Source: Planctomycetota bacterium
GTDB lineage: Bacteria; Planctomycetota; JACOTG01; JAJDCM01
Length of the DNA stretch: 64,000 nucleotides
NCBI GenBank assembly: GCA_029260825.1
Contig: JAJDCM010000059.1
Coordinates: 13,098 to 77,097 of the forward strand
Reading direction: 5' to 3'
How positions within the stretch are numbered: position 1 is the stretch's first letter; the number at the start of each line of letters is the position of its first letter. Positions 1-64,000 of this stretch are shown here, in pieces. The position numbers and the translations under genes are program-made. The notes under the pieces were generated by a model, which did no database searches, was not told where the DNA came from, and worked only from the letters and a program-made list of their open reading frames with translations.

Positions 1-1383
1 CGCGTCCACTCGATGATTCTTTGACGGCCTCGTAGTTGGCTTCTTGGCCAGACCAAAAGCCACGTTCAAAGCATCAAATGTATTGGTCCTTCCGCTGTTC
101 GAGGAGGCGGTGGCAATCTTCGAGATCCCGAGCGGCGACAGGCGAGACAAGAACCTGATCGCCATGTTCTTGTTCTTTTGATTCGCCGGCACAAGCCCCT
201 TCTTCCACGACTCCACCTTGGAGTGAAAGGTCACGATATTGAAGCTCACATGCCCGGGCAAAGACGCAACCGTATTGATCATCTCCTCCCGGGCAAGCTC
301 GATCTTGGTAGCGTAGTCACCGTAGCGCTTCTTGAACGCAGCGAGCCTCGAAGCATCGTTGGTCTCAAGAGAAAGCTTGTCCGACATGCTTGCCGAAACA
401 TCCAACAAGAACAAGATCCGCTGAGACCGGGTCGGGATTCCAGCAAACCCGCCATAGCCTTCTCGCGGCTTCGTCGCATATTGAAAGAGAGCGGCCCTCT
501 GCTTCTTCTGCTTCTCGCTGAGTTGCTTTGCGGTCAGCATCACAAACCGGTCTTTGATTCGATCCCACCACTTCTGCCAATCGGCCGCCGTCTTGGCTGC
601 AACCGCATCGGCAGTGAGGTCGACCAACGCTTCCTGGCAGTCGTCTCGAAGCCGGCCTTTCTCCCGACGAAGCGCGTCGATCAGGGGTTGAATGGTCTCC
701 TTCTTGCGAAACCCTCGCACCGCCTCGATACACGCCGCCCGCACCCGCCAATCAGGATCGGCGGAAAGAAGATGAAGACAACGATCAAGAAGACCTGTTG
801 CCTGCTTCCTTCCCAAGCTGTCGATGGCCGCCAGCCGTACCTGAGGCTCGGAAGCCATGGATAGCTCCAGCAGGGTCGACTCAAGCCGCTCGTCAGTTTC
901 CGGAAGAACCCCGAACACTTCGGCGGTGAGGAGTCGAATCTCGAACGCCGAATCCGTCGCAAGAGGCAAGACTGCGTCAAGCGCTCCCATCGGCGCAGAA
1001 ATCTTGAAGGCTTCAAGGATCGCCATGTTGACCCGGAGACTCCGTTTCCGACGCGCACCCAGCTTCTCGAACAAAAGGGTAAGAGCAGCCTCAGACGTCT
1101 GTCTCGAAAGCGAAATCCGAACCTGGTCCCGGACGGAGGGAGCAGGATCGTTCACCGCAGAAAGGAGAGGAGCAATCGTAAGCTCGTGATTCACGTCGCC
1201 AAGTCCCATGACCGCAGCCTTTCGAACGTGCTCGTTCTTGTTGGCGTAGGCCTGGCGAAAGTCCTTCACCGCCTGCTGCGCTTGTGACTCGTTCTCATCC
1301 GGAAAGCTCCATCCCGGAAGAGAAAAGAGGGGAAGAACCATCAAGCCAATCAGGCACACAACTCCCCGGTAGGTCCTCTTCAT
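1..1383 (-). CDS. Partial CDS (3' end off-window): secreted HEAT/PBS-lyase-repeat protein with C-terminal von Willebrand factor A (VWA) domain
   Basis: Own translation of minus strand from ATG (rc of cat 1381-1383) runs stop-free to position 1. It was not reported by the ORF track because there is no in-window stop. N-terminal signal-like MKRTYRGVVCLIGLMVLPLF. Repeated HEAT-like units (VRKAAVMGLGDV, VRDQVRISL, VRLAAIDSLG, WRVRAACIEAVRGF). VWA MIDAS motif ILFLLDVSASMSD ... TNTFDAL. Sits 16 bp downstream of the 1400..2542 gene, so probably one operon. Confidence 0.6.
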   Translation of the reverse strand, partial: MKRTYRGVVCLIGLMVLPLFSLPGWSFPDENESQAQQAVKDFRQAYANKNEHVRKAAVMGLGDVNHELTIAPLLSAVNDPAPSVRDQVRISLSRQTSEAALTLLFEKLGARRKRSLRVNMAILEAFKISAPMGALDAVLPLATDSAFEIRLLTAEVFGVLPETDERLESTLLELSMASEPQVRLAAIDSLGRKQATGLLDRCLHLLSADPDWRVRAACIEAVRGFRKKETIQPLIDALRREKGRLRDDCQEALVDLTADAVAAKTAADWQKWWDRIKDRFVMLTAKQLSEKQKKQRAALFQYATKPREGYGGFAGIPTRSQRILFLLDVSASMSDKLSLETNDASRLAAFKKRYGDYATKIELAREEMINTVASLPGHVSFNIVTFHSKVESWKKGLVPANQKNKNMAIRFLSRLSPLGISKIATASSNSGRTNTFDALNVAFGLAKKPTTRPSKNHRVDA

Positions 1384-1399
1384 GACTACCTTCCTTCTC

Positions 1400-2542
1400 T
1401 TAATAGGCCTCGGGGAAAACGACTCGCAAGAAAGCCTTCAACTTCTTTCCCGGCCTTTCCCACTTCCCGCGAACAAAAAAAGAATTCCCTTCGAGACCCG
1501 GTGCCGATCCTGCCATGACCAGGATTCGTTCCGCATCGGTTCTGACAATCTCGTTCACGAAGCTCACGATATAATCGTAGTGGTAGGGCTCGAACCCGAC
1601 CATCTCCAATTCGAGAAACTTGACCAGAACAACCGGATCCTGGTTTGGACGGGTTTGCCTCACCTCCACCTGAACCTGCTCGTACTGAGAAAACGCCTCG
1701 GCCTCCTCTCCATCAAGAGGAAGACGCTCGCAACCCGGGATGGTTGAGAACAAGTACTCCGTCAGGTTTTCTTTGACCCGGAATAACTTTGGCGGATAGG
1801 AGACCTGAACCTCAATCGTCTCGTCCGAGCTCGAAAGACTGGACGGTCGATCCTTCCCGGAGAAGCAAAGACCCACATCGCCCCCGGGATACTTGCAGGC
1901 AAACGCGACCGAACCGACGTAACGAAGCACAACGGATACGCCCTCGACTTCAAACGTGTAGTCATATTCGGTATAGCCGGTGTTTGGCATCATGGGCCTG
2001 GAAGCTTCGGTTCCGTTCACCTTGAGAGAGCCTTTCCTTCCACCCGCAGCGGAAAGCTTCTTCCCCTTCCCCGTTTGCCCCCACCAGTTCACCTCGATAA
2101 CACCGCTCTCGCTGGAAGATCGAGGATCCACCTGAAAGCCCAGAAAGAGATCGCCTCGAGAGAGCAAAGCGATTTCCCCCAAACTCATGAACCCGGGAGC
2201 CCAGACCGAGCTCGATGAACCATCTCGAGCGGCCAGATCAAGACCCAGAATTCGACGCGCCCGCGAAGTCACCCTCACCACCGGGTCTTCGTAACCCGGC
2301 TTGCCGCGAAGGGTCGCTATGTGGTCCACTCCGACCCTTCCATGAATGAAGAGGTAGGGGAAAATCTTCTCACGCTCTTCTTCCGACTTGCTCTTCACAT
2401 ACTGGAGAAGGGTCTTCTCAAGCCCCCTTCGCACCTTGAGGGGGAGCTTTGGGTCTTTTCCAAAGGCTGACCGAGGCATCAACTCAACCAGGCAAAAACT
2501 GATTCCGATCAACCCAAGAATCAAAGGTGTTCGTCCGGGCAT
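1400..2542 (-). CDS. Hypothetical secreted protein; start moved to internal Met with signal peptide
   Basis: ORF 1400..2647. The Met at codon 36 (MPGRTPLILGLIGISFCLVELMP) gives a signal-peptide-like N-terminus. Coding-like composition. No family recognised. Confidence 0.5.
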   Translation of the reverse strand: MPGRTPLILGLIGISFCLVELMPRSAFGKDPKLPLKVRRGLEKTLLQYVKSKSEEEREKIFPYLFIHGRVGVDHIATLRGKPGYEDPVVRVTSRARRILGLDLAARDGSSSSVWAPGFMSLGEIALLSRGDLFLGFQVDPRSSSESGVIEVNWWGQTGKGKKLSAAGGRKGSLKVNGTEASRPMMPNTGYTEYDYTFEVEGVSVVLRYVGSVAFACKYPGGDVGLCFSGKDRPSSLSSSDETIEVQVSYPPKLFRVKENLTEYLFSTIPGCERLPLDGEEAEAFSQYEQVQVEVRQTRPNQDPVVLVKFLELEMVGFEPYHYDYIVSFVNEIVRTDAERILVMAGSAPGLEGNSFFVRGKWERPGKKLKAFLRVVFPEAY

Positions 2543-2823
2543 GGCTGTCCTTTCACAGGGACATCGGCTCGCGGAAAAAGCGAGCGCGCGAGTTCTACGA
2601 AAGCAAGAAAGGAGCCAATTCGCAACCTGAATGACCCTGATCACCAACTCCCGACAGGAAAGGGACTTCCGATAGAACTCAAAGTGCTCGAGCCCAGGAG
2701 TCCACCGAAAACGTCACCCGGAGGAAACGAATTGGGGCACTTGACCCGGGAGTCATTGACGGCAACCCTTTTCTTGACATAGACTTCTTGATGAAGGATC
2801 AGTCGGAGGAGACTACGCAACTC

Positions 2824-4455
2824 ATGAAAATTCGCCCTGTTTCGCCCGCACCCATCGGGGTCCTCGTAGCCATCTTCCTTTTCGCCCTGAGCCCCATTCC
2901 CATGAGCGCTCAGAGTCCGTCCCACCTCCACCTTCAAATCCCGGTAAACGGGAATAGCCCCCTTTCTCCCGACCATTTCTTGGACTGGATCGACTGGCTC
3001 CAGCAAGAAGGCTACGGAGCGAATCGATGCGGAGCGAATCCGCGCACCGGGACCGTCTTTCTGACCCTCGACTCGGAAGCAGAGCTGACCCCGCTCCTGG
3101 ACGCCGGGTTTCGAGTGATCTCACGACAGGAATCCGCTCCCCTTGAAGGTGATTCTCGCACCCAATCCCAGTATTTTGACCCCGGAGAAATCGCGGCAAT
3201 GCTCATGCAGACCGTGAACGATCATCCCGGGATCACCCAGCTGATCAACGTGGGAACCACGTTCCAGGGCCGCACGATCTTCGGGATCGAGATTTCGAAT
3301 CAACCCGGAGTCGCCGAAGACGAACCGGCCATTCAGTTCAATGCAGCTCACCACAGCCGGGAAGTCGCGACTCCCCACATCGTCATGGACATCATTGACA
3401 CTTTGACGGACAGCTACGGTTCGAACCCGACGATCACTGCCTGGGTCGACGACTACAAGACGGTGTGTGTCCCCATGGTGAACCCGGATGGAGTTCAGTA
3501 CGTATTCGACACGGATAGCTTCTGGAGGAAGAATCGACAGACGTACCCGGGAGGATGCACCGGCGTCGACCTGAATCGTAATTATTCCTATCGGTGGGGG
3601 CCCGATCGCTGTGGATTCGCGTCCTCCTGCTCGAGCTCCACTCAGACTTACCCAGGCCCCTCGGAGATGTCCGAGCTCGAGACCCAGGCCATGGTCGGCC
3701 TCGCAATGAGCTACCATTTCGTCATGGCGACCTCTTATCACGCTTCCGGTCAGTTCATCGACTACCCTTATGCCTGCAGCAATGGAGCCCCAAATGAGAT
3801 CATGCCGGAGCATCTCGTCATCCATGAGATGATGAATGGCATGGCCGACGGGATCGACGCCGTCGATTCGACACCTCGATATGCAGTCTTCTCACCGGCT
3901 TCTGCCGGAGCGTTAAGCGGAGACGATACGAGCTGGTACTATGCAAATCAGGGGACATACTCTTTCCTGGTTGAAGTAGGAACCAGCTTCGAGCCCTCGT
4001 TCAGCCTCGTTGCCGGAATCGTCAACCGGAACCGAGGCGGATGGCAGTATCTATACGATCGTCTGGGAGAAGCTCGAATCGATGTGCACGTCAACGACGC
4101 TTGCACGAATGATCCGCTCGAGGCCGAGGTCACCTTGCTTGACTTCGTGTTCGACACAGGCGAAGACCCAAGATCAACCTATCTTCCCTTCGGCCGCTGG
4201 ACCTTTCTTGTGCCTCCAAACAGCACCTACACGGTTCGAGTGCAGAAGAACGGTTACGTCACGCAGGATCTGGACGTTCCGGTCGGGAGTTCCCCGTCAT
4301 CCGCCACCATTTCCCTTGTTCCCGACGCCGGCTGCCCTCCGAAGCCTCCTACAAACGTTGTCCCCGCCTCATCCGTATGGACTGGAGGCGCGCTCATAGC
4401 ACTCTTCCTGACATTTGGACTCTTCTTCATCATCCGTGCCCAACGTCTTCCTTGA
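2824..4455 (+). CDS. Peptidase M14 zinc carboxypeptidase with C-terminal regulatory-like domain and C-terminal TM anchor
   Basis: M14 catalytic motifs visible: HSRE (HxxE zinc ligands), DLNRNY, SYHASGQ (third zinc His), FLVEVG (catalytic Glu). Signal peptide MKIRPVSPAPIGVLVAIFLFALSPIPMSAQ. C-terminal hydrophobic helix ALIALFLTFGLFFII. Confidence 0.8.
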   Translation: MKIRPVSPAPIGVLVAIFLFALSPIPMSAQSPSHLHLQIPVNGNSPLSPDHFLDWIDWLQQEGYGANRCGANPRTGTVFLTLDSEAELTPLLDAGFRVISRQESAPLEGDSRTQSQYFDPGEIAAMLMQTVNDHPGITQLINVGTTFQGRTIFGIEISNQPGVAEDEPAIQFNAAHHSREVATPHIVMDIIDTLTDSYGSNPTITAWVDDYKTVCVPMVNPDGVQYVFDTDSFWRKNRQTYPGGCTGVDLNRNYSYRWGPDRCGFASSCSSSTQTYPGPSEMSELETQAMVGLAMSYHFVMATSYHASGQFIDYPYACSNGAPNEIMPEHLVIHEMMNGMADGIDAVDSTPRYAVFSPASAGALSGDDTSWYYANQGTYSFLVEVGTSFEPSFSLVAGIVNRNRGGWQYLYDRLGEARIDVHVNDACTNDPLEAEVTLLDFVFDTGEDPRSTYLPFGRWTFLVPPNSTYTVRVQKNGYVTQDLDVPVGSSPSSATISLVPDAGCPPKPPTNVVPASSVWTGGALIALFLTFGLFFIIRAQRLP

Positions 4456-4485
4456 TTCTTTGACTGCCGAGCCAGGAGCTTATTG

Positions 4486-6183
4486 ATGCGAACCATGTCC
4501 CTTCCAGCCCTACTTGCAAACGCTCTACTCCTTCTTGTGTTTTCAACTCATGCTCGGGCACAGGTGACCGATCTTGGCCAGATCGACTTTCCCAATTCCG
4601 GGGCTCCCGAGGCACAAGAGGCCTTTCTTACCGGAGCCCTACTCCTCCATAGCTTTGAATATGAAGACGCAGCAGAATCCTTTCGTGAAGCTCAGGCTAT
4701 CGATCCGGACTTCGTTCTTGCGTACTGGGGAGAAGCCCTCACCTACAGCCATACACTGTGGCGGCAGGAGGATCAGGAAAAAGCGCTAGAGGTTCTCGGT
4801 CGCCTGGGAACCACCCCCGCGGAGCGAGCAAAAAGAGCCATGACCGAACGGGAAAGAGGGCTCTTGCGAGCTGTGGAACGACTCTGGGGAGACGGGGATC
4901 GAAAGACGAGAAAGGTCGCGTACTCCGACGAACTTGCAAGGCTCCATGCGCAGTTCCCGGACGATCTTGAGATCGCTTCCTTTTACTCCATTTCCATTCT
5001 CGGAAAGGCCATGGGTGAAAGAGATCACAGACTCGCATTGCAAGCAGCGGCGATCGCCGAGGAGGTCTTTCAAAAAAACCCACGCCATCCGGGTGCCCTC
5101 CACTACGCCATCCATTCCTACGACGACCCCATTCACGCACCCCTTGGACTCCGCATGGCCCGTGTCTATGCGAAGGTAGCACCTGCCGCGGCGCACGCTC
5201 TTCACATGCCTTCTCACATCTATGTTGCTCTTGGGCTCTGGGAAGATTCCGCATCCTCGAATGAAGACTCTTCCGCGGCCGCCGATGCACGTCGAGCCCG
5301 AAAACAACTCAGCATCGAAGCCCGCGGCTATCATTCGCTCTACTGGCTCGCGTACACCTATCTTCAGCTGGGTCGGTTTCAGGAGGCGCGAAAGCTACTT
5401 GCGGATATGATTCGAGATGAGAAAGAGAGCGGCACCAAAAGCACCCGTTCGAGCCTCGCAACGATGCGCAACGCCTACCTTGTGGGTACGGGACAGTGGG
5501 ACGACCCGGTCGCGGAAATCGAGATGGATCCTGCGGAGCTCCGTCCATCGACCGTAGCCAACAACTACTTCGTCTCCGGAGCGGCAGCGGCATACCGGGG
5601 AAAGATGGACGAGGCGGAGAAGATCCTCGACAGCCTTCAAGCCCTTCAGAAAAAACTCGGTGACCCGGATTTGATCTCGACCCCGGCTCTTGCCGAAGTT
5701 GCAAGTTGCTGCAATCCAGCCCCGCTTGTGGGCCCTTACGGTCCTCGCGGTCGCAAAGAAGTTGCGATCATTACCCGCGAGCTCGAAGGCATCGTGCATC
5801 TGAAGAGCAACAGGATTGATGAGGCACTTCTCGCCCTCAAAGAGGCAACCAGAATCGAGGACACATTGAGCTTCGACTTTGGACCTCCGATCATCATCAA
5901 ACCGGCCCACGAGCTTCTGGGTGAGGTGCTGCTTGAGATCGATCGCCCCGAGGAAGCCGCTGCTGAATTCCAGGCCGCTCTCTTTCGGGCTCCGCGAAAA
6001 ACTCGCGCGCTTCTTGGGCTCGCTCGAGCTGCCACGAGAACCAAGCAGATCGAAATCGCAAAAGACAGCTGGAATCGACTCGCTCTTATCTTGCATCGGG
6101 CGGACGATGAGGTGCCTTACTTGAAGGAAGTGCGTGCATCTTCGTCCGGTACTCCCGGATCATCCACCGTGCAAGGAAACTGA
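4486..6183 (+). CDS. Secreted TPR/alpha-helical repeat protein
   Basis: ATG at 4486 preceded by aggag RBS. Signal peptide MRTMSLPALLANALLLLVFSTHARA. The helical-repeat composition is TPR-like, with repeated Ala/Leu-rich helices and conserved W/Y spacing. Confidence 0.65.
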   Translation: MRTMSLPALLANALLLLVFSTHARAQVTDLGQIDFPNSGAPEAQEAFLTGALLLHSFEYEDAAESFREAQAIDPDFVLAYWGEALTYSHTLWRQEDQEKALEVLGRLGTTPAERAKRAMTERERGLLRAVERLWGDGDRKTRKVAYSDELARLHAQFPDDLEIASFYSISILGKAMGERDHRLALQAAAIAEEVFQKNPRHPGALHYAIHSYDDPIHAPLGLRMARVYAKVAPAAAHALHMPSHIYVALGLWEDSASSNEDSSAAADARRARKQLSIEARGYHSLYWLAYTYLQLGRFQEARKLLADMIRDEKESGTKSTRSSLATMRNAYLVGTGQWDDPVAEIEMDPAELRPSTVANNYFVSGAAAAYRGKMDEAEKILDSLQALQKKLGDPDLISTPALAEVASCCNPAPLVGPYGPRGRKEVAIITRELEGIVHLKSNRIDEALLALKEATRIEDTLSFDFGPPIIIKPAHELLGEVLLEIDRPEEAAAEFQAALFRAPRKTRALLGLARAATRTKQIEIAKDSWNRLALILHRADDEVPYLKEVRASSSGTPGSSTVQGN

Positions 6184-6189
6184 GACCCC

Positions 6190-7419
6190 TTGGATTCCAT
6201 TTCTCTTCGCTCGACTCGTCGTCTGGCCCTGGCTCGGGCAGGCCTTCTGAAACCCGAATGGACCGATCTTCCTTCAAAAGCTGCTGGGGGCGGTAAACGA
6301 GCCCTCAACGCCGCGCTCGCGGTGATCCGGCGATTCGGCTATCTGCAGCTCGACACCGTTTCCATCTCCGGGGCGCGCACCCACAGCATCGTCTTGTTAT
6401 CTCGCCTTCAAGGCATGGATTCCACACTGGGAGAACAGCTCCTTCGCCCGGGGAACCCGCTTTTTGAATACTGGGGACATGAAGCCAGCTGGATACCCGT
6501 TGAGCTTTATCCATACTTCGGTTTCAGGAGGAAGGAATTTCGCAGTCACCCCTGGTTCGGGGATGTTCTCACCCAGCACAAAAAAATCGCAAAACACATT
6601 CTCTCGCGGCTCAGGAAAGAGGGCCCGATGCGGTCCTCGGAGATCGGTGGAAAGAACCACGGCGGGTGGTGGAACCTCGGAGCCGAAAAGAAGGTGCTTC
6701 TTGGTTTGTGGTGCGCTGGAGATCTCGCCATTCGAGAACGCTCCGGCTTTCAACGGATCTATGATCTCCCGGAGAGAGTGATTCCCCGGGAACACGCGAC
6801 GAAGAAAGTGCCTCTCTCCCAGGCGATCGAAAAGCTCCTCCTCCTTTCTCTTGAGGGCCACGGATTTGCCTCCACCTCGACCCTTGCAGCAACCTTTCGC
6901 CTCAAGAAGAAGAAAAAGGAAATCGAAAGCGCGCTCAGGCGGCTTCAAGAGAAGAAGTCCATCGTTCCTTGTGGGCTTCTTCCCGAAGATGGATCGTCCA
7001 TCCGTGGGTGGATCCGGCCCGACGATCTGGAGCTATCCCAGCGACTCTCTCGCATTCGCCCTCGAAAAGATCGAGGTGTCTTGCTTTCTCCATTCGACCC
7101 GGTCCTCTGGGATCGAGGACGCGTGCTTCAGCTCTTTGGATTCGATCAGACTCTTGAAATCTACAAACCGGCGCCTCAGAGGGTCTATGGATATTACTGC
7201 CTACCGGTCCTTGCTGGAGATCGACTCGTGGGTCGGGTCGATCTGAAAGCCGATCGAAAGAAGGGCGTTCTCAAGGTTCTTTCTCGCCACTTTGGCGGGA
7301 TCGAAAAGCCAAAGAAACCCGCTCCCTGTGATCAGGAAGCGATGAAGACCGCGCTACTTCGTTTCGGCGATGGGGTCGGGCTCGAGGTGTCGGGTGTGGG
7401 AAGTGCTCAAACTATCTGA
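6190..7419 (+). CDS. Winged-helix DNA glycosylase, YcaQ/AlkZ (DUF1006) family, putative interstrand-crosslink repair
   Basis: TTG start immediately after an in-frame stop. Family-typical blocks are present: GYLQLDTVSISGARTHSIVLLSR, WGHEASWIP, LLSPFDPVLWDRGRVLQLFGFDQTLEIYKPAPQRVYGYYCLPVLAGDRLVGRVDLKADRKKGVL. Confidence 0.7.
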   Translation: MDSISLRSTRRLALARAGLLKPEWTDLPSKAAGGGKRALNAALAVIRRFGYLQLDTVSISGARTHSIVLLSRLQGMDSTLGEQLLRPGNPLFEYWGHEASWIPVELYPYFGFRRKEFRSHPWFGDVLTQHKKIAKHILSRLRKEGPMRSSEIGGKNHGGWWNLGAEKKVLLGLWCAGDLAIRERSGFQRIYDLPERVIPREHATKKVPLSQAIEKLLLLSLEGHGFASTSTLAATFRLKKKKKEIESALRRLQEKKSIVPCGLLPEDGSSIRGWIRPDDLELSQRLSRIRPRKDRGVLLSPFDPVLWDRGRVLQLFGFDQTLEIYKPAPQRVYGYYCLPVLAGDRLVGRVDLKADRKKGVLKVLSRHFGGIEKPKKPAPCDQEAMKTALLRFGDGVGLEVSGVGSAQTI

Positions 7420-7430
7420 TCACGACATCT

Positions 7431-8654
7431 TCATTGGATCTGAAGAACCACTCCGTTCGTAACACTGAACCCGGTCGCATTTGCCGAACCAGAATCTTCC
7501 AGAAGCGCCTGCATGGAAATCGTCATCGGGTTCGCAAGTCCAGGTCCCCGGTTGAGACTCCAAGGGGCGGTGGGAGGCCCTGAGGTCACGACCGTTCCGG
7601 CACAAGCAAATATTGGAATTCCACTTCCTCGAACACACCGAAAAGGCTGAGGGGACAATCCCGAATGAAATGGAGTCGGATTCATGAGGCATCCGATGCT
7701 CTGGCCGGCAGCGCCCAGATTCACCGCTAGTGTGGGCCCCGCGACCCATGCCCAGAAGACGTATCTCGCCGACGCCGGACCAGCGGGCGCAGTATCCAAA
7801 GTCACTTCGATCGGGGAGTTCACCGTTGTGGTGACAGTTCGCGTGGCACCCCCCGATGACCCATCGACAAAAAGGACATCGGCCCTTGTTCCGTTACCAA
7901 CGTTCACATTGCCCGACGCACCTTGCTCGAGGAAACTCACCAGACCACACTGAGAGAGTTGATCGACTTCGGCTGCCGTCAGCTCCCCGTCAAAGAAAGC
8001 AATATCGTCAAGAACGAGTTGGGTTCCCACGTCACCGAAAAAACCGTTGGCCAGAATAAGATCCTGCTGGTAATTGATGAGGTTAACGATGGCAGGCGTA
8101 TGCATCGTTACCATAGAAGACCCATCCTGGTAGATGAGCACTTCACCGCCCTGCCGTCTCACGAGAACGAACATGTGACAAGCACCATCCGCTGGATCTC
8201 CGGCGGAATCACATTGAACAAAATTCCCTGAATCTCGTTGATTGAAACGCAGGGTGCCACTGCCGCCGTTGTGAGCACAATTTAGTCCATTTAAACTTCC
8301 AGCGTTATCCTGGGTACGAAAAAACCGCACGTTGTTGACGTGGTTGGATTGAATCCACACAACAACACTATATGGATCCATCCCAAACTCGAGTGACGTT
8401 TGCGTTCCAGGGAAACTCACTGAATCCGGATCGACCCCCTTGAACTGGATCCCCAAGCCGCCAAAGACTCCTGGAACGTAGCTCGGCGCACATCCGGTGT
8501 TCGGATTGACCACCCCTGGCATGGTGGCCGCGGGCCCAATTCCAACCAGCGAACCCTGGTCAAAGAGCCAAGCCGCCCTGAGAGTTGCCGCATTGCCGGA
8601 TGGACACCAGGCAAAAGAAAGCACAAGAAAACACCATCCAAGTAGCAGACGCAT
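7431..8654 (-). CDS. Secreted LamG-like (concanavalin-type lectin/jellyroll) protein carrying the shared C-terminal domain (CTD)
   Basis: Signal peptide MRLLLGWCFLVLSFAWCPSGNA. LamG-like block (LRAAWLFDQGS ... FFDGELTAAEV). The C-terminal ~160 aa are homologous to the C-termini of four other proteins in this window. Confidence 0.8.
   Translation of the reverse strand: MRLLLGWCFLVLSFAWCPSGNAATLRAAWLFDQGSLVGIGPAATMPGVVNPNTGCAPSYVPGVFGGLGIQFKGVDPDSVSFPGTQTSLEFGMDPYSVVVWIQSNHVNNVRFFRTQDNAGSLNGLNCAHNGGSGTLRFNQRDSGNFVQCDSAGDPADGACHMFVLVRRQGGEVLIYQDGSSMVTMHTPAIVNLINYQQDLILANGFFGDVGTQLVLDDIAFFDGELTAAEVDQLSQCGLVSFLEQGASGNVNVGNGTRADVLFVDGSSGGATRTVTTTVNSPIEVTLDTAPAGPASARYVFWAWVAGPTLAVNLGAAGQSIGCLMNPTPFHSGLSPQPFRCVRGSGIPIFACAGTVVTSGPPTAPWSLNRGPGLANPMTISMQALLEDSGSANATGFSVTNGVVLQIQ
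7434..7913 (-). other. Shared C-terminal domain (CTD) instance 1
   Basis: GNVNVGNGTRADVLFVDGSSGG...RYVFWAWVAGP...IGCLMNPTPF...PQPFRCVRGSGIPIFACAGT...ANATGFSVTNGVVLQIQ. Aligns residue-by-residue with the instances at 18895-19377, 30290-30760, 55183-55653 and 58103-58591. Confidence 0.75.
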
Positions 8655-8970
8655 AGCTCGTCCCTCTTCTTCCGACCACGTTTCCTCACGAAGTATCAGC
8701 CTGGAACAACCAAACTGACCTGGTATGGATGCCAGGCAATCCCGTTATTCCTTGTTGCGTACAAAGTCGAAGCAGCACGAACAACTTCTTCGAATTTCAT
8801 CGAAGTTGTTCACGGAAGGCTTCGAAACAAGCCCGCCAAACTCATCAAGAATAGCCATAAGCATCTGCCTTGCTGCAACATGCGCCCATTGACAGAGACC
8901 TCTCACTCCCCTATCATCCCCGGGGTCTCATGTCTTGTGTCAGAACACCCCCCCGATCAAATCCGGAATC

Positions 8971-9471
8971 ATGACCGACGATCAGCCGACCTTTGACGAA
9001 ATCTATGAGGAATTGCGGAGGATCGCCGTTCGCTTCATGCGAGGGGAGAGATCAAACCATACGCTTCAACCCACTGCTCTCGTCCATGAGGTCTACATCC
9101 GGCTCTGCCCGGACAAAAAGGGTTCATGGGAAAGCCGCGCGCATTTCTTGTCAACTGCCGCCCGCGCTGTCCGGAGAGTGCTCGTTGATCATGCCCGTCT
9201 ACACGGTGCAAGAGAAGGAAGGATGAACAAGATCACTCTGGGTGATCAAGTCGAGGATGCTCCAGACATTCGTCTCAACGCCATCGCACTGGATGAGGCC
9301 GTTCAAAAACTGACGGAGAAATCCAAGCGCAAGAGCCAGATAGTAGAGTTGCGGTTTTTTGCCGGCCTGACCATCGAGGAGACAGCCAAGGTCCTGGGAC
9401 TATCAAGTAGACTGGTGGACAAAGAGTGGCGGTTTGCACGTGCTTGGCTCAGGCGCGAAGTGAGCCGATAG
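8971..9471 (+). CDS. ECF-type RNA polymerase sigma factor of the Ser/Thr-kinase-associated type (ECF43-like)
   Basis: Sigma-2 region (RFMRGERSNHTLQPTALVHEVYIRL) and sigma-4 HTH (QIVELRFFAGLTIEETAKVLGLSSRLVDKEWRFARAWL). It sits 13 bp upstream of an STK gene, which is the classic pairing. Confidence 0.85.
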   Translation: MTDDQPTFDEIYEELRRIAVRFMRGERSNHTLQPTALVHEVYIRLCPDKKGSWESRAHFLSTAARAVRRVLVDHARLHGAREGRMNKITLGDQVEDAPDIRLNAIALDEAVQKLTEKSKRKSQIVELRFFAGLTIEETAKVLGLSSRLVDKEWRFARAWLRREVSR

Positions 9472-9484
9472 CAGGGAAATTCAA

Positions 9485-12220
9485 ATGACCCGAGACGAAG
9501 AAATCCAGGGTCTCTTCGACAAGGCCATCGACGTTGCGCCTGACGAGCGATCGGACTTCCTCGATCAGGAATGTGGTGCAGACCTGGACCTCCGAGACGA
9601 AGTCGAATCTCTACTTTCTCATCACGACCGAGATGTGGAGAGGCCACTCACCCAAAAAGTAGCGGATCAACTTCTGGACGCTATGGGGTTATCCGCATCC
9701 TCGATGGGGAAGATCCCCGATCGCCTGGGACCCTACGAAATCATCGAGAAGATCGGCGAAGGGGCGATGGGAACGGTGTACCTTGCCGAGCAGAAGAGCC
9801 CCGTTCTCCGCCAGGTTGCACTCAAGATCATCAAGCTTGGCATGGACACCAAAGAGGTCATTGCTCGGTTTGAATCCGAACGCCAGGCGCTCGCGATGAT
9901 GAACCACCCCAACATTGCCAAAATCCATGACGCGGGGACCTCTGACGCGGGACGCCCCTATTTCGTCATGGAGTATGTTCCAGGAATTCCCATCAGCAAG
10001 CATTGCGACCAGCAACGTCTCTCTACTCGCGAACGACTCGAGCTGTTTATCCAGGTATGTCATGGAGTGCAGCACTCCCACCAAAAAGGCGTCATCCACC
10101 GCGATCTCAAGCCATCAAACGTCATTGTCGTCATCCAGGACGGAAATTCAGTGGTGAAGATTATCGACTTCGGCGTAGCAAAAGCTATCTATTTTCCTCT
10201 GACCGAAAAAACACTGGTCACCAGCCTGGGACAGCCCATCGGAACGCCCGAGTACATGAGCCCCGAGCAGACCAATAATGTGAGGGACGACATTGACACC
10301 AGGACCGACATCTACTCCCTGGGAGTTCTGCTCTATGAGCTTCTCGTTGGAGAGCCACCTTTCGCTCTCCGGAAAACAGCTCTCGAAGAAGTCTTTCGGA
10401 GAATTCGGGAAGCCGATCCAGCCAAGCCCAGCACACGCATCACAAGCCTCGGAGAGGCAGCCATCGACACTGCAAGCCGCAGAAGTACCGACATCCGAAC
10501 ACTTGCGCGACAACTCCGGGGCGACCTGGACTGGATCTCACTCAAAGCAATGGAGAAGGATCGATCCAAGAGATACGCAGCAGCTACCGATCTTTCCGAC
10601 GACATTCAACGATACCTCGACTGTGAGCCGATCGTGGCGAGACCCCCCAGTGCATCTTACAGGCTCAAGAAGCTACTCCAAAAATACGCAGGCCTTGCAG
10701 CGGCTCTCGCGCTTGTCTTTCTGGTCACTCTCATAGGCGGCGGCGCAACAACAGCATTCTACTTCCAGGCAAAAAACGGGCAAAAGGAGGCAGAGCGGGA
10801 GCGAGAAGCTGTGCTTCGACTCTCAGATATCAGGGTCCTTCAGCAACTTGTCGCTGATTCAGACGAGTTGTGGCCCACCTATCCAGAGAAGATCGATGAG
10901 ATGGAGGCATGGCTCAAGAGAGCCGAGAAGCTCGTCGAAAACCTCCCAACCCATCAGGCTTCTCTTGCTGAACTCACGAAAAGGCTCGAGACAAACGAAA
11001 AGGAACCCGAGTCGACAGTCAGCGTCAGCGAGGGAGAGGATGTGCTCATCGGCAGTTCGCCAAGCACCCGAGGCAACCTGAGAGACACCCAGATAGAAAC
11101 ACAGTGGCAACTGGATATTCTTCGCGACCTGGTTCTGGGGTTGGAGACATTGCTGAACCCCGACCCGAACGTTGGAGTGCTAGCGCACGTGAAAAAACGC
11201 ATTCAGTTCGCAAAGACGCTCCATGTGAATACCATCGAATCTCACCGGAGAGACTGGACAAAAGCGATCAAATCGATCCGCAATGAAAAAGAATGTCCGG
11301 CATATCAAGGTTTGGAACTCAAGCCGCAACTCGGGCTCATTCCCATCGGGCGAGATCAAGAATCACTTCTCTGGGAGTTCTCTCACGCCCAATCAGGCGA
11401 GACTCCGGCGCGAGACGCAAATGGCCGGCTTCTTCTGACGGAGGAAACGGGCCTGGTGATGATCTTGATTCCCGGTGGAAAGTTTTGGATGGGAGCACAG
11501 AGAGAGAAGGAGCATCAACCCAACTACGATCCAGATGCTGAAGGAGATACCTACCCCCTCTACGAAGTACACCTTGACCCGTTCTTCATGTCCAAGTACG
11601 AAATGACTCAAGCGCAATGGAAAAGGTTCACGGGAGACAACCCGAGCGGGGTTGACCCAACAAACTACATTCTTCGATCAATCGGTGATAGCGGGGGACT
11701 TCTCCATCCAGTCGAACAAGTGAGCTGGCAGGACTGCTATCGAGTACTCGGACAGCTGAAACTTCGCCTCCCCACCGAAGCTCAGTGGGAATACTCCGCT
11801 CGAGCGGGAACTGGCTCCATCTGGTGGACAGGGGATGAACGCGAAACGCTACGTGGTTTTACAAACATCTTGGACATTTCCGCCAGAAAACATCACCCCT
11901 CCTTTGCAACCTCCGAACAGTGGGACGATGGATATCCAATGCACGCCTCTGTCGGTAGCTTTCCCCCCAACCCTTTCGGCCTATACGATGTACATGGCAA
12001 CGTCAGTGAGTGGTGCTGGGATCTGCTTTGCAGCTACGGACAGCAGCCCAGACCGGGTGACGGTGCCCGAATACAGAGTCGTTTCACCCTACGCATTTAT
12101 CGAGGTGGTCGCCATAACGGAGATGCACTCCGAGGACGCAGTGCTCTAAGGATGCACTCTCCCCCGGATTCGATCGCGAATGGCCTCGGAGTGCGCCCTG
12201 CTCGACCCATCGATCCTTGA
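9485..12220 (+). CDS. Transmembrane Ser/Thr protein kinase with N-terminal sigma-binding-like region and C-terminal formylglycine-generating-enzyme (FGE-sulfatase/SUMF1-like) domain
   Basis: Kinase motifs GEGAMGTVY, ALKIIK, HRDLKPSNV, DFGVAK, SPEQ. TM helix AGLAAALALVFLVTLIGGGATTAFYF. FGE-like C-terminus: GKFWMGAQ, YEVHLDPFFMSKYEMTQAQW, LPTEAQWEYSARAG, YDVHGNVSEWCWD, RGGRHNGDA. Confidence 0.85.
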   Translation: MTRDEEIQGLFDKAIDVAPDERSDFLDQECGADLDLRDEVESLLSHHDRDVERPLTQKVADQLLDAMGLSASSMGKIPDRLGPYEIIEKIGEGAMGTVYLAEQKSPVLRQVALKIIKLGMDTKEVIARFESERQALAMMNHPNIAKIHDAGTSDAGRPYFVMEYVPGIPISKHCDQQRLSTRERLELFIQVCHGVQHSHQKGVIHRDLKPSNVIVVIQDGNSVVKIIDFGVAKAIYFPLTEKTLVTSLGQPIGTPEYMSPEQTNNVRDDIDTRTDIYSLGVLLYELLVGEPPFALRKTALEEVFRRIREADPAKPSTRITSLGEAAIDTASRRSTDIRTLARQLRGDLDWISLKAMEKDRSKRYAAATDLSDDIQRYLDCEPIVARPPSASYRLKKLLQKYAGLAAALALVFLVTLIGGGATTAFYFQAKNGQKEAEREREAVLRLSDIRVLQQLVADSDELWPTYPEKIDEMEAWLKRAEKLVENLPTHQASLAELTKRLETNEKEPESTVSVSEGEDVLIGSSPSTRGNLRDTQIETQWQLDILRDLVLGLETLLNPDPNVGVLAHVKKRIQFAKTLHVNTIESHRRDWTKAIKSIRNEKECPAYQGLELKPQLGLIPIGRDQESLLWEFSHAQSGETPARDANGRLLLTEETGLVMILIPGGKFWMGAQREKEHQPNYDPDAEGDTYPLYEVHLDPFFMSKYEMTQAQWKRFTGDNPSGVDPTNYILRSIGDSGGLLHPVEQVSWQDCYRVLGQLKLRLPTEAQWEYSARAGTGSIWWTGDERETLRGFTNILDISARKHHPSFATSEQWDDGYPMHASVGSFPPNPFGLYDVHGNVSEWCWDLLCSYGQQPRPGDGARIQSRFTLRIYRGGRHNGDALRGRSALRMHSPPDSIANGLGVRPARPIDP

Positions 12221-12492
12221 AAGTAGTAGCTCTCCTCGCTCTTCATCATCGGTGCACCCACTCAAGACTTCCCACAGTCCGAAAGCCGAGGAGCCGGCTA
12301 ACTCAATAAGCGTTCTCGGTGATGTACCGCATCCTAAAAGACTGAGATACCCGGACTTGTGCGCCCAATAAGCACGGTAGGTGAGTTTTCACAGAAGATC
12401 AAAGAAGGTTGTCCTACAATTGCCCCTTCCGTCCAAGGCGAAAAAGAAAAGAACGAAATTGATGGCCCCTCAGGATCACAAACTCTAAGACC

Positions 12493-13971
12493 ATGCAGCG
12501 ACTCTCACTTCCAAGAAAGTGGATCGGCCTCCTGTGCCTTGCGTCCCTTCTTTCGGGCTGTGGCGACAAGGGGCCTCCAAACATCGTGTTGATCACGGTG
12601 GATACTCTCCGCGTGGACCATCTGTCCTATGCCGGATACTCACGGGAGACATCGCCGAACCTTGATGCACTCGCCGAGGAATCGATTCAGTTCACGAATG
12701 CTTTTGCAAACCGAGGACAGACCTGGCCATCACTCACCACCGTCATGACCGGTCTCCACCCGATCGCCCACGGAGTGAGAAAAAATGGCCAGATGCTCTC
12801 GGCTGAGATTCCCGCTCTCGCTCAACTCTTGAAGGAAGGTGGCTACGAAACCGGCTCCTTCCTCACTAACTACTGCAATGCGCCCAATCGCGGGTTCGAT
12901 ACGAAGAAATACTTCTGGAACACCACCATTCCTCAGCACAAGTGGGACTCCCAGATGACTGCCGCTTGCCAGAAGTGGCTGGCCGAGCGATCGGGAGACC
13001 AGCCTTTCTTCTGCTGGCTTCATCTCATGAGCCCTCACGCCGACTTCGACCCTCCTGAGCCCTATCGCACACGCTTTACGAACGGAAAGGCCGGATCCAT
13101 CACTGGGAAAAAGAGCGACATGGATCGAATCATGCTCGGAGAAGTCATTCCATCGGAAGAAGACATCCAGCATCTCATCGATCTCTATGATGGCGAGATC
13201 GCGTTCACCGATTCGCTCATCGGGAATCTACTGGAAGATCTTTCAAAGAAAGGCGTACTCGAGAACTCCGTCGTCGTCTTCCTTGCCGACCATGGCGAGG
13301 AGCTCTTGGACCACAAGAACTACGTTTATCACACCTGTTCTCTTTTCGATTCAGTTCTGCGAGTTCCGCTGCTGATTCGACTTCCCGAAGCAGAACGAAA
13401 GGGCACAAAGATCAACCAGGTGGCTTCTCTTGAAAACATCCTTCCGACTCTCCTTGGGCTCGCCGGACTACCGACTCCAGCTCACATCGACCGCACGAGT
13501 CTCCTCGAGGCCTTTCCCGGAGAAGACGAGGGAGCCGTCATCGCCGAATGGACAGGAAGAAATGAGTGGACTGGATCCGAGGACCCGGCCCTTGAAGTGG
13601 ATGGAGAGCGAGCCCCCCGGATCTTCGCCCTTCGCAACGATGAGTACAAATACATCTACAATCCGGGCGGCTTTTCGCCACGAGGTCATCCTTACCAGTT
13701 ACTCCCCACCGGCGGATTCCCCTATGAACTCGAGGAGCTTTACCACATCTCAAGTGATCCCGGAGAAACGAAGAACATTGCCTCGGATCGCCCGGACATT
13801 GTGGCCCGTCTTCGCCAAGATGTGGTCCGCTGGCTCGCCAGAGATCGGCAACTGAAAGGAAAAAGCGGAGCTCCAGACGCTGCGACCCGGAAAACTCTCG
13901 AATCCCTTGGTTACGTCGTCGAGGAGGAGAAGGCCGGAGAAAACCCGTCAAAGAAAGAAGGGAAACGTTGA
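12493..13971 (+). CDS. Lipoprotein of the alkaline-phosphatase superfamily with sulfatase-like fold but a Thr-type (NPP/phosphodiesterase-like) nucleophile motif
   Basis: Lipobox LLSGC. N-terminal NIVLITVDTLRVDH metal-binding block. Where sulfatases have C-x-P-x-R, this protein has GQTWPSLTTVMTGLHPIAHG, which resembles the nucleotide pyrophosphatase/phosphodiesterase TFPNHYSIVTG Thr-nucleophile block. The C-terminal DEYKYIYNP...LYHISSDPGETKN is sulfatase-like. Confidence 0.75.
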   Translation: MQRLSLPRKWIGLLCLASLLSGCGDKGPPNIVLITVDTLRVDHLSYAGYSRETSPNLDALAEESIQFTNAFANRGQTWPSLTTVMTGLHPIAHGVRKNGQMLSAEIPALAQLLKEGGYETGSFLTNYCNAPNRGFDTKKYFWNTTIPQHKWDSQMTAACQKWLAERSGDQPFFCWLHLMSPHADFDPPEPYRTRFTNGKAGSITGKKSDMDRIMLGEVIPSEEDIQHLIDLYDGEIAFTDSLIGNLLEDLSKKGVLENSVVVFLADHGEELLDHKNYVYHTCSLFDSVLRVPLLIRLPEAERKGTKINQVASLENILPTLLGLAGLPTPAHIDRTSLLEAFPGEDEGAVIAEWTGRNEWTGSEDPALEVDGERAPRIFALRNDEYKYIYNPGGFSPRGHPYQLLPTGGFPYELEELYHISSDPGETKNIASDRPDIVARLRQDVVRWLARDRQLKGKSGAPDAATRKTLESLGYVVEEEKAGENPSKKEGKR

Positions 13972-14054
13972 TCGCGGAAACACCGAAGAATGCTCATCGA
14001 CCTTCAAGCCAACCTTCAAACCCCGTCGGTCATTCGTCGCTTCTCCGTGCTCTG

Positions 14055-15440
14055 ATGCTTTCTTTCTTGTCGCTGGCCGTTTGGGGATGTCCTTCTGATC
14101 CACCAAGAACCAATTCGCATCCCAACGTCGTCATCTTTCTCGCCGATGACCTCGGGATGGGAGACGTTGGCTACCTGGGAAGTGAGATCCCCACCCCTCA
14201 CATCGATCGTCTTGCAAATAACGGTCTCGTGTTCCACAGATTCTATACGGAACCCTACTGCACGCCTTCCCGAGCCGCTCTCTTGACCGGAAGGAATCCG
14301 ATTCGATACGGTCTGAGCTCTTCCGTGCTTCGTCCCTGGAGCGAATCCGGACTTCCCTCGTCGGAAACACTTCTCTCCGAGACCTTCCAGGCGGCCAACT
14401 ACTACACGGCCTTGGTCGGGAAATGGCACCTTGGTCACCGGAAAAAAGAGATGCACCCCAACTCGAGAGGCTTCGATCATTTCTACGGGCACCTGGGAGG
14501 TCGCATCGACTACTTCACCCATCAGGTTTCCTACCGGAAACTCGATGGTCAAAAGCTCGGACTTGACTGGCAAAGAAACGGCAAAGGAATCACAGAAAAA
14601 GGCTACTCCACCGATCTTCTGGCTCAGGAAGCGGTAAAAGTCGTGAACACGAGCGATCCAGGTCGTCCTCTGTTTCTCCTTCTATCTTTCAACGCTCCTC
14701 ACCCACCCCTTCAGGCAACTCCTCAAAAACTCGAGGAGTTCAAGAACATCGGAAGTCCCCAGCGCCAGACCTATGCCGCCATGGTGGCATCCCTTGACGA
14801 CGCAGTAGGTGATGTAACTCGGGCCTTGCAGGAAGAAGGCATGCTCGACAACACATTGATTGTCTTCATGAGCGACAACGGAGCAGCTCCGGCAAAGGGC
14901 GGGAGAAACGGACAGTATCGAGGAGGCAAAGCGTCGACGTGGGAGGGCGGGATCAGGGTCCCGGCATTTCTTCATTGGCCCCAGAAGATTCCCGGGGGAC
15001 AGCACACCCAGCAACTCATATCGAGCCTTGATCTATTGCCGACCATCGCTTCTGCGGTCGGCGTCCCTGTAACCTCCCATCTCCCTCTGGACGGAAAAGA
15101 TCTGTGGGAACTCATTCATCTGGGAGCCACCGAGCCGCGCCAGGATCTCCATTTTGCGGCACTGAACGGAGAGCTTCTTTTTCTTACCACGCTTCGCGAA
15201 ACCTGGAAGCTTGTCCGAGAGGTTGATGGGCGCGATGGAACATCCAGGGAGCGCCTGTTCGATTTGACCGACCCGACCGAACGGAACGATGTCCTCGCGG
15301 AGCAAGCTAAGATCGCCTCGGAACTCAGTCTTTCCCTCGACAAGTGGTTGGCTCTGGGGAAGGGAGAGATCCAGGCAGAGGAAGAAGATCCCCCGGTGCA
15401 GTGGCGACCTCCGACGGATTGGGCCAAGGCGGCCGAGTGA
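14055..15440 (+). CDS. Arylsulfatase-family (formylglycine-dependent) sulfatase, lipoprotein
   Basis: Canonical signature PYCTPSRAALLTGR (C-x-P-x-R). N-terminal VVIFLADDLGMGDVG. GKWHLG. Lipobox LAVWGC at the internal Met at 14055. The ORF-track TTG start at 13968 overlaps the upstream stop. Confidence 0.8.
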   Translation: MLSFLSLAVWGCPSDPPRTNSHPNVVIFLADDLGMGDVGYLGSEIPTPHIDRLANNGLVFHRFYTEPYCTPSRAALLTGRNPIRYGLSSSVLRPWSESGLPSSETLLSETFQAANYYTALVGKWHLGHRKKEMHPNSRGFDHFYGHLGGRIDYFTHQVSYRKLDGQKLGLDWQRNGKGITEKGYSTDLLAQEAVKVVNTSDPGRPLFLLLSFNAPHPPLQATPQKLEEFKNIGSPQRQTYAAMVASLDDAVGDVTRALQEEGMLDNTLIVFMSDNGAAPAKGGRNGQYRGGKASTWEGGIRVPAFLHWPQKIPGGQHTQQLISSLDLLPTIASAVGVPVTSHLPLDGKDLWELIHLGATEPRQDLHFAALNGELLFLTTLRETWKLVREVDGRDGTSRERLFDLTDPTERNDVLAEQAKIASELSLSLDKWLALGKGEIQAEEEDPPVQWRPPTDWAKAAE

Positions 15441-15732
15441 TGGCGGGTTGCGGAGTCTTCACCGGGCCTTTGCCCTGACTGAATTGAAGTTCTCGAACTC
15501 GATGATCGAAGCTGGTGGAGAATTTGACGAAAAGCGTAGGAAGTCGCCCTACTCCAAGAGTAGATCCGGATCAAGGGGTACGAGAATGCTTCGGGTTCCT
15601 CCGTTCCGCGGAAGTCTCATGGCCAGGTCGTCTTAAAGAAGTCAGCCTCCCGAGCCTTTACCCGTCGTCCGCAATGCTCTATCATCGGGTCAGTAAAGGC
15701 TTTGGTTGTGGCGTTTTCGTGGAGGATTCCCA

Positions 15733-16860
15733 ATGTCCAATGACAAACGTTTCTTTCTATGGATTTGTGTGTGGCTCGTTGTCGGTCAGGCCGCTCATGC
15801 GCAACCACGCCCCACGCCGGGCCGACCCGCAACTATCGGGAATACAACCGCACCAGACGCACCGCGGCCGAAGCTCCCTTGGGTTCCTCTCCCCGATCCG
15901 TCAGAGGTTGCCCCCCCAATCGACCCCACGATTCCAACAACAGTCTTTGCCGCAACCGAGTTCCTCTACTCTGGCCCCAATCCTATCCAGGTCGGCGTCA
16001 GTCCAGGAACGATTGTCCCGTCAAGAGTGGCAGTACTCAGGGGCAGAGTTTTGGACCGCTGTGGCCAGCCCGTATCGCGGGTGAGGGTCCGAGTACTTGG
16101 TCAGCAGCAGTACGGTTGGACATTCACACGCCCTCGAGACGGAATGTTCGATCTCGTTGTCAACGGCGGCGGGCCACTAACTCTGAAGTTCGTCAAGGAC
16201 GGATACCTGGAGGTACACCGCACACCGGTCGCACCCTTGCAGGACTACCTTTTCCTCGACGATATCTGCGTGACGACACTGGACTCACAAGTCACGTCGA
16301 TCGATCTCACTTCAGGCCGTCCCATCCAATGTGCGCGAGGCAGCATCTCAAGTGACAATGACGGCAATCGGCAGGCGACGCTGCTCTTCTGCCAGGGCAC
16401 GGAAGCCACGATGAGGCTTCCGGATGGCACGTCCAAGCCTCTGAGCGCGTTGAATGTCCGCGCCACCGAGTACACCGTCGGCCCAGATGGTCCAGAGGCA
16501 ATGCCAGGCGGACTCCCCCCTACGAGTGCGTACACTTACTGCGCAGAGTTCACCGTAGATGAGGCAATGGCTGCCGGCGCAAACACGGTTGAGTTTTCCC
16601 AACCGGTATATTTCTATGTGGAGAACTTCCTCGGTTTCCCCGTCGGCGGCATCGTCCCCACGGGATCCTATGATCGAGTGAACGGCCTCTGGGTGGGATC
16701 TGACAATGGAATCGTGATTGCTATCGTCTCCATTTCCTCCGGCATGGCAAATTTGGACCTCGACGGCGACGGTCAACCCGAAATGGCTCAAGCCTACGCG
16801 GACCTAGGAATCACCGAAGACGAGCGCATTGCGTCGAAAAGGGTCCCCTGGAAAACGTGA
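15733..16860 (+). CDS. Secreted protein resembling the N-terminal part of teneurin/Rhs-like YD proteins (CarboxypepD_reg/TTR-like domain), apparently truncated
   Basis: ggagga RBS 6 nt before the ATG at 15733. Signal peptide MSNDKRFFLWICVWLVVGQAAHA. Pro-rich linker. Carboxypeptidase-regulatory-like block RVAVLRGRVLDRCGQPVSRVRVRVLG...DGMFDLVVNGGGPLTLKFVKDGY. The ORF stops at 16860, and the ~800 bp after it contains no convincing gene. Confidence 0.45.
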   Translation: MSNDKRFFLWICVWLVVGQAAHAQPRPTPGRPATIGNTTAPDAPRPKLPWVPLPDPSEVAPPIDPTIPTTVFAATEFLYSGPNPIQVGVSPGTIVPSRVAVLRGRVLDRCGQPVSRVRVRVLGQQQYGWTFTRPRDGMFDLVVNGGGPLTLKFVKDGYLEVHRTPVAPLQDYLFLDDICVTTLDSQVTSIDLTSGRPIQCARGSISSDNDGNRQATLLFCQGTEATMRLPDGTSKPLSALNVRATEYTVGPDGPEAMPGGLPPTSAYTYCAEFTVDEAMAAGANTVEFSQPVYFYVENFLGFPVGGIVPTGSYDRVNGLWVGSDNGIVIAIVSISSGMANLDLDGDGQPEMAQAYADLGITEDERIASKRVPWKT

Positions 16861-17733
16861 AGCGGTGTCTCGGCGGGACCAAGGGGCTCCGTCCCGTCAG
16901 GAGCAAGATCCAGAACCGGCTGCCGTCGATACGGTGCATAGCCGGGGGGATAGAGCGTGAAATGTTTCCGGTGCGTGCCACATCGGATCACCAGCAACGG
17001 GAAATCCGGACCTGTCTTACGGTGTCTGAGGTGATGCTCGGTCACCTTGCACGGCGGATCGCCAGGCTGCTTCAGAGGGCAGTGGGTCGGCACGTGACAA
17101 TGATACGCTCCATCGTACGGAGTCATGATGAAAAAGCCGCGTGCGCTCGGACGAGCAGTATGCGAGAATGACACCACTGGCGATTGGAAGTCTTATCCAA
17201 AGCGACCGAAGCCAGTGACGAGGCCCGCAGGTGCAATCTGCGGGCTTCACTTTTTTCTCGCGCCTTGCTTCTGACGTCGCATCCAGCCGATCATCCTACC
17301 CGACAGCACCCGAACTTTCCCCTTGCTCCTGTCTTCGATTCTTCAAGTCCGTGCCACGGAACGCGCAACGAGAATTGCGACTCGTGCCTTTGGGCGCGCA
17401 ACGTAACAGGGGTACCCATTCCTACGAACCGATCGAGTGCTGGGCCGGATCCCTCTTGTATTTTGGGGCTCCGAGCGGCCCTGCATATTATTTTCATCCG
17501 AAAGAAGCAGGCCCTCATGACGTACATTTGTGGCATAGTGACTGTCGGATTTGTGTCTCTAAAGTTTGATAGGAGTCGCTGACATGGAACACTACCCCAT
17601 GCAGCTCACTAATGTTCTCGCCCCCCCCTCAGTTCTCCAAGGTCTCTGACCAACCGCTTCTCTCCCCCCGCAAAAGAGCTGAGTGCGGTCCTCAAACCAA
17701 GTCGAGAAACAACCCTCATTGGAGTCCTGTGTC

Positions 17734-19380
17734 ATGAAGATCTCGCGATTTCTTCTTCTACTCATCTTCGCCTTGTGCGCACCGGGTTACGGAGTCGCCC
17801 AATGCGATTTTGAGGAATTGCAGAAGGTTTTCGACCCAAACGCCTCTCAATTCGACTGGTTTGGTCATTCAGTATCCTTCGATGGCGATGTCGCAATCGT
17901 CGGGTCATTTCAAGACGATGATACGGGCCTGAATAATGGGTCGGTATTCATCTATCGCTCGAATGGATCTACCTGGACCGAAGAACAGAAGATCAACGGA
18001 CAAGCGTCGAGCAGAGGATTCGGTGCATCGGTAACAATTGAGGATGATGTGGCAGTCGTAGTTGCTATCGCTTCGGGCAAAGTACTAGTCTTTCGCTTCA
18101 ACGGAACCTCGTGGGAAGAAGAAACAGTTTTGCCTGTCCAAATACCGCGCTCCGTCTCTCTCGACAATGGTGTTCTGATCGTTGGTTCAGACGACAGCGT
18201 TGGTGGCGAAGCTAGTATTTTTACCTATGATGAGGATCAATGGATTCTTGAGGACACGATCACGGCGAGTGATGCCTCGTTTGATGATCAATTTGGTAGA
18301 GCAGTATCCATAGACGGCCAGCATCGTGTCGCCATTATTGGCGCACCAAAGAATGACGATGCCTGTCCGCAGAGTCTAAACTGTGACTCAGGGTCGAGCT
18401 ATATTTTTCGCTACGATGGTTCGTCATGGGTTCAGGAGCAAAAGATAACTGCAAGCGATGCTGACAGAGTGGACGAATTTGGTTCTACGGTGAGTATCGT
18501 CGCGGATCAAGCTGTTGTTGGCGGCAGCGGACCAGCCATACCAGGCAAAAAAGCATATGCCTTTCGATTTACTAGTGGGAATTGGATCGAAGAACAGCGG
18601 TTAACCGCCCCTAACGCAGCTCTGGGAAATAGTGTTGTCTTGGGAGAACGAGGCCTCGTGGCTGTCGGTGGCGTTTCTGGTCAGTCAAATTTGGGAGAGG
18701 TATACACGTTCAAGTTCGACGGAAACACATGGAACTCGGACCAGGTGCTAACCGCAAGCGACGCTAAGATGTTCGACGATTTCGGGTTTGCAGTCGACAT
18801 AAGCGGAAGCGAGCTTCTTGTCGGTGCGCGCCTTGCTAGTGAACCTACGCACTCAGGAGCAGCGTACTTTCTCCGTCAGAATTTCGATTGCTCTAAAGGA
18901 AACGTAAATACAGGAGTGGGGCCAGCAACAGATGTTCTCTTCATAAACGGTTCTCCGGGAAACATCAACGCTACTGTCAACGTCTCTCTTGGTGAAGCGG
19001 TGACTTTTGCACTAGACGCAGCACCCGAGGGCCCGGTTTCAGGGAACTACCTCCTGTATGTTTGGAGCGGCTTTCCCGTCAAATGTGGAGATCTCATGGC
19101 TATGGGAGAGATGATTGGCTGCATGGTCAATCCTACTCCGTTTATGAGACCTCAAAACCCACAACCATTCCGTTGTCTTCGAAGTAGCGGCATTCCGAGC
19201 GTTGTATGTAGCGGAATCGTTGAGAAGGCGGGACCCGCAACAGTTCCTTGGGATCTCACCCTAAATCAAGGGTTTCAGCAGTCCGCCGTGTTCACACTCC
19301 AAGCAATCATCCAGGACCAAGGTGCGGGTAATGCAACGGGCTATTCTGTGACGAACGCTGCAACTGTTGTGGCTGAGTAA
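17734..19380 (+). CDS. Secreted FG-GAP-repeat beta-propeller protein with shared CTD
   Basis: Signal peptide MKISRFLLLLIFALCAPGYGVAQ. About 7 repeats of FG.SV...GD.A.VGS..DD.....GS.YIF....G.W (e.g. DWFGHSVSFDGDVAIVGSFQDDDTGLNNGSVFIYR). C-terminal ~160 aa = CTD. Confidence 0.8.
   Translation: MKISRFLLLLIFALCAPGYGVAQCDFEELQKVFDPNASQFDWFGHSVSFDGDVAIVGSFQDDDTGLNNGSVFIYRSNGSTWTEEQKINGQASSRGFGASVTIEDDVAVVVAIASGKVLVFRFNGTSWEEETVLPVQIPRSVSLDNGVLIVGSDDSVGGEASIFTYDEDQWILEDTITASDASFDDQFGRAVSIDGQHRVAIIGAPKNDDACPQSLNCDSGSSYIFRYDGSSWVQEQKITASDADRVDEFGSTVSIVADQAVVGGSGPAIPGKKAYAFRFTSGNWIEEQRLTAPNAALGNSVVLGERGLVAVGGVSGQSNLGEVYTFKFDGNTWNSDQVLTASDAKMFDDFGFAVDISGSELLVGARLASEPTHSGAAYFLRQNFDCSKGNVNTGVGPATDVLFINGSPGNINATVNVSLGEAVTFALDAAPEGPVSGNYLLYVWSGFPVKCGDLMAMGEMIGCMVNPTPFMRPQNPQPFRCLRSSGIPSVVCSGIVEKAGPATVPWDLTLNQGFQQSAVFTLQAIIQDQGAGNATGYSVTNAATVVAE
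18895..19377 (+). other. Shared C-terminal domain (CTD) instance 2
   Basis: GNVNTGVGPATDVLFINGSPGN...NYLLYVWSGFP...IGCMVNPTPFMRPQNPQPFRCLRSSGIPSVVCSG...GNATGYSVTNAATVVAE. Confidence 0.75.
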
Positions 19381-19899
19381 TTTGTTGATTAGTTATTTAA
19401 CGCTTAACGTCCCATCCACAGTGGAAAATCACTAGTCATTCGGATCGAATGGATTCGAACCGTTTTGGAGTTCGGTTATGTTGTCATCCCCCGTTCCATC
19501 GCTGTTATCCATGGGAAAGAGACCAGCGAACGACCGAAGAGATTCTCTTTACTAGTGAACTAAGCGGAGCGCACGTTGTGATCAGTGCCAAGAATGGCAC
19601 CACCCCACCTATGACGGCCTGACCCCCGTACGGCTCAGAATGGAAGAATCAAGGCCATGGGCCAAGGCGTGCACGATCGTGGAAAACCACCTTTTTCCTC
19701 GAGGGTCACTCTCAAAGATCGGTAACAATCCCAATATCCCAATTAGCATGTGCGGTTGGTTCTGGGCAGAAGTTGCTACCCATCAACCAGTCCAACGCGA
19801 TCGAATTTCCGAGATCCCCTTTGAATCCCCGCACCACCGTGCAATAATCTGCTTCTCGTTGAGGAACAAGCACTTATATTAAGACCCAGCCCAGCAGCC

Positions 19900-21933
19900 A
19901 TGACACAACCCGAGGACAACGCACTTCCTGACAGAACAGTTTGGCTGAAGGAAGCGCAGGAATCGTTCGACGCCCGCGACTGGGCCAAGGCACTGGAAGT
20001 GCTCTCGAAGGCGAACGAGTGCGGCAAGCTGAACTCCGGCGAGCTGGAGTGGCTGGCAGATTGCGCCCGGTGGTCGGGCCGAACCGATCTGGTCGTCGAT
20101 CCCCTTGAACAGGCCTATCGAATCTACGCAAGCTCCAAGGATTGCTACGGCGCAGCCCGCACGGCGCTGGGGCTCTGCCACGCGTACGCCGACGCGTGCC
20201 AGGAAGACCTCGCTGCAGCCTGGTGGCAACGGGCGAGCGAGCTGCTGGAAGGTCTCGAGGAAAGCACAATCCACGGCCTTCACGCATGGTTCCTGTCGAG
20301 GCGGTTCGCAGGTCAGGGGAACCAGGAAGGGCAGGAACGGGAAGCCCGTCGCGCCCTGGAAATCGCCCGTCGCCAGGGAGATCGCAACGTCGAGGCGTTG
20401 GCGCTCATCGAGATCGCCCACGTTGCCACAGTTCGCGGGCGAACGTCGGTCGTCTCGGACGCACTGACCCGCGCAACGTCCCTTGCCATCGCAGGAGAGA
20501 TCGGGCTCATGGAGTCGGGGATGGTGTTTTGCAGCGCCATCTGGGCATCCCGAAGTCGCGGCGAGTGGGAACGGGCCCAGCAGTGGACAGACTCGGCAAA
20601 CCGGTGGGTCGACAGGACACGGGTCTCTTACTTTCCCGGACTGTGCCGGGTCCATCGTTCGGAGGTTCTGCGCATCCGCGGTAAGCTCCCGCAGGCGGAG
20701 CACGAAGCCCTCGAGGCAACACGCATGCTCGAGGCCTCCATTCCGCGGTGGACCTGCCTTGCCTGGGGCGAAGTGGGCGAGGTACGCCGGCGCCGGGGAG
20801 ACTTCGAAGGGGCTATGCACGCTTTCCGGCGCGCTCTCGAGCTTGGATGGGACCCACAGCCCGGGATGGCTCTCCTGACCCTGGCGCAAGGCGATCCCCA
20901 GTCCGCGTTCGCCAGCATCGAGCGGGTGTTCCGGCAACCTTCACCGACGCTGATATGCGAGGACCGAGCCAATCTCCTCCAAGCTCGCGTCACCATCGCC
21001 ATCGCCAACGAAGCTCACGGGTCGGCGGAGGAAGCCGTGGCCGAGCTCACCCGGCTCGCCGAAGGCGAAGCGACGCCCTGGGATAACGCAGCACTCCACC
21101 ACTCGAGGGGAGAGTTTCATCTCGGACAAGGAAACCCCGGCAATGCGGTCGAGGACTTGATCCGAGCACGAAACGATTGGGCCGAGCTCAGTGCCCCCTT
21201 CGAACTGGCGCTGTGCCGGGCCCTTCTCGCCGAGGCGCTTGAGTCCGAAGGAGACCGAAAGGGTGGAGAGAGCGAACGGACCGCGGCCCGAGAAATTCTC
21301 CAGCGCATCGGAGCCGTTCCGCACACTCCCGAGCCTCCGGCGGCGCCACCTTCCCGAACTGATCCTTCGGGACCGCGGCTCGTTGATGAAGGCGACTACT
21401 GGTCATTCCATTTCGAAGGACAAACCCTTCGGCTGAAGGACTCCCGAGGCATTCGCTACCTCGCCACGCTTCTTGCCGAGCCCGAGACGGAACACCTCGC
21501 CCTGGTCCTCGCCTGCAACCATGCGGCGCAAGGAGCAAGAGTCGATCGGGGAGACTCCGGAGAAATCATCGACTCTCAGGCTCTCGCCAGCTATCGCGGG
21601 CGGGTGCGGGAGCTCGAAGAAGAGCTCGAGGAGGCCCGTTCCGGCAACGATCTTGGCCGGCAGGAATCCCTGAGCATGGAGATGGAAGAAATCAGCCGCC
21701 AGCTAGCCGCCGCGGTCGGTCTCGGGGGACGATCCCGAAAGAGCGGTAGCGCTGCCGAACGCGCCCGGCAGAGTGTCACAAAGGCCCTCCGAGGCCTACA
21801 ACAGAAGATTCTGGACCAGAATCCCCGGCTCGGACGCCATCTGGAATTTTCCGTGCGCACGGGGACCTCCTGCTCCTATCGGCCCGAATCGAATCCCCCG
21901 GTGATCTGGTCCGTCGACCGCCATTCGAGCTGA
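19900..21933 (+). CDS. Cytoplasmic TPR-like regulatory protein (hypothetical)
   Basis: 677-aa ORF with helical-repeat composition. No signal peptide. C-terminal block DYWSFHFEGQTLRLKDSRGIRYLATLLAEPETEHLAL followed by a coiled-coil-like ELEEELEEAR. Preceded by a 520-bp AT-richer leader. Confidence 0.65.
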   Translation: MTQPEDNALPDRTVWLKEAQESFDARDWAKALEVLSKANECGKLNSGELEWLADCARWSGRTDLVVDPLEQAYRIYASSKDCYGAARTALGLCHAYADACQEDLAAAWWQRASELLEGLEESTIHGLHAWFLSRRFAGQGNQEGQEREARRALEIARRQGDRNVEALALIEIAHVATVRGRTSVVSDALTRATSLAIAGEIGLMESGMVFCSAIWASRSRGEWERAQQWTDSANRWVDRTRVSYFPGLCRVHRSEVLRIRGKLPQAEHEALEATRMLEASIPRWTCLAWGEVGEVRRRRGDFEGAMHAFRRALELGWDPQPGMALLTLAQGDPQSAFASIERVFRQPSPTLICEDRANLLQARVTIAIANEAHGSAEEAVAELTRLAEGEATPWDNAALHHSRGEFHLGQGNPGNAVEDLIRARNDWAELSAPFELALCRALLAEALESEGDRKGGESERTAAREILQRIGAVPHTPEPPAAPPSRTDPSGPRLVDEGDYWSFHFEGQTLRLKDSRGIRYLATLLAEPETEHLALVLACNHAAQGARVDRGDSGEIIDSQALASYRGRVRELEEELEEARSGNDLGRQESLSMEMEEISRQLAAAVGLGGRSRKSGSAAERARQSVTKALRGLQQKILDQNPRLGRHLEFSVRTGTSCSYRPESNPPVIWSVDRHSS

Positions 21934-22103
21934 ATTGCTCCTTCCTCCTGACCTTTAGCAAGCCAGCTCAAGCCCGCTGAGCAATAAAAACACGCCCGGC
22001 GGCCCGCAAAATCACACCGTGAAACCAAAATTCACGCCCTTGGGGCAGATCCTTTGAAAAGGAGCCTTGCCCTTTCCAGTCCACACGACCAGGAGATCCT
22101 CTC

Positions 22104-22952
22104 ATGACCTCGCTTTCAGCCTCTGACTCCAATCTTCACCGGAACTCGTTTCGATCAGCCCTCGTCCTGGCGGCATTGAGCAGCCTCTCCCACGGCTGCT
22201 CCTCCGCAAGCCTCCCGACCCAACCTGAAGAAGCCTCGCTTCAACCGGCCGTCATTCGTGCGTTCGCCAAACCAAATCCCGAGGCCGATGCTACCGATCA
22301 AACCTCGGTTGAGACCGACGAGACTCTCTCCATCGAGCTGGCCTTCATCACCCACCTGGAGATGAACCTCCCGGAACAGGACGTCTACATCGAACGAGAG
22401 CCAGGATCCGGAGAAGTCTTCCGACCCACCCAGGGAGATAACGACATGTCGGCGCTCCTTTACAAGACCGCCGTCACCGTTCCCCACAATCCATTCGACC
22501 CGGCGCAGATCGGCCCGCACCCCAAAGGCGAGTCATTTGGCATGACCCTCGGGGAATGGCTCGCCCACCGGGGCACCGGGGTGTACGCCGCCAAAGATGG
22601 AGCGGGAACCCTCGACCTCGAGTTCACCGGCCTCGTCCCCCGCGGGATCTACACCCTCTGGCACGTGTTCGGTGCCTTTCCACCGACCAAGCCATTCTCG
22701 GGCACTCTGAAGCTGCCGCTCGGAGCTCGAGATGGCTCGGAGAGTGTGTTCACAGCGGATGAACAAGGCCGAGCTCGCTTCCGCCACACCTTCACCCCGG
22801 AGCTCGAGCTGTCCGATGTCTGGACCCGCTCCATGCTCGCGCTGAACTACCACAGCGACGGCAAGACATATGGAGGACTCCCGGGCGATTTCGGCCTGAA
22901 CGCCCACATCCCCCTGTTCGTCATGCTCCCGTTCCGGGACGGCTTGCGATGA
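22104..22952 (+). CDS. Hypothetical lipoprotein (possible periplasmic partner of the downstream di-heme enzyme)
   Basis: Lipobox LSSLSHGCSS. 282 aa. Sits immediately upstream of a MauG/CCP-family gene. Confidence 0.6.
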   Translation: MTSLSASDSNLHRNSFRSALVLAALSSLSHGCSSASLPTQPEEASLQPAVIRAFAKPNPEADATDQTSVETDETLSIELAFITHLEMNLPEQDVYIEREPGSGEVFRPTQGDNDMSALLYKTAVTVPHNPFDPAQIGPHPKGESFGMTLGEWLAHRGTGVYAAKDGAGTLDLEFTGLVPRGIYTLWHVFGAFPPTKPFSGTLKLPLGARDGSESVFTADEQGRARFRHTFTPELELSDVWTRSMLALNYHSDGKTYGGLPGDFGLNAHIPLFVMLPFRDGLR

Positions 22953-23029
22953 ACAGCACTGCAGACGACCGACGACCCTTTCTCCGACCCCCTTTCAAAA
23001 CTCCACTCCAGAAAGAAAGGATTCATGCC

Positions 23030-24289
23030 ATGAAAGTCTTCCTCTCCCTTTTGTGCGCCGCGCTCTGCGCAAACAGCGCCGAAGCTCGAAACCCCGAAAG
23101 CGAGTTCCACGGCCAACGCACCCTGCCAGATTCCGTCACAAATAGAGACTATTATGATGATGGCGCTCCCTCCCCGGCCAAGGTGGAGTTAGGACGATTA
23201 CTGTTCTTCGATCCGATCCTGAGCGGCAACCGGAACATCTCATGCGCCACGTGCCACCATCCGAGCTTCGGCACTTCGGACGAAGTCTCGCTGTCCCTGG
23301 GGGAGGGGGCTAAAGGACTCGGTCCGGATCGTATTTCGTCTCGGTCCCACATCGGAGGTGTTTACGAACGCATCCCCCGGAACTCACCCGCCCTGTTCAA
23401 TCTCGGCGCAAGGGAATACACCGTCCTCTTTCACGACGGTCGTGTCGAGGTGGACAAGAACGCGGGCTACGAGAGTGGCTTCATCTCTCCCGCACGCTGG
23501 AAGCTCCCTCGAGGACTGAGCAACGCTCTGGCTGCCCAGGCCATGTTTCCCGTGACCTCACCGGCTGAGATGGCGGGACAGCAAGGAGAAAACCCGATCG
23601 CCGACGCCCGCGCGCGCAATCAGGTGGGCGGCGAAGGAGGTGTCTGGGATCTCCTGACCCTTCGACTCCGCTCCATCCCGGAGTACAAGGAGAGATTCTC
23701 GGCGGCGTTTCCGTCGGAAGTGAGAATCACCGACGACATCGACATGGTCCTGGCGGCGAACGCGATCGCCGCATTCGAAGCTCACTCATTTCGAGCGGAC
23801 CAGAGTCCCTTCGATCGCTACCTTCGGGGAGATGAAAACGCATTGAGCTCAAAAGAGGTCCGGGGGATGAACCTCTTTTACGGCAAGGCGAGCTGCAGCG
23901 CTTGCCATTCGGGCAAGTTTCAAACCGATCATGGATTTCACGCCATCGCCATGCCCCAGGTCGGTCCGGGAAAGTCGGACGGCTGGGATTCAGGCTACTG
24001 GAGCAAGAGTGGATACCAGGCGTTTCCAGAGGATCAGGGGCGGGGCCGAGTGACCGGCCGGATCGAAGATAACTACCGCTTCCGAACACCATCGCTCCGA
24101 AACGTAGCCCTGACCGCTCCCTACGGCCATAGCGGAGCCTATCCCTCCCTGGAAGAAGTCGTGCGCCACCATCTCCAACCCGTCGCGACGCTCCATGCAT
24201 ACGATGGGTCGGCCGCCTCCCTCCCGCCCCTGAACTTTGTCCTCGAGCACTCGGCCCGCGGTTCCTCGTTTCTTTCCTCCACTCCTTGA
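23030..24289 (+). CDS. Di-heme cytochrome c peroxidase / MauG-family enzyme
   Basis: Signal peptide MKVFLSLLCAALCANSAEA. Two heme-binding motifs CATCHH and CSACHS. Family block FRTPSLRNVALTAPYGHSGAYPSLEEVVRHH. Confidence 0.8.
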   Translation: MKVFLSLLCAALCANSAEARNPESEFHGQRTLPDSVTNRDYYDDGAPSPAKVELGRLLFFDPILSGNRNISCATCHHPSFGTSDEVSLSLGEGAKGLGPDRISSRSHIGGVYERIPRNSPALFNLGAREYTVLFHDGRVEVDKNAGYESGFISPARWKLPRGLSNALAAQAMFPVTSPAEMAGQQGENPIADARARNQVGGEGGVWDLLTLRLRSIPEYKERFSAAFPSEVRITDDIDMVLAANAIAAFEAHSFRADQSPFDRYLRGDENALSSKEVRGMNLFYGKASCSACHSGKFQTDHGFHAIAMPQVGPGKSDGWDSGYWSKSGYQAFPEDQGRGRVTGRIEDNYRFRTPSLRNVALTAPYGHSGAYPSLEEVVRHHLQPVATLHAYDGSAASLPPLNFVLEHSARGSSFLSSTP

Positions 24290-24560
24290 CCGACCCGAGC
24301 TCGCGCGACCTCGTACACCTCGTTCCTGCGAAGGTTCCCAGCGGCTTGCCCGTAGATCGTTTGCCTTCTCAAGATCCAAGGAGTTCGGAGTTCCAGCGAT
24401 GACCGCCTGGCAAGAATCAACTCCGAATCTCCGGGGATCCTGACGTGGAAGGCGGCTAAGGGATGTCAACCTGCTTGATCCGGAAGGCCTTGTTCCCCAC
24501 AATGTGCAAACCGAGGCCAAGCCCGACTATCCGAGCTCAATGACTTAACGAGGTAATCAA

Positions 24561-27500
24561 GTGATTCGATCGATTCTTGCCCTAGCCTTCGCCATGTTCG
24601 CGAGCGCTCTATTGTTCTCGACGCCCCTCCTCGCCACCGAGCCCAAGAGCTCTCCCGATCTCGATGAAGAAAAGGTGCTCTATGTTGTGGGCTATGCTCA
24701 CCTCGATACCCAATGGCGCTGGGACTTCGCAACGACGATCGAGCATTACATCCCGGCGACACTTCGGAAAAACTTCGAGCTCTTTGACAAGTACGACAGC
24801 TATATCTTCAACTTCACAGGATCCGCCCGCTTTGAAATGATGGAGGAGTATTACCCCCAAGATTTCGAAAAACTGAAGGGCTATGTGGAGGAAAATCGGT
24901 TTCGCGTGGTCGGCTCGTCCGTGGATGAAGGCGATGTCAACGTTCCATCCGCCGAGGCACTCCTGCGACAGGTTCTCTATGGCAACGGATATTTCCGGCG
25001 AACCTTCAACCGAGAAGGCATCGACTACATGCTTCCGGACTGCTTCGGGTTTCCGGCCTCCGTTCCTTCCATTCTCGCCCATTGTGGCCTCAAAGGATTC
25101 GTCACCCAGAAACTGACATGGGGATCCGCGGTCGGCATTCCCTTCAACGTCGGCGTATGGGAAGGGCCCGACGGTAACTCGGTCGTAGCCGTCTTGAATC
25201 CGGGAGCCTACGTACACCGACTCAGAAACGACCTGAGCGAAGACCCCTCCTGGCTCGAGAGGGTCGAACAACTCGGAGAAGATGCCTCGGTCTTCACTGA
25301 TTATCATTTCTATGGCGTTGGTGATCGAGGAGGAGCTCCGGACGAGGAGTCGGTCAAGTGGCTCGAAAAATCCGTGTCGGGAAAAGGTCCACTCAAGGTG
25401 ATCTCCGCCTCGTCAGATCAGATCTTCCGCGACCTGACGGAAGAGCAAATCTCTCGACTTCCCCGCTACAAAGGAGACATGCTTCTCACCGAACATTCGG
25501 CGGGAACCCTCACCTCCCAGGCCTATATGAAGAGATGGAACCGGAAGAACGAGCTCCTCGCTGATGCCGCCGAACGCGCCTCCGTGATGGCAGAGTGGCT
25601 CGGGGGCGCAACCTATCCAAAAGAGAAAATGGAAAAGATGTGGGTGCGGGTCCTCCTCAGCCAGATGCATGACATCTTGCCCGGCACCAGCATCCCAAAA
25701 GCCTACGAATATTCCTGGAACGACGAAGTTCTTGCCCTCAATGGTTTCTCCCGGATTCTCACCAATGCCATGGGAGCTGTGGCGCAAAGCCTCGACACCC
25801 GAGTCGAAGGAACTCCCATCCTGGTCTTCAATCCCCTGTCTATTCCCCGGGAAGACATCGTTCAGGCCAGGGTCACCGTTTCACCCGGCAAGAACGGAAT
25901 TGATGTGAGGGATCCGAGCGGAATCCAGGTCCCTGCCCAGATGAAAAGAGTGAACGACACGACCTTTGATGTGACCTTCCTCGCCAAGGTCCCAGCTCTT
26001 GGCGCCTCGGTCTTTGATGTGCGAGAACTCGACGCCCCAGCAACCATCAAGAGCGAGCTATCGGTAACGACAAATACGCTGGAAAATACTCATTACCGGG
26101 TCACACTGAACTCTCAGGGAGACGTGGCCCAGATCTACGACAAGAAACTCGGCAAAGACCTCCTCTCTTCTCCCGCCAGGCTCCTGTTGCTTCGCGACGC
26201 TCCGGCTCAATGGCCCGCATGGAACATGGACTGGAAAGACCTTCAGGCCGAACCCGCCGCCATCGTCTCCGGGCCCGCCAAGATCACCATTGTCGAAGAT
26301 GGACCGGCACGAGTTTCCCTCTCGGTCACAAGAGATGTTCTGGGATCAAGAATCGTGCAGCGCATACGACTTTCTGCAGGAAAAGCTGGCGACCGCCTTG
26401 AATTCGACAACGAAATCGAATGGAGCACCAAGGGTTACTGCCTCAAAGCCGAGTTTCCCCTCACGGCCTCCAACTCTCTTGCCACCTACAACCCAGGAAT
26501 GGGAACGATCCAGCGCTCGACCAATCATGAGAAGAAATACGAAGTCCCTTCTCACGAATGGTTCGATCTTACCCACGACGACGGGACCTTCGGCGTCACG
26601 GTGATTGAAGATTGCAAGTTCGGGTCAGACAAGCCCGATGACAGCACCCTTCGTCTCACACTGCTACGAACTCCCGAAGCGAAGAGCTACCTGGACCAGG
26701 CGACCCAGGACCTGGGAATGCACGAAATGACCTACGGGATAGCCGGTCATCGAGGTGACTGGCGCGAGGGGAACGCGCCCTGGCTCGGTTCCCGCCTCAA
26801 TCAACCCCTCCTAGCTTTCCAGCCCCCAAAACACGATGGCCCGTCCGGACGATCTTTGTCCTTCCTAGCGCTCAACACCAATCGAATCGCGGTAAGGGCA
26901 GTCAAGAAGGCCGAGGTCGCCGACGAGATCATCGTACGAGTTCAGGAACTTGCCGGCTACCCGGTAAAAGGTGCCACCCTCGGGCTCCTGGCAAGCATAA
27001 CAAGCGCAAGGGAGACCGACGGCCAGGAGAGAAGCATCGGAAGCGCAAAGCTGAACCATGGCTCCTTGGTTTTCGATATGGAACCCTACGGACTGAAAAC
27101 CTTTGCTCTCACCCTCACCCCTCACGCCTCCACTGCTGTGCTACCGGCCTCAGAGCCGGCTACCCTTCCGTTTAATTGCGATGTTCTTGGACTGGACGGA
27201 GAGAAGAATGGGGGCAGCATGGACCAGGACAAGAGATGTTACCCCGGCGAAATGCTACCGGCTAAGCTCCAGTGCGAGGGAATCACGTTCAAACTCGGAT
27301 CTTCCGGATCCGGCATCGACAACGCCGTTTCTTGTCAGGGGCAGAAGATCCAGCTGCCAGAGGGCGACCACGATTTGATCTATCTTCTGGCTGCTTCTTC
27401 CGACATCGAGAAGGAAGCAATCTTTCGCGTCGGAGAAACCAAGACCGCTCTTACCGTCCAGAACTGGACCGGGTACATCGGCCAGTGGGACAACCGGCAA

Positions 27501-28496
27501 TGGAACAAAAACGAGATGATCGGTCTTGCGCCGGGCTTCATCAAGCGCGACCCCGTGGCCTGGTTCTCGACCCATCGTCACTCGGACCAAGGCGACAACG
27601 ATCCTTACCAGTTCAGCTATCTCTTCCTGTACTCCATTGCGAAAGAAACAGGAGAAAAAGAACTCGTCCTACCCAGCAACCCGGACATCAAGATCCTTGC
27701 CATGAGCGTTGCAACCAACCCGAACGAGGCGACCCGCCCAGCCCAGCACCTCTATGACACTCTCGAAATGGTTCGCTCGGTCTCCCCTCCCTACATCGCA
27801 AAAGACGAAGGTAGCTACGGAAGCGGTCTCTTCCTGCAAGAAGTCAAGATCGAGCTGGCCTCGGTAACCGAAGGTTCAACGATTTTCTACACCCTGGACG
27901 GCACCGACCCTGATCAAAGTAAGACAAAATATCAGTCACCCATCCAGTTCGCTGAGGAAACGGAGATCAGGGCGCGGGCCTTCAAAGAGGGGCAACCCAG
28001 CAGCGTCGTCTTCAGCCAACGATTCACCCGAACAACTCCTCTTCCCGCAGGAGAGTTTGGCGAAGTCGTACCGGGGATTGATTTCGAATACTACGAGGAA
28101 GTCGACTTAAGAAAACTCCCTGACTTCGACGAACTCGTACCGAAAAAGACCGGAGCGCAAAAGACCATCGGGATCCAGGCAAGAAGAAGAGATGACGACA
28201 TCTCGTTTCGATTCCGCGGCTTCATTCGGATCGAAGATACCGCGGTCTACACCTTCTTCCTCAGCTCGGACGATGGAAGCAAACTCAAGATCAATGGAGA
28301 GACCATCATTGACCACGACGGACTTCACGGAGCCTCGGACAAAAAGGGCTATATCGCGCTCGAACAAGGGCTCCACGCTCTCGAAGTGACCTTTTTCGAA
28401 CGAGGGGGCGACGAGGCACTCACTCTTGAGATTCAGGGCCCCGGCCTAGCGCGCAACCCGATTCCAGAATCAATGCTCTTTCGATCTCGACAATGA
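24561..28496 (+). CDS. GH38-family alpha-mannosidase with C-terminal Fn3/chitobiase-like and PA14 domains
   Basis: GTG start with gagg RBS. Signal peptide. GH38 N-terminal catalytic blocks VVGYAHLDTQWRW and DCFGFPASVPSILAHCGLKGFVTQKLTW. PA14-like C-terminus GFIRIEDTAVYTFFLSSDDGSKLKINGETII...LEVTFFERGGDEALTLEIQG. Confidence 0.85.
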   Translation: MIRSILALAFAMFASALLFSTPLLATEPKSSPDLDEEKVLYVVGYAHLDTQWRWDFATTIEHYIPATLRKNFELFDKYDSYIFNFTGSARFEMMEEYYPQDFEKLKGYVEENRFRVVGSSVDEGDVNVPSAEALLRQVLYGNGYFRRTFNREGIDYMLPDCFGFPASVPSILAHCGLKGFVTQKLTWGSAVGIPFNVGVWEGPDGNSVVAVLNPGAYVHRLRNDLSEDPSWLERVEQLGEDASVFTDYHFYGVGDRGGAPDEESVKWLEKSVSGKGPLKVISASSDQIFRDLTEEQISRLPRYKGDMLLTEHSAGTLTSQAYMKRWNRKNELLADAAERASVMAEWLGGATYPKEKMEKMWVRVLLSQMHDILPGTSIPKAYEYSWNDEVLALNGFSRILTNAMGAVAQSLDTRVEGTPILVFNPLSIPREDIVQARVTVSPGKNGIDVRDPSGIQVPAQMKRVNDTTFDVTFLAKVPALGASVFDVRELDAPATIKSELSVTTNTLENTHYRVTLNSQGDVAQIYDKKLGKDLLSSPARLLLLRDAPAQWPAWNMDWKDLQAEPAAIVSGPAKITIVEDGPARVSLSVTRDVLGSRIVQRIRLSAGKAGDRLEFDNEIEWSTKGYCLKAEFPLTASNSLATYNPGMGTIQRSTNHEKKYEVPSHEWFDLTHDDGTFGVTVIEDCKFGSDKPDDSTLRLTLLRTPEAKSYLDQATQDLGMHEMTYGIAGHRGDWREGNAPWLGSRLNQPLLAFQPPKHDGPSGRSLSFLALNTNRIAVRAVKKAEVADEIIVRVQELAGYPVKGATLGLLASITSARETDGQERSIGSAKLNHGSLVFDMEPYGLKTFALTLTPHASTAVLPASEPATLPFNCDVLGLDGEKNGGSMDQDKRCYPGEMLPAKLQCEGITFKLGSSGSGIDNAVSCQGQKIQLPEGDHDLIYLLAASSDIEKEAIFRVGETKTALTVQNWTGYIGQWDNRQWNKNEMIGLAPGFIKRDPVAWFSTHRHSDQGDNDPYQFSYLFLYSIAKETGEKELVLPSNPDIKILAMSVATNPNEATRPAQHLYDTLEMVRSVSPPYIAKDEGSYGSGLFLQEVKIELASVTEGSTIFYTLDGTDPDQSKTKYQSPIQFAEETEIRARAFKEGQPSSVVFSQRFTRTTPLPAGEFGEVVPGIDFEYYEEVDLRKLPDFDELVPKKTGAQKTIGIQARRRDDDISFRFRGFIRIEDTAVYTFFLSSDDGSKLKINGETIIDHDGLHGASDKKGYIALEQGLHALEVTFFERGGDEALTLEIQGPGLARNPIPESMLFRSRQ

Positions 28497-30202
28497 TTCA
28501 CCGTTTCGTTCTCGGATTCCTTTGCGCCCTACTCCATGTTTCCGCTGGAGCTGCCCATCCGATTTCCGTGAGCTTTGCTCGGTTTGATATCGCAGACGGA
28601 GAGGCAACAGGATCGATCGAAATCCTTGTCGAAGACCTCGTCCTCTTTCAAGGCCTCGAGCCAGAATCCAACGAATGCCTCTCTGCACCTCAGATCGACG
28701 CCGCTGCAAAAAAACACGGGAGCTTTCTCCGGCAGTATCTGACCTTGCGAAATCAAGAAGGGAAACTCTTTCCCCTTGAAGTCGTCGAAGTATCTCTTCC
28801 AGTTGTTCCCGGTACTGGAATCCCCATGACTGACCTCATGAGCTATTCGGTTACCTATCGGGTCAGCGCCTCTCTTGGGAACACTCAACCCAGCTTCCTC
28901 ACATTTCGCCAGAATTTCGGTGGAGAGTCCGTCGGCATCCCGGCCATGATGGAGCTCACTCTTTCACTCCCGGGTGATCTAGAGCCACGCTCCAAAGTTA
29001 CGATGCCAAAAGGAGCGCCCTACACCATATCCCTCACCGAAGATGAGGAAGACGAGCAACAATTCGGACTCCACGCCTACGACCGCGCGTACTCATTTCT
29101 CTATCTTGAACGCGACGAAGTCCGACATGAGATTCTGTTCCCTCTTCATTCTCTCGAGACATGGATCACTCTTTCACGAGAGGATGAACTCTATCTTGAA
29201 GTCCCCGAGCAAGAAGCAGCACGGCACTCCCTCCAGGAATTCTTCGCGGAGAAGAATCCGGTTCTCGTGAATCAATCCAAGGCTCCACCCGTAGTCCAAA
29301 ACATTTCGTTCTTTGACCTGGAAGTGCGTGACTTTGCTCGCGACCCGGATCCAAAGCGCGTCTCCGCAGAAAGCGCAAGAATTGGAATCATTCTCTCCTA
29401 CAAAAGCGAGGCCCCCATCCAGGATGTTCAAGTCACCTGGGAGCTTTTCTCCGGCTCCATGGATCGCATGACAACCACCATCATCAGCCCCAAAGAAACA
29501 CACCTTCACCAGTTTCGCCGACTTCAACCCACTTACAAGTGGACCCGGGAATCACCGATCCTGAAAGACCGGTTCCACCTCCACCCTGCCAGTCCGACAA
29601 GAGGTCGATCGTTCCCCGTCGTCTCATGCCTCGCCGCGTTTGGCTTCCTGTGCGTTGGTCTGATTTCAGCTGCGAAGAAACACCTGGGACCAACTTCCGT
29701 GGTACTCCTGGTTCTGATTCTCGGCACAGCAATCTATGCCTGGCCAGCCCCATCGCTCCGTCTTTCTTCAGGCGACACAAATGAAATCCTGTCCCGCCTC
29801 CTCAAGCATGTCTATCGGGCAGTGGGCCTGGCCAGTGAGAGCGAAGCGTACGACGCTCTTTCTCTCGCCGTCTCCAAAGAGATCCAGGAAGATCTTTACC
29901 TCCAGCTTCGACAAGGACTCGTGCTCGAAGAGGAAGGGGGCCCGGCCTCACGGGTTCAGGAAGTACGGGTGTCCAGAATCCATGATGGAATGACATCCAC
30001 AAGCACGGAACTGAATCTTGGCTGCACCTGGGAAGCGGAAGGAGAAGTCGAACACTGGGGGCACATCCACCGTCGATCAAACGAATACACCGCAACATTG
30101 ATCCTCTCCTGTGACGACGGGGCATGGAGAATCAAATCGATTGATGTTCAAGAGCAGTTGCGCTTCGACCACGGGGCCCGGGTAAGGAGTGCTGCACGAT
30201 AG
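28493..30202 (+). CDS. Hypothetical signal-peptide/membrane protein co-transcribed with the mannosidase
   Basis: ATGA overlap with the upstream stop. Signal peptide MIHRFVLGFLCALLHVSAGAA. Two internal hydrophobic helices (FPVVSCLAAFGFLCVGLISAA; VVLLVLILGTAIYAW). Confidence 0.6.
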   Translation: MIHRFVLGFLCALLHVSAGAAHPISVSFARFDIADGEATGSIEILVEDLVLFQGLEPESNECLSAPQIDAAAKKHGSFLRQYLTLRNQEGKLFPLEVVEVSLPVVPGTGIPMTDLMSYSVTYRVSASLGNTQPSFLTFRQNFGGESVGIPAMMELTLSLPGDLEPRSKVTMPKGAPYTISLTEDEEDEQQFGLHAYDRAYSFLYLERDEVRHEILFPLHSLETWITLSREDELYLEVPEQEAARHSLQEFFAEKNPVLVNQSKAPPVVQNISFFDLEVRDFARDPDPKRVSAESARIGIILSYKSEAPIQDVQVTWELFSGSMDRMTTTIISPKETHLHQFRRLQPTYKWTRESPILKDRFHLHPASPTRGRSFPVVSCLAAFGFLCVGLISAAKKHLGPTSVVLLVLILGTAIYAWPAPSLRLSSGDTNEILSRLLKHVYRAVGLASESEAYDALSLAVSKEIQEDLYLQLRQGLVLEEEGGPASRVQEVRVSRIHDGMTSTSTELNLGCTWEAEGEVEHWGHIHRRSNEYTATLILSCDDGAWRIKSIDVQEQLRFDHGARVRSAAR

Positions 30203-30213
30203 GAGCACTTCCC

Positions 30214-30259
30214 AAAAAAAACAGGCCCGAACCTGCAATCCCTTGCAAGCCCGGGCCTG
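30214..30259 (-). terminator. Rho-independent terminator (likely bidirectional) between convergent genes
   Basis: Stem caggcccg (30222-30229) / cgggcctg (30252-30259) flanking a loop. Preceded on the plus strand by aaaaaaaa (30214-30221), which is a U-tract for the minus-strand nuclease gene. Confidence 0.6.
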
Positions 30260-30286
30260 GTATCTTCCTGAAAACAAATCTTCTGG

Positions 30287-32476
30287 CTAGTTCTGAATCA
30301 AGACCTCAACACCATTCGTGATCGAGACCCTTCTACCACTCGTATCACTGTTGTCCCGGGTTACCCCCTGGAGCCAGAGTCGTTCGCCCGCAAGGAACAA
30401 TCCCGATGGGAAAGTCATGATGATTGCAGGCGCCTGGTTGCCCGTTGCCTCAGCGGTTGCACAAAGCACCGCATTGCAGCGACCCGGGATCGTCTTTGCC
30501 GAATAGGCAGGACAGGGATTGCAAGTCGAACTCAAAGGATTGAGACACATGGGGCCGAGCCCAAAGGGAAGCTCGACCGGCGCCGCGGAACCGGGCGCTT
30601 CATTCCAGCCCCAGATCGCGTAGTTCGGCGCTACCGGGCCACCGATCCCCGCATCGAGGAACACATCAATGACATCCAGTCGGGAGATCGACGCGACTCG
30701 TTTCGGCCCAAGGCCCGAGCTCCCGTTCACGGTGAGAACCCGCTCGGGACTTCTTCCCGCATCTTCACCCACATTCCCCGCCCGGCAAGCATCGCCAAAG
30801 TCAGGAAGGAACGTCTGGTTCACGTTGATGAGATCGTAGGTGCTCGACACATTGGCTGCCCAGGTAAAGTCGTCGTACTTGGAACCCGACCCCATGAGTT
30901 GCAGCGACACCCCGATGGGGGTGGTCCCGGTTTCGACAACACCGACATCCACGGAAGTCATTCCCGATGCCGGCCCACCGACTGCGGCCATGGTTCCTTC
31001 ATAGCTCAAAAACTGGACCACGTTCTGTTGATTGTCGACCAGAGCCATGCCATCCGGACCACCGTTTTGCAGTCCGAGCACGGGGAAGAAGGATGTGCCA
31101 AAGCCATTCTGCTGGTCGGGAAGAACACCGCTCAAGGGAATCGTGGAGTATTGAGCCCCACCATTGCCGTTATAGCCCACCAAGCTCCAGCCCGAAAGAT
31201 TCAGGCCACTTGGTCCGGCGATTTCGATCCCCTCGTTAGCATCCGTTCCCGAATTGTCGTAGTGGAACTCATTGATCCAGGGTTGACCCGCAGACCCGGG
31301 ACAGGGGATCATCCCTGTGGGTTCACCCAAGACTTCAGCGCTCGGCCCACTCTCGTTGTTCGAGATATCAACGGCAGTCACGTAGTAGAAATACTGGGCA
31401 AGATTCTCTGCGCTCGAATCCACATAGGTACTTGGGCCAACAAGACCGGCGTTCAGCTTGACGTATCCCTCACCCTCATCTCGATACACGTTGTAACCAA
31501 GCAGATCGGGCTCGACGTTATCGTCCCAATCCAGGGTCAGAGAACAATCCCCGCCCATGGTGAGCAGGCTCATGGGCTCGACCGGAGGAATCATGTCTCC
31601 GCCCGAGCAAGACCAGATCTCACAGACCCACTCGGGGTGATCGATGAAAGGATTACGATTCCCCTGGAATCCGAAAACAGCATCGTTCCGATCCCGCTCC
31701 CAGTCATCGACGGGATCTTCCGCATTCCAATCAAGAAGAGTGTCGAGAATCCCCATGTAGGCAGGAGAGAAGTTACTCGATGAGTTGGATTGGATGAGGT
31801 TTCGATCGTTCGTCAGAATGAGGTCCGGTTCGACGCAACCCGTATTTCCGTGGGTTCCCCCCTCATAGCGCACAGCCATGTAAAACATGGCTCGAGCAAC
31901 ATCGCCTCGGCGCTCGATCCAGACTTCCCAGGCCCCGGTATTTCCGGCGCCGGACCCACGGTTCACTTCAGGTGAGCCATCCACCGGATAATCAGTACAC
32001 GCAGCGACGCACTCGTCATAGACCCGATTTCCGCGTGCCGAGTTGTAATTCCAGAAAGCGGCAAAGAGCTGATGGCAATCCGTGTAGGCGGAATTACAGC
32101 CACCGTCCTGAGAGAATCCATAGGAATTCGGCCACGAATGCTCCCGATTCCAGCCCACTCCAGCGGTGTGGTTATTCTCATCAAAGGACTCGTTCTTGTA
32201 GACACTGACCACACGAGTCATGTCCAGCGGATCCTCGTCAGCAGCAGACACGATGTCCCACGTATCCGTCGATCCACTGGTGTAGGGAAATCGCGTATGA
32301 TCATCGATGATGGCATGAACGGCGTTTCGCAAAGCCGTGCCGCTCAGACCCGTCGCCGAGTCGTAGTAGCCCGGTGGAGGATCCGCCGTCGCCGGAGTAG
32401 CAGTCCACACAAGTGATGAAAAAGCGAGAATGGAGAGAGAGCCTCTCCACCCATGGGTGGTTTTTAAGTGACGCAT
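30287..32476 (-). CDS. Secreted extracellular endonuclease I-family nuclease with lamin-tail domain, Fn3 domain and shared CTD
   Basis: Signal peptide MRHLKTTHGWRGSLSILAFSSLVWTATPATA. Endonuclease-I blocks PPPGYYDSATGLSG..L..L...I, NREHSWPNSYG and DCHQLFAAFWNYNSARGN. LTD-like block (SGTDANEGIEIAGPSGLNLSGWSLVGYNGNGG). Fn3-like block (GYNVYRDEGEGYV). C-terminal CTD ending RRVSITNGVEVLIQN. Confidence 0.8.
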   Translation of the reverse strand: MRHLKTTHGWRGSLSILAFSSLVWTATPATADPPPGYYDSATGLSGTALRNAVHAIIDDHTRFPYTSGSTDTWDIVSAADEDPLDMTRVVSVYKNESFDENNHTAGVGWNREHSWPNSYGFSQDGGCNSAYTDCHQLFAAFWNYNSARGNRVYDECVAACTDYPVDGSPEVNRGSGAGNTGAWEVWIERRGDVARAMFYMAVRYEGGTHGNTGCVEPDLILTNDRNLIQSNSSSNFSPAYMGILDTLLDWNAEDPVDDWERDRNDAVFGFQGNRNPFIDHPEWVCEIWSCSGGDMIPPVEPMSLLTMGGDCSLTLDWDDNVEPDLLGYNVYRDEGEGYVKLNAGLVGPSTYVDSSAENLAQYFYYVTAVDISNNESGPSAEVLGEPTGMIPCPGSAGQPWINEFHYDNSGTDANEGIEIAGPSGLNLSGWSLVGYNGNGGAQYSTIPLSGVLPDQQNGFGTSFFPVLGLQNGGPDGMALVDNQQNVVQFLSYEGTMAAVGGPASGMTSVDVGVVETGTTPIGVSLQLMGSGSKYDDFTWAANVSSTYDLINVNQTFLPDFGDACRAGNVGEDAGRSPERVLTVNGSSGLGPKRVASISRLDVIDVFLDAGIGGPVAPNYAIWGWNEAPGSAAPVELPFGLGPMCLNPLSSTCNPCPAYSAKTIPGRCNAVLCATAEATGNQAPAIIMTFPSGLFLAGERLWLQGVTRDNSDTSGRRVSITNGVEVLIQN
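30290..30760 (-). other. Shared C-terminal domain (CTD) instance 3 (most divergent)
   Basis: RVLTVNGSSGLGP...NYAIWGWNEAPG...GPMCLNPLSSTCNPCPAYSAKTIPGRCNAVLCAT...SGRRVSITNGVEVLIQN. Confidence 0.65.
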
Positions 32477-32651
32477 TGCCCCCCTCGAAACGACGATCCA
32501 CTGTCTAGGAAAACGGCATGAGTTACCGAACAAGCAGCGGCTATCCTAGTCCTTTTGTATCGTTATGGAAATGGGGAAAACGGGGGAAAGGGTGCTTCTG
32601 GCCCGGCTTTTGGGAAACCGTCACATGTCACGCAGGTAGGAGGAGTTGAAC

Positions 32652-33122
32652 ATGGGGACCGAGATTGAACGCAAATTCTTGATCAAAGACCCGAAATGGC
32701 GCCCAGATACTCCGGGAATCCATCTTCGGCAGGGCTACATCCTCGGCGATGCTGAAAAGGTCCTTCGCATCCGACTCATGGGAGATGAGGCCATTCTCTG
32801 TCTCAAGGCCCAGTTAAAGGGCATTGAGCGTCTTGAGTACGAGTATCCCATTCCTCTTGATGAAGCCACGGAGATGCTCGATCGGCTCTGCCAGCCCCCC
32901 CTCATCGAAAAAACCCGACACAAGATCCCCTATGAGGGAAATGTTTGGGAAATCGATGTTTTCGCGGGAGAAAATGAAGGCCTGATCGTCGCTGAAGTGG
33001 AACTCGATTCAGCGGACCAGGAGGTGAAATTGCCACCCTTTGTCGGCAAGGAAGTGTCAGAGGATCAGCGCTACTTCAACGCCAGCCTCGCCCGGACCCC
33101 ATACAGTCAGTGGAAGGACTAA
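32652..33122 (+). CDS. CYTH-domain protein (CyaB/ThTPase-like triphosphate tunnel metalloenzyme)
   Basis: aggagg RBS. Hallmark EIERKFL at the N-terminus, plus acidic tunnel residues (EYEYP, VAEVELD). Confidence 0.8.
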   Translation: MGTEIERKFLIKDPKWRPDTPGIHLRQGYILGDAEKVLRIRLMGDEAILCLKAQLKGIERLEYEYPIPLDEATEMLDRLCQPPLIEKTRHKIPYEGNVWEIDVFAGENEGLIVAEVELDSADQEVKLPPFVGKEVSEDQRYFNASLARTPYSQWKD

Positions 33123-33141
33123 GAACCACCCTCAAAGAAGT

Positions 33142-33450
33142 TTAGAAGTCTTTCCCCGCATAACGAGAAGGGTGCTTCAGCCGCCTGTCCAATCCTCGTA
33201 GGGCCAGTGCGGGCCCCGAATTCCGCCGATTCCAGTCAACACCGATCAAGTTGGCCGCAAGAAAAGTGAGCACGAGAAGCGGACCGATCTCATCCGCGTG
33301 ATGGGGTAGAGTCTCCACCAGAATCCCCGCGCAGACAAAGAAACAGAACGTCAGCATCGAGCTGGTGAGCACAAGCCGCCCCGCGAGTATTCGCTGGGCC
33401 TCATGGCGCTGGCGAAGACAATCGATAAGGTCTTTGGGATCACTTTTCAT
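33142..33450 (-). CDS. Small hypothetical membrane protein (2 TM)
   Basis: 102-aa ORF with two hydrophobic helices. It sits in a gap between plus-strand genes. Unsupported by homology. Confidence 0.3.
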   Translation of the reverse strand: MKSDPKDLIDCLRQRHEAQRILAGRLVLTSSMLTFCFFVCAGILVETLPHHADEIGPLLVLTFLAANLIGVDWNRRNSGPALALRGLDRRLKHPSRYAGKDF

Positions 33451-33695
33451 AAAAGTAGATACGTCTCTTGAATCGATGATTCCGTATTTTCCTTCTAGAG
33501 ACGCACTAGAGACGCATGAGGCCCGTCCTCCTTTCCTCAGAATCGGGAGGGTCCGAGGCGTTCATGCTAATCTCTTGTCAGAGGGCTACGCATCGGGATT
33601 CTGATCGGCAAGAAGCCTCAGAAGCCATGCTAGCAAGAACTTACGTCATCCAAGCCTCGGAAACCTCATCCGATAAATTGCGGGAGTGAAGAGCT

Positions 33696-35792
33696 ATGAC
33701 ACGATTCGTTTCTTCTCCAAGACGCCGCGGGACCCGGATTCGCAGGATCGGTCTCGGCATCCTTACGTTCGTTTTCACCTGGCTTCTTTTCGTTCCGGTT
33801 CAAGCCGATGCGCCGCTGACCACCGGAAACGCCGTCGCTGTTCTCTCCCCCTCAAAGAAACAGTCCTCGGTCACGGCGAACATCCTTCTCGAACTCAAGC
33901 GATCTCACTATCGCTCGGGCCTTCGGTTCAACGATGCGCTCTCCTCAAAACTCCTGGACAGCTATCTCGAAGGACTTGATCCCAGTCGTAGCTTCTTTCT
34001 TCAGTCCGATGTCGACCGGTTCGATTCGTTTCGTCACGAGCTTGACGATGCAATCAAGGAAGGAGACCTCGACCCGGCGTTCGAGATCTTCAACCTGTTT
34101 CAGGAACGACGGATCGAGAGGAATCAACACATCTCCTCGCGGCTTGAAGATGGCATCGGCAAGATCGATTTCACGGTCGATGAAAAGCTCGAGCTCGATC
34201 GAGACAAGAAGCCATGGCTGAGCTCTCAGTCCGAGCTGGAAGACCTCTGGCGCAAACAGTTCAAATACGACGTACTGAGCCTGAAGCTCGGCGAGAAAAC
34301 GGATGAGGAAATCACCAAGGTTCTTTCTCGTCGCTATGAAAACCAGCTGCGACGAATGCGCCAGACGAACACCAAGGATGTGTTCCTCACGTTCATGAAT
34401 ACTCTCACCATGAGCTACGACCCTCACACCCAGTACTTCCCGCCTCACGAATCAAAAAACTTTGACATCCGAATGAGCCTCTCGGTAGAGGGCATCGGAG
34501 CCCTTCTTCAGAGCGACCAGGACTACACCAAGATCGTTCGCATCATTCCCGGCGGCCCTGCGGAAGCAAGTGATCTCCTGAAAGCCGCCGATCGCATCCT
34601 GGCGGTCGGGCAGGACACAGAAGGTGAGATGGTTGATATTGTGGGCTGGAGAATCGACGAAGTTGTGGACCTGATTCGAGGCCCCAAGGGAAGCCAGGTT
34701 CGTCTTGAAATCCTCCCGGCCGGCATCTCTAGCCGAACCGAATCCAAGCTGATTCAACTCACCCGAGACAAGGTAAAACTCGAAGAACAGGAAGCACAAA
34801 AAAAGATCCTGACCCGCAAGAAGAACGGAAAAGACTACAAGGTCGGCGTGATCGAGCTTCCCGCGTTCTACATGGATTTCAAGGCCGCGCAGGCAGGCGA
34901 CCCCAATTACAAGAGCGGCACCCGAGACGTCCGAAAACTCATCGGCGAGCTCAAGAAAGAGAACGTTGACGCCCTCGTCCTCGATCTTCGGAACAATGGC
35001 GGTGGATCCCTTGTCGAGGCTCGAGAACTCACCGGCGCATTTCTCCGAACCGGGCCAGTGGTTCAAATTCGAGACTCGAACGGCTATCTCCAGATTCTTG
35101 CCGACGAGGACAAAAGCATCGCCTGGTCCGGACCTTTCGCCGTCCTCGTCAATCGGCTGAGTGCTTCTGCATCGGAGATCTTCGCCGGGGCCATTCAAGA
35201 CTATGGCCGGGGCATCGTGCTCGGAGGGCGCACCTTTGGAAAGGGAACCGTCCAGAATGTGAGACCACTCCGGGAAGGCGACATCAAGCTCACTCTCGCC
35301 AAATTCTATCGGGTCTCCGGAGGAAGCACCCAGAACCGAGGCATCACGCCTGACATTCCATTCCCGGACATCTACGACGAAGATGAAATCGGAGAAAGCT
35401 CTCTACCCGAAGCTCTTAAATGGGACAGCGTCGCATCCCTCGAAGTCAAGAAGGACAACTTCATCCCTTCCATCCTTCCAGCCCTTCGCCAGCTTCATGA
35501 TCGAAGAACCAAGAGCGATCCCGAATTCCAGTACATTCTCGATCGGGCGGAATTCAGCCGCAAGATGAGAGAAGACAACTCCATCTCCCTCAACACGGAA
35601 GGCCTGAAGGCCGAGCGAGCAAAGACCGAGGAAGATGCACTGAGAATCGAAAACAAGAAGAGAATTGGTCTCGGTCTTGAGCCGGTGAAGAAACTCGCCG
35701 ATCTTGAAGACCCGGACGCCGAAAAGAGAGATGATCCAGTGGTTGTCGAAAGTGCCGACATTCTTGTCGACCTGATGACGCTGGCAAAATAG
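33696..35792 (+). CDS. prc: Tail-specific (carboxy-terminal processing) protease, S41 family
   Basis: S41 blocks GVIELPAFY, ALVLDLRNNGGGSL, ASASEIFAGAIQDYGRGIVLGGRTFGKGTVQ. N-terminal TM/signal. Length ~700 aa is typical of Prc. Confidence 0.85.
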   Translation: MTRFVSSPRRRGTRIRRIGLGILTFVFTWLLFVPVQADAPLTTGNAVAVLSPSKKQSSVTANILLELKRSHYRSGLRFNDALSSKLLDSYLEGLDPSRSFFLQSDVDRFDSFRHELDDAIKEGDLDPAFEIFNLFQERRIERNQHISSRLEDGIGKIDFTVDEKLELDRDKKPWLSSQSELEDLWRKQFKYDVLSLKLGEKTDEEITKVLSRRYENQLRRMRQTNTKDVFLTFMNTLTMSYDPHTQYFPPHESKNFDIRMSLSVEGIGALLQSDQDYTKIVRIIPGGPAEASDLLKAADRILAVGQDTEGEMVDIVGWRIDEVVDLIRGPKGSQVRLEILPAGISSRTESKLIQLTRDKVKLEEQEAQKKILTRKKNGKDYKVGVIELPAFYMDFKAAQAGDPNYKSGTRDVRKLIGELKKENVDALVLDLRNNGGGSLVEARELTGAFLRTGPVVQIRDSNGYLQILADEDKSIAWSGPFAVLVNRLSASASEIFAGAIQDYGRGIVLGGRTFGKGTVQNVRPLREGDIKLTLAKFYRVSGGSTQNRGITPDIPFPDIYDEDEIGESSLPEALKWDSVASLEVKKDNFIPSILPALRQLHDRRTKSDPEFQYILDRAEFSRKMREDNSISLNTEGLKAERAKTEEDALRIENKKRIGLGLEPVKKLADLEDPDAEKRDDPVVVESADILVDLMTLAK

Positions 35793-35821
35793 GGCGACCC
35801 AACGCAAAGCAACCTCTTCAA

Positions 35822-35855
35822 GCCGCCGAGGGCTCGGCTCTCGGCGGCTTTTTTC
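35822..35855 (+). terminator. Rho-independent terminator after prc
   Basis: gccgccgag (35822-35830) / ctcggcggc (35840-35848) hairpin followed by ttttttt. Confidence 0.7.
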
Positions 35856-35958
35856 GTGGAACAGAACTCAGCCGCCACTTCTCCTCGCATCAATCCAAGG
35901 GAAAGAGCCCGAGTTCGGACTTGCTTTTTTCGGGTCGCCGTGCCGAAATCTAGGAATC

Positions 35959-37104
35959 ATGGCCACAGCTCTATCCACCAAAAAGAAGCTCGTCTTCTCG
36001 ATCATCATGCTTTTTGTTGTTTTCGGGTCCGCAGAAGTTCTCTTGCGGATCGGGGGATTCTCCTACAACCCCTTCCCCTCTCCGATCATCCTCTGGAACA
36101 CCCGGCAGGATAAACTCCTACGGGGTGGTCAGAGCCTGCACCAGGTCGATGCCAGCACTCTCTGGTCCCCGAGGCCGGCGGCGGTGGTTCCGTGGAACCC
36201 GGACGAGAAAGTCAATGAAGGTGGATTTCGCGGTGACCTCGTTCCGGTTGAGAAGCCTCCAGGAACCTTTCGAGTGGCAACCTTCGGGGACTCGTCCACC
36301 TTTGGACTCGGAGTTACCGACAAAGAATGCTGGTCTCACCAGCTCCAAAAAGCCCTGACACAACAACACCCGGAGAAGAAGATCGAAGTCATCAATGCCG
36401 GGGTTGTTGGGTTCACGATCGTTCAGGGCTACAAGAGGTTTGAAAACCTCGTTGCTCCCTATGATCCGGACCTCATCGTCCTGGCATTCGGGGCGGTCAA
36501 CGAGCATTTTCCCGCGATCAAAACAGATGATGAGAAGATCCAGATCAGCCTCTCTTCAGAGGGAAGCAAGACCCGCCTCTTACAGGGCCTTGTCCTGGCG
36601 CTTCGCACCTCCCAGCTCGTCTTCTTCATCAAGGACACCATCCAGAAGAATCGAGTCGATTCCTCCGGCATCAAGCGCGACCACAAACGTGACGCCAATC
36701 GTGAACACAAGAAGTACTCGGATGGGGAGGAGTATCAGCGAAGAGTCACATCCGAGGAGTTCGCCACGTGGACGAAAAGATTTGTGGATGAAGCAAAATC
36801 TCGCGACACTTCCATCGCTTTCCTCTCCTTCCCTCGCCGGGAACGGACAGAGGAAAAGCTCACTTACCTGTTGAACTACACCAGGACCCTCGCCTCCGTC
36901 GCTGCAGCTGAAAAGGTCACTTTGGTCGACGCAAGGCAGTATTTTCGGGACATACTCGAAGGCAAGCTCAAGGCCCCCCCCGATGTAAAGGTCGAAGACG
37001 ACCTCTTCGTGGACGAGCATCACCCCACCCCCATCGGCCACGAAATCATCGCCAACCTCATCGTCCAGTCACTAACAGCCCAGGACACACTCTCGGCGCA
37101 ATAA
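35959..37104 (+). CDS. SGNH/GDSL-family hydrolase (esterase/lipase) with N-terminal TM anchor
   Basis: GDS(L) block ATFGDSSTFG. Catalytic DxxH block DEHHPTPIGHEIIA. N-terminal hydrophobic helix. Confidence 0.75.
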   Translation: MATALSTKKKLVFSIIMLFVVFGSAEVLLRIGGFSYNPFPSPIILWNTRQDKLLRGGQSLHQVDASTLWSPRPAAVVPWNPDEKVNEGGFRGDLVPVEKPPGTFRVATFGDSSTFGLGVTDKECWSHQLQKALTQQHPEKKIEVINAGVVGFTIVQGYKRFENLVAPYDPDLIVLAFGAVNEHFPAIKTDDEKIQISLSSEGSKTRLLQGLVLALRTSQLVFFIKDTIQKNRVDSSGIKRDHKRDANREHKKYSDGEEYQRRVTSEEFATWTKRFVDEAKSRDTSIAFLSFPRRERTEEKLTYLLNYTRTLASVAAAEKVTLVDARQYFRDILEGKLKAPPDVKVEDDLFVDEHHPTPIGHEIIANLIVQSLTAQDTLSAQ

Positions 37105-37215
37105 GTTTCCTGGTCGCGTACCGCTCCTTCTCCCCTCCTACTCTCCATCTTCTCCCCATGTTTTTTGCCGTCCAGTTGAAGTCAAAATCGGTAGCGTGTC
37201 GTATCCTAAGAAGAC

Positions 37216-39384
37216 ATGGCTTCAATGATCACCAGAATGAACGGCGCTCTCTCCATGCTCGTTTCGAAAAAGGGTCTCGAGCCGAGTTACCCGATTCTCC
37301 CGGCCACCTCAGAAAAAGGAGAGAGCAGCGTTCCCGGAGTGTTTCTCGTGGGGGAGGTCGCGGGAGTTCCTCTCATCAAGCTCGGCCTCAACGGCGGTCA
37401 CGAAATCATCGATCAGCTAGCCATCGATGTGGAGAAGGAACGATCTTCTCGTCCCGATGCGGAAATGGTGGACTTCCTCATCGTCGGCGCAGGCGCAGCC
37501 GGACTGGGAGCAGCCGCTCGCGCCAAAGAGCGAGGATTCTCTTCGATCGTTGTGGACGCCAACCACGTGGCGGAAACCGTCTACACCATGACCAAGGGGA
37601 AGATCCTCTTCGCCGAACCTGATGCGGTCGAAAACCTGAGCTCGATGTGGTTTGAAGAATGCACCAAGGAAGCTTTGCTCGCAAAGTGGAAGAAGCAGAT
37701 CGCGGAAAAAGAGCTCGATGTTCGGGAGTTCGAAAAGGTCCTCGACATTCAGCGGCAGGGAAAGTCTCTTCGGGTTCAAACCGAAAAGAATGAATATACG
37801 GCACGAAGGGTCATCCTGGCCGTCGGGAAAGCCGGCAACCCGCGAAAGGCAGGAGTTCCTGGAGAGATCGAGTTCGCAACCCGAATCGAACACCGCCTTC
37901 TCGACCCGGACGTCTTCAACAACAGAAACATCTTGATCTATGGCGGCGGCGATGTGGCTCTCGAAGGTGCACTCCGGCTGTGTGAAACCAATGCAGTCAC
38001 CTTGGTCACCATCGACAAGGAGTTCATCTACCCCAAAAAGCGAAACGTGGATGCGCTTCTGCAACAGGCTTCCCGGAACAAGATCAAGATCCACATGGAC
38101 TCTCACCTTGTTGCCATCGAGGAGAGTTCGGTCAAGATCGCGAAGGGAAGTCCGACCGGCCCTGCCCAATCCCTGAAGAACGACCAGGTCTTCGAGATGA
38201 TCGGGGCCGAGATCCCGACCCCGTTCTTCAAGAAGATCGGGATCAAGCTCGACAACGAGTGGGACATGAAGAGGTGGGTCTACCTCGCCGTGGTCTTCTT
38301 GTTCGTCTATTCTCTCTACTCGCTGAAAAGCTACGGAAAGGGAGTCTCCGCCTGGCCTTTCAACCACCTCATCACAGAGGGCAGTTACGACGCGGGAATC
38401 CAGTTCATCTTCAAGGCCTGCTTTGCTCCATTTTCCTGGATGTTCAGTGAAAACGCCTACCAGGATCTCCTCGCGGAGAGAGGTTATCAGCAAGGCTATA
38501 TCTATAGTCTGCTCTACAGCGTGGCAATGCTGGTGTTCGGCTTTGAGGCCATGATTCGGTGGCGCGGAGTCTCTCGTAACAAAGGCTATCAAACCTACCG
38601 CTACTTGACCCTCATCGGATTTCAGGTTGTCTTCTTCCTTGTGGTCAACCTCTTTGCGATCCAGGCGATGTCCGTCAATCATGCCTGGCGAGCCTGGGGT
38701 CTTTACCAGCCGTTCCCTCTCTTCTTCAACACGTTCTTCTGGTGGAGTGATCATGATCCCCGATGGATCATGGGCTTCTTCATCGGCGCGGGGCTTCTCG
38801 GCTCTCTGGTTGCAATTCCAATCCTCTCCCGCAATCATGGCAAACGTTTTTGCACCTGGGTTTGTGGCTGTGGAGGGCTCGCTGAAACTCTGGGCGATCG
38901 CTGGCGTCACCTCGCCGCCAAAGGATCGCGCTCCCGTAGCTGGGAGTTTCAGGGAGTTGTGGTTCTAGCTGCGAGCGTCATTGTGGGTCTGGTTGTGGTT
39001 GGTCTCTACGAGACCCAGGGCAACAACATCTGGTGGCAAGCTTATAACTACACCGTCGATTTCTGGCTGGTTGCCGTCATCCCGATTGCGCTCTATCCGT
39101 TCTTTGGCGGCAAGGTCTGGTGCCGATACTGGTGTCCACTTGCGGCCTACAATGGGCTTCTCGCCCGCTGGTACGGAAGGCTGAAGATCGTCTCGAACTC
39201 GAAGTGCATTTCTTGCACCCAGTGCTCCAAGTACTGCCAGGTCGGCATCGATGTCATGGCTTTTGCCAAGAATCAGCAACACTTCGACAACGCCAATTCG
39301 TCCTGCATCCAATGTGGAATCTGCATTGACGTTTGCCCCATGGACGTCCTCTCCTTCACCACGGATAGGACTTCCGTTTCCTGA
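37216..39384 (+). CDS. Fusion protein: FAD/NAD(P)-binding oxidoreductase (thioredoxin-reductase-like) N-terminal domain + polytopic membrane 4Fe-4S polyferredoxin (NapH/MauN-like) C-terminal domain
   Basis: Dinucleotide-binding motif FLIVGAGAAGLGAAARA and a second YGGGDVALEG. About 6 TM helices. Cys clusters CTWVCGCGG, CRYWCPLAAY, CISCTQCSKYC, CIQCGICIDVCP. Confidence 0.75.
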   Translation: MASMITRMNGALSMLVSKKGLEPSYPILPATSEKGESSVPGVFLVGEVAGVPLIKLGLNGGHEIIDQLAIDVEKERSSRPDAEMVDFLIVGAGAAGLGAAARAKERGFSSIVVDANHVAETVYTMTKGKILFAEPDAVENLSSMWFEECTKEALLAKWKKQIAEKELDVREFEKVLDIQRQGKSLRVQTEKNEYTARRVILAVGKAGNPRKAGVPGEIEFATRIEHRLLDPDVFNNRNILIYGGGDVALEGALRLCETNAVTLVTIDKEFIYPKKRNVDALLQQASRNKIKIHMDSHLVAIEESSVKIAKGSPTGPAQSLKNDQVFEMIGAEIPTPFFKKIGIKLDNEWDMKRWVYLAVVFLFVYSLYSLKSYGKGVSAWPFNHLITEGSYDAGIQFIFKACFAPFSWMFSENAYQDLLAERGYQQGYIYSLLYSVAMLVFGFEAMIRWRGVSRNKGYQTYRYLTLIGFQVVFFLVVNLFAIQAMSVNHAWRAWGLYQPFPLFFNTFFWWSDHDPRWIMGFFIGAGLLGSLVAIPILSRNHGKRFCTWVCGCGGLAETLGDRWRHLAAKGSRSRSWEFQGVVVLAASVIVGLVVVGLYETQGNNIWWQAYNYTVDFWLVAVIPIALYPFFGGKVWCRYWCPLAAYNGLLARWYGRLKIVSNSKCISCTQCSKYCQVGIDVMAFAKNQQHFDNANSSCIQCGICIDVCPMDVLSFTTDRTSVS

Positions 39385-39403
39385 GGCTCTGCATTCCGAA
39401 TCC

Positions 39404-41893
39404 CTATTCCTCCTTCTCTTCTTCCTCTTCGGTGAGATCAACGACTATTTCCAGTTCCTCGACTCCCTGTTCTCCGAGGAGATCAAGGTCAATCGTCTCC
39501 GACCTGTGGACAAGAACCTGCGGCCCCATCAACAGGCCTCCGTCCTCACCAACGGCACCGGAGAAGCTAACCGTATAGCTGACATTCCCGCCGGAAGAGA
39601 AGACCCCACTTTCTCCATTCCCGGCAGCGTTCGACAAGACCATCAGGTCGGCAACCCCGCCGCCACTATCCAGGAGTCGCGTCCTGACTCCCGCGAAAGC
39701 GCTCGCGGAAAGACCGAGCTCATTCTCAAGGACGCCAAAGTTGTTCTGAAACAATCGCTGGGTATCGGACAGAGCAAGGGCAGCCCGAGCCCGGCTCCGA
39801 TCCATGGTCATTCTCACCCGCTCAAACCCGGATCGAAGGTCTACATCCTGAGAATGAGAAACCATTCCCCCGAAAACGGCGTTGGCCTGGAGGATCTTCC
39901 GAGGAAGGGGATGGATGCGAAAGACCCCGCCTCCGATTGAAACGGCCTGAACGGTCGAAGTGCTGAATTCGGGACGCTTGAATGACCCAGGATGGAGGGA
40001 GTCTCCTGATTCCCGACGTCGATCCTTGGTTCGGGGGTGGAACTCAAGCCCGCGAATCCCCCGGACATCATTGAATGCGAACCGAAAATCGCTGACCTGC
40101 TGAACATGGTTCAAGGCCAGTGCTTGATCCATGAGTATCTGCCCGTTCATCTCCTGTTTGAGCCGAGTCAACATATCAGACCGGGAAGTCTTCGACATTC
40201 TCCCGCTCAGGTCGGCTTTGGCCTGGACAAGATCGACCCCATTTCGTCCGAAAGAAAACTTGAGACCCGAGAAGGCCCACGCTCCTTGAAGATCATCCTC
40301 GCCGGGGAAAGCGACACCTGCTTCGTCCATGAGCTCGACTTCCAGAGTCGCAGCTTCATTCAGGACGAGATCCATGCGAGTCCATTCTCGAGGGTTCAGG
40401 ACGACCTTCTTTACCTTTCCCACGGGCAGGCAAGTCGCCTCGAAGACTCGAAGGAAGTAGGTTCCTGCGGCAAGATCGGGAAACGCAAATCCCTCCCCCA
40501 CTCGAGCCGTCACGATCGTCTTCTTCTTCGTATACCCACAAGCAGAACAGGACTCTTCTCTTTCCCATCCGAGATCCTCTTGAGGATCGCCCGTCAGATC
40601 GGCTGCTTTCTTGATCTCGCCCTCCGTCTGGGGAACGAAGCACCTTTTGCAGGGCCGTCTCCCGTCTCCGAAGAGATGAACGGAAAGAGGTGTCTCCTGA
40701 TCAAAATGACTGGCGAGAATCTCGCCTTCGATCCGCGCGCTCCCCGGTTCAAGGGCAATCACACCGAGGTCCGTTAGCTCCCCGGCCAGAACCTGGAACT
40801 CATCCAGATAGAAGACCTCGTGGCCCTTGCTCGTAACGCTCGCTTCATAAGAACCCGGACTGAGCAAGGTTTCCTTCATCTTCTCGGCGCTCGTCTTATC
40901 TTCGGCGTATCGCTCTTCGCTCAGAAAACGAATCTTCGCTCCAATGGGTTCCCGGGTAACTCCATCGACAACCTGATAAGAGACCTTACCAGCTTCTAGC
41001 ACCGGTGGAGCGGCCAAAGGATCGGCCGGGGTAGCTTGCGCAGCCTCACTATTTTCTTCCAAAGAGAGCGAGACGAGATCGGGATCAGTGCTCTCTACCA
41101 ATGCCATCTCAAGAGTCTCGCTCGAGTGCTCCGAAGGCGGAACCTCAGAGGAACCGCTATCGGACCACAGCTCTCCGCGCCCTCGGTTTTCCGTGATGCT
41201 CTCCTCCCCTGAAGGAAGTAGGACATACAGCAGTCCTCCGACAAGAAGAGCCAATGCGCCTACGATTGCAATCTTGCTTCCCACCACGACTCCTCCTGTT
41301 GTCAGGGCGCCCGCAGAAATTCCCGAAATCGCAAGAGCATCGGGATTCAAACCAGAAAATGCAACGAGTCCGGTGAGCCAGGTACCTCGGTCGCCAACAT
41401 GAGCTTGATCGAGCTGAGCTCGAAGGCGTTTTCGCCCTCGAAACAATCGAGCCCTTACGGTTGCCACGGGAACAGCGAGCTTGTGTGCAATCGCCGTGGG
41501 TGACAGGTCTTCAAAATAACGAAGGATGATCGCCTCCCGATACGGATCGGAAAGCTGAAGAACCGCATCGGTGATCTCCCTCTGAAAGGCAAGGCGAAGG
41601 ACGATGGTCTCGGTTGATTCAAGAGCTTCTGGCCGAGCCGAACGCTGCTCATGAACCGCCCTGCGTCCTTCTCTGCGGTGAACTTTGTAGGCCGCATTCC
41701 GGGTTACCCGGGAGAGCCAGGTCAGCACCGCCTCCGAATGTTTGGGAGGTTTTCGGAGGGCGGCAAGCCATGTCTCCTGGACAAGGTCTTCCGCTGAATC
41801 CGGGTCGGCGACGAGAGCCCGGGCAAGCTTCTTGACGAACCCTTTGTGGGTCAGCCAAACTTCCGGGCGCAAGGGCGTAAGAGTGTCGGTCAT
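39404..41893 (-). CDS. One-component membrane-anchored ECF sigma factor: N-terminal sigma-2/sigma-4 domains fused to a TM helix and a ~560-aa extracytoplasmic domain
   Basis: Sigma-2 (DLVQETWLAALRK...WLSRVTRNAAYKVHRR) and sigma-4 (DPYREAIILRYFEDLSPTAIAHKLAVPVATVRARLFRGRKRL). TM helix IAIVGALALLVGGLLYVLL. Long C-terminal domain with Cys pairs and an acidic EEEEEKEE tail. Confidence 0.7.
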   Translation of the reverse strand: MTDTLTPLRPEVWLTHKGFVKKLARALVADPDSAEDLVQETWLAALRKPPKHSEAVLTWLSRVTRNAAYKVHRREGRRAVHEQRSARPEALESTETIVLRLAFQREITDAVLQLSDPYREAIILRYFEDLSPTAIAHKLAVPVATVRARLFRGRKRLRAQLDQAHVGDRGTWLTGLVAFSGLNPDALAISGISAGALTTGGVVVGSKIAIVGALALLVGGLLYVLLPSGEESITENRGRGELWSDSGSSEVPPSEHSSETLEMALVESTDPDLVSLSLEENSEAAQATPADPLAAPPVLEAGKVSYQVVDGVTREPIGAKIRFLSEERYAEDKTSAEKMKETLLSPGSYEASVTSKGHEVFYLDEFQVLAGELTDLGVIALEPGSARIEGEILASHFDQETPLSVHLFGDGRRPCKRCFVPQTEGEIKKAADLTGDPQEDLGWEREESCSACGYTKKKTIVTARVGEGFAFPDLAAGTYFLRVFEATCLPVGKVKKVVLNPREWTRMDLVLNEAATLEVELMDEAGVAFPGEDDLQGAWAFSGLKFSFGRNGVDLVQAKADLSGRMSKTSRSDMLTRLKQEMNGQILMDQALALNHVQQVSDFRFAFNDVRGIRGLEFHPRTKDRRRESGDSLHPGSFKRPEFSTSTVQAVSIGGGVFRIHPLPRKILQANAVFGGMVSHSQDVDLRSGFERVRMTMDRSRARAALALSDTQRLFQNNFGVLENELGLSASAFAGVRTRLLDSGGGVADLMVLSNAAGNGESGVFSSGGNVSYTVSFSGAVGEDGGLLMGPQVLVHRSETIDLDLLGEQGVEELEIVVDLTEEEEEKEE

Positions 41894-42055
41894 TGATCCG
41901 CGAGCCTCCAGAGTATCCTGTTTCCAGGGATAAAGACCCCGCTGAGAGCGGAGCGGATGCAAGGATTGCCAAAATAATGCAATCCCTACTCCATCTTACG
42001 CTCAGGAGCCGGATCTTGCTCCCAAAGGATCACCTGGGGCCCGGGAAAGACCGAT

Positions 42056-42907
42056 TTAGGACTTCGGGGACGTGGCCGTGTCGTTGAGATTCCAGTCGTA
42101 GTCCAGAAAACGAACCCCGCCATCGCCATTCTTTTCCAGACGGCTGCGAATATCAGGACTCACGTAGGGTTTCATGAACCCGGAAAGAGAGCCATGCTTG
42201 TCCGTAAAATCGCCTTTGAACCAGTTCAGGATCTTTGAAACCGCCACCCCGTTCCCGTCCGCTTTGGCGTAGCGCGAATCGGTCAGACAGTTCGAGACCG
42301 CCTCTTCAAGCTGGCGATCAATATTTTCACCGTCATAGGCCCCCGGCCGCAGAAACGGACATCCGATCGAAGCGCAGTTGATGGCAAAGTGCATGCGGGG
42401 GTCGTCAAAAAGCTCGGACGGACGAAGCAACTTGTGCTCGATGTCGTTGAGAGAGACGGTGTATCCCCCTACTTCGCAAAAAGGCGTGGCCCAGGGATCA
42501 ATCTCTTTGATGCTTTCCAGCGGATAGTTCCGGGTGACCACGTCAAGAGTGTAGGCATTGTAAGCATTGATCAAGAAGGCCAGAAGTTCGTCGCGAGAGA
42601 GGGATGCGATGTTCGCTCCGGCAAGGGATCGAAGGTAGGCGGACAAAGTTTCCCGATCGGTGACCAATCCCGCATAATCAACTCTACCGGTTTCCCTGAC
42701 ATGCTTGCGAAGAAGGGCATCGAATCCTGCGTGGGAAAATGTGGATTCACCCGACGCGATCCCCTTCTGAACATCACCCGTCAAGGGGTCGTCAAGATCC
42801 ACTCGCCGGGCCGGCACACAGGAACTCAACATCAGAGTGAAGCAAGTCGCCGTCAGCAGAAGGAAACAAACCCCAGCCCGGCCCCATCTGGATTCGCAAA
42901 AATTCAT
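42056..42907 (-). CDS. DUF547-family lipoprotein
   Basis: Lipobox LMLSSC. DUF547 blocks LAFLINAYNAYTL, HFAINCASIGCP, ILNWFKGDF. Confidence 0.7.
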   Translation of the reverse strand: MNFCESRWGRAGVCFLLLTATCFTLMLSSCVPARRVDLDDPLTGDVQKGIASGESTFSHAGFDALLRKHVRETGRVDYAGLVTDRETLSAYLRSLAGANIASLSRDELLAFLINAYNAYTLDVVTRNYPLESIKEIDPWATPFCEVGGYTVSLNDIEHKLLRPSELFDDPRMHFAINCASIGCPFLRPGAYDGENIDRQLEEAVSNCLTDSRYAKADGNGVAVSKILNWFKGDFTDKHGSLSGFMKPYVSPDIRSRLEKNGDGGVRFLDYDWNLNDTATSPKS

Positions 42908-42989
42908 GGCAGAAGTCCTCTCTCTCGTGCCTATACTACGCGAAAAGTTATTTGCAACTCGACCTATTCTTAACATAGGGAAGCCATCC

Positions 42990-43805
42990 ATGGCAGCTAC
43001 CGAGGCAGCTACCGATGCAGCCAGCAATGAAGTCACCAACATCGATCCGACAGCTCCCCAAAAAACCGTTCTGATCACCGGCGCCACGGACGGGATCGGC
43101 CTTGCCCTGGCCCGGCTTTACCAGGGCTCGGGGTGGCGTGTCCTGACCCATGGGCGAAAAGACCGATCTCAACTTCCAAGGGAGGCGTTCTTTTCCGAAT
43201 CGACATATTGCCAGTTTGACCTATCAAGGCCCGGATCCGGCAAGATCCTCCAGAAATTCTTGACCGACCAAAGGATCGATTCCATCGACATCCTCATCTT
43301 GAATGCGGGCCTGGGATACTACGGCCCGGTCCAGGATCAGTCCGCTGAAAGCATTCAAGAACTTCTTGAAGTCAACCTCCATTCTCCGATGGAGATCACT
43401 CAGGCCCTTCTTTCCCTCGTCGAAAAGGCTCACGGAAAGATCGCGTTCATCAGCTCGGTAGCAACCGCTCTTCCCTGTCCCGAGTTCGGAGTCTATACGG
43501 CAACCAAGGCATCTCTTGAGGGGTTTGCTCGGAGCCTTCGAATCGAACTATCCGGCAGGGTTGACGTTCGACTGATTCATCCCGGTGGAACTCACACGGG
43601 GATGCATGAGAAATGCGGTATTCCGTCAACGAAGATGGACTGGACACGTTTTCCGTCGGCTGAAACCGTCGCGGAGAAGATCGTTCATTCACTTTCCGGT
43701 GCCCGGTCTCAACATACGATCGGGACTTCAAACCGACTTGCACGCCTGGCGGGAAGGCATCTTGAAGGATTGCTCGACGGAACAATGCGAAGGTCAGCCA
43801 GATGA
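42990..43805 (+). CDS. Short-chain dehydrogenase/reductase (SDR) family oxidoreductase
   Basis: TGATDGIGLA Rossmann motif. NAG block. Catalytic Y-x3-K context (YTATKASLEGF). Confidence 0.75.
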   Translation: MAATEAATDAASNEVTNIDPTAPQKTVLITGATDGIGLALARLYQGSGWRVLTHGRKDRSQLPREAFFSESTYCQFDLSRPGSGKILQKFLTDQRIDSIDILILNAGLGYYGPVQDQSAESIQELLEVNLHSPMEITQALLSLVEKAHGKIAFISSVATALPCPEFGVYTATKASLEGFARSLRIELSGRVDVRLIHPGGTHTGMHEKCGIPSTKMDWTRFPSAETVAEKIVHSLSGARSQHTIGTSNRLARLAGRHLEGLLDGTMRRSAR

Positions 43806-44566
43806 AAACCTGTGCCATCACCGGCGCCGCCCAGGGAATCGGACGAGCCCTTGCGCGTCAGTTCACGAGAGAAGGATACAAGATCGTCGGGATCGACTTC
43901 GATGAAAAGGCATCGGCCAAAACAAAAGCCGAGCTTCTTCATCTGGGAGGAGACGCGACCTTCCATCGTGCCGATCTCAGCTCTCCGGAAGATGTTCAGC
44001 AAATCGCCACCAAGCTAGCCGAGGGGCCGCAACTGGACGTTTTGATTCACAACGCAGGGATCAACTACACCGGGCGATTCGAAGGCTCGGATCTTTCCCG
44101 GCAGCGTAAGGTCATCTCGGTCAATCTTCATGCCCCCCTCCTTCTCACCGCTCAGCTTCTCGCCCACGGCAAGATTGCCCCTCAGGGAACAATCGTATTC
44201 GTGTCTTCTCTTTCCCGGTTCGTGAGCTATCCGGGGGCCGCGTGTTACGCAGCGAGTAAAGACGGACTTTCGTCCTACGCACGAAGCCTTGGGGTAGCCT
44301 TGGCTCCCAAGAAGATCAGTGTCCTTACGGTCTATCCCGGCCCGACTCGTACCGAGCATGCTCGACTTCACAGCCCGGACAACAGCAAAGAAGAGCGACG
44401 CATGCCTCCCGAGGATCTCGCCAAGCGCATCCACGAAGCGGTCAAGCGCAGGAAGCGAGTTCTGGTGCCGGGTTTTGGAAATCGGTTCTTTGCAACCTTG
44501 GGAACCGTCCTCCCTGGCGTCACGGAATGGGCGATGAAGAAAACGATTCTGGATAAGCTTGAGTGA
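43802..44566 (+). CDS. SDR family oxidoreductase (second of tandem pair)
   Basis: ATGA overlap with the upstream gene. ITGAAQGIGRALA. NAGI. YAASKDGLSSY (Y-x3-K). Confidence 0.8.
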   Translation: MKTCAITGAAQGIGRALARQFTREGYKIVGIDFDEKASAKTKAELLHLGGDATFHRADLSSPEDVQQIATKLAEGPQLDVLIHNAGINYTGRFEGSDLSRQRKVISVNLHAPLLLTAQLLAHGKIAPQGTIVFVSSLSRFVSYPGAACYAASKDGLSSYARSLGVALAPKKISVLTVYPGPTRTEHARLHSPDNSKEERRMPPEDLAKRIHEAVKRRKRVLVPGFGNRFFATLGTVLPGVTEWAMKKTILDKLE

Positions 44567-44653
44567 TTGAATCCGGGTGGTTTTGGGAGGCCATCTCGCA
44601 CGGAATACAATCTTCCGAACCATGGCCGCCTTGGGGAACAGCCACGGGCAACG

Positions 44654-45337
44654 ATGGAGCCACGCGCCGTGAGATTAATCCGCACCCTGCCCACAACGAC
44701 CCTTGCGGTCGTCTGCCTCCTCGGCCTCCTGGTGGGATGTACCAGCAGCGAGGAAACACTGGTCAAAGATCGTTTGGGTCAGCTCTATGCCATGGATCAA
44801 GACGGATGGCCCGTAGACGACCTCGGATACGATCCATCCAAAGAACCCCTTGATCTACTTCGCATCGACGAACTCGAAAGCCTCGTCCCTGCGAGGCAGT
44901 TCTACCGAACCGTCCTCTACTCCAAACACGCGGAGTTCAGGAGAGTTCTGGCTCTCGTATCCGTTCCAACGGCAGGGAATGAACCGCGTGATGTCACGGT
45001 GGGCTTGGACCTGACTTACACCGCACCCTCCTCGGAGTTCATCCGACAATTCCTCGGAGTTCCGCTTTCTAAAACGGATCGAGTCGAACCGTTCGTAAAC
45101 GCCGTAACCAAGGTTTTCTCGCTTCTACTTCGGAATTCCATGGTCGGGAAAACGACGACGACCCGAGATGGAGCGGGGGCTCGGGGAGTCCTCTCAGTGG
45201 ACGGGAAAAACATGAAGTTCCTCGACTTTGTCTTTTCGAAGGATCGGATCCTCGAACAGCTACTCGTGTACAATCCGAATCCCCATGCGCCGAATTCACA
45301 CGGCGGTCCGCCTTGTCCGGCGTGCAAGGACGAGTAG
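44654..45337 (+). CDS. Hypothetical lipoprotein
   Basis: Lipobox LLVGCTS after the internal Met. No recognisable family. Confidence 0.5.
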   Translation: MEPRAVRLIRTLPTTTLAVVCLLGLLVGCTSSEETLVKDRLGQLYAMDQDGWPVDDLGYDPSKEPLDLLRIDELESLVPARQFYRTVLYSKHAEFRRVLALVSVPTAGNEPRDVTVGLDLTYTAPSSEFIRQFLGVPLSKTDRVEPFVNAVTKVFSLLLRNSMVGKTTTTRDGAGARGVLSVDGKNMKFLDFVFSKDRILEQLLVYNPNPHAPNSHGGPPCPACKDE

Positions 45338-45580
45338 CGGCACCGGAGATCTTCGAAGCTCCTAATTCCCTGCTTCAGACTTCATCGCGCCCCGTGTGTC
45401 CGATCTTGACTCGACGAGAGAGTTCGTCTTTTTTTCAGAACTTTTCCGCCAAGAGAAACACTGGAGAGACGACGCCTAGTGTCTCAGTGGATATCACGGG
45501 AATCCCATTCCCAGCTCGTTTTCTTGGGAAAGCTCTGGCGAGGTTCCCTCTTTGTCACCTCAGAGGAAGGGTTCTGCAAC

Positions 45581-46711
45581 ATGAAAAGAAAGACTGCGCC
45601 TCCGGTTCAACTCAGGAAACGGTCCAAGAATAGGGATTGGCTGTTCCTCCTCTTCGGTGCTTCCGTGGCTCTCTGTGGCTTCAGCTTGGTGTTGGGAAGC
45701 AACACCTCTTATCCTGAAATGGGCGAGGAAGTCGACCCTGAAAAGAAGGAAGACTTTAAAGACGCGATCAACTGTGCCATCGACTCCATGCCGGAAGATC
45801 TCAAGATGATGCTTGGGGATTGTAGCGCGGATGATGTTTCCCTTCATGATTTGAACGAGGGCGAGATCACGCACTGGAAGCACGGGAGCGAAGACAAGAT
45901 GGAAGCGCCCGCCTTCACGCCCGAATCGACGCCCGAACAGATGATGGGCTGCCAGCTGTGCATTGCCGTCGGGGATGCACTCTGTGGCGGAAGCGACCAG
46001 TGGAAAAAAGAAGTCATGGCGCACGAGGTCATTCACTGGACTCAAATAGACTTTTGGACCGAGGTCTATTGCCCTAGCGAAGAGCTCTTTAACGAACCTT
46101 GGGATGGAGAAGAATCTCCTGAGGGAAAGAACGGCAACCCTCCCGCCGAGGGCGAGCCAACAACACCTGAGCAAATGGCGGATCAAAAGACCCGAGAGCT
46201 TTTTGACAAGTTTGAAGAGCTTCGGAGTGAGATGACCGAGTCGGAAGCAATTCTGGAGGACGTTGACCATGGCTGCACCACGGGGCGCCTTGGCCCCTGG
46301 TGGCTAAAACCTCCGGCGAAACAGAAACAACCGGCCGGTGATGACTCGGGAGACGGCGACGGTAGAGATGGCGATGACGATGGAGATGGGGAAGAGGAAG
46401 AGGAAGAGGAAGAAGAGTGCAAGCCGCGGCTCAAGGAGATGAGCGACAAGATCGGAATGTGCATGGAAGACCTCGAGATGATGGCGGAAGAAGCGACCGA
46501 CGGAGACGGAGAGGAAGGGAACGAGTACGACAAGTACAAAGCTTTTGCGGAAAAACTCAACAAGACCATGGACCAAAAGAAAATGGACGCCATGAACCGC
46601 CAAAACGAAATCTGCGCAGCCATTGACAAGTTTTGCAAGAACCAAGACGGAGGAGGAGATGGGGGCGACGACGGGGGAGGCGATGGTGGTGGAGGTGGCG
46701 GCGGTAGATAG
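45581..46711 (+). CDS. Membrane-anchored, extremely acidic D/E/G-rich protein with a Cys-rich HExxH-containing segment
   Basis: N-terminal basic stretch + TM (WLFLLFGASVALCGFSLVLG). Cys-rich block CQLCIAVGDALCGG...VMAHEVIHW. A long acidic low-complexity tail (DGDGRDGDDDGDGEEEEEEEEE ... GGGDGGDDGGGDGGGGGGG). Lower-GC, AAG/GAA-rich codons. Confidence 0.5.
   Translation: MKRKTAPPVQLRKRSKNRDWLFLLFGASVALCGFSLVLGSNTSYPEMGEEVDPEKKEDFKDAINCAIDSMPEDLKMMLGDCSADDVSLHDLNEGEITHWKHGSEDKMEAPAFTPESTPEQMMGCQLCIAVGDALCGGSDQWKKEVMAHEVIHWTQIDFWTEVYCPSEELFNEPWDGEESPEGKNGNPPAEGEPTTPEQMADQKTRELFDKFEELRSEMTESEAILEDVDHGCTTGRLGPWWLKPPAKQKQPAGDDSGDGDGRDGDDDGDGEEEEEEEEECKPRLKEMSDKIGMCMEDLEMMAEEATDGDGEEGNEYDKYKAFAEKLNKTMDQKKMDAMNRQNEICAAIDKFCKNQDGGGDGGDDGGGDGGGGGGGR
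46391..46417 (+). repeat. Coding simple-sequence repeat (GAAGAG)n
   Basis: gaagaggaagaggaagaggaagaagag encodes the poly-Glu run. Slippage-prone. A second GGN-rich tract lies at ~46651-46700. Confidence 0.6.
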
Positions 46712-46805
46712 CCGAATGCCGCGATCCTTCAACCAGAAAGTCGATTCCTATTCCGTGAACCAGTTGAGCCCACCCTTTTTCCTTAAGAAGAAAGAGCATC
46801 ACAAG

Positions 46806-48200
46806 ATGACTGAACGATCCATTCTTTTGACGGCAGCGCCCCTGCTTCTCGTCTTCGCGATTGCGGGATGCAATCGATCGGAAACCGAACCGACGCAAAC
46901 TGCCTCCTCCGAGCTCATCCTTGAAATGACGACCCTGGTGCACGCTGCTCCTTGCACAACGGCCGAGAAAATGCGCGAGGTCGAATTTGTTGGATTCTCC
47001 TTCCGGGGTGAGTCCAACATCTACATCGCAAATCAGCAAGAGTTCACCGAAAACAAACCCACGGCTTTCCTTCAAACCGTGGAGACGCCAGATTTCTACT
47101 TGACTGGAGTGGCTATGGGCTCCGTTCCGGCGAGCGCCGCGCCTCCAAACGCTCCGGTGCTCTACGCCTACGGGATGAACGCCGTCACCGAAGGCTACGA
47201 GTTCCGGATGTACGCGCGCGGCAACGGGGAACCCGTCAACGAACGTACCTACCAGACGCTCTCATTGCCGGAAGCACCCGTGGCGATGGGGCAATCCGAT
47301 CCGAGCCTGATCTGGCTTGCTACGGAAGACGACAACGGGCAAGTCTCCGTATACCGACTTCTCGACATCAACCGAGACGGATGGATGGACCGGGTGAGAA
47401 GCTTTGCTACTTTCTCGCAATTTGCGTCACGCGCCAGTTCCGTGCTCTCTCGATTGAAGGCCGGCCCGTTTGTTCTCAAGCATGCCTCGAACCAGGAAGT
47501 CCTCTTCGTGCAAGATCGCTTTGTCCGACTCCGAGTGCTGGATCGCAACCAGGACGGAAGTGGTGATGTGGCTCTTCTTCCTGCCATGAGAAATCGCACG
47601 GGAAGCTTCTTTGCCGGAGGAATCCGGTCCGGTTCGGAGAGGGTTGGAATCTTGGGCCCGCCCCGGCAAACCGTGGAAGTTTGGAGCATCGACGAGAGGG
47701 GACATCTCGCCTCCATCCTCGGCTCCGGAATAACCGACTTGAGCGGACACGCCGTCCTCGACCTGGCCCGATCTCTTCGAATCGGCGATTCCATCTCGAT
47801 GCAGAACATCGGGTCTTCGCGAACATTTGAAAGCGACCGAGCCACGGTAAGCGCGCTTCCCCGGCTCGACGTTCTCCGGCTTTCCGAAGATCGAGTCGAG
47901 GCCGGTGGAACCATCGACTTCGCGGTGGAGTACGCGATGGAACGATCGTTCAACGAAGACGAACCGGAAGTCACTGCGTCCTGGATCTACAGGGATCGGG
48001 AAAATTGGGGTGAGTTCAGAACCGTCCCGTGTTCTCTCACCCGCCTCGATGCGGAATCTTACCGGGTCCACATCCCCGAGGTCAGAAACCACTGGGGAGG
48101 GAGACAGGTTCTCACTTTCTGCGTCGGCGACTTGCAGAGGGCAGTCAAGGTGAGAATCCGGTCGCACAAAGAGGCCGGGTCCATCGAAATCAACGGTTAG
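46806..48200 (+). CDS. Hypothetical lipoprotein
   Basis: Lipobox LVFAIAGCN at the internal Met. 464 aa. No family recognised. Confidence 0.55.
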   Translation: MTERSILLTAAPLLLVFAIAGCNRSETEPTQTASSELILEMTTLVHAAPCTTAEKMREVEFVGFSFRGESNIYIANQQEFTENKPTAFLQTVETPDFYLTGVAMGSVPASAAPPNAPVLYAYGMNAVTEGYEFRMYARGNGEPVNERTYQTLSLPEAPVAMGQSDPSLIWLATEDDNGQVSVYRLLDINRDGWMDRVRSFATFSQFASRASSVLSRLKAGPFVLKHASNQEVLFVQDRFVRLRVLDRNQDGSGDVALLPAMRNRTGSFFAGGIRSGSERVGILGPPRQTVEVWSIDERGHLASILGSGITDLSGHAVLDLARSLRIGDSISMQNIGSSRTFESDRATVSALPRLDVLRLSEDRVEAGGTIDFAVEYAMERSFNEDEPEVTASWIYRDRENWGEFRTVPCSLTRLDAESYRVHIPEVRNHWGGRQVLTFCVGDLQRAVKVRIRSHKEAGSIEING

Positions 48201-48289
48201 TTGCCCGGACGGTTTCACGCTCGATCAGGCGCTACACGGGTAGGCCTTCCCGGAACATCGACTCGCTACGAATCAAAGGACGGATAAAC

Positions 48290-50248
48290 ATGAGAAAAGC
48301 CAATTGGATCTTCCTGATGATGATATTTGCGAATCCCTCTTCTCCCATGTACGGGCTCGAAGAATCGACGCTTCCTGGGTTCCAGCCTCCGCCTCCAAGC
48401 ACCGTCGCGCCCTTTGAACCGGGTCATGAGTTCCTGCCGCTCGATGTTGTCGATCGGACGGAAGATGTGTTCTACTACTCTCCTTTTGATACTCCCAACT
48501 TTCCCAAGCAACGGATGGCCATCTACCACCCCAACACCCCGGCCCCCTTCGGCGGATACCCCGTTCTGATGGCCGTGCAGATGAACAACTTCGAGACCTC
48601 GAGCTATCAGACAAGCTATCGGCTGGCATTCGGAGCGATGCCGACTCGGCTCGCCTACTGGGCGCTCACCAACGGTTTCGCGGTGGCCTCGGTGGAGGTG
48701 ACAACAGGATACAACGAAGACCACCCGCTCGAGTTCTCCAACGAGCACGCCAGTGAGCCGGATGGCTGGCCCTACAGTGGAAGCGGCATTCAGTATCCGC
48801 CAGGAGTGACCATCGAGGGCGCCACCGGATTATTCGAGCCTTATCGAGACCCATCGATGCCGTCGTCTCTCAAGGATGTCATCTACGCCATCCAGTTCCT
48901 GCGCAAACACGCGGACGATTTGTCCCTGGACCCGGAGCGCATCGTGGTCCAGGGAGGATCTTCTTCTGCCACCAGCTTGATGTGGATCGCGCTCGGGAAC
49001 GAACGACAGGGCGAAGGAGCCCCGCAGGCCCCCCTCGACACGCAACACGGGCACTCGACGCGCCCCCAGGCGTTCATCTGCGTGAACGGTCAAACCTACG
49101 TCCCCTACATCGACGTCGGTCTCGACAGAATGGAACATCTGGGAGCGCCGCGATACCCCGAAGCCGGCGACCAACCGGACTCCGAGGCAGCACTCTATCT
49201 CTCGTCAGCCGACCTCTCGTTCGCCAACCCACTCTCGCCGCTCTTTTACTCCAATCGAGGTGTTCCCACCTATCTCGCCTACGACCGCGAGCCCGCCAAC
49301 ACGAATTACCAGGAGCCTCTGAACAACGCGGGAGCTCCATTCGATCCGTCGCTCCACGGATTGAATCCCCAGAACTCGGAAGACGAAATGGCACACTCCG
49401 CGTTCTTCGGTGCCATCTGGAGACACATCGACCCGCGGCCCCAATCCCGTTTTGCCCTCTTCACCTACATTCCAAAAACGCCATGCTGCGACAGTTCGAC
49501 TCTGGGCCCCCCGTGCGTCATCCATCCCGGCCCCAAGGGCCCAGGCCTCCCCGGGGATTGGGACAATGTGCCTGCCAATCACGACTTTATCCTGAGAGAT
49601 CATCGAAGAAACCCGGTAAGTCCGATCATTCTGGACATCCTGTCCTGGTCCATGCGAAGGATCAATGTCTTCGCCAACCTCGATTGGAGCTACGATCCCC
49701 TCCTCTGCCAATACACCGGGATCTGTGGAGAACTCGCCGGTATGAGTATGGACGCACAAGATGCAGCCATGACTCCGGCGGGTCCGAACGACGAGTACTT
49801 CGTCGAAGACTACTCCGGAACCTGGGAGTCGACGTTCGCCCCCACCGGCTACCGCTGTCGAGACCCTTTCGTCCCGCGGGGAGCAGCCCCTTACCTCGCC
49901 TGCGTGGCTACCTCACTTCCCGACGGCCCCTACGAGTTCACGCTTCGAGGAGCCCCCCCGAACTGGTATGTGGCAATCGCATATGGCCGGGAACTCGTCC
50001 TGAACCCGAGTCCGTGCGGAGGCATGACGATCCACGACCCGACGACGGTGGAGTTTCTCAACGAGCCCATCAGCACCTTTCAAACGGATTCAGAAGGTGC
50101 TCTCGACCTCGCATTTGAGTGGCCCCAAAACGGTCTTCTCCCGCCCCAACCGGGCGAACAAATCTGCTTTCAGGCGTTCGTCTACGAATTCAATACCACT
50201 CCCAACCCGCTCGTGGCGTCCAACGGAATCGTGCTCGAGATGCCATAA
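48290..50248 (+). CDS. Secreted hypothetical protein, possibly alpha/beta-hydrolase-like
   Basis: Signal-like N-terminus MRKANWIFLMMIFANPSSP. Candidate nucleophile elbow VVQGGSSSATSLM. Upstream of the second CCP gene. Confidence 0.5.
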   Translation: MRKANWIFLMMIFANPSSPMYGLEESTLPGFQPPPPSTVAPFEPGHEFLPLDVVDRTEDVFYYSPFDTPNFPKQRMAIYHPNTPAPFGGYPVLMAVQMNNFETSSYQTSYRLAFGAMPTRLAYWALTNGFAVASVEVTTGYNEDHPLEFSNEHASEPDGWPYSGSGIQYPPGVTIEGATGLFEPYRDPSMPSSLKDVIYAIQFLRKHADDLSLDPERIVVQGGSSSATSLMWIALGNERQGEGAPQAPLDTQHGHSTRPQAFICVNGQTYVPYIDVGLDRMEHLGAPRYPEAGDQPDSEAALYLSSADLSFANPLSPLFYSNRGVPTYLAYDREPANTNYQEPLNNAGAPFDPSLHGLNPQNSEDEMAHSAFFGAIWRHIDPRPQSRFALFTYIPKTPCCDSSTLGPPCVIHPGPKGPGLPGDWDNVPANHDFILRDHRRNPVSPIILDILSWSMRRINVFANLDWSYDPLLCQYTGICGELAGMSMDAQDAAMTPAGPNDEYFVEDYSGTWESTFAPTGYRCRDPFVPRGAAPYLACVATSLPDGPYEFTLRGAPPNWYVAIAYGRELVLNPSPCGGMTIHDPTTVEFLNEPISTFQTDSEGALDLAFEWPQNGLLPPQPGEQICFQAFVYEFNTTPNPLVASNGIVLEMP

Positions 50249-50480
50249 CGGAGCTTCCCAGCTTCGCTCGGAACATTGGAACAACTTCGCTCCGCCACCA
50301 CAAATAATACGGGCTAGCCGGGCAGGACCGCCTTTACAGCGGTCCTCGCCTTTTTATTGTTGGCAATCCGAGGCCATGGAGCCAAAATGATCGGAACAAG
50401 ATCATGGCTCGGAGCCTGGATTTTCTGTTTCCAACTTCCCGATTCTTCCTTCGTCAATCTCAAACCCACTTCACCCTAGA

Positions 50481-52127
50481 ATGATCAATACAAACGATCT
50501 TCCCCGATTCGCCGATCGACTTCTCCTCACCGCAGGGGCTCTTTTCCTCCTCGCCTCCGCGGCATTTGCCCAGCCCGGCCCGCCGCCGCCACCGGAAAAT
50601 CCGATCACCCCCCGGAAGACACTCCTGGGAAAGATCCTCTTCTGGGACGAGCAGCTCTCGAGCGACAACACGATCGCGTGCGGCACCTGCCACCTCCCCG
50701 AATTCGGTGGAGGTGATCCTCGGACCGTCGGCACTCCCGGGCTCGACGGAATCCTCGGAACCGACGACGATGTCTTCGGATCGCCCGGTGTCCCCGCCTC
50801 CGATGCGGACAACCGATACATCCCCCATCCCGACTTCGAGTTTCAACCCCAGGTAACGGGACGCATCAGCCCGAGCTTCATCGGAGCCTCGTTCTTTGGC
50901 GTGCTCTTCTGGGACGGTCGAGCCGGGTCCGAGTTCATCGATCCTCAGACCGGCGCGGTCAGCATCGTCAGCGGTGGAGCGCTCGAGAACCAGGTCGTGG
51001 GACCTCCCGTGTCCGACGTCGAGATGGCCCATCAGAGCCGGGACTGGTCCGAAATCGTGACCAAACTCGAAACCGTGATTCCTCTCAAACTCGCCACGAA
51101 TCTACCGCCGGATGTGGAGGAACACCTGAACGGCCTCCCCAGTTATCCCGCCCTGTTCTTCGCGGCGTTCGGCGATCCTGTCATCACTAGCGAAAGGATC
51201 GCTTTTGCCATCGCCACCTACGAGAGGACGTTGATTCCCGGCCTGACCCCGTTCGATCGATTCGTTGCCGGAGACCAACTCGCTCTCACCGCGCGCCAGC
51301 GGACCGGTCTCACTTCCTTTAACTCGGTAGGCAACTGCCTGAGCTGCCACGCTGGATTCTCGTTCTCCGACGGTAACTTCCATAACATTGGAGTGCGTCC
51401 CATCGCCGAGGATCCAGGACGCCAGGCCATCAGCGGAAATCCCGATGATGCCGGCCGCTTTCGCACCCCGTCGCTGCGCAACGTCGGCCTGCGACCTCGT
51501 TACTTCCACAATGGACGCTTCTCTTCTCTCACCGAAGTCGTGGAGTTCTACGATCGGGGAGGCGACTTCTCCGCGAACCGGTCGGAACTCATCGAACCCC
51601 TCAACTTGACGGCAGCCCAGCGAGAGGCAATCGTCGATTTCCTCCAAAACGGTCTTACCGATCCCCGGGTTAGGTTTGGATTCCCGCCCTTCGATCGTCC
51701 GACTCTCGGTTCCGAGTTGCCCCCGTCGCCCGAGATTTACGGCGACACGTCCCAGGGATCGGGTGGCACCGCCCCGTTAATGCTTGCCCTCACACCGCCT
51801 AGCATCCCAAACCCCGACTTCCGTCTTGGAGTCGGACGGGGCCTCGGAGGAGCGCGAGCCTTTCTCGTGATCTCCGGCCTTCCAACCCCGGATGGCACAG
51901 TGTTCCGGGACATCCCCCTCAATGTGAGTCTCGATCGGCAGCGACTGGTGCGAACTTTGACCCTCGACGGGGTGGGGCCGGGACAGGGTTTTGGAACCTT
52001 CAAAGGAAACATCCCGAACGACCCACGCCTTATAGGTAGAGACTACTACGCCCAGTGGTTTGTCGAGGACCCGGCAGCCACCGGAGGCTTCGCGGCCAGC
52101 GCGGGCGCGAAACTCGAACTCTACTGA
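50481..52127 (+). CDS. Di-heme cytochrome c peroxidase / MauG-family enzyme (second copy)
   Basis: Signal peptide. CGTCHLP and CLSCHAG heme motifs. FRTPSLRNVGLRPRYFHNGRFSSLTEVVEFY. Confidence 0.85.
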   Translation: MINTNDLPRFADRLLLTAGALFLLASAAFAQPGPPPPPENPITPRKTLLGKILFWDEQLSSDNTIACGTCHLPEFGGGDPRTVGTPGLDGILGTDDDVFGSPGVPASDADNRYIPHPDFEFQPQVTGRISPSFIGASFFGVLFWDGRAGSEFIDPQTGAVSIVSGGALENQVVGPPVSDVEMAHQSRDWSEIVTKLETVIPLKLATNLPPDVEEHLNGLPSYPALFFAAFGDPVITSERIAFAIATYERTLIPGLTPFDRFVAGDQLALTARQRTGLTSFNSVGNCLSCHAGFSFSDGNFHNIGVRPIAEDPGRQAISGNPDDAGRFRTPSLRNVGLRPRYFHNGRFSSLTEVVEFYDRGGDFSANRSELIEPLNLTAAQREAIVDFLQNGLTDPRVRFGFPPFDRPTLGSELPPSPEIYGDTSQGSGGTAPLMLALTPPSIPNPDFRLGVGRGLGGARAFLVISGLPTPDGTVFRDIPLNVSLDRQRLVRTLTLDGVGPGQGFGTFKGNIPNDPRLIGRDYYAQWFVEDPAATGGFAASAGAKLELY

Positions 52128-52161
52128 CCCGACGCCGTCCGCCCGTTGTCGAGAGCTCTAG

Positions 52162-52192
52162 CTAGCCCGGATGATTCGGGCTAGTGCTTTTT
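52162..52192 (+). terminator. Rho-independent terminator after CCP gene, overlapping the stop of the convergent hydrolase gene
   Basis: ctagcccg / gatgatt / cgggctag hairpin followed by tgcttttt. Confidence 0.6.
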
Positions 52193-53044
52193 CCCCAGCT
52201 GATCGATGATGATCTGCAGATGACGATTGAACTCAGTGGGCTTTTCCAGCATCAAGAAATGCCCAACTCCTTGCATCTGCACCGCATCAAAATCGCCATA
52301 CTTTTGATTGACCTTGATGGCCGTCGGATAGGGGGCAGCCGCGTTGATCGCCCGAACCGGGACGCCCGCAGCCGACAACGCCAGCTTCCAATCGAATCGG
52401 TTATAGGAGGCCAACAGCGAGGTTGCCGCTTTCCGATCGGGCACGTCAGCTTTTTTCAAGATCGATTTCAAAACCTCGCTCTTATCGTCTGTGAAGAATC
52501 CGGTCATGAAGCGGGTCCATGCCGCATCAAAATCATCTTCGAACCTCTTGACCATTCGATCGGCCGCCCCGGGGGGAAAGCTAAATTCCACATCATGGAT
52601 GGAGTCAACGGCCACAATCCCACGAAGAACACCCCTCAGCTTGGGCGCAGCGGCAAGCGCCACGGGCCCACCCATGGAATGACCAACGAGCACAACATTC
52701 TTCAGCCCCAGTCCTCGAACAATCGTAGCAACGTCTACACCCAACCCATCGATCGACCAGGATTTTCGGTTCGCACCGGATGCACCGTGTCCGGGAAGGT
52801 CGATCGCAATGACGCGATATGATTTGCGGAACTCCGGAACCTGAAAGCGCCAATGGGTGCGATCACAGGTCCATCCATGCACGAAAACAAGGGCAAGTTC
52901 GCCGCTACCCTCCGAGGAGTACGAAATACGAACTCCATCGACTGCTTGAATGCTATCCACTTCCTGCCCATGGATCGAGGACGAACCAAGCCCGATCAGT
53001 AGCAATGCAAAAACCAGTCGCACGGTCACGTGTCGTCTCCTCAT
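52181..53044 (-). CDS. Secreted alpha/beta-fold hydrolase
   Basis: Signal peptide. HGW oxyanion block (VFVHGWTCD). Nucleophile elbow GHSMGG. Terminal GVGHF (catalytic His). Confidence 0.8.
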   Translation of the reverse strand: MRRRHVTVRLVFALLLIGLGSSSIHGQEVDSIQAVDGVRISYSSEGSGELALVFVHGWTCDRTHWRFQVPEFRKSYRVIAIDLPGHGASGANRKSWSIDGLGVDVATIVRGLGLKNVVLVGHSMGGPVALAAAPKLRGVLRGIVAVDSIHDVEFSFPPGAADRMVKRFEDDFDAAWTRFMTGFFTDDKSEVLKSILKKADVPDRKAATSLLASYNRFDWKLALSAAGVPVRAINAAAPYPTAIKVNQKYGDFDAVQMQGVGHFLMLEKPTEFNRHLQIIIDQLGKKH

Positions 53045-53247
53045 CGAACTCCTCTCTTGCCCCTGTGGGCCCCATTTTGCCAGATCTCGAGTATATTTCT
53101 ACACGTGGGGCCCTTCCTGAGAGGTGGAATCAGAACAAGTGGATTGAAAACACGCACCCGTTTGAGTACTTTGATCCAGCTCTCAGTAGGAGGAGCGTGT
53201 ATTGTCGGGATAGGGGTGTCGCCAACGCAGAAGAGAGGTGAACTGCT

Positions 53248-55656
53248 ATGCCATACTTCGTTTCATCCCGATCTGACCGTCGCGGACGGGACTTCCTGTC
53301 CTCGGCTTCCACCGCCCGTCCGGAGGTTCTGCGAACCACCTTCATCCTCTGTGCACTTTTCCTTGCTCTTGCCGGATTCACCCCGGCTCTTTACGCCACC
53401 GGCCTCATCGACTCTCCTGCCGCTCGGGTCGCGGGGACTTTTGACAACAACCCCTCCGACGATGACTCTTTCTTCGGCCCCCGGTTCTTCCTTTTTGTGA
53501 ACGAGGGGCAAGAGGGTGTTGACCTCAACGGAGACGGAGATACGAGCGACCTGGTCGTTCACATGTTCAACGGTCGGGATGAATCCCTGACAAACCTGGG
53601 ACTTGTCGTAAGATCCAGCTCGATTCAAACAAGAGTGATGGGTACTGTCGCGGTGATCAAGGTCGACGAGGCCAACCAGGACGAGGATCTCAACAATGAC
53701 GGCAACAAGAACAAGCAAGTTGACCACGTCTACGACATAGCGCGAGGTACACTTCTCAATACCAGCTTTGCCGACACGGATGTGGTCAGGATTGGAAGGT
53801 TCTTGCAAATCAGGAAGATCGGCCTGGTCACCCTCCTTTACGACATGACCACCGGAGATTTGATCAATCTCGGTTTCGAGGCACGGCTCATCGCACATCG
53901 AGGCATGTCCCTCCTGCTCTCCATCTCGGAGCTTGGACAAGGCGACATCAATGAGGACGGTGACGAGTTCGATAGCGTCTTCCACTCCTATGACTTGACA
54001 ACCTTCACTCTGACAAACCTTTTTCTTCCCGAAGGGCCCTTCGAAAACTCAGGACCACCGACGGTTGAGACGAGCGGGCGTTTTTGCACATTTCTGGTGG
54101 ACGAAAACCGATTCGGCCCCTCGGATCTCAACGGAGACGGAGACTTCCAGGACCAGGTCCTTCACATCTATGACTTCTCAACGAACGAGATCACGAATCT
54201 GAGCCTGGACATCAGGGAAGAGGTATTCCCTGGAGAACGATTGCGCAGGGTCCGTTTTCAAGAGGATCGGATGGCGATCGGCGTACTCGAGTCCGAGCAA
54301 GGGGGAGCGGACCTCAACGGGGATGGAGACGGACTCGACGACGTGCTCCATGTCTATGATGCAAACACAGGCGTTCTCACCAACCTGAGCCTTGCCATCT
54401 CAGATCGAACGACCAACTCATCTGGATCCCGGGATAGTTTTGAACTTCATGGGAATCTCTTGAGCTTTGCCATCGACGAGTTCAACCAAGGACTTACCGA
54501 TCTGAACGGGGATGGTGACTCCTTTGATCGGGTGGCTCACCTTTACAATATGGCGACGGGAGAGCTGATCAACTTCGGGATGGCCGGAGACATTCGTCGC
54601 ATCGGAGACCTTTACGTCATTGAAGGGAACGAGATCGAGCAAGGCCTGACCGATCTGAACGGGGATGGAGACTTTCTCGACCTGACGCCAGTCGTTTATG
54701 ACCCAACGACAATGTCCACTACGACGATTCCCTTGACAGTCGGCCTTGCCCCTGTACATCCAGAGGACGATCGGACGGTTCAAGTCAAAGGCTCAGGATC
54801 GACCCTCCTTTTCGTCGTGCATGAAGAGCATATCGGAAACCAGGATTTCGATGGAGACGGAGAGGCCATCTCTTTTGTTCCGTTTATCTTTGACGGAGTG
54901 ACCGGGCAGCTCACCAATCTAGGCCAGCCAGTAACGCATAGCTCCTCGGGGAACATCGTGGGGAGCCGGGTGCACTACACCAACAGCGACCACAACTATA
55001 TTTATGACCTTAAAACAAGATTGAGCTTCGAAACCGGGGCACCAGAGTTCAGGGGGAGGCTGTTCGAGCACCTCTTCGTGTACAGGGTTTCGGAGGATGA
55101 AGTCCTCGAAGATCTGAATGGTGACAGTGATCAGCGCGACAAGGTCATCCACGTAGTGATTCTTGATCGGGAGCTTGGTACAGGTAGCGTGAACGGCGGC
55201 ATCGGGCCGGTGACCGACGTACTCTCCTTCCAGGGGCAGACAGGAACAATTAACTTTCCCACCGGGGAGGACATCGAGCTGACGCTTGACTCTCCACCTG
55301 CGGATCTTGATGCCCGATACATCCTCTGGGTCTGGCCGGGAAGACCCACCCAGGAAACCGAGTTCCTCACCCCATCCGGCGACACTTTGGGATTCCTCGT
55401 CAACCCGATTCCCTTCGGGCCATCACCTGATCCGCAGCCGATCGCCTGCATTCGTAGTTCCGATTTCAACCGAGGTGCATGCTCAGGATCCCTGAGACAA
55501 ATCATCGGACCGGAACGCGCCCCCTTCACGATCAGCAAGCCCGGATTCGATTCCCCGATAGACTTCACCCTCCAAGGAATCATCGAAGACTCCGGCTCCG
55601 CGAACTCGATCGGAATGAGCGTAACCAACGCGATCATTATCCAGGCAAGAGACTGA
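53248..55656 (+). CDS. Secreted calcium-binding-type repeat (FG-GAP-like, DLNGDGD) propeller protein with shared CTD
   Basis: agaggtg RBS. Signal/TM LCALFLALAGFTPALYA. Nine ~65-aa repeats of E.NQG.DLNGDGD..D.VLHVYD..TG.LTNL. C-terminal CTD. Confidence 0.8.
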   Translation: MPYFVSSRSDRRGRDFLSSASTARPEVLRTTFILCALFLALAGFTPALYATGLIDSPAARVAGTFDNNPSDDDSFFGPRFFLFVNEGQEGVDLNGDGDTSDLVVHMFNGRDESLTNLGLVVRSSSIQTRVMGTVAVIKVDEANQDEDLNNDGNKNKQVDHVYDIARGTLLNTSFADTDVVRIGRFLQIRKIGLVTLLYDMTTGDLINLGFEARLIAHRGMSLLLSISELGQGDINEDGDEFDSVFHSYDLTTFTLTNLFLPEGPFENSGPPTVETSGRFCTFLVDENRFGPSDLNGDGDFQDQVLHIYDFSTNEITNLSLDIREEVFPGERLRRVRFQEDRMAIGVLESEQGGADLNGDGDGLDDVLHVYDANTGVLTNLSLAISDRTTNSSGSRDSFELHGNLLSFAIDEFNQGLTDLNGDGDSFDRVAHLYNMATGELINFGMAGDIRRIGDLYVIEGNEIEQGLTDLNGDGDFLDLTPVVYDPTTMSTTTIPLTVGLAPVHPEDDRTVQVKGSGSTLLFVVHEEHIGNQDFDGDGEAISFVPFIFDGVTGQLTNLGQPVTHSSSGNIVGSRVHYTNSDHNYIYDLKTRLSFETGAPEFRGRLFEHLFVYRVSEDEVLEDLNGDSDQRDKVIHVVILDRELGTGSVNGGIGPVTDVLSFQGQTGTINFPTGEDIELTLDSPPADLDARYILWVWPGRPTQETEFLTPSGDTLGFLVNPIPFGPSPDPQPIACIRSSDFNRGACSGSLRQIIGPERAPFTISKPGFDSPIDFTLQGIIEDSGSANSIGMSVTNAIIIQARD
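55183..55653 (+). other. Shared C-terminal domain (CTD) instance 4
   Basis: GSVNGGIGPVTDVLSFQGQTG...RYILWVWPGRP...GFLVNPIPFGPSPDPQPIACIRSSDFNRGACSG...ANSIGMSVTNAIIIQARD. Confidence 0.75.
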
Positions 55657-56014
55657 GAGTCGGGGCGCATCCGATTCTACATGAATCAGGATATCCCCTA
55701 CTTTCATAACAATATTGGTTTCGCTCGGAATGGCGTTAACCGGAGCGATTACTTCTGCCTCAGCTTTCGATCAGATCCAGTGCCATTCCATGGAAATACC
55801 AACCGACAGGTGTGCGCTTGGTCCTCGACCACAGCAAAATAATATTTTTCCTGCGTTACACCTTCTCCTTTCGCGTTCTTGACAGTAGATGGCTTTGATC
55901 CGATCAAGCCTCTTTGCCGGAGCAGAATCAGAGTCCGACAACCGGGAGAATCCATGGCTCATGGAAAAGTCTCTCTGCTCCTGGCTCAACCGGACTCGAA
56001 TCTGAGTTCCTGCC

Positions 56015-56036
56015 TATCAGGATATTTCTCCTGATA
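56015..56036 (+). promoter_or_regulatory. Perfect 8-bp inverted repeat with 6-bp spacer ~40 bp upstream of the Ig-repeat gene start (candidate operator)
   Basis: tatcagga-tatttc-tcctgata. It lies in a 420-bp AT-richer leader that also contains a ttgaca hexamer at ~55873. Confidence 0.3.
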
Positions 56037-56077
56037 CAACGGAAGTAACGACAAAGGGAAGGTCGTAAGGAGAAGAG

Positions 56078-57817
56078 ATGAACCAAGCCACTGCAAAAGG
56101 ACAGACTCCGTCGCCACACTCGGGCAAGAAACTTCTGAAACGCACGATTGCAACGATCTTTGTGCTAGCAGCGGTCGCCGGAATCGCTAGCTTCTTGGTC
56201 CCTTTCCTCGAGAAAGACCCAGCCACCTATCCGCAAATATCCGCCGAAGTAGAAGGTGACGTAACCAACGTGTCGCCAGGAGAGGATGTCCTATTTCGCG
56301 TTTCCGCTAAAGCCAACAACTTGCCCCTTTCCGGCGCAGCGGTAACGGCCGAGTTCAGTACCGGCGATGGAACAGGGATCATGCAGTCCTTTGCCAGTGG
56401 AACTACGGACAGTAGTGGCGCATACCTTGTCCGCTGGACCTACCCGACCAGAGGCAGCGATGAATACTCACTACGATTCGCAGTTGAGAAGAAAGGGTAC
56501 AAACCCGGATACTGCACCATCGTCGCAACGTGCCTGCGAGAACCCGAAGACATCGTCCTGGAACTGTCGGTGATTCCCAATACCGTCGCCGAATCCGCTC
56601 AATCAACCATTACCGCCTGTGCTCTTGACGGCTCCCGGCAGCCGATTGCGGGCGCCCACATCCAGCTGCGTAGCACATCCGGTCAATTCTCTTCGTCAAA
56701 GACCAACTCACTGAACAGCCAGACGGATAGTAGTGGCAATGTCCAGGCCCAGTGGACTGCCCCCAGCATCAAAACCGCTACGCAAGTAACCGTGGTCGCG
56801 GAATGCACCAAGCCTGGATACATCAAGGCCCAGCAACAGCAAGTTGTTCGAATCCAATCACGCCCCCCCGACCCCCAGCTGAACGCAGTGATCCAGGTCC
56901 AGCCAAAGAATGTGGTTGCCGGGGAGCTAGCAAACATCGTCGTGGTTGCAAGGGGAACCGACCAAAGACCCCTACCCGGCTGCGACGTGAGAATCTCGGC
57001 TCAAGCCGGACAATTCGTCGGATCAAACTCAGGTTCACTCTTCGCCAAGACCGATGGACAGGGCGCCGTGAAGACCCGGTGGAGAATGCCGGCACGGGGC
57101 TCGACGTCCTATCGGATCACCGCAGAAGTGTCAAGAACGGGCTACCGCTCCAGGTCAATTCAAGAAACGGTCGCGCGAAAGACCCTACCCCTGAAAAACC
57201 TGGAGATCCGAATCTCGGCGAACCCCAACCCCATCCCCGTCGGCGGTCGAGCGACGGTCGCAGTGACCGTCTACTCCCACGAAGACAAGCGCCCGGTTTC
57301 CGGAGCGGACCTGGTCTTGAACTCGGGCGCTGGAAAGTTTTCCACCTCCCGCACGACAGCGTTGTCCGCCAGAACCGGGAGCAACGGAACGTTTCACACG
57401 GAGTGGGAACACCCCTCCGTCGCCTTTGATATTCAGATCGGAGTTAGCGTACGGAAGGCCGGGTTCAAGGAAGGGCGCTCAGACGTCATGATCAAGGCCC
57501 AGAGTACCCGGCCTCGCCCTCCCGCCCCTCTGCATCTCCGGATATCCGCAGCACCGGCTTCGGTGCGACCCGGGAAGACCACCCAGATCGTGGTTGCCGC
57601 GAGCGCCGGAGGACGTCCTGCAGCAGGCGCCGCCGTTCAGCTCAACGTGGGATTTGGCCAGTGCGTGCCTTCTCGAGGCGTAAGCGACTCCCAGGGGTTG
57701 TTTCGGTCCACGTGGATCTATCCGAAACGAGGAGCAAATGGCTATACGATCGGTGCTACAGCGAAGAAAACCGGGCACCTGGAAGGGCGCGGAAGCTTCA
57801 CGGTGAAGCGACGCTGA
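56078..57817 (+). CDS. Membrane-anchored protein with five tandem ~100-aa Ig-like (Big/invasin-like) repeats
   Basis: aaggagaag RBS. N-terminal TM IATIFVLAAVAGIASFLV. Repeats share GA.V.......G.F.....T...A.TD..G.....W..P......Y...A...K.GY. Confidence 0.75.
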   Translation: MNQATAKGQTPSPHSGKKLLKRTIATIFVLAAVAGIASFLVPFLEKDPATYPQISAEVEGDVTNVSPGEDVLFRVSAKANNLPLSGAAVTAEFSTGDGTGIMQSFASGTTDSSGAYLVRWTYPTRGSDEYSLRFAVEKKGYKPGYCTIVATCLREPEDIVLELSVIPNTVAESAQSTITACALDGSRQPIAGAHIQLRSTSGQFSSSKTNSLNSQTDSSGNVQAQWTAPSIKTATQVTVVAECTKPGYIKAQQQQVVRIQSRPPDPQLNAVIQVQPKNVVAGELANIVVVARGTDQRPLPGCDVRISAQAGQFVGSNSGSLFAKTDGQGAVKTRWRMPARGSTSYRITAEVSRTGYRSRSIQETVARKTLPLKNLEIRISANPNPIPVGGRATVAVTVYSHEDKRPVSGADLVLNSGAGKFSTSRTTALSARTGSNGTFHTEWEHPSVAFDIQIGVSVRKAGFKEGRSDVMIKAQSTRPRPPAPLHLRISAAPASVRPGKTTQIVVAASAGGRPAAGAAVQLNVGFGQCVPSRGVSDSQGLFRSTWIYPKRGANGYTIGATAKKTGHLEGRGSFTVKRR

Positions 57818-58099
57818 CGATCGGAACGTTGCAGGGTGAGCACAGGAACGAAGCGCATCCGATGCCCAAAACTTGACCGCCGTTGTGTTGTTCGATTTCT
57901 CCGCCAGAAAAAAGACGGCGGGCGACGCACCTCGGTGCACTCACCCACCACAACAGTTCAATCCAGACCGACCCGAGCGCCACCCGAAGGCGCCCGGCCA
58001 ATCGAGCAGGCCGAAGCCTTCGTTAGACCACACAGATTGATGCTCCTCTCAGTTCGTGAGCGAGTCGCGACCCTCCGAAGCTCGAAGAGCGTAGGCTGG

Positions 58100-60409
58100 T
58101 TACTCCACGCAGAGTACAATCGCGTTCGTTACGCTGAAATCCAGGCCTGACGCACTGCCCTGATCCTCCAGCAACCCCTGAAATGTGAGCTTGACCGGAT
58201 TGCCGATCCCCCCTGCTCGGGTCAGTGAGAACGGAGCTCGGGACGGACTTGGCATCTCGTTGGTATCCCGGCAGACAAGACCCGGCATCCCGGTCGACCT
58301 CAAACAGAACAATGGTTGCGGACCAATGGGCTGAAACGGCGTCGGCCTGGCAAAAGTCCCGATTTGGGCCCCCGCAGCCGTGAGGATATGGCCCTGAACA
58401 TTGCTCAGATCTCCGGGCCACACCCAAAGAGCATAACGAGCGTTCGCAAAAGGGCCGCTCGAACTTAAAGCCAAGGATACCGACAACGACTGCCCCGTTG
58501 CGGTCGTTACTGTGCGGTCGAGTCCTCCGTCGTCACCATTGATGCGCAGAACAGCCTGCCGCGTGCCCGCCCCCCCGAGATTCACGTTCCCGCTAATGGG
58601 ATCGAGAACAGAAAACCCGGACGATCGAACCACGACTCCATCCTGCTCGATGATCCAATTCCAATCTCCCTCCTGCGTATTCGCAAGATCTCTCACCGGC
58701 CACTGAAACCGCGACCATCCGTATCGTGTGGAACTCCCCACGGTGAACGAGAATTCATAGTGTGGAGGCGAACCGGGAGCGGGGGGAAGCAGCTTGACCG
58801 TGAACTCATCCGGCGACGATACTGTGCCGGCCCACTGGAGCCAGAACCAAACCAACTCACTCCCGTCAAAGGGGCCAATGAACTCGGAAACAACGGCAGG
58901 ACGTTCGGTGTACTCAAGCCGCGAAGGCGCGGAATCCGTCGTGCCCGCGTCAAGAATGGTAAGAGTGTTCTCCTGGTAGGGCCACCGGGCCATCCACAAG
59001 TACTCGCTGTTTCCGAAGTCGCCTTCGAATGGATCTACCAGATCGCCGTCTTGAACCTGTCTCCGATACGGTGGGTTCAGCACGGCGAAATGAAGGTGCG
59101 CGTCTGACGAACTACCGGAAGAGCCGACCTCTCCGATCTTCTGGCCACGAGTCACCGCATCGTTCACGGAAACGACGATGGAGTTCTGACGAAGGTGGGT
59201 ATACCAGGTACGCTGCCCGTTGTCGTGCTCGATGATGACCATGTTCCCGCTCCCGATACAGCTCCCTCCCGGGACTCCACATACGTTGCGGTCAAAATTG
59301 CCATCAATGGTCTCGACGACAACACCGTCCGCCGACGCAAGCACGGGTACTCCTTGATCCATCTGCTCAAAGTTGCGCAGGGTAAGATCGGTGCCATTAT
59401 GGTTGTCATACAACCAGGAACCACCGGTATGGTCGGTCATGCCTGATGTCGCATCGTGATCCTGATAGTTCACAAGAACCCAATCTCGGTTCGGAACTCC
59501 ACCTATCGGCAACCCAAGTTTCAAAATATCCGAGTCCGGAGCCTCCCAGATCGACAGATATCGGAGAACCCCCTCTTCGTCAGGGTAGGCGGCAATATCG
59601 AAAAGACAGTAACCCTGTCCGGCTTTCAGGGTGAAGAGATCTTGATACTCGGACGAAGACATGTGCCCCCAAGAAAACCGCACCACATCGGGCGTGGATC
59701 GCCAGACCTTCGTGAAACGGGCTCCGAAACCGGGTACTTCAAAAGCACCGACACTCTCGGGTTGAAGTGGACTCGGCGCAACCTCCCAGTCGAACTGGTG
59801 CCTCGACATACCATGACGACCCGAAAAGCCGGCTCCATCTTGATGCCAGATGGCAACGAAACGGACCTCGCCATTCAGAAGGTAACCCTCCACATCAAGA
59901 AGACTGTACCCGAGCCCCGCAAAGTGGCTGAACCACGTCTGATATTCAGTTGTCGTCATGTGGGAACGCAAGGCATGCACAACACCCGGGTCGTGGTGCC
60001 AGACGGCGGCGAAAGCCGGTTCACTCCCGTTTCCCGGGTTGTATCCACAAACCGACACGGGTTTGAAGCCCTGGTCTCGATACGTGATCGCGATCGTTTC
60101 GAAATCATTCCTCGATAACCCGACCTCCGTACGGCGATTCTGCGCCGGATCGTTGGAATTGAAAGGGCTCCAGATCGCACTGAACGAAGTGCTCCCACTG
60201 CTTGTTATGGCCGCATCAAGCTTGCTCGGCCGCCAGGAGTCCTCATATTGGACAAGGCGCTGGGAGAGCTGGGAGCTGCTCATTCCATGGTGTGCGACGA
60301 ACCCGGACGACGCATGGCCAGAACGCATCATCCCGAGCCCGGACCCGAAGGATAGGCCGCACAAGAGAGCGTGGATTCCAATCCGAAGCAAGCCGTTTCG
60401 ATTCTTCAC
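58100..60409 (-). CDS. Secreted M23-family (LytM/lysostaphin-like) metallopeptidase with three N-terminal aromatic repeats and shared CTD
   Basis: GTG start with AGGAGA RBS 6 nt upstream. Signal MKNRNGLLRIGIHALLCGLSFGSGLG. Three ~55-aa W...EYQ...GY.L.D...Y....RY.AIW repeats. M23 block VLASADGVVV...GNMVIIEHDNGQRTWYTHL...VTRGQKIGEVGSSGSSSDAHLHFAV. CTD at the C-terminus. Confidence 0.75.
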   Translation of the reverse strand: MKNRNGLLRIGIHALLCGLSFGSGLGMMRSGHASSGFVAHHGMSSSQLSQRLVQYEDSWRPSKLDAAITSSGSTSFSAIWSPFNSNDPAQNRRTEVGLSRNDFETIAITYRDQGFKPVSVCGYNPGNGSEPAFAAVWHHDPGVVHALRSHMTTTEYQTWFSHFAGLGYSLLDVEGYLLNGEVRFVAIWHQDGAGFSGRHGMSRHQFDWEVAPSPLQPESVGAFEVPGFGARFTKVWRSTPDVVRFSWGHMSSSEYQDLFTLKAGQGYCLFDIAAYPDEEGVLRYLSIWEAPDSDILKLGLPIGGVPNRDWVLVNYQDHDATSGMTDHTGGSWLYDNHNGTDLTLRNFEQMDQGVPVLASADGVVVETIDGNFDRNVCGVPGGSCIGSGNMVIIEHDNGQRTWYTHLRQNSIVVSVNDAVTRGQKIGEVGSSGSSSDAHLHFAVLNPPYRRQVQDGDLVDPFEGDFGNSEYLWMARWPYQENTLTILDAGTTDSAPSRLEYTERPAVVSEFIGPFDGSELVWFWLQWAGTVSSPDEFTVKLLPPAPGSPPHYEFSFTVGSSTRYGWSRFQWPVRDLANTQEGDWNWIIEQDGVVVRSSGFSVLDPISGNVNLGGAGTRQAVLRINGDDGGLDRTVTTATGQSLSVSLALSSSGPFANARYALWVWPGDLSNVQGHILTAAGAQIGTFARPTPFQPIGPQPLFCLRSTGMPGLVCRDTNEMPSPSRAPFSLTRAGGIGNPVKLTFQGLLEDQGSASGLDFSVTNAIVLCVE
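58103..58591 (-). other. Shared C-terminal domain (CTD) instance 5
   Basis: GNVNLGGAGTRQAVLRINGDDGG...RYALWVWPGD...IGTFARPTPFQPIGPQPLFCLRSTGMPGLVCRD...SGLDFSVTNAIVLCVE. Confidence 0.75.
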
Positions 60410-60641
60410 AAGACATCTCCTTGGTTTTCTGAGTTTCCGGCCTCGATCAGAGCCCACAGCTCTCTGCAGCTGGCGCCTTGCGCCCTTCCCGTCGAGACTT
60501 CTGCCCCCAAAACACGAAAACGACAAGAGCCCCGAACCAAAATCTGAATTTTTATCGGAGGAGGATGACCCCGGCGGTCCCCTGGCCAACAAGCCTCTCT
60601 TGAGACACCGCCTGACGCCCCACTTCCGTTATAATCCTGTC

Positions 60642-61244
60642 ATGGACGCCTCCCGCAACGACGAGAACAAACCCGACCCGATCGGCGAACAAGCAACGTC
60701 CCTCCTCGGTAGAATCGAAGACGGCGACCCACTTGCCGCCGAAAAGCTCTTGCCACTGGTCTACAACCAGCTCCGAGCACGCGCCGGAGCTTACTTTCGA
60801 GGGCAGCTCGCCGAACACTCTCTTCAGCCCACAGCTCTCGTCCACGAGGCGTACCTTCGGCTCATCAGATCAGGCGGGAGCTGGAAGGATCGAAGTCATT
60901 TCTGCGCGATCGCTGCCACCGCGATGCGTCAGATTCTGTTGAACCACGCAAGAGATCGACGGAGCCGGAACCGACCTCAGGGCCGGGTGGACATCCCCAT
61001 CGACGGGCTTTCCACTCCCACCGCCGCCCCCGCAGTCGATCTCATCGCTCTTGATGACGCCCTCACTCACTTACGGGACCTGGACGAAGCGGACGCCGAC
61101 CTCGTTGAACTCCGTTTCTTCACCGGCCTCACCGTCGAAGAGGTCGCCCGGCAAAAAGGCGTGTCCTCGCGCACGATCGAAAAGAGATGGCGTCGAGTCC
61201 GTGCTTGGCTCAACCGCGAGCTGGGCGAGGAGAACCAGAATTGA
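60642..61244 (+). CDS. ECF-type sigma factor (paralog of 8971..9471), STK-associated
   Basis: HSLQPTALVHEAYLRL (cf. HTLQPTALVHEVYIRL). Sigma-4 LVELRFFTGLTVEEVARQKGVSSRTIEKRWRRVRAWL. Divergent from the M23 peptidase gene. Its stop overlaps the TTG of the downstream kinase (TTGA). Confidence 0.85.
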   Translation: MDASRNDENKPDPIGEQATSLLGRIEDGDPLAAEKLLPLVYNQLRARAGAYFRGQLAEHSLQPTALVHEAYLRLIRSGGSWKDRSHFCAIAATAMRQILLNHARDRRSRNRPQGRVDIPIDGLSTPTAAPAVDLIALDDALTHLRDLDEADADLVELRFFTGLTVEEVARQKGVSSRTIEKRWRRVRAWLNRELGEENQN

Positions 61245-64000
61245 CCCCTCGCGACCGTTATCGCCTCATCATGGAACTCTTCGACGATGCATGCGAACTC
61301 CCTGCTGAAGAGAGATCTTTTTTTCTCGACTCCCGATGCGGCGACGATCTGGACCTCAAGAAAGAAGTCGAGTCGCTCCTCAACCACGATGCCGTGACCA
61401 GCGGCCATGCGGACGCTGCCGATCACGGTGCCGCAATCGAGGCCCTCGCCCTCGATATTGCCAGCAAAGACCAGGAAACCGCCTTCGTCCACCTACAACA
61501 AATCGGCCCCTATCGCATCCTTCGGGAAATCGCCCGAGGTGGCATGGGAGTGATCTACGAAGCCGAGCAGCAGGCTCCCAAACGCCGGGTAGCGCTGAAA
61601 GTCATTCGTCCCGGAATGGTCACCGCCGATCTCTTGCGCCGATTCAAACACGAAGCCCAGATCCTTGGCCGCCTCCAGCATCCCGACATCGCACAAATTT
61701 TTGAGGCCGGAATCGCCGAGCAGGATAACGACACTCTACCGTTCTTCGCCATGGAGCTCATCGACGGCCTTCATCTCGACGAGTTCGCACGAAGCCAAAA
61801 CCTGGACACCTCCCAATGTGTTGCACTCCTCGCCCGGGTCTGTGACGCTGTCCAGCACGCTCATCAAAATGGGATCATCCATCGCGATTTGAAACCCGCC
61901 AATATCCTCGTCTCCGACTCCCATGCAAACGCGTCACCCAAAAGCCATTCCCACGGCGTCACCACGACAAAAAGCCAGCGCCGAACCACAACCCTGGCAT
62001 CCGTCGGGCACTGCAAGATTCTCGACTTCGGAGTCGCCCGGGTCACTGATCCTGATTCCCATCTTTTGACCGCATCCACCGACATCGGGCAGATCATCGG
62101 AACCCTGGCCTACATGAGCCCGGAGCAAATCCGCTCCAATTCCAACGAACTCGATACCCGATGCGACGTCTATGCCCTTGGGGTTATCCTCTATGAGGTC
62201 CTCGCTGGAACTCGCCCCATCGAGGTCCGCGGTCTGCCAATCACCGAAGCCGCCCGTCGCATCGAACAAACGGAGCCAGCGCGACTGTCCTCCCATCAGG
62301 CCAACCTCCGGGGCGACCTCGAAACGATCGTTCACAAAGCCCTCGCCAAGGACCGAGACCTGCGATACGCAACCGCCGGCGAACTCGGTGCGGATTTGTG
62401 GCGCTATCTCCACGACGAACCGATCCTGGCTCGCCCTCCTTCCTCCGCTTACTACCTCACAAAGTTCGCCCGCCGAAACAAGGCCTTGGTCGCCGCTCTG
62501 GGAATCTCCCTTGCAGGACTCATCATCGCATTGATCGGAGTCACCCTCGGCCTGATCTCGTCGAAACGCCAGCTCGCCCGAAGCAACGAGATGAGATCCG
62601 TCGTCGAGGACATGCTCCTGTCGGCTCGCCCCAGCGAAGCCCTCGGTGAAGATACCGCCCTCATGCGGAGAGTCCTCCTCGAGACCTCAGACCGTCTGGA
62701 CCGGGGTGAAGTCAGGGATCCCAAAGTCGTGGGGGAGCTCCGCGCTCTCATCGCCTCTACTTTTCTTTGGCTCGAGGATCCATCGAAAGCCCTCGAGCAG
62801 CTTGATAAGGCCCACCCACTTCTCGCTCTGGAATTCCGTCCCGTTCATCCCGTAATTCTTGCAGCACAGGTCGACAAAGGAATCGCGCTCAGCCTGTGCA
62901 ACCGAACGACCGAAAGCGAAGAGCTCCTTCGAAAGACCTTGCAACATTGCGAACAAGAACTCGCACCCGATCACGCCCTGACTTTACGGGCCGCTGATGC
63001 TCTGGCCGCAACTCTCGGAATGACGGAGCAGTGGGCGGAGGCTGAAGAGTACCTCAAGAATATCTCCATCGCTCGAGCCCGACTTCTCGGCAACGATCAC
63101 CACGACACGGTTGATTCACTGCGCAAACTTGGAATGGTCTATGAAGGACAGGGGCGAATCAAGGATGCAGAACGACTTCTCCTGGAAGCCCTGGATCAAC
63201 AAGCCCAGCTTCGAATCACAAAAGACCCACGAGTCTTGTCCACACTCTGGACTCTCGGCACGCTGCTCGGCGAGAACGGACGACCAAAAGATGCTCTCCC
63301 ACTGTGGGAGGAAGCTCTTGAGGTGAGTGAAGCAAGCTTCGGTCCGTCCCACCCTGGAACCCTCCCGTTTCGGCAGATCCTCGGAGTGAATCTACTCGGG
63401 CTCGGTGAAGAAAGTAAAGGCATCCGTTATCTGACTCGAGCCGCGCAGATCGAAATCCTATCCGGACTCGCTCCATCCGAAAGCACAGTTATCCTTACTC
63501 AAACACTCCTTGATTCTGGCGCTCTCGATGAGTGCGAACGACTGGCCCTTGAGATCATCGAGTCGAACACCTCGGAATCCGATGAGACTGCCGAATTCGT
63601 CCGGATCATCTCGCACCTGACCGAGGTCTACCAGCGAACACGACGTCCAAAGGAGCAGGAACAGTGGACGCTCCTATACGTATCGTCGAGCAGAAGGATA
63701 CTCGGGGATACCGCTCTTGAGACGATCCAAGCCACGAACAATCTCGGCGCCCTCTACCTCGCTCAAGAACGTATTGAAGAGGCGAAACTCGTTCTCATAC
63801 CTGTCGCTACCGCCTGCTCCGAACTGGGAGACAAGGCGCCCGGTGTCGCCTGGGTTTGCACCCACTCCCTCGCCGAAGCCTACCTCGGCGCCTCCGAATG
63901 GGGGGCCGCAACGAAACACCTCGAAAACGCCATCCTCGGATACGAAACCATACTCGCTACCGGCGAGTACGATCGTCAAATTCCGGCGTTCCTCGATATG
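61241..64000 (+). CDS. Partial CDS (continues off-window): transmembrane Ser/Thr kinase with N-terminal sigma-binding-like region and C-terminal TPR repeats
   Basis: Own translation: the frame is open from 61241 to the window end, and it is not in the ORF track because it has no stop. Alternative ATG at 61269 (MELFDDACELPAEERSFFLDSRCGDDLDLKKEVESLLNHD, homologous to the N-terminus of 9485..12220). Kinase motifs ARGGMGVIY, ALKVIR, HRDLKPANILV, DFGVAR, SPEQ. TM ALVAALGISLAGLIIALIGVTLGLI. TPR-like C-terminus. Confidence 0.8.
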   Translation, partial: MTPRDRYRLIMELFDDACELPAEERSFFLDSRCGDDLDLKKEVESLLNHDAVTSGHADAADHGAAIEALALDIASKDQETAFVHLQQIGPYRILREIARGGMGVIYEAEQQAPKRRVALKVIRPGMVTADLLRRFKHEAQILGRLQHPDIAQIFEAGIAEQDNDTLPFFAMELIDGLHLDEFARSQNLDTSQCVALLARVCDAVQHAHQNGIIHRDLKPANILVSDSHANASPKSHSHGVTTTKSQRRTTTLASVGHCKILDFGVARVTDPDSHLLTASTDIGQIIGTLAYMSPEQIRSNSNELDTRCDVYALGVILYEVLAGTRPIEVRGLPITEAARRIEQTEPARLSSHQANLRGDLETIVHKALAKDRDLRYATAGELGADLWRYLHDEPILARPPSSAYYLTKFARRNKALVAALGISLAGLIIALIGVTLGLISSKRQLARSNEMRSVVEDMLLSARPSEALGEDTALMRRVLLETSDRLDRGEVRDPKVVGELRALIASTFLWLEDPSKALEQLDKAHPLLALEFRPVHPVILAAQVDKGIALSLCNRTTESEELLRKTLQHCEQELAPDHALTLRAADALAATLGMTEQWAEAEEYLKNISIARARLLGNDHHDTVDSLRKLGMVYEGQGRIKDAERLLLEALDQQAQLRITKDPRVLSTLWTLGTLLGENGRPKDALPLWEEALEVSEASFGPSHPGTLPFRQILGVNLLGLGEESKGIRYLTRAAQIEILSGLAPSESTVILTQTLLDSGALDECERLALEIIESNTSESDETAEFVRIISHLTEVYQRTRRPKEQEQWTLLYVSSSRRILGDTALETIQATNNLGALYLAQERIEEAKLVLIPVATACSELGDKAPGVAWVCTHSLAEAYLGASEWGAATKHLENAILGYETILATGEYDRQIPAFLDM

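Follow-up and report, generated by a model that had tools for sequence, protein, structure and literature searches.

The stretch of DNA analysed here, 64,000 nucleotides in length and called the window below, contains five genes whose products end in the same type of C-terminal domain (CTD). Gene 1 (7431..8654, minus strand) encodes a 407-aa protein with a signal peptide, a LamG-like domain (Pfam Laminin_G_3 at residues 90-230, E 5e-10) and the CTD, and gene 2 (17734..19380, plus strand) encodes a 548-aa protein in which a signal peptide and an FG-GAP propeller (FG-GAP_2, E 1e-51) precede the CTD. The 729-aa product of gene 3 (30287..32476, minus strand) consists of a signal peptide, an Endonuclease I domain (Endonuclease_1, E 6e-34), an LTD-like region with a weak Pfam LTD match, and the CTD. 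Gene 4 (53248..55656, plus strand) encodes an 802-aa protein with an N-terminal hydrophobic segment, a region of DLNGDGD repeats that was without any Pfam match, and the CTD; the 769-aa product of gene 5 (58100..60409, minus strand) has a signal peptide, BTRD1 repeats (E 1e-34), an M23 peptidase domain (Peptidase_M23, E 6e-20) and the CTD. The database proteins P0010, P0012 and P0011 were identical in sequence to the products of genes 1, 4 and 5, respectively. A preliminary description of the window had proposed that these five proteins carry one C-terminal module behind unrelated N-terminal parts, and both points held: the five ORFs all translate as described, HMMs of the module match exactly these five, and the N-terminal parts are unrelated by Pfam. 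The gene 4 protein was also considered as a possible Tat substrate on account of the sequence RRGRDFL, and this candidate was rejected; RRGRDFL is, we assume, at odds with the RRxFL Tat consensus, and there is no alternative start codon upstream of the hydrophobic segment.

The C-termini of the five proteins can be aligned over ~165 residues, with 29-44% identity to copy 1 and 21 invariant columns. When all six reading frames of the window were screened with an HMM built from the five copies, only those five were matched, and the next best score had an E-value of 0.7. To avoid circularity, an independent HMM was built from 154 family members, all from outside this genome; it recovered the same five copies, with E-values from 2e-68 to 3e-23, and gave no other match at E ≤ 10. 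These searches confirmed that a homologous C-terminal domain of ~165 aa is shared by exactly five ORFs of the window. The HMM envelope of copy 1 is 7434..7937 on the minus strand (E 1e-75 with the five-copy HMM and 3e-67 with the out-of-genome HMM). The span first given for this copy, 7434-7913, does cover the last 160 codons of gene 1, and the envelope extends beyond it. Copy 2 occupies 18868..19377 on the plus strand (E 2e-78 and 2e-68), copy 4 occupies 55156..55650 on the plus strand (3e-69 and 8e-48), and copy 5 occupies 58103..58600 on the minus strand (1e-70 and 1e-56). Copy 3, in the nuclease, is found at 30293..30814 on the minus strand and is the most divergent of the five in the alignment (E 9e-60 as a member of the five-copy model and 3e-23 with the out-of-genome HMM).

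A known identity for the CTD was sought in several ways. In the full-length proteins, the C-terminal region was not covered by any Pfam-A or NCBIfam model at E ≤ 0.1, and the five isolated CTDs were not covered by any such model even at E ≤ 10. A set of 40 diverse CTDs gave only weak Pfam and NCBIfam matches at E ≤ 1, each in a single member, which we regard as noise because each occurs in only one of the 40. A CTD profile compared with the sequences of all PDB chains returned nothing better than E 0.08, and full-text literature searches found nothing on the CTD. TIG/IPT was discounted as the identity of the CTD, the TIG/IPT annotations of some relatives being located immediately upstream of the domain and not inside it. 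The check proposed earlier, that the module might be a described CBM, lectin or other named domain, thus yielded no match by HMM (Pfam, NCBIfam, PDB) or by Foldseek structure comparison, and the CTD family appears to be undescribed as far as Pfam-A (2025), NCBIfam 20.0, the PDB and the literature searched are concerned.

AF2 models of two different window paralogs, copy 1 (pLDDT 87.1, pTM 0.85) and copy 2 (pLDDT 93.9, pTM 0.89), have the same all-β pattern of ~13 strands. The predicted fold is an Ig-like β-sandwich core with a proline-rich insert of ~40 residues (NPTPx6PQPxxC...C). The modelled core is a two-sheet Greek-key sandwich that can be superimposed on Ig and macroglobulin (MG) domains, and among such structural neighbours ~55-60% of the CTD was aligned, with 6-16% identity. 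Foldseek with the CTD model gave no match at E ≤ 1e-3, and query-normalised TM-scores did not exceed 0.36. The similarity to Ig-like, MG and FN3 sandwiches (for instance the MG domains of complement C5 and CD109, and PECAM Ig domains) is therefore one of fold only and is silent on function. A β-barrel of the autotransporter or outer membrane protein type, with at least 12 strands and a C-terminal aromatic β-signal, was also considered and set aside; the models are soluble sandwiches with predicted disulfides, and the last residue is mostly E, Q, R or P.

The best-conserved loop motifs lie in the insert (NPTP[LF]x5PQPxxC, with a second Cys ~10 residues on), and GNVNxGxG is another strongly conserved loop motif. 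Four residues (Gly83, Gln144, Asp149 and Asn162 in copy 1 numbering) do not vary in a set of 40 diverse members. The consensus of the family includes four Cys residues that form two covarying pairs: both C3 and C4 are present in 147 members, only one of them in 1 and neither in 11, and for C1 and C2 the corresponding numbers are 101, 32 and 26. This covariation points to two predicted disulfides, which argues for folding outside the cytoplasm. The preliminary description had credited the domain with two to four conserved Cys residues, and for the window this was accurate in part. The C3/C4 pair is present in four of the five copies, and copies 4 and 5 keep it in the absence of C1 and C2; the FG-GAP copy is the only one with both C1 and C2, and it has all four consensus Cys residues. 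The nuclease copy departs from this pattern and is richer in Cys, with a pair similar to C1/C2. A subfamily lacking C3 and C4, in which PQPxxIWNNxG...LGA replaces PQPxxC...C, includes P0003, P0005, P0006, P0008, P0009 and four of the copies on the locus L003. By eye, NGS and NAT were considered as putative N-glycosylation sequons and GNVNxGxG as a possible Ca loop like that of dockerins.

When 1.84 billion cluster representatives (50% identity) were scanned in full with HMMER, 1,697 CTD proteins were identified at E ≤ 1e-3, of which 1,138 reached E ≤ 1e-10 and 288 reached E ≤ 1e-30, and three of the top matches were the window's own proteins. Word-indexed protein searches with CTD profiles gave 9 and 14 matches, their sensitivity for this family being much lower than that of HMMER. 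Every member with a named organism came from the MAG of an uncultured Planctomycetes or Planctomycetota bacterium. In a consensus search of genome contigs, a CTD locus from a Planctomycetota MAG (L002) was among the matches listed, and one locus with a CTD member also has a DUF1501 and PSD1 gene pair, which we take to be typical of Planctomycetes. The GC content of the host contigs ranges from 56% to 71%, and therefore several lineages are involved.

The expectation that the five copies belong to a large genome-wide family was borne out within genomes as well. A sixth copy (P0004) lies 216 nt past the end of the window, at the equivalent of 64216-64887 on the minus strand, as found by means of the overlapping Logan contig L001, and a YVTN-propeller protein with a CTD (P0017) comes from the same sequencing run and sample as the window. 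A 22.7-kb stretch (L003) of the groundwater MAG GCA_016200105.1 carries six copies, and four more members were found in the same near-identical MAG pair, for a total of at least 10. Frameshifted CTD copies were seen on the metagenome contig L008.

Similarity among the CTDs is decoupled from similarity among the proteins to which they are attached (the passengers). The closest relative of the CTD of the M23 protein (copy 5) is that of the YVTN-propeller protein P0017, at 56% identity. A trivial origin of the resemblance, by recent duplication of whole genes, low complexity or an assembly artefact, is accordingly hardly credible: the paralogous CTDs are divergent (see above) and lie behind unrelated N-terminal parts, closer CTDs occur on different passengers, the independent HMM recovers all five copies, and the family is found on contigs of several genomes that span the whole GC range given above. 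Recent whole-gene duplication, which the preliminary description had itself raised as an objection, was refuted by the paralog identities and by the closer CTDs on different passengers.

The architecture of the family was evaluated in 159 members, 136 of which were full-length (with a Met start). In 157 of the 159, the CTD stopped no more than 2 residues short of the C-terminus, and it never occurred twice in one protein. Its closing motif is FSVTNAVxLxV[EQRP]. Among the 157 members, the distance from the invariant Asn of this motif to the C-terminus was exactly 8 residues in 140, and the last residue was E, Q, R or P in 129 and Phe in 4. The domain had been described as always C-terminal, which is correct save for two members: P0001 has a 15-residue Cys/Gly tail after the CTD, and in P0145 the CTD directly follows the signal peptide and precedes a β-helix domain. 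Therefore, judging from P0145, the fold has no strict need for a free C-terminus. Terminal position alone is weak evidence of a role, because any C-terminal domain tends to end near a stop codon. A hydrophobic N-terminal segment was judged by eye to be present in all five window proteins, in agreement with the preliminary description, which had held that the domain is always found on signal-peptide proteins; across the family, a crude hydrophobicity rule gave a signal peptide-like N-terminus in 114 of the 136 full-length members.

The passengers are diverse. In a census of 89 CTD members, no fewer than 36 Pfam families were represented among them, the majority being propellers and domains of adhesin-like type. 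PD40 (13), FG-GAP_2 (9), FG-GAP (8) and a Rax2-type propeller (8) were the most common, and VWA, HYR, M23, Chlam_PMP and Ig-like domains were also found. M23, present in 1 of the 89 proteins, was the sole peptidase family in the listed census, and CAZyme families were absent from the 25 passenger families listed of the 36. The gene 4 passenger has homologs in P0040, P0062, P0087, P0100 and P0101, and the CTD is present in these too. In the one clear ortholog pair, gene 2 and P0013, the CTDs were 72% identical and the passengers 59% identical; judging from the sequences of this pair, the CTD is the more strongly constrained part. There are also proteins, such as P0008, that stand alone, consisting only of a signal peptide and the CTD.

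These passengers bear on whether the CTD might be a structural accessory with no specific partner, such as a folding or stability domain, a pro-domain resembling the pre-peptidase C-terminal (PPC) domain, or an oligomerisation unit. The compact, disulfide-stapled and autonomous fold that is predicted with high confidence would suit such a function, and some of the passengers are hydrolases (the M23 peptidase and the nuclease) of kinds that often have C-terminal pro-domains. However, most passengers are neither proteases nor hydrolases, the conserved proline-rich loops suggest a specific interface, and the CTD appears to be more constrained than the passenger it would serve. Stand-alone proteins such as P0008, moreover, have nothing to chaperone. 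The PPC domain itself (PF04151) was rejected as a candidate, as neither it nor a related family gave a Pfam match and M23 is so rare among the passengers. We therefore consider a purely structural role improbable, although far less so than a trivial origin.

Several known C-terminal sorting systems follow the same logic as the one proposed in the preliminary description, in that numerous unrelated exported proteins of one genome share a C-terminal region. The short CTERM tags (PEP-CTERM/exosortase, GlyGly-CTERM/rhombosortase, LPXTG/sortase and MYXO-CTERM) also resemble the CTD in their lineage-restricted distribution. They are, however, ~20-35 residues long and composed of a motif followed by a transmembrane helix and then a basic tail, whereas the CTD is a 165-residue globular domain. 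The end of the CTD (...FSVTNAVxLxV[E/Q/R/P]) is a β-strand without a hydrophobic helix in both models, and NCBIfam sorting-signal models did not match the domain. Because it has no transmembrane helix, the CTD is not a short CTERM tag.

The closest parallel is the CTD of type IX secretion system (T9SS) substrates. Both domains are β-sandwiches that have an Ig-like core and form the very C-terminus of proteins with signal peptides, both are fused to many unrelated enzymes, propellers and adhesins and occur in many copies per genome, and in both the last strands are the best-conserved part. There are also differences. T9SS CTDs have ~70-100 aa and 7 strands and belong to Bacteroidota, whereas the planctomycete CTD, with ~165 aa and ~13 strands, is about twice that size, is not a compact 7-stranded Ig-like sandwich of ~70-100 residues, contains a proline-rich insert with a predicted disulfide staple, and comes from Planctomycetota for every organism-named member. 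The T9SS CTD models PF18962/TIGR04183 and PF13585/TIGR04131 did not match the full proteins (E ≤ 0.1), the CTDs (E ≤ 10) or the 40 diverse CTDs (E ≤ 1), and among the 30 other ORFs of the window that were scanned there was no match to the T9SS core (PorK/L/M/N, SprA/Sov, PorV, PorU). We know of no T9SS in Planctomycetota. The planctomycete CTD may thus be analogous to the T9SS CTD and would not be homologous with it.

The layout of the CTD points strongly to a function in C-terminal sorting or anchoring in these uncultured Planctomycetota. Export, disulfide formation and the existence of a partner are parts of this picture that we infer, and a possible sequence of events is as follows. The precursor would be exported by means of its N-terminal signal peptide; the CTD would then fold in the periplasm, stapled by two disulfides (C1-C2 and C3-C4); and a partner common to all of these proteins would recognise the CTD and either pass the passenger across the outer membrane or tether it to the cell surface. 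This would be a T9SS-like logic operating in Planctomycetota with an unrelated domain. A common handle of this kind, used for outer membrane translocation or for surface tethering, is the reading that we favour, with slightly less than even confidence. It is preferred because the precursors appear to be exported, the placement is single-copy and C-terminal with a fixed register, and the passengers are many, and also because of the numerous paralogs per genome, the restriction to one lineage and the apparently stronger constraint on the CTD.

The dedicated machinery, which the preliminary description had offered as a candidate explanation, is the hypothetical part of the proposal. A candidate receptor, translocon or sortase-like gene was not found in the 64-kb window, and when the neighbours of CTD genes were clustered over ~190 kb from 6 genomes, no recurring non-passenger family emerged, only passenger families and antisense shadows. 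This is weak counter-evidence, because in known sorting systems, too, the cargo is usually encoded away from the machinery. Outer membrane translocation is in any case not required by the passengers, since M23, PD40/TolB-like and Endonuclease I proteins could act in the periplasm. The narrower proposal, that the CTD is the cargo signal of a lineage-specific and undescribed outer membrane secretion or surface-display pathway, equal in function to the T9SS CTD system and made of unrelated parts, is one that we regard as rather doubtful.

Much the same picture would be produced by a shared ligand-binding or adhesion module, directed to a polysaccharide, a surface polymer, or the surfaces of prey or particles, that lends many extracellular proteins one binding specificity and has no part in their sorting or secretion. 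The predicted Ig/macroglobulin-like sandwich is a fold found in many adhesion and carbohydrate-binding modules; a binding site could be made up of the conserved loops (GNVNxGxG, NPTP and PQP) and the invariant residues Gln, Asp and Asn; and both the N-terminal CTD of P0145 and the lack of linked machinery in the ~190 kb from 6 genomes are compatible with binding alone. In its nature as a modular, non-catalytic appendage common to different secreted proteins, the CTD does resemble dockerins and CBMs. Dockerins, however, are helical Ca-binding repeats of ~70 aa; the CTD is not a dockerin because it is all-β, and Pfam gave no match to the dockerin family PF00404. CBMs are found with CAZymes, at varying positions and in varying numbers, whereas the CTD is terminal (157 of 159), single and in a fixed register, and is carried mostly by propellers and adhesin-like proteins and not by glycoside hydrolases. 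HMMs of CBM and lectin families gave no match to the five CTDs even at E ≤ 10, and the CTD was not assignable to any of these families. We consider a binding module unlikely on these grounds, yet clearly more probable than a structural accessory, and a handle for translocation or tethering remains the reading that we prefer.

To our knowledge, the transport of proteins across the planctomycete outer membrane, or their display on the unusual envelope of these bacteria, is poorly understood, and we are aware of no described planctomycete cargo signal that would correspond to the T9SS CTD; full-text literature searches for such a signal found none. If the CTD is a sorting domain, it would mark a coherent surface or secreted proteome, made up of hundreds of otherwise unrelated exported proteins, in uncultured bacteria, and if the cargo-signal reading is true, the ~1,700 clusters would define the secretome of that pathway. 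The family could then serve as a query in phylogenetic profiling for the partner machinery. If the CTD is only a binding module, it would nonetheless represent a new domain family, one whose fold is well predicted and whose motifs are clear. In either case, a family of considerable size (about 1,700 clusters, 50% identity) is added to what Pfam and NCBIfam leave unannotated.

Among the other genes of the window are those for an ECF sigma factor of the PF07638 type, for Ser/Thr kinases and for sulfatases, a gene content that would suit a planctomycete, and a Prc-like protease is also encoded that is ~50% identical to gammaproteobacterial Prc.

The C-terminal domain that ends five otherwise unrelated proteins of the window, and that we propose as a sorting or surface-attachment tag, is not found on every exported protein encoded there. 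Genes for exported proteins without the domain were found at 12493-15440, 24561-28496 and 56078-57817 (all on the + strand), and their products are two tandem sulfatases, a GH38 alpha-mannosidase of 1,311 aa in which CHB_HEX_C and PA14 domains are also present, and a Big_1/MG-like protein. Some members of the likely secretome carry the tag, and others do not.

A sixth gene of the family, P0004, lies just beyond the window end on the same 114-kb contig (window-equivalent positions 64216-64887, - strand; 2713-3384 of L001, the locus that overlaps the window end). The product as called is 223 aa in length and has no obvious signal peptide, and a gene of 103 aa was called directly upstream; because of these two features, the sequence suggests that the start of P0004 may be miscalled or that the gene may be disrupted. 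Elsewhere, frameshifts split some copies of the family on the contigs L003 (436-2429 and 18625-20730) and L008 (594-1811 and 4133-5242), and these copies are either pseudogenes or assembly errors.

In the search of protein-cluster representatives, it was found that two members, P0145 and P0001, are the exceptions to the strictly terminal placement of the domain. In P0145 (611 aa), a signal peptide is followed by the CTD-like domain (residues 25-187) and then by a beta-helix domain, and in P0001 (218 aa) the domain is followed by a 15-residue tail, ANPCSDCCGGGGYFR.

The DLNGDGD-repeat passenger region (53248-55150, + strand) gave nothing at E<=0.1 in a Pfam search. Homologs of this passenger with 30-32% identity are present in P0040, P0062, P0087, P0100 and P0101, all five of which are also terminated by the domain, and the passenger itself may belong to a family of Ca-binding repeats or propellers that has yet to be described.

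Genes for a PF07638-type ECF sigma factor and a Ser/Thr kinase adjoin genes of the family at three places in the window's sample, and two of these kinases (911 and 937 aa) carry an FGE-sulfatase domain. In another genome, a sigma factor and kinase pair is located about 5 kb away from a family gene. The positions of all these genes are window 8935-9471 and 9485-12220 (both + strand), L001 3495-6613, L006 3128-5941 and L005 15869-18182. This proximity may reflect a regulatory link, or it may be due to chance given that these genomes are rich in kinases. Thioredoxin/DsbH-like and Redoxin genes were found within a few kb of family genes on two unrelated contigs (L009 12998-14113 and L007 14083-14709); they may be related to disulfide formation, although two cases are too few to tell.

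Neither tRNA genes nor Rfam matches that reach the gathering threshold were found across window positions 1-64000. The window also encodes Prc (S41 with PDZ; 33696-35792, + strand), a protease of the tail-specific type. The top non-self relative of this protein is just 54% identical, and the named relatives are gammaproteobacterial Prc proteins of about 50% identity; as judged from sequence, either a conserved family or horizontal acquisition would account for this gene, and it gave no help in assigning the genome to a lineage. A pair of paralogous genes for di-haem cytochrome c peroxidases (CCP_MauG), at 22949-24289 and 50481-52127 (both + strand), falls inside this single 64-kb window.

What the first reader, a model, noticed from the sequence alone, without database searches (positions are those of the whole stretch)
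8971..12220. ECF sigma / Ser-Thr kinase module whose kinase carries an FGE-sulfatase (formylglycine-generating-enzyme-like) sensor domain, located next to two sulfatase-fold genes
A sigma (ECF43-like) and a kinase lie 13 bp apart. The kinase N-terminus (LFDKAIDVAPDERSDFLDQECGADLDLRDEVESLLSHH) is homologous to the N-terminus of the second kinase at 61241, so it is a candidate sigma-interaction region. The extracytoplasmic part is an FGE/SUMF1-like domain, and the next two genes are sulfatase-family enzymes. This suggests a sulfated-glycan-responsive regulatory unit. A second paralogous module (60642-64000) uses a TPR C-terminus instead.
Basis: partly seen in the sequence, partly recalled or inferred. 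Interest (0 to 1): 0.6.

Follow-up and report, generated by a model that had tools for sequence, protein, structure and literature searches.

The report
Sigma factor, kinase, dead-FGE sensor
This is an ordinary planctomycete-type signalling pair: a membrane kinase that probably switches on its neighbouring sigma factor by phosphorylation. The kinase's outer "sulfatase-modifying" domain lacks the catalytic residues, and related kinases show no conserved link to sulfatase genes.

Summary
An ECF sigma gene (8971-9471; PF07638, TIGR02999) lies 13 bp upstream of a 911-aa Hanks-type kinase (9485-12220). The kinase has one membrane helix and an outer domain that hits PF03781 (FGE-sulfatase, 1.5e-39). 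Two sulfatase-fold genes follow, and a second sigma/kinase pair with a TPR sensor lies at 60642-64000.

- **Sigma/kinase pair:** both sigmas carry the ECF43 hallmark, LQPTALVHE (a Thr in place of the acidic DAED motif). The kinase's N-terminal 45-aa motif co-occurs strongly with an adjacent sigma (24/36 against 1/52 kinase genes, p = 1e-11).
- **FGE domain:** it is not an FGE. The first catalytic Cys is deleted and the second is Ala, in this protein and across its family. Its closest folds are non-FGE members (TvpA, PvdO, PorK, pFGE).
- **Sulfatase link:** none of 15 related FGE-sensor kinase loci has an adjacent sulfatase.
- **First neighbour gene:** it lacks the CxPxR sulfatase motif.

Periplasmic SUMF1-type domains are already reported as the third most common partner of Planctomycetota Ser/Thr kinases. 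The same ectodomain is also fused to caspase-like and TIR domains. Verdict: a new member of a known kind, with unknown ligand and regulon, and low interest.

The parts
8889..8917 (+). Sigma-70-like promoter candidate (TTGACA-17-TATCAT, 11/12 matches), 54 bp upstream of the sigma start codon
   Evidence: This is a consensus match only. It fits constitutive expression of a sigma that is controlled after translation.
8971..9471 (+). ECF sigma factor, 166 aa, ECF43-like. The candidate phospho-acceptor is Thr35 in LQPTALVHE (sigma region 2.2).
   Evidence: PF07638 4.9e-41; TIGR02999 175 bits, above the 126 cutoff; motif position; meaning of the motif from PMC13147305 and PMC8999054.
9497..9628 (+). 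Kinase N-terminal helical motif (residues 5-48; family consensus [42 protein letters not shown]). Candidate sigma-associated region.
   Evidence: Shared with kinase 2. No Pfam family even at E = 10. Co-occurs with an adjacent upstream sigma: 24/36 against 1/52 kinase genes, Fisher p = 1.1e-11.
9734..10633 (+). Hanks-type Ser/Thr kinase catalytic domain (about residues 84-383), cytoplasmic, with all catalytic motifs intact
   Evidence: Pkinase 5e-46. GEGAMG, VALK, HRDLKPSN, DFG and SPE motifs are present.
10688..10744 (+). Single transmembrane helix (residues 402-420)
   Evidence: Hydropathy scan. The basic stretch RLKKLLQKY lies on its N-terminal (cytoplasmic) side.
10775..11284 (+). Extracytoplasmic six-helix region (residues 431-600) with no Pfam family. 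It forms one unit with the FGE-fold domain.
11285..12220 (+). FGE-fold (C-type-lectin-like) domain lacking the catalytic Cys pair. Pfam match at residues 659-907, preceded by a conserved extension from about residue 601.
12493..13971 (+). Sulfatase-fold lipoprotein with T-W-P-S-L in place of C-x-P-x-R. It is not formylglycine-dependent. Whether it belongs functionally to the module is unproven.
   Evidence: PF00884 1e-52; alignment with the neighbouring gene and with PDB sulfatases; lipobox LLSGC.
13968..15440 (+). Canonical Cys-type S1 sulfatase (CTPSRAALLTGR). It overlaps the previous gene by 4 bp. Whether it belongs functionally to the module is unproven.
   Evidence: PF00884 6.1e-69; motif read from the translation.
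60642..61244 (+). Paralogous ECF43-like sigma, 200 aa, with LQPTALVHE (Thr64)
   Evidence: PF07638 2.2e-46; TIGR02999 177 bits; 45% identical to sigma 1; motif position.
61241..64000 (+). Paralogous kinase with the same N-terminal motif, a TM helix at residues 416-434, and TPR_12/TPR_10 repeats as ectodomain. It runs off the window end.

Best explanation
This is a transmembrane signalling pair of the ECF43 type. The sigma factor is made constitutively but cannot bind RNA polymerase well, because its region 2.2 has Q-P-T-A where other ECF sigmas have the acidic D-A-E-D.

The 911-aa kinase sits in the inner membrane. Its N-terminal helical motif and active Hanks kinase domain face the cytoplasm. 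A helical stalk plus an FGE-fold, lectin-like domain face the periplasm.

The proposed sequence of events is:
1. An unidentified periplasmic or envelope ligand binds the ectodomain.
2. The kinase is activated.
3. The kinase phosphorylates the sigma on Thr35, and possibly on linker residues.
4. The added negative charge lets the sigma bind core polymerase and transcribe its regulon.

What is shown: domain identities, topology, intact kinase motifs, the QPTA motif, loss of the FGE catalytic cysteines, and the statistical link between the N-terminal motif and sigma adjacency. What is inferred by analogy with EcfP/PknT and EcfK/PknS: phosphorylation of Thr35 and the mechanism of activation. What is unknown: the ligand and the regulon. 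The FGE-fold domain acts as a binding module, not as a sulfatase-maturing enzyme. The two downstream sulfatase-fold lipoprotein genes are possible targets only because they are adjacent.
For: - Sigma: PF07638 and TIGR02999 above cutoffs. LQPTALVHE is present in both window sigmas. It matches the ECF43 QxTA motif, whose Thr is the phosphosite in EcfP and EcfK (PMC13147305, PMC8999054).
- Kinase: all catalytic motifs are present and there is a single TM helix.
- The sigma/kinase arrangement recurs: 24 of 36 N-motif kinases in other genomes have an upstream sigma. L003 and L023 have sigma plus an FGE-sensor kinase.
- PknS also has about 81 N-terminal helical residues ahead of its kinase domain.
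- The FGE cysteines are absent in the window protein and in the consensus of 56 homologues.
- The ectodomain model is confident (pLDDT 92). It is closest to the ligand-binding or non-FGE members TvpA, PvdO, PorK and pFGE.
- A periplasmic SUMF1 domain is the third most common STK partner in Planctomycetota (PMC11032199).
- A sigma-70-like promoter lies ahead of the sigma gene.
Against: - There is no experimental evidence for phosphorylation in this organism.
- ECF43 membership was not confirmed with the ECF Hub classifier.
- Sigma 1 lacks the first 22 positions or so of the PF07638 model.
- No ligand, regulon or target promoter was identified. No shared motif was found upstream of 32 related sigma genes.
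- Twelve of 36 N-motif kinases lack an adjacent sigma, so the motif does not strictly require a neighbouring sigma.
- The motif-sigma association could partly reflect common descent of one kinase clade.
Confidence: 0.7

Rival explanations
1. The FGE-like ectodomain senses sulfated glycans, or unmodified sulfatase CxPxR peptides in the way pFGE/SUMF2 does. The sigma then drives the two adjacent sulfatase-fold genes, so the whole is a sulfated-glycan-responsive unit.
For: - The two sulfatase-fold genes directly follow the kinase on the same strand. No terminator-like site lies between them.
- They are the only such genes in the 64 kb window.
- The second gene carries a canonical CTPSR motif.
- ECF43 regulons in the studied cases include neighbouring genes (PMC13147305).
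Against: - None of 15 related FGE-sensor kinase loci has an adjacent sulfatase. Two of 15 have one 4-5 genes away, against 5 of 72 for other kinases (p = 0.35).
- The closest relatives with the full architecture (L001, L003, L006, L023) have unrelated neighbours.
- The same ectodomain is fused to caspase-like and TIR domains.
- The first neighbour gene lacks CxPxR.
- The window protein has Ser where FGEs have the groove Trp of GNVWEW.
- The 272-bp gap holds no recognisable promoter, RNA element or unusual structure.
Confidence: 0.1
2. The ectodomain (helical stalk plus dead FGE fold) is a general danger or invader receptor of Planctomycetota that can be plugged into different outputs: kinase, TIR or caspase-like protease. 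In this locus it routes an envelope-threat signal to transcription through an ECF sigma. This resembles PknS/EcfK responding to amoebae and PknT/EcfP responding to polymyxin.
For: - Homologues 40-52% identical over the whole 481-aa ectodomain carry Pkinase (about 36), Peptidase_C14 (21) or TIR (2) among the top 120 hits.
- The TIR and kinase fusions have one TM helix before the module.
- FGS/FGE-fold domains are recurrent binding modules in conflict systems and in DGR variable proteins (PMC7159879). Metacaspase-FGE fusions are known (PMC3501461).
- TvpA is the top structural match.
- The region equivalent to the DGR variable region is more variable than the fold core (entropy about 2.0 against 1.1).
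Against: - No defence-system model matches the ectodomain. PADLOC hits cover only the generic kinase, TIR and caspase domains.
- There is no DGR template repeat or reverse transcriptase in the window.
- Most caspase fusions show no TM helix, so their topology differs.
- Gene neighbourhoods are heterogeneous and show no defence-island signature.
Confidence: 0.15
3. The C-terminal domain is a working formylglycine-generating enzyme that matures the adjacent Cys-type sulfatase in the periplasm, and the kinase is bifunctional (as in the NCBI product name 'bifunctional serine/threonine-protein kinase/formylglycine-generating enzyme family protein').
For: A strong PF03781 hit. Sequence matches to solved FGEs at E = 1e-16 to 1e-19. 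A CTPSR sulfatase lies two genes downstream.
Against: - Both copper-binding catalytic cysteines are missing. The first lies in a 3-residue deletion and the second is Ala, in alignments to T. curvata, S. coelicolor and human FGE.
- The consensus of 56 homologues also has Ala at the second position.
- The top structural neighbours are non-FGE members of the fold.
Confidence: 0.02

Closest known systems
EcfP/PknT (Vibrio parahaemolyticus) and EcfK/PknS (Xanthomonas citri): ECF43 sigma factors activated by phosphorylation from an adjacent Hanks-type receptor kinase
   Same: - An adjacent sigma and single-pass kinase with no anti-sigma gene between them.
- Sigma region 2.2 lacks the acidic DAED motif and has Thr at the phosphosite position (QPTA here; STTA in EcfP, QATE in EcfK).
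- The kinase has an N-terminal helical extension of about 80 residues before the catalytic domain, as in PknS.
   Different: - The ectodomain differs: here it is a helical stalk plus an FGE fold.
- The organism is a different phylum, with relatives in Planctomycetota.
- The stimulus and regulon are unknown.
- Phosphorylation has not been tested.
- Sigma 1 is N-terminally shorter than the family model.
Single-pass Planctomycetota Ser/Thr kinases with a periplasmic sulfatase-modifying-factor (SUMF1/FGE-sulfatase) domain
   Same: The architecture is identical: Pkinase, one TM helix, periplasmic PF03781. It is reported as the third most common STK partner domain, present in almost all Planctomycetota species surveyed (PMC11032199). 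NCBI already names such proteins.
   Different: Most members lack the N-terminal sigma-associated motif (0 of 35 kinase-fused homologues) and lack an adjacent sigma. The window protein joins an ECF43-type kinase head to this ectodomain. That combination is also seen in L003 and L023.
Non-catalytic or non-FGE members of the FGE/C-type-lectin fold: TvpA (DGR variable protein), PvdO, PorK/GldK, pFGE (SUMF2)
   Different: It is fused to a kinase through a membrane helix and a six-helix stalk. No DGR is present. It is not a T9SS or pyoverdine component.
Metacaspase-FGE-sulfatase and TIR/FGS fusions of bacterial conflict systems
   Same: The same ectodomain family, including the helical part at 40-47% identity, is fused to Peptidase_C14 or TIR in Planctomycetota. 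The architectures are described in PMC3501461 and PMC7159879.
   Different: Here the output is a kinase plus a sigma factor, not a protease or NADase. No NTPase, vWA or MoxR partners lie nearby.

Membership tests
ECF43-type (phosphorylation-dependent) ECF sigma factors | [quoted passage not shown] | tested here: met
   PF07638 at 4.9e-41 and 2.2e-46; TIGR02999 at 175 and 177 bits against a cutoff of 126. That TIGR02999/PF07638 corresponds to ECF43 rests on my own recollection and was not tested.
ECF43-type (phosphorylation-dependent) ECF sigma factors | Region 2.2 lacks the acidic DAED/DxxD motif and carries a Thr at the phosphosite position (QTTA-like consensus) | tested here: met
   Both sigmas have LQPTALVHE (Thr35 and Thr64). 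The motif definition comes from PMC13147305 and PMC8999054.
ECF43-type (phosphorylation-dependent) ECF sigma factors | A Hanks-type Ser/Thr kinase is co-encoded next to the sigma, with no anti-sigma factor | tested here: met
   The gaps are 13 bp and a 4-bp overlap. No anti-sigma domain appears among the neighbours.
ECF43-type (phosphorylation-dependent) ECF sigma factors | Assignment by the ECF Hub group HMMs, and direct phosphorylation by the kinase | not testable with these tools
   The classifier is not available here and no biochemistry is possible.
Hanks-type Ser/Thr protein kinase | Gly-rich loop, VAIK Lys, HRD catalytic loop, DFG and APE-like motifs | tested here: met
   GEGAMG91, VALK111, HRDLKPSN205, DFG228, SPE259; Pkinase 5e-46.
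Formylglycine-generating enzyme (SUMF1/FGE) | FGE/C-type-lectin-like fold (PF03781) | tested here: met
Formylglycine-generating enzyme (SUMF1/FGE) | Catalytic, copper-binding Cys pair (human C336/C341; GGSxxCHxSYCxRYR) | tested here: not met
   The window protein has GGR---HNGDALRGR. The first Cys falls in a deletion and the second is Ala. The family consensus GGxFxxxAxxARSAxR also lacks both.
Formylglycine-generating enzyme (SUMF1/FGE) | Structural Ca2+-site and groove residues of the GNVWEW segment | tested here: inconclusive
   HGNVSEW keeps the Asn and Glu but has Ser for the Trp. The family consensus keeps GNVWEW. The residue roles are recalled from the FGE literature and were not checked here.
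S1 formylglycine-dependent sulfatase (gene 12493-13971) | C/S-x-P-x-R nucleophile motif and the DD metal motif | tested here: not met
   T-W-P-S-L and V-D-T align with C-T-P-S-R and A-D-D of the neighbouring gene and with PDB sulfatases. The fold itself is present (PF00884 1e-52).
S1 formylglycine-dependent sulfatase (gene 13968-15440) | C/S-x-P-x-R nucleophile motif | tested here: met
   YCTPSRAALLTGR; PF00884 6.1e-69.
DGR (diversity-generating retroelement) variable protein | A template repeat matching the 3' variable region, plus a nearby reverse transcriptase | tested here: not met
   No repeat of 11900-12260 occurs anywhere in the window. No RT was found among the ORFs scanned. Only the fold resembles TvpA.

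The most novel reading that the evidence does not exclude
The 481-aa ectodomain (six-helix stalk plus catalytically dead FGE fold) is a single planctomycetal receptor module that evolution has wired to three different outputs: a sigma-phosphorylating kinase, a TIR domain and a caspase-like protease. On this reading it is a transmembrane 'pattern-recognition' family. This locus is the version that turns recognition of an envelope or invader cue into an ECF-driven transcriptional response instead of cell death.
Probability: 0.12. Interest if true: 0.55.

Novelty: new member of a known kind. Interest (0 to 1): 0.2.

Why it matters
It matters little beyond annotation. The analysis shows that the label 'FGE-sulfatase' on planctomycetal receptor kinases should not be read as a link to sulfatase biology, because the domain is a cysteine-less binding module and sulfatase neighbours are not conserved.

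Two modest leads remain:
- The unannotated 45-aa N-terminal motif marks kinases that travel with ECF43-type sigmas. It is a testable candidate for the sigma-docking element, and PknS structural work left the equivalent region unresolved.
- The stalk-plus-FGE ectodomain is shared by kinase, TIR and caspase-like proteins. A ligand found for one would therefore inform all three.

Tried and rejected
- **Active FGE:** rejected, because the Cys pair is absent.
- **DGR-diversified sensor:** rejected. No template repeat exists near the 3' end or anywhere else in the window, and no RT was found.
- **ECF target-promoter search:** counting bipartite motifs upstream of 32 related sigma genes gave nothing above shuffled controls (maximum 5 against 3-5). 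No motif was therefore available to test upstream of the sulfatase genes.
- **The 272-bp gap:** the consensus scan found no promoter or terminator in it. There was no Rfam hit and no unusual RNA structure (z = +1.1).
- **Pfam scan of the N-terminal motif and helical stalk at E = 10:** no family for the motif, and only weak spectrin-like noise for the stalk.
- **PADLOC:** only generic kinase, TIR and caspase hits.
- **Exact look-up of the source contig:** the kinase is not on record in the contig index. The window proteins are singletons on one NCBI contig of 114,265 bp with no names. The closest full-length relative, P0123 (42% identity), is also not on record.
- **FG-GAP link:** FG-GAP proteins appear near several FGE-sensor kinases. 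A similarity search did not support an association.
- **Iyer et al. 2020** (the primary ECF43 paper) is not held in the library.
Full report
**Observation**

- A 166-aa ECF sigma (8971-9471) is followed after 13 bp by a 911-aa protein (9485-12220).
- Pfam gives Sigma70_ECF PF07638 (4.9e-41) for the sigma. For the second protein it gives Pkinase (residues 84-303, 5e-46) and FGE-sulfatase PF03781 (residues 659-907, 1.5e-39).
- NCBIfam places both window sigmas in TIGR02999 above its cutoff (175 and 177 bits against 126).
- The two following genes (12493-13971 and 13968-15440) both hit PF00884 Sulfatase. They are the only sulfatase-fold genes in the 64 kb window.
- The second module is real. It comprises a sigma at 60642-61244 and a kinase from 61241 to the window end, with TPR_12/TPR_10 repeats.
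- The two kinases are 38% identical from residue 7 through the membrane helix, and this span includes the N-terminal motif. The two sigmas are 45% identical.

**Anatomy of the kinase**

- All Hanks-kinase catalytic motifs are intact: GEGAMG, VALK, HRDLKPSN, DFG and SPE.
- There is one hydrophobic helix at residues 402-420, preceded by basic residues. The kinase domain is therefore cytoplasmic and residues 431-911 are extracytoplasmic.
- An AlphaFold2 model of residues 431-911, built on 56 homologues, is confident (pLDDT 92.2, pTM 0.89). It shows a six-helix region (431-600) packed against an FGE-fold domain.

**Is the C-terminal domain an FGE?**

No. In alignments to the solved FGEs of T. curvata, S. 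coelicolor and human, the segment GGSFLCHESYCNRYR corresponds to GGR---HNGDALRGR. The first catalytic Cys falls in a three-residue deletion and the second is Ala.

The consensus of 56 homologues, GGxFxxxAxxARSAxR, shows that this holds for the whole family.

TvpA-like domains are the targets of diversity-generating retroelements, so I looked for one. No template repeat of the 3' end exists in the window, and no reverse transcriptase was found.

**The sigma and the N-terminal motif**

Both sigmas carry LQPTALVHE in region 2.2. In ECF43 sigmas the acidic DAED motif is replaced by a QTTA-like motif. The Thr of that motif is the residue phosphorylated by the adjacent kinase in EcfP/PknT and EcfK/PknS, and phosphorylation restores the negative charge needed to bind the beta-prime subunit (PMC13147305, PMC8999054). 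The window sigmas fit this pattern.

A sigma-70-like promoter (TTGACA-17-TATCAT) lies just upstream of sigma 1. This is compatible with constitutive expression and control after translation.

The 45-aa N-terminal motif of the kinase has no Pfam family. I fetched 80 loci from species-representative genomes with the kinase as query and classified their 99 kinase genes by a motif HMM. I also recorded whether a PF07638-type sigma lay immediately upstream. Only the 88 genes with at least 1 kb of upstream sequence in the locus were tallied.

| Kinase genes | Adjacent upstream sigma | No adjacent sigma |
|---|---|---|
| With the N-terminal motif | 24 | 12 |
| Without the motif | 1 | 51 |

Fisher p = 1.1e-11. 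PknS likewise has 81 N-terminal residues predicted to be helical and unresolved in its crystal structure.

**The sulfatase link**

No close orthologue exists in the searched collections. The best full-length relatives are 34-46% identical. P0123 is 42% identical. The window proteins are singletons in a collection of 15 billion proteins.

I therefore tested synteny at family level, using 15 independent loci that encode kinases with this ectodomain:
- L001-L006, L009 and L023, tested by tblastn with both window sulfatases;
- seven further contigs with precomputed Pfam annotation.

None has a sulfatase adjacent to the kinase. Two have one 4-5 genes away. Among the 72 other kinase loci, 5 hold a sulfatase (Fisher p = 0.35).

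The neighbours of the four closest relatives with the full architecture are unrelated to sulfatases: Kelch, DUF748, permease, peptidase and unknowns.

The first downstream gene has T-W-P-S-L and V-D-T where its neighbour and solved sulfatases have C-T-P-S-R and D-D. It is a sulfatase-fold lipoprotein but not a formylglycine-dependent sulfatase. Only the second gene has a canonical CTPSR motif.

The 272-bp gap between the kinase and these genes has no terminator-like or sigma-70-like site, no Rfam match and no unusual structure.

**What the ectodomain is related to**

A search with residues 431-911 returned homologues at 40-52% identity over nearly the full length, mostly from Planctomycetota. 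Among the top 120 hits:
- about 36 are fused to Pkinase;
- 21 are fused to a caspase-like Peptidase_C14;
- 2 are fused to TIR;
- the rest are mostly fragments.

The TIR and kinase fusions have a membrane helix in front of the module. Most caspase fusions do not.

None of the 35 kinase-fused homologues carries the N-terminal sigma-associated motif. The window protein therefore combines an ECF43-type kinase head with a promiscuous ectodomain. That combination recurs in L003 and L023.

The helical part alone matches 1423 clusters (50% identity) at E <= 1e-10.

**Comparison with the literature**

- A survey of Planctomycetota Ser/Thr kinases reports the sulfatase-modifying-enzyme domain as the third most common partner. 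[quoted passage not shown]
- Metacaspase-FGE-sulfatase fusions were catalogued in 2012 (PMC3501461).
- FGS domains have been discussed as binding modules of conflict systems (PMC7159879).
- ECF43 kinases are known to carry many different ectodomains (PMC13147305).

**Verdict**

The sigma/kinase reading, and the reading of the N-terminal motif as sigma-related, are supported. The 'FGE' is a catalytically dead binding domain.

This is a new member of a known kind, with unknown ligand and regulon. Interest is low (0.2). The most useful leftovers are the N-terminal motif as a candidate sigma-docking element and the sharing of one ectodomain among kinase, TIR and caspase-like proteins.

Noticed in passing
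window 12493-13971 (+): This sulfatase-fold lipoprotein has T-W-P-S-L where S1 sulfatases have C-x-P-x-R, and V-D-T where they have the DD metal motif. It is probably not a formylglycine-dependent sulfatase. It may use a Thr nucleophile or be a pseudo-enzyme.
   Followed up: partly
window 39404-41962 (-): An 852-aa ORF whose first 180 residues are an ECF sigma (Sigma70_r2 plus r4_2). About 670 residues follow with no Pfam hit. This is a third ECF-type regulator in the window, with a long C-terminal extension. A similar sigma-with-extension protein of 1027 aa appears in L084.
   Followed up: no
homologues P0001-P0120; window 10775-12217: The whole 481-aa ectodomain (helical stalk plus FGE fold) is shared at 40-52% identity by kinase, caspase-like (PF00656) and TIR proteins of Planctomycetota. 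The kinase and TIR versions have a TM helix before it. Most caspase versions do not.
   Followed up: partly
L082 8001-13061; L085 5440-10355; L087 5000-10463: Kinases with the FGE-fold ectodomain often occur as tandem or divergent paralogue pairs. L082 also has a PF07638 sigma 4 kb away on the opposite strand.
   Followed up: no
window 11999-12019 (kinase residues 839-845): The window protein has GNVSEW where the family consensus and true FGEs have GNVWEW. The Trp of the presumed binding groove is replaced by Ser in this protein only.
   Followed up: no
window 22949-24289 and 50481-52127 (+): Two di-haem cytochrome c peroxidase (CCP_MauG) paralogues lie in one 64-kb window. A 1311-aa GH38 alpha-mannosidase with a PA14 domain is also present at 24561-28496.
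   Followed up: no
window 17683-19380 (+); L082, L085, L087: FG-GAP repeat proteins lie within a few genes of several FGE-sensor kinases, including the one in this window. A similarity search did not support a specific association.
   Followed up: partly
window 61241-61273: Kinase 2 is drawn from a TTG that overlaps the sigma stop by 4 bp. An in-frame ATG 10 codons downstream (..IMELFDD..) is an alternative start, and the gene runs off the window end.
   Followed up: no

What the first reader, a model, noticed from the sequence alone, without database searches (positions are those of the whole stretch)
12493..13971. Sulfatase-fold lipoprotein with NPP/phosphodiesterase-type Thr nucleophile motif instead of C-x-P-x-R
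This sits immediately upstream of a canonical FGly sulfatase (CTPSRAALLTGR). The protein keeps sulfatase-like N- and C-terminal blocks but replaces the formylglycine motif with QTWPSLTTVMTGLHPIAHG. That closely matches the nucleotide pyrophosphatase/phosphodiesterase T-F-P-N-H...TG..P..HG nucleophile block. It is probably a phosphodiesterase or phosphonate/sulfate-ester hydrolase with a different chemistry, not an FGE client.
Basis: partly seen in the sequence, partly recalled or inferred. Interest (0 to 1): 0.5.

Follow-up and report, generated by a model that had tools for sequence, protein, structure and literature searches.

The report
Sulfatase-fold lipoprotein with threonine nucleophile
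This gene encodes a membrane-anchored enzyme that looks like a sulfatase but carries a threonine where sulfatases need formylglycine; it belongs to a very large, uncharacterised bacterial family labelled "sulfatase" that more probably cleaves or transfers phosphate esters.

Summary
ORF 12493-13971 (+) encodes a 492-aa lipoprotein (lipobox LSGC, Cys23) whose best Pfam family is Sulfatase PF00884 (179.8 bits, against 49.5 for NPP-type PF01663). T-W-P-S-L sits where sulfatases have C-x-P-x-R.

This is not an error. Thr77 is present in all 120 best homologue clusters, in 119 of 119 relatives found in 83 genomes, and in 165 of 172 domains of the top 150 representatives.

The catalytic residues, however, match phosphoethanolamine transferases position by position: D37/T38/T77/H182/D266/H267/H280 against MCR-1 E246/T247/T285/H395/D465/H466/H478. 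The sulfatase Arg and Lys are missing.

The most likely function is an extracytoplasmic, metal-dependent phosphoryl-transfer enzyme (phosphodiesterase or phosphotransferase) that acts through a phospho-Thr intermediate. It is not an FGE client.

The adjacent canonical sulfatase is real, but the pairing is not conserved. The substrate is unknown, and I found no characterised member. I rate it a new variant of a known kind, of moderate interest.

The parts
12493..13971 (+). Whole gene: 492-aa Thr-type sulfatase-fold lipoprotein
   Evidence: ORF. PF00884 at 1e-52. AF2 model has pLDDT 91.6. An identical protein is on record as P0001 from an NCBI contig of 114 kb.
12493..12561 (+). Lipoprotein signal peptide ending in lipobox L-S-G-C (Cys23)
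   Evidence: Read directly from the sequence. Cys23 is at least 90% conserved in A1. 51 of the 150 top representatives have a lipobox.
12577..13467 (+). Sulfatase (PF00884) alpha/beta core, residues 29-325
12601..12618 (+). D37-T38-L39-R40-V41-D42: first metal-ligand Asp plus Thr38, which replaces the second Asp/Gln of sulfatases
   Evidence: D37 is invariant and T38, R40 and D42 are at least 97% conserved. This block aligns with G-E-T-S-R of EptA and with D-D of the neighbouring sulfatase.
12721..12786 (+). Nucleophile block T77-W-P-S-L81 ... T86-G ... P90 ... H93-G-V ... N98
   Evidence: T77 is invariant and takes the FGly position; L81 takes the Arg position. T77 aligns with the nucleophile Thr of EptA.
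13021..13038 (+). H177-L-M-S-P-H182: conserved His pair
   Evidence: H182 is present in 118/119 and H177 in 113/119. They align with L-H...G-S-H of EptA, equivalent to MCR-1 H390/H395. H182 also matches the sulfatase 'PH' His.
13288..13332 (+). D266-H267-G-E-E ... H280: metal ligands Asp/His and the downstream invariant His
   Evidence: D266/H267 are present in 118/119 and H280 in 116/119. They align with the EptA D-H-G-E...H motif, equivalent to MCR-1 D465/H466/H478. The sulfatase Lys aligns one residue after H280 and is absent here.
13897..13914 (+). C-terminal L469-E-S-L-G-Y474 family signature
   Evidence: [LIVMF]xx[LIVM]GY occurs in 111/119 family members, 161-234 residues (mostly 161-206) after DHGE. 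It lies at the extreme C-terminus in short forms and before a TPR extension in long forms. The background rate is 42/805 ORFs.
13968..15440 (+). Neighbour: canonical Cys-type sulfatase (CTPSR), probably co-transcribed (TTGA start/stop overlap). It is context only and is not a conserved partner.
   Evidence: The pairing is not conserved in relatives.

Best explanation
The gene encodes a lipid-anchored, extracytoplasmic metalloenzyme of the alkaline-phosphatase superfamily. It has the two-domain arylsulfatase/PMH scaffold but a phosphotransferase-type active site. Inferred mechanism: a divalent metal (Mn2+ or Zn2+) is held by Asp37, Thr77, Asp266 and His267. The metal-activated Thr77 alkoxide attacks the phosphorus of a phosphate ester, most probably a diester, forming a covalent phospho-Thr77 intermediate. 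His182 and His280 (possibly with a second metal) and Asn98 stabilise the phosphoryl oxygens and the leaving group. Water then resolves the intermediate. It therefore works as a phosphodiesterase or phosphoesterase at the outer face of the cytoplasmic membrane, not as a sulfatase, and it needs no formylglycine maturation. Shown here: the fold, the residue identities and their family-wide invariance, and the lipoprotein signal. Inferred: metal binding, the nucleophilic role of Thr77, the phosphate-ester substrate, and hydrolysis rather than transfer. The physiological substrate is unknown.
For: (1) Thr77 occupies the FGly position and is invariant across the family. (2) hhalign to E. coli EptA (probability 96.3%, E 1.5e-9) pairs D37/T38/R40 with E-T-x-R, T77 with the nucleophile Thr, H177/H182 with LH..GSH, D266/H267 with DH, and H280 with the downstream His. 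These are the residues listed for the MCR-1/EptA metal site: E246, T247, T285, H395, D465, H466, H478 (PMC7576196). (3) The residues that define sulfate chemistry are gone. The Arg of CxPxR is Leu81, and the conserved Lys is absent. From established knowledge, Ser at the FGly position traps the sulfo-enzyme intermediate in arylsulfatases, so a Thr sulfatase would turn over poorly. (4) All seven catalytic positions are 95-100% conserved in 119 relatives, which argues for an active enzyme. (5) The AF2 model is confident (pLDDT 98 over the blocks that hold these residues). (6) The lipobox and Cys23 are conserved. (7) In relatives, bona fide PF01663 phosphodiesterase genes lie next to family members in 7 of 83 loci, and TonB-type outer-membrane barrels in 11 of 83. 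Paralogue arrays are common. These features fit nutrient-scavenging hydrolases. (8) This protein has no polytopic membrane domain, which the known transferases need in order to transfer.
Against: There is no biochemical data for any member, and I found no paper on the family. In sequence alignments the sulfatase Lys falls at position 281, not 280, so His280 as the equivalent of the Lys is an inference. One hhalign run against the neighbouring sulfatase placed T77 opposite the Thr of C-T-P-S-R, with a one-residue gap; the gapless register rests on the other alignments. Asn98 is conserved in the TWPSL subfamily (98%) but in only 54/119 of the wider family. Gene neighbourhoods of the TWPSL subfamily are heterogeneous and point to no substrate. 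Some relatives carry 4-6 N-terminal TM helices or a PMT_2 domain, which favours transferase roles in at least part of the family.
Confidence: 0.6

Rival explanations
1. The protein is an envelope-modifying phosphotransferase rather than a hydrolase. Like EptA, LtaS or OpgB, it would take a phospho-headgroup (phosphoethanolamine, phosphoglycerol or phosphocholine) from a membrane phospholipid onto Thr77. It would then pass the group to an acceptor in the envelope (lipid, glycan or protein).
For: The catalytic residues are the same as in EptA/MCR-1. 8 of the 150 top representatives have at least 4 TM helices N-terminal to the domain; P0129, P0130 and P0136 carry 4-6 TM segments ahead of a single catalytic domain, with the TWPSL motif read in P0129 and P0136. 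P0231 is fused to a PMT_2 (GT-C) domain. Some relatives lie among glycosyltransferase, flippase, MBOAT, CDP-alcohol phosphatidyltransferase or MGDG-synthase genes. The lipid anchor keeps the enzyme at the membrane surface. From background knowledge, the soluble form of OpgB is still a transferase.
Against: The window protein has only a lipoprotein signal and no polytopic domain. The soluble domains of EptA and LtaS hydrolyse but do not transfer (PMC7576196). Most family members (about 140 of 150 representatives) lack TM domains. No conserved acceptor-pathway neighbour was found. NCBIfam transferase models score far below their cut-offs.
Confidence: 0.22
2. The protein is a genuine sulfatase that uses Thr directly, or a Thr that is post-translationally oxidised to a keto residue. 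In that case it would work together with the downstream Cys-type sulfatase.
For: Overall sequence and fold are closest to FGly sulfatases and PMHs. The gene overlaps the start of a canonical sulfatase and lies downstream of a protein with an FGE-like domain.
Against: The Arg and Lys of the sulfate-binding site are absent. The maturation signature C/S-x-P-x-R is absent. Oxidation of Thr would give a ketone and has never been shown (PMC5066984). The upstream FGE-like domain lacks both catalytic cysteines. Pairing with Cys-type sulfatases is not conserved: 3 of 83 loci, none adjacent.
Confidence: 0.06
3. The protein is a catalytically dead pseudo-enzyme that only binds a ligand, for example as a substrate-binding or scaffold lipoprotein.
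For: The canonical sulfatase nucleophile has been lost. Many relatives are fused to TPR protein-interaction domains. The window protein differs from the family consensus at several conserved non-catalytic positions (D315N, G334R, Y285F).
Against: Every predicted metal ligand, the Thr, and both His residues are 95-100% conserved over hundreds of divergent sequences. That pattern is the signature of selection on catalysis.
Confidence: 0.08
4. The motif is an artefact: a sequencing or assembly error, or a decaying pseudogene of a normal sulfatase.
For: None beyond the unusual motif.
Against: The ORF is intact. Two base changes would be needed for Thr to Cys, plus another for Leu to Arg. The same motif occurs in all 120 nearest clusters from independent assemblies.
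Confidence: 0.01

Closest known systems
Formylglycine-dependent arylsulfatases, choline sulfatases and phosphonate monoester hydrolases (SulfAtlas S1; e.g. 4uph, 4upi SpAS1, 2vqr RlPMH, 6fny SmCS)
   Different: The nucleophile is Thr, not FGly. The Arg of CxPxR is Leu. The second Asp/Gln is Thr38. The catalytic Lys is absent, with an invariant His280 next to its position. The family-specific C-terminal LxxLGY tail is an addition. No FGE or anSME maturation is possible.
Thr-type PF00884 phosphotransferases: EptA/MCR-1 (phosphoethanolamine), LtaS/LtaP (glycerol phosphate), YejM/PbgA, OpgB
   Same: They belong to the same Pfam family and have the same catalytic constellation position by position (E/D, T, Thr nucleophile, His, Asp-His, His) by hhalign and the literature. 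They are also extracytoplasmic and membrane-associated. A minority of relatives have an N-terminal multi-TM domain like these enzymes.
Nucleotide pyrophosphatase/phosphodiesterase (NPP, PF01663; Xac NPP 2gsn, ENPP1-7, PafA/PhoK)
   Same: It has a Thr nucleophile at the start of the same helix, with T-x-P ... T-G ... P..HG spacing and an Asn 21 residues after the Thr. In the wider family the motif is T-L-P-S-H, close to the NPP motif T-F-P-N-H (the NPP motif is recalled from background knowledge). PF01663 is hit above its gathering score (49.5 bits).

Membership tests
Formylglycine-dependent sulfatase (SulfAtlas S1) | PF00884 alpha/beta core plus C-terminal sulfatase subdomain | tested here: met
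Formylglycine-dependent sulfatase (SulfAtlas S1) | C/S-x-P/A-x-R signature whose Cys/Ser is converted to formylglycine | tested here: not met
   T77-W-P-S-L81 occupies the site: Thr replaces Cys/Ser and Leu replaces Arg. SulfAtlas excludes Thr-bearing PF00884 proteins (PMC5066984).
Formylglycine-dependent sulfatase (SulfAtlas S1) | Conserved His-Lys general-acid pair (e.g. SmCS His201-Lys309) | tested here: not met
   The His is present (H182), but no Lys is. The Lys column aligns with the variable residue 281, and the invariant His280 precedes it.
Formylglycine-dependent sulfatase (SulfAtlas S1) | Hydrolysis of sulfate esters | not testable with these tools
   This needs an enzyme assay.
NPP / type I phosphodiesterase (PF01663) | PF01663 is the best-scoring family and NPP is the nearest fold | tested here: not met
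NPP / type I phosphodiesterase (PF01663) | Thr (or Ser) nucleophile on the conserved helix N-terminus | tested here: met
   Thr77 is invariant.
NPP / type I phosphodiesterase (PF01663) | Bimetallo Zn site with six Asp/His ligands | tested here: inconclusive
   The site-1 ligands D37, T77, D266 and H267 are present. H182 and H280 could form a second site, but no D-x-x-x-H motif was found and no coordinates were available to measure geometry.
Phosphoethanolamine / phosphoglycerol transferases (EptA, MCR-1, LtaS, OpgB, YejM) | Catalytic set E/D, Thr nucleophile, His, Asp-His, His (MCR-1 E246, T285, H395, D465, H466, H478) | tested here: met
   hhalign to E. coli EptA pairs every one of these residues. 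The residue list comes from PMC7576196.
Phosphoethanolamine / phosphoglycerol transferases (EptA, MCR-1, LtaS, OpgB, YejM) | N-terminal polytopic (about 5 TM) membrane domain | tested here: not met
   The window protein has only a lipoprotein signal peptide. At least 4 TM helices occur in 8 of 150 representative relatives.
Phosphoethanolamine / phosphoglycerol transferases (EptA, MCR-1, LtaS, OpgB, YejM) | Passes curated NCBIfam model cut-offs | tested here: not met
   YejM 53.5 bits against a cut-off of 825, CptA 49.7 against 404, the PEtN transferase domain 47.2 against 500, and LtaS 26.9 against 970.
Unnamed Thr-type 'DTLR / T-x-P-S / DHGE..H / LxxLGY' clade of PF00884 (defined here) | D-T-L-R-x-D, Thr at the FGly position, H..PH, D-H-G-E-E...H, and C-terminal LxxLGY about 160-200 residues after DHGE | tested here: met
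   All of these are present in the window protein. Their conservation is quantified.

The most novel reading that the evidence does not exclude
The Thr-type clade would be a deep sister lineage of the formylglycine sulfatases that keeps, or re-acquired, the phosphotransferase active site of EptA/LtaS on a sulfatase/PMH scaffold. That would make it a natural intermediate for nucleophile switching in the alkaline-phosphatase superfamily. It would also be a major unrecognised class of periplasmic or surface phosphodiesterases/phosphotransferases in Acidobacteriota, Planctomycetota and Myxococcota. Its conserved C-terminal LxxLGY tail would be a docking peptide for the TPR domains fused to, or encoded near, many members. 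A side effect would be that 'sulfatase' counts used to infer sulfated-glycan degradation in these phyla are inflated.
Probability: 0.25. Interest if true: 0.6.

Novelty: new variant of a known kind. Interest (0 to 1): 0.42.

Why it matters
Public annotation calls these proteins 'sulfatase', 'arylsulfatase A-like enzyme' or 'choline-sulfatase'. The defining sulfatase chemistry is impossible without Cys/Ser and Arg. The family is large. The 150th-best 50%-identity representative still scores 407 bits. Arrays of up to four paralogues occur at a single locus.

If the family members are phosphoesterases or phosphotransferases, two things follow. First, genome-based estimates of sulfated-polysaccharide degradation in Planctomycetota and Acidobacteriota would need correcting. 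Second, an abundant extracytoplasmic phosphorus-cycling or envelope-modifying activity is currently invisible.

For enzymologists, the family offers a natural FGly-to-Thr exchange with correlated second-shell changes (Asp/Gln to Thr38, Arg to Leu/His, Lys to His). This occurs on a scaffold whose promiscuity has been studied intensively.

Tried and rejected
1. Sequencing error or pseudogene: rejected.
3. Functional coupling to the adjacent Cys-type sulfatase: not conserved.
4. The upstream kinase's FGE-like domain as a maturase: it lacks both catalytic cysteines.
5. Function from gene neighbourhood:
   - Clustering of 411 neighbours from 83 loci gave only weak recurrences: OMP beta-barrels in 11 loci and PF01663 proteins in 7.
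   - A Pfam scan of 47 neighbours of the TWPSL subfamily showed no recurrent family.
6. Literature: seven full-text searches found no paper on a TWPSL/TLPSH sulfatase-like family. The van Loo 2019 JACS paper is not in the library.
7. Active-site superposition could not be done. Model coordinates are not exposed, and the afdb50 library was unavailable.
8. Look-ups of P0001, P0002 and the window protein in the contig index returned nothing.
9. The mcr-1 plasmid KP347127 is not in the plasmid collection, so E. coli EptA was used instead.
10. There is no Rfam element in the 272-bp upstream spacer and no promoter or terminator signal above background.
11. A proper phylogeny (T-type versus S1 subfamilies versus Ept/LtaS) was not attempted, because too few Cys-type sequences were in hand.

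Full report
OBSERVATION. The ORF at 12493..13971 (+) is intact and encodes 492 residues. Its N-terminus (MQRLSLPRKWIGLLCLASLLSGC) is a lipoprotein signal with lipobox L-S-G-C. Cys23 is at least 90% conserved among 84 aligned relatives. Codon 77 is ACC (12721-12723), followed by TGG CCA TCA CTC. The next ORF, 13968..15440, is a canonical sulfatase with CTPSRAALLTGR. Its TTG start overlaps the stop codon of our gene (TTGA), so the two are probably co-transcribed.

FAMILY AND FOLD. Pfam places the protein in Sulfatase PF00884 (1e-52, 179.8 bits, full-length match). Phosphodiest PF01663 is a weak second (6e-13, 49.5 bits). NCBIfam gives only sub-threshold hits. The best are arylsulfatase, PehA and choline-sulfatase models, followed by YejM, CptA, EptA and LtaS.

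Against solved structures the best sequence matches are the PMH/arylsulfatase group: 4uph at 5e-32, and with the family profile 4upi at 3.6e-58. An AlphaFold2 model built on 84 relatives is confident (pLDDT 91.6, pTM 0.91). Foldseek ranks 4uph first (3e-30), followed only by FGly sulfatases, choline sulfatases and PMHs.

- YejM, 33.6
- EptC, 30.3
- LtaP, 29.7
- EptA, 28.5
- MCR-1, 27.8
- LtaS, 27.2
- PafA, 26.3
- Xac NPP, 25.8

The scaffold is therefore sulfatase/PMH-like, including the C-terminal subdomain. It is not NPP-like.

THE THR IS A FAMILY HALLMARK. All 120 best homologue clusters (33-50% identical to the query) have Thr at position 77, nearly always as T-W-P-S-L. They come from Planctomycetota, Myxococcota, Acidobacteriota (Thermoanaerobaculia, Terriglobia, Vicinamibacteria, Aminicenantes), Nitrospinota, Calditrichota and Armatimonadota, and all listed records are MAGs.

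In 83 of these loci I found 119 family genes, every one with Thr. D37 was present in 119/119, H182 in 118, D266/H267 in 118, H280 in 116, R40 in 117 and H177 in 113. The wider family mostly reads T-L-P-S-H, and TWPSL is a subfamily.

In a library of 1.84 billion 50%-identity representatives, the 150th-best hit still scores 407 bits, whereas Cys-type sulfatases score at most 183 bits with this profile. Thr is found in 165 of 172 domains of those top hits. Sources name these proteins 'sulfatase', 'arylsulfatase A-like enzyme' or 'choline-sulfatase'.

ACTIVE-SITE MAPPING. Compared with sulfatases (4uph, 4upi and the neighbouring gene):
- D37 matches the first metal Asp.
- T38 replaces the second Asp/Gln.
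- T77 replaces FGly.
- L81 replaces the Arg.
- H182 matches the 'PH' His.
- D266/H267 match the D-N/D-H metal ligands.
- The conserved Lys is missing, with the invariant His280 one residue before its column.

In choline sulfatase and PMH that Lys pairs with the Gln at the T38-equivalent position (PMC5870055; PMC12421950). The two substitutions therefore look correlated, which is my inference.

One caveat concerns register. hhalign against the neighbouring sulfatase put T77 opposite the Thr of C-T-P-S-R, with a one-residue gap. The gapless register (Thr two residues before the Pro) is supported by the phmmer and hmmsearch alignments.

Against E. coli EptA, hhalign (96.3%, E 1.5e-9) pairs D37-T38-x-R40 with E-T-x-R, T77 with the nucleophile Thr, H177/H182 with L-H...G-S-H, D266-H267 with D-H, and H280 with the downstream His. 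These are exactly the residues described around the metal in MCR-1 (E246, T247, T285, H395, D465, H466, H478) and EptA (PMC7576196). So the protein has a sulfatase body with a phosphotransferase active site.

The T-x-P...TG...P..HG pattern and an Asn 21 residues after the Thr do recall NPP. The NPP motif itself is recalled from my background knowledge, not from a tool. As membership, the idea fails:
- PF01663 is the weaker hit.
- The 70-residue nucleophile segment alone matches 4uph at 39 bits but Xac NPP at 14.5 bits (E 0.35).
- hhalign to a genuine PF01663 protein gives E 6e-9, against 8.5e-30 for a sulfatase.

The mechanistic analogy (Thr alkoxide on a metal site attacking phosphorus) survives. 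It is better represented by the Thr-type members of PF00884 itself.

ARCHITECTURES AND A C-TERMINAL SIGNATURE. Among the 150 top representatives, 51 have a lipobox and 24 are tandem duplications of the domain. Eight have at least 4 TM helices N-terminal to the domain; P0129, P0130 and P0136 carry 4-6 TM segments ahead of a single catalytic domain, and the TWPSL motif was read in P0129 and P0136. One (P0231) is fused to a PMT_2 (GT-C) domain. In Acidobacteriota many members carry long C-terminal TPR arrays.

A motif [LIVMF]xx[LIVM]GY (LESLGY, residues 469-474 here) occurs in 111/119 members at a fixed distance after DHGE. It lies at the very C-terminus of short forms and just before the TPR extension of long forms; the background rate is 42/805 ORFs. 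Three of seven neighbouring PF01663 proteins end with the same motif. Its role is unknown.

GENOMIC CONTEXT. In the window, the upstream gene (9485..12220) is a Ser/Thr kinase with a C-terminal FGE-like domain. That domain lacks both catalytic cysteines of true FGEs, so it is not a maturase. The downstream gene is the Cys-type sulfatase.

In relatives this arrangement is not conserved. Cys-type sulfatases occur within the flanks of only 3 of 83 loci and are never adjacent. The recurrent neighbours are weak: TonB-type OMP barrels in 11 loci, PF01663 proteins in 7, and otherwise regulators, TPR proteins and polysaccharide-synthesis genes. Individual loci show an overlapping MGDG-synthase-like glycosyltransferase, or PMT_2, GT2, MBOAT and CDP-alcohol phosphatidyltransferase genes. 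Neighbours of the TWPSL subfamily show no recurrent family. Two Planctomycetota loci share a secretin ... gene ... SAM_HAT/GlmM synteny. Context therefore does not reveal the substrate.

MECHANISM AND RIVALS. The best-supported reading (confidence 0.6) is an extracytoplasmic, lipid-anchored, metal-dependent phosphoesterase. It most likely acts on diesters, through a phospho-Thr77 intermediate.

The main rival (0.22) is a true phosphotransferase like EptA, LtaS or OpgB. The TM- and PMT_2-fused relatives favour it. The absence of a membrane domain in this protein counts against it, as does the finding that soluble EptA/LtaS domains only hydrolyse.

A real sulfatase (0.06) is unlikely, because the Arg and Lys are gone and Thr cannot yield formylglycine. 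A dead pseudo-enzyme (0.08) is unlikely given the invariance of all catalytic positions. An artefact is excluded.

NOVELTY. Thr-bearing PF00884 proteins are known as a category. Examples are LtaS, EptA/MCR-1, YejM and OpgB. The SulfAtlas authors noted that 30 of 59 Pfam seed sequences carry Thr and should not be called sulfatases. What I could not find described is this clade. It is soluble or lipid-anchored, sits on a PMH-like two-domain scaffold, and carries the D-T-L-R / T-x-P-S / DHGE..H / LxxLGY signature. It is very abundant in Acidobacteriota, Planctomycetota and Myxococcota.

I therefore rate the finding a new variant of a known kind, of moderate interest (0.42). The function is inferred, not shown.

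Noticed in passing
window 9485-12220 (+): This gene encodes a Ser/Thr protein kinase (Pkinase, residues 84-303) fused to a C-terminal FGE-sulfatase domain (residues 659-907). Aligned to T. curvata and S. coelicolor FGE, the domain lacks both catalytic cysteines ('GGSFLCHESYCNRYR' versus 'GGR---HNGDALRGR'). It is probably a sensor domain, not a formylglycine-generating enzyme.
   Followed up: partly
window 13897-13914; loci L001-L086: A C-terminal LxxLGY motif marks the end of the Thr-type domain in 111/119 relatives. It is the extreme C-terminus in short forms and is immediately followed by TPR repeats in long forms. Three of seven neighbouring PF01663 (NPP-type) proteins end with the same motif (e.g. 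L007 ...RLRSLGYLQGK). It might be a docking peptide for TPR domains.
   Followed up: partly
L035, L037, L033, L086, L082, L077 (family loci); P0123, P0125, P0140 etc.: Thr-type genes often occur as arrays of 2-4 paralogues. 24 of the 150 top representatives are single polypeptides with two catalytic domains (two DHGE and two LGY motifs).
   Followed up: partly
P0129, P0130, P0136, P0231 (relatives): Some close relatives carry 4-6 N-terminal TM helices, an LtaS/EptA-like layout; the TWPSL motif was read in P0129 and P0136. P0231 carries an N-terminal PMT_2 (GT-C glycosyltransferase) domain followed by two Thr-type domains. These fusions hint at membrane or envelope substrates.
   Followed up: partly
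L003 11497-12615; L006; L005: Individual relatives sit next to lipid or envelope genes. In L003 an MGDG-synthase-like glycosyltransferase overlaps the gene. L006 has MBOAT, CDP-alcohol phosphatidyltransferase, UDP-glucose dehydrogenase, a Sulfotransfer_4 gene and polytopic membrane proteins. L005 has an SGNH lipase, PMT_2, GT2 and three Cys-type sulfatases.
   Followed up: partly
window 15706-17177: A 384-aa ORF with a teneurin TTR-like / carboxypeptidase-regulatory domain (15706-16860) ends abruptly. It overlaps a 127-aa reverse-strand ORF (16794-17177) that has no Pfam hit. This may be a truncated toxin/RHS-like gene or an insertion remnant.
   Followed up: no
window 20001-24000: G+C rises to 0.647 (20001-22000) and 0.602 (22001-24000), against about 0.55 elsewhere in the window.
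   Followed up: no
window 12493-13971, residues 159, 185, 259, 285, 315, 334: The window protein departs from the family consensus at several positions that are more than 90% conserved but non-catalytic: A159C, Y185F, T259S, Y285F, D315N and G334R. All predicted catalytic residues are intact.
   Followed up: no
L003 and L088: Two Planctomycetota relatives (P0008, P0005) share a conserved neighbourhood. A PilM...secretin cluster lies upstream, and SAM_HAT and phosphoglucosamine-mutase-like genes lie downstream. The window gene does not share this neighbourhood.
   Followed up: no

Follow-up and report, generated by a model that had tools for sequence, protein, structure and literature searches.

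ECF sigma factors with membrane-spanning C-terminal extensions have already been described, i.e., IutY and the members of ECF48, ECF52, and ECF53 (PMC8999054, PMC5411451). IutY of Pseudomonas putida (ECF243; 374 aa) is a sigma/anti-sigma hybrid of aerobactin cell-surface signaling, in which a sigma domain (~168 aa) is followed by a transmembrane (TM) segment and a periplasmic domain and for which Prc and RseP are the activating proteases (PMC5411451, PMC8999054). The ECF48, ECF52, and ECF53 proteins are actinobacterial (e.g., SCO4117 of Streptomyces coelicolor) and possess, besides one or two TM helices, an extracytoplasmic part; that of SCO4117 is carbohydrate-binding, and proteolytic activation has been proposed for this type (PMC8999054, PMC5826349). 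ECF57 (formerly ECF01-Gob) is characterized by WD40-like repeats and by two conserved Cys residues linking sigma-2 and sigma-4 (PMC8999054). Long and diverse C-terminal extensions have been described for planctomycetal ECF sigma factors (PMC7671368), and the genomes of Planctomycetota encode dozens of ECF sigma factors, about 40 on average according to one source (PMC7826278).

Here, we describe a gene of this kind from a planctomycete-like host. It lies within the window (i.e., the whole stretch of DNA that was analyzed; 64,000 nucleotides) at the following position.

39404..41893, minus strand: complete gene, ECF sigma-TM-ectodomain, 829 aa; stop codon at 39404-39406

The gene is one minus-strand ORF, listed as 39404-41962 when counted from a TTG codon, with an in-frame ATG at 41893. 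Since the alignment with relatives fits the ATG, we take the latter as the start (829 aa) and regard the TTG at 41962 as an alternative in-frame start. The identical protein (P0001) occurs once in the NCBI-derived collection. Because most ECF sigma factors comprise ~200 aa and the ectodomain also occurs on its own, an assembly or sequencing artifact comes to mind, i.e., a frameshift or lost stop through which an ordinary ECF sigma gene was joined to the gene of a membrane protein lying downstream. The initial annotation had proposed that a sigma factor, a single TM helix, and a large C-terminal domain form one polypeptide and had named a frameshift joining two genes at 41250-41400 as what would contradict it. 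We found no positive support for such an event: the ORF list contains neither a stop codon nor an alternative frame at the sigma/TM junction, the G+C contents at codon positions 1, 2, and 3 (about 0.65, 0.45, and 0.6) are constant throughout the ORF, junction included, and thus give no sign of a frame change, and the linker motif described below is conserved. The same fusion is carried by 46 independent protein clusters and by 52 long relatives from other species. Because many independent genomes show this architecture, the artifact is effectively refuted, and the uninterrupted ORF encodes a genuine polypeptide.

The cytoplasmic part of the protein comprises two sigma regions and a juxtamembrane motif.

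41660..41851, minus strand: sigma-2 region, aa 15-78, with the EDLVQETW core-binding motif (Pfam PF04542)
41423..41581, minus strand: sigma-4 region, aa 105-157, helix-turn-helix reading the -35 element
41354..41413, minus strand: post-sigma-4 juxtamembrane motif LD....G.R..W..aL.PL, aa ~161-180, with W172 (conservation and AlphaFold2)

Sigma70_r2 (PF04542) matched aa 15-78 with an E value of 1.4e-13 (50.9 bits; cutoff, 24), Sigma70_r4_2 (PF08281) matched aa 105-157 with an E value of 1.9e-13 (50.2 bits; cutoff, 25.7), and the NCBIfam model TIGR02937 (sigma70-ECF) scored 72.5 bits (cutoff, 42.9). Profile matches to solved ECF sigma factors reached an E value of 1e-23. Just 26 residues (aa 79-104) link sigma-2 to sigma-4, and neither Sigma70_r3 nor Sigma70_r1 gave a Pfam match at an E value of <=1 in the window protein. 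Seven sigma-2 residues (E35, D36, V38, Q39, E40, T41, and W42) are invariant across 53 relatives, and this region was modeled by AlphaFold2 with a pLDDT of >90. On these sequence grounds, the protein can be assigned to the ECF (group 4) sigma-70 family; the Pfam and TIGR02937 scores above the curated cutoffs bear out the expectation that its N terminus would match ECF sigma models.

The gene resembles ECF57 and the clusters of Pinto and da Fonseca (2020) in its planctomycetal affiliation, in the presence of several paralogues per genome, and in its long C-terminal extension. Judged by the described traits of ECF57, however, the Cys pair is absent (the window sigma domain has no Cys, and neither do 38 of the 53 clade members), and the extensions differ, being WD40-like in ECF57 and mostly CarboxypepD_reg arrays in the window clade (47 of 53 members, with a beta-propeller domain in 1 of 53). 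No sigma-domain column reaches 15% Cys, and one linker column beside W172 is Cys in 12 of the 53 sequences.

An anti-sigma function within the same polypeptide, as initially proposed, found no support: only ~40 residues (aa 166-205) lie between sigma-4 and the TM helix, they contain no Cys/His zinc-finger motif, and no Pfam anti-sigma family (zf-HC2, RskA, or other) matched at an E value of <=1. The ECF48/52/53 proteins, which likewise combine an ECF sigma factor with a membrane-spanning C-terminal extension, differ in phylum, in ectodomain, and in their ZAS-like zinc finger (HxxxCxxC) between sigma-4 and the membrane. In cellulolytic clostridia, the many paralogous SigI/RsgI pathways employ varied extracellular sensors on single-pass proteins and intramembrane proteolysis; there, the sigma and anti-sigma factors are two distinct polypeptides and SigI falls outside the ECF type, whereas the window protein joins sensor and sigma factor in one chain that lacks an anti-sigma domain.

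The W172 residue is conserved in at least 90% of the 53 sigma-clade relatives, whatever their ectodomain type, and the motif is predicted to form a helix straight after sigma-4 (aa 169-179; pLDDT, ~87 to 92). It might therefore be read as a built-in miniature anti-sigma element that folds back on sigma-2 or sigma-4, with autoinhibition being relieved when a signal moves the TM helix or when proteolysis occurs. Short two-helix anti-sigma elements do exist, e.g., NepR and CnrY (solved sigma complexes 5uxx and 4cxf [CnrH chain]). However, the twenty residues fall far below any described anti-sigma domain and resemble none in sequence, and the motif might just as well form a helix at the membrane interface or serve in recognition by a protease; we consider an autoinhibitory role quite improbable.

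The sigma module is followed by the membrane anchor.

41210..41278, minus strand: single TM helix, aa ~206-228, KIAIVGALALLVGGLLYVLLPSG, Gly-rich (hydropathy and AlphaFold2)

Kyte-Doolittle analysis (19-residue sliding window) revealed a single strong peak (2.69 at aa 208-226) and a weak shoulder (<=1.67 at aa 185-205) that is variable or absent in relatives. AlphaFold2 placed a helix at aa 209-225 within the TM segment, in agreement with the single TM helix of the initial annotation. A hydrophobic helix occurs at residue ~180-230 in 45 of the 52 long relatives (hydropathy threshold, 1.8). Hydropathy and inference point to an N-in/C-out topology: the C-terminal part is predicted to be extracytoplasmic because a single TM helix follows the sigma domain, which must lie in the cytoplasm, and because sigma-less versions of the module mostly begin with a signal-anchor helix and relatives carry CxxCH motifs, haem c attachment being a periplasmic process.

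Sigma-4 ends at aa ~165, and the TM helix spans aa 206-228 and precedes ~600 further residues. The protein thus shares the layout of IutY, i.e., one chain in which an N-terminal ECF sigma domain leads directly into a TM helix and a periplasmic part; IutY has no separate anti-sigma gene. By analogy with IutY, the gene on balance probably encodes a single-chain transmembrane signaling sigma factor that is sequestered at the membrane and freed by regulated intramembrane proteolysis. A different mode of action would be that the sigma factor works while tethered, like ToxR and CadC, which are transcription factors bound to the membrane, with the ectodomain acting allosterically or by oligomerization, without cleavage, and with RNA polymerase being recruited to promoters near the membrane. 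ECF holoenzymes leave the C terminus of sigma-4 free, ECF41 and ECF42 tolerate large C-terminal extensions (PMC7826278, PMC8999054), and the window protein has a ~40-residue linker ahead of its TM helix and no anti-sigma domain that would need to be removed. Such tethered activity is nevertheless unlikely, given that IutY, the sole experimentally studied protein of the same layout, needs RseP-dependent release (PMC5411451), that a holoenzyme fixed to the membrane would be poorly able to scan the chromosome, and that the TM helix shares its richness in Gly with substrates of intramembrane proteases.

The part after the TM helix measures ~600 aa (229-829), somewhat more than the 560 aa estimated initially, and contains the following elements.

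41009..41209, minus strand: acidic, Ser/Pro/Ala-rich disordered linker, aa 229-295 (composition and pLDDT)
40709..40996, minus strand: predicted beta-sandwich 1, aa ~300-395, transthyretin/CarboxypepD_reg-like, with conserved R322 and R328 (RFxSExRFAE)
40319..40696, minus strand: predicted beta-sandwich 2, aa ~400-525, with an inserted Cys4 element (conservation and AlphaFold2)
40532-40669, minus strand: Cys4 element GxGRxPCxxC...CxxCG[YF], aa 409-454
39794..40276, minus strand: predicted beta-sandwich 3, aa ~540-700, with a poorly predicted helical insertion at aa ~565-620 (AlphaFold2 and conservation)
39989-40024, minus strand: DRxRxxxDxLxP motif in beta-sandwich 3, aa 624-635
39407..39793, minus strand: low-confidence C-terminal tail, aa 701-829, with the acidic end TEEEEEKEE at nt 39407-39433

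AlphaFold2 was uninformative with the single sequence (pLDDT, 35); with an alignment of 145 sequences, the mean pLDDT was 75.7, and the sigma module (aa 10-180) and the ectodomain (aa 295-700) were mostly at >90. The linker (aa 229-295) has a pLDDT of <50, no secondary structure, and no conservation in relatives; aa 201-300 include 17 D+E versus 3 K+R. The models suggest that the ectodomain folds as three transthyretin/CarboxypepD_reg-like beta-sandwiches. The predicted structure agrees with a seven-stranded transthyretin-like fold, PDB entry 5aq0 gave a profile match (E value, 0.044), and PF13620 (CarboxypepD_reg) scored below its gathering cutoff (16.2 versus 32.3 bits; E value, 0.014).

The second sandwich (pLDDT mostly >90) holds the only Cys residues of the window protein (positions 415, 418, 449, 452, and 488). 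Among the 145 aligned sequences, C415 is conserved in 135, C418 in 128, C449 in 102, and C452 in 138, and G409, G411, R412, G453, F471, L474, G477, and Y479 are each conserved in at least 90%. The Cys4 knuckle probably either holds a structural metal or forms a pair of disulfides; a marginal profile match of this sandwich to the zinc-ribbon protein L32 was not significant (E value, 0.16). The third sandwich, matched by closer relatives only, has confidently predicted strands at aa 544-560 and 646-698 (pLDDT, >90) and conserved D624, R627, and L633 (130, 133, and 127 of 145 sequences, respectively). The tail (aa 701-829; pLDDT, <50) ends in ...DLTEEEEEKEE. Acidic tails and an ...ELEI.V.D... segment are common to the closest relatives (P0002, P0003, and P0005), and most of the ectodomain family has no conserved C-terminal tail. 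The Cys-containing domain with a poly-Glu tail that was noted initially is thus seen in the translation (Cys 415-488 and the end ...TEEEEEKEE). No ligand-binding or enzymatic domain was recognized in the ectodomain, which resembles a generic stalk built of beta-sandwiches. The 829-aa protein with three beta-sandwiches and a Cys4 insert differs from IutY, the periplasmic domain of which is of the FecR type; no Pfam match to FecR was obtained for the window protein at an E value of <=1.

A word-indexed search with the C-terminal 599 aa matched the window protein alone, while an exhaustive HMMER search revealed a family. The homologs of the C-terminal domain that the initial annotation suggested looking for form 150 clusters, 46 of which carry an N-terminal sigma domain, followed in 42 of these 46 by a hydrophobic helix. 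In the other 104 clusters, the module occurs without a sigma domain, and most of the complete ones start with an N-terminal signal-anchor helix. A CxxCH haem-c-type motif is present in 47 of the 150 ectodomain relatives, mostly near the C terminus. The 52 long relatives (600 to 1,215 aa) are from other GTDB species representatives, mostly Planctomycetota MAGs, and there are often several per genome (up to 4 loci in one MAG, CALCXM01: L001, L012, L024, and L035); the window itself contains no paralogue or second related sigma gene. The closest named match is from "Planctomycetota bacterium JB042" (51% identity). The view that the architecture is rare stands for ECF sigma factors overall, in which it is uncommon, but not for Planctomycetota, in which it is frequent, and rarity was also overstated because IutY and ECF48/52/53 had already been described.

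A single sigma clade bears many unrelated ectodomains, and in a neighbor-joining tree of the ectodomain, fused forms are intermingled with unfused ones. No sigma gene was called alongside the standalone ectodomain genes P0004, P0006, and P0010 (confirmed by tblastn at the P0004 loci only); at locus L089, the standalone gene comes after a full-length fused paralogue. With no adjoining sigma gene called at three of these four loci, we rejected the idea that standalone ectodomain genes are the second halves of split sigma genes.

The predominance of sigma-less clusters, the lack of sigma genes beside the standalone ectodomains, the interleaved tree, and the diversity of ectodomains borne by one clade would also fit an evolutionary by-product, in which a duplicated mobile sigma-2/sigma-4 cassette landed before an existing membrane-anchored beta-sandwich gene. 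The ectodomain would then keep a structural or envelope role rather than being a dedicated sensor, and the main determinant of sigma activity would be expression level or constitutive turnover. Exactly such an origin has been proposed for planctomycetal extensions by Pinto and da Fonseca (PMC7671368). However, the sigma-TM fusion has been kept across dozens of species and in many paralogues, together with the conserved juxtamembrane motif, which argues for selection on the combined protein, and an origin by capture is compatible with a present-day sensory function. Thus, we regard a mere by-product as improbable. A further, tentative reading, possible but in our judgment short of probable as a whole, is that a portable cassette (sigma-2, sigma-4, the W-motif helix, and the TM helix) has been repeatedly grafted onto independent membrane-anchored beta-sandwich proteins in Planctomycetota, so that new transmembrane signaling pathways would arise that need no anti-sigma factor. 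In the same reading, the Cys4-knuckle module would be one captured family, undescribed and absent from Pfam, the haem-c motif in about a third of its members would suggest redox or metal sensing, and the W-motif helix would represent a new, minimal element of regulation or processing found clade-wide.

The region ahead of the gene has the following features.

41894..42055, minus strand: upstream intergenic region, with a putative regulatory role for the elements below
41963-41985, upstream region: 7-bp palindrome GGATTGC-N9-GCAATCC
41938-41957, upstream region: hairpin
41894-41925, upstream region: GGAAAC-N17-CGCGGA directly before the ATG

The search for a conserved ECF promoter motif at ~41894-42055, suggested by the initial annotation, found none upstream of the gene. 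No sigma-70-type promoter was detected there (0 versus 1.3 expected), and the upstream region holds no motif common to relatives. In 9 of 52 sigma-clade relatives, a bipartite motif, CCAAC-N14-16-GGCA, lies 41 to 48 nt ahead of the start codon; its top word pair (9 sequences) is just above the shuffled-control maximum (6 to 8). The motif is missing upstream of the window gene and its closest relatives, and its sole match in the window (at 55625) corresponds to chance level. Rfam gave no match in the window. The ten neighboring ORFs scanned with Pfam (28493-46711) include genes for DUF547, two SDRs, an FAD/4Fe-4S oxidoreductase, a GDSL lipase, Tsp, and Endonuclease_1. IutY works with an adjacently encoded TonB-dependent receptor, whereas no TonB-dependent receptor family was matched among these ten ORFs. 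The loci of P0002, P0003, P0005, and P0031 have no adjacent genes in common with the window, with one exception: at the P0002 locus, Endonuclease_1 is encoded at a distance of a few kb. The window also has a Tsp/Prc S41 protease gene (33696-35792), 3.6 kb from the sigma-ectodomain gene; since its proximity is not conserved at these four loci, it may be a coincidence. Neither an autoregulatory promoter nor a conserved neighboring target gene or partner was found in the upstream region and at the relatives' loci.

Proteolytic release is reasonably inferred by analogy with IutY; the topology, the kind of signal sensed, and the genes controlled are inferred as well. The cytoplasmic portion would consist of the ECF sigma module (aa 1-165) and the short conserved juxtamembrane helix with W172, the anchor of one Gly-rich TM helix (aa ~206-228), and the periplasmic portion of ~600 residues (the acidic linker, three beta-sandwiches, the second with the Cys4 knuckle, and the acidic tail). 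The intact protein would keep the sigma module at the membrane, inactive or strongly restricted. A signal that alters or destabilizes the ectodomain would permit trimming by a periplasmic site-1 protease, for which a Prc/Tsp-type enzyme is one candidate, and a site-2 metalloprotease of the RseP type would then cut in or near the TM helix. The soluble sigma factor thereby freed (~20 to 23 kDa) would bind core RNA polymerase and switch on its regulon. The IutY precedent, the helix-destabilizing residues of the TM helix (G212, G219, G220, and P227), and the nearby Tsp/Prc gene support this release; substrates of site-2 proteases typically carry such residues in their TM helix. It is weakened by the acidic C terminus, which is unlike the small hydrophobic C termini that Prc prefers (PMC5411451).

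To our knowledge, almost none of the planctomycetal ECF sigma factors have been studied, and nearly all mechanistic knowledge that we are aware of comes from separate sigma/anti-sigma pairs. The layout described here is common in Planctomycetota and has a studied precedent in IutY, and the window gene is a further case of a known architecture. It offers a clean, full-length example in which the sigma factor itself appears to be a transmembrane receptor without an anti-sigma domain. For annotation, 800- to 1,200-aa "sigma factors" of this kind are real genes rather than misassemblies. If release by intramembrane proteolysis proves true, the IutY mechanism would be a general strategy and no longer a lone curiosity, and the fused and unfused ectodomains would constitute a natural experiment on how new signaling pathways arise by domain capture.

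The gene at window positions 39404 to 41893 (minus strand) lies in a single unbroken minus-strand ORF (39404 to 41962), in which the ATG at 41893 yields a protein of 829 aa whose N-terminus lines up with the starts of related proteins in the alignment. [quoted passage not shown]

aa 15 to 78: Sigma70_r2 (Pfam; E = 1.4e-13)
aa 105 to 157: Sigma70_r4_2 (Pfam; E = 1.9e-13)

These matches and the NCBIfam ECF superfamily model TIGR02937 (72.5 bits versus a cutoff of 42.9) place the protein in the ECF sigma family; no NCBIfam equivalog or subfamily model reached its own cutoff. The family profile also matches solved ECF sigma structures (i.e., SigE, SigL, SigW, AlgU, and RpoE; best E = 1e-23). A lone strong hydropathy peak (2.69; aa 208 to 226) marks one membrane helix in KIAIVGALALLVGGLLYVLLPSG, which is followed by about 600 aa with five cysteines (415, 418, 449, 452, and 488) and the C-terminal end TEEEEEKEE. 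On the basis of the domain matches, hydropathy, cysteines, and acidic tail, the architecture described in the initial annotation is accurate, except that the C-terminal part measures about 600 aa and not 560.

Such a fusion could be an artefact, i.e., a frameshift or a misjoin of two genes. The G+C content at codon positions 1, 2, and 3 keeps an unchanged pattern over the full ORF, including the sigma/TM junction, which argues against this explanation. Recurrence in independent genomes is stronger evidence than codon composition: when GTDB was scanned with a single genome for each species, 80 loci were obtained, and the related gene encodes a long protein (600 to 1215 aa) in 52 of them. A hydrophobic helix is found at residue ~180 to 230 in 45 of the 52 (hydropathy threshold, 1.8), and none was scored at this threshold in the other 7. 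We consider an artefact extremely unlikely and regard the sigma domain, helix, and ectodomain as one real gene. The loci, up to four from one metagenome-assembled genome (MAG), belong nearly throughout to Planctomycetota MAGs, with a few from Myxococcota, plus the cultured Engelhardtia mirabilis Pla133. Among named proteins, the closest comes from "Planctomycetota bacterium JB042" (51% identity in the sigma part), and more distant matches in Acidobacteriota and other phyla are ordinary ECF sigmas of 150 to 290 aa.

The C-terminal domain indeed has homologs. A word-indexed search returned the protein itself as the sole match; HMMER, run exhaustively against 1.84 billion representatives, detected 154 relatives at E ≤ 1e-3, including 110 at E ≤ 1e-10. 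The conserved stretch covers aa ~290 to 530 and reaches aa ~700 in the closest relatives (P0002, P0003, and P0005; 30 to 34% identity). In a 145-sequence alignment, the element GxGRxPCxxC...CxxCG[YF] is almost invariant (C415, 135/145; C418, 128/145; C449, 102/145; C452, 138/145), and further motifs are RFxSExRFAE, F..LA.G.Y.LR, and DRxRxxxDxLxP. AlphaFold2 gave a pLDDT of 35 on the protein alone and a mean of 75.7 with this alignment. In the latter model, pLDDT is mostly >90 for the sigma domain (aa 10 to 180) and aa 295 to 700, and <50 for the linker (aa 226 to 290) and the tail (aa 722 to 829). Three beta-sandwiches are predicted:

aa ~300 to 395: beta-sandwich 1
aa ~400 to 525: beta-sandwich 2, bearing the Cys4 insert
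aa ~540 to 700: beta-sandwich 3, bearing a poorly modelled helical insertion

For these sandwiches, CnaB domains are named, and tandem pilin/adhesin stalks rank first in Foldseek; no enzymatic or known ligand-binding fold was among the Foldseek matches. The module falls outside Pfam's coverage (PF13620 reaches just 16.2 bits). Three other window proteins were noted:

15706 to 16860 (plus strand) and 56078 to 57817 (plus strand): beta-sandwiches of Big_1/CarboxypepD_reg/macroglobulin-like or teneurin TTR-like type, the general fold class of the ectodomain, with no detectable sequence similarity to it
58100 to 60592 (minus strand): 830-aa protein with polyglycine-hydrolase-like BTRD1 repeats and Peptidase_M23, similar in length and unrelated

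Among the 150 best representatives with the module, 46 begin with an ECF sigma domain, followed by a detected hydrophobic helix in 42, and 104 lack it; most complete sigma-less forms start with a hydrophobic helix, located in residues 1 to ~25. No sigma gene was called next to the standalone forms P0004, P0006, and P0010, and tblastn with the sigma domain, run at the P0004 loci, found none. At L089:167-6618 (JGI 3300046817), the standalone CxxCH paralogue P0008 directly follows a 760-aa sigma-fused member with a 4-nt overlap. Downstream lie a 126-aa ORF, an MbnB/DUF692 gene, and an HvfC_N/DUF2063 gene, an arrangement resembling bufferin/Hvf-type metal-binding peptide operons. CxxCH, the signature of covalent haem c attachment, occurs in 47/150 representatives, both fused and standalone (e.g., P0008, P0009, P0013, and P0014), mostly ~10 to 50 residues from the C-terminus, and is absent from the window protein; such a motif may point to a subfamily linked to redox chemistry or haem.

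Fused and unfused forms are intermixed in a neighbour-joining ectodomain tree. Conversely, the 52 sigma-clade relatives almost never carry this module (L007 alone matches, weakly), and CarboxypepD_reg-type domain arrays occur in 47 of the 53 aligned proteins (the relatives plus the window protein). This pattern matches the published planctomycetal picture, in which ECF sigma modules duplicate and gain unrelated C-terminal extensions (PMC7671368) and some ECF groups have several copies per genome (PMC7826278). That the ectodomain was merely captured, with no sensory role, we consider unlikely.

The initial annotation also placed an anti-sigma function in the same chain. Only about 40 residues lie between sigma-4 and the membrane, and since they contain no Cys/His motif and no anti-sigma Pfam match, this reading is unsupported in the usual sense. 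The stretch holds a conserved motif, LD....G.R..W..aL.PL, with W172 in at least 90% of the clade whatever the ectodomain, and AlphaFold2 confidently predicts it as a helix. It may serve as an interface helix, as a determinant for a protease, or as a miniature inhibitory element; autoinhibition of the sigma factor by this helix seems quite improbable.

Upstream of nine sigma-clade relatives (L015, L017, L018, L020, L024, L025, L026, L034, and L046), a CCAAC-N14-16-GGCA motif (fuller form, CCAAC(A/G)C-N12-14-(C)GGCA(A/T)) lies at a fixed distance of 41 to 48 nt from the start codon and is a candidate autoregulatory ECF promoter of that subclade. The motif is absent upstream of the window gene and of its closest relatives; no sigma-70-type promoter was found upstream of the gene either. 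Its upstream region (41894 to 42055) contains the following, none conserved among its relatives:

41963 to 41985: perfect 7-bp palindrome, GGATTGC-N9-GCAATCC
41938 to 41957: GC hairpin
3' end 3 nt before the ATG: GGAAAC-N17-CGCGGA, which, if real, would be a leaderless ECF-type promoter

No gene neighbourhood is conserved between the window and the relatives' loci. The sole trace of shared synteny is an Endonuclease_1 gene (~740 aa), which lies within a few kb of the sigma gene both in the window and at the locus of the closest relative, P0002. The genes noted were as follows:

30287 to 32533 (minus strand), and L083:1805-4003 at the P0002 locus: Endonuclease_1
33696 to 35792 (plus strand): tail-specific protease (S41 Tsp/Prc; TSP_NTD, PDZ, Peptidase_S41, and DUF3340), 3.6 kb from the sigma gene, a proximity not conserved at the relatives' loci
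9485 to 12220 (plus strand): 911-aa Ser/Thr protein kinase with a C-terminal FGE-sulfatase (sulfatase-modifying-factor-like) domain
12493 to 13971 and 13968 to 15440: two sulfatases, after the kinase gene
22949 to 24289 and 50481 to 52127 (both plus strand): di-haem cytochrome c peroxidase/MauG family

Gene content of this kind (sulfatases, the kinase-FGE-sulfatase fusion, and similar) fits Planctomycetota.

Of the proteins studied by experiment, the nearest is IutY of Pseudomonas putida, in which an ECF sigma domain of ~168 aa leads directly into a TM segment and then a periplasmic domain, and which is inactive until Prc, its site-1 protease, and the site-2 protease RseP free the sigma domain (PMC5411451, PMC8999054). 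The window protein shares this layout but showed no FecR-type domain in Pfam (E ≤ 1), and a Pfam scan of ten neighbouring ORFs (28493 to 46711) gave no TonB-dependent receptor like the one encoded beside IutY. By analogy, the protein would be kept at the membrane until its ectodomain is trimmed and an intramembrane cut frees the sigma factor, a route that we consider somewhat favored. The Gly/Pro-rich TM helix, the Tsp/Prc gene nearby, and the disordered membrane-proximal linker in the AlphaFold2 model are compatible with proteolytic release and do not prove it. A sigma factor active while still tethered appears unlikely.

The protein also differs from actinobacterial ECF48/52/53, whose ZAS domain it lacks, and does not show the traits reported for ECF57 (two conserved sigma-domain cysteines and WD40-like repeats). 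ECF sigmas with membrane-spanning C-terminal extensions, especially in Planctomycetota, are a kind already described; the Cys4 beta-sandwich module, its wide fused and unfused occurrence, and the conserved juxtamembrane motif appear to be undescribed. The protein would not surprise specialists, and it would be a good, testable example of a poorly studied signalling design.
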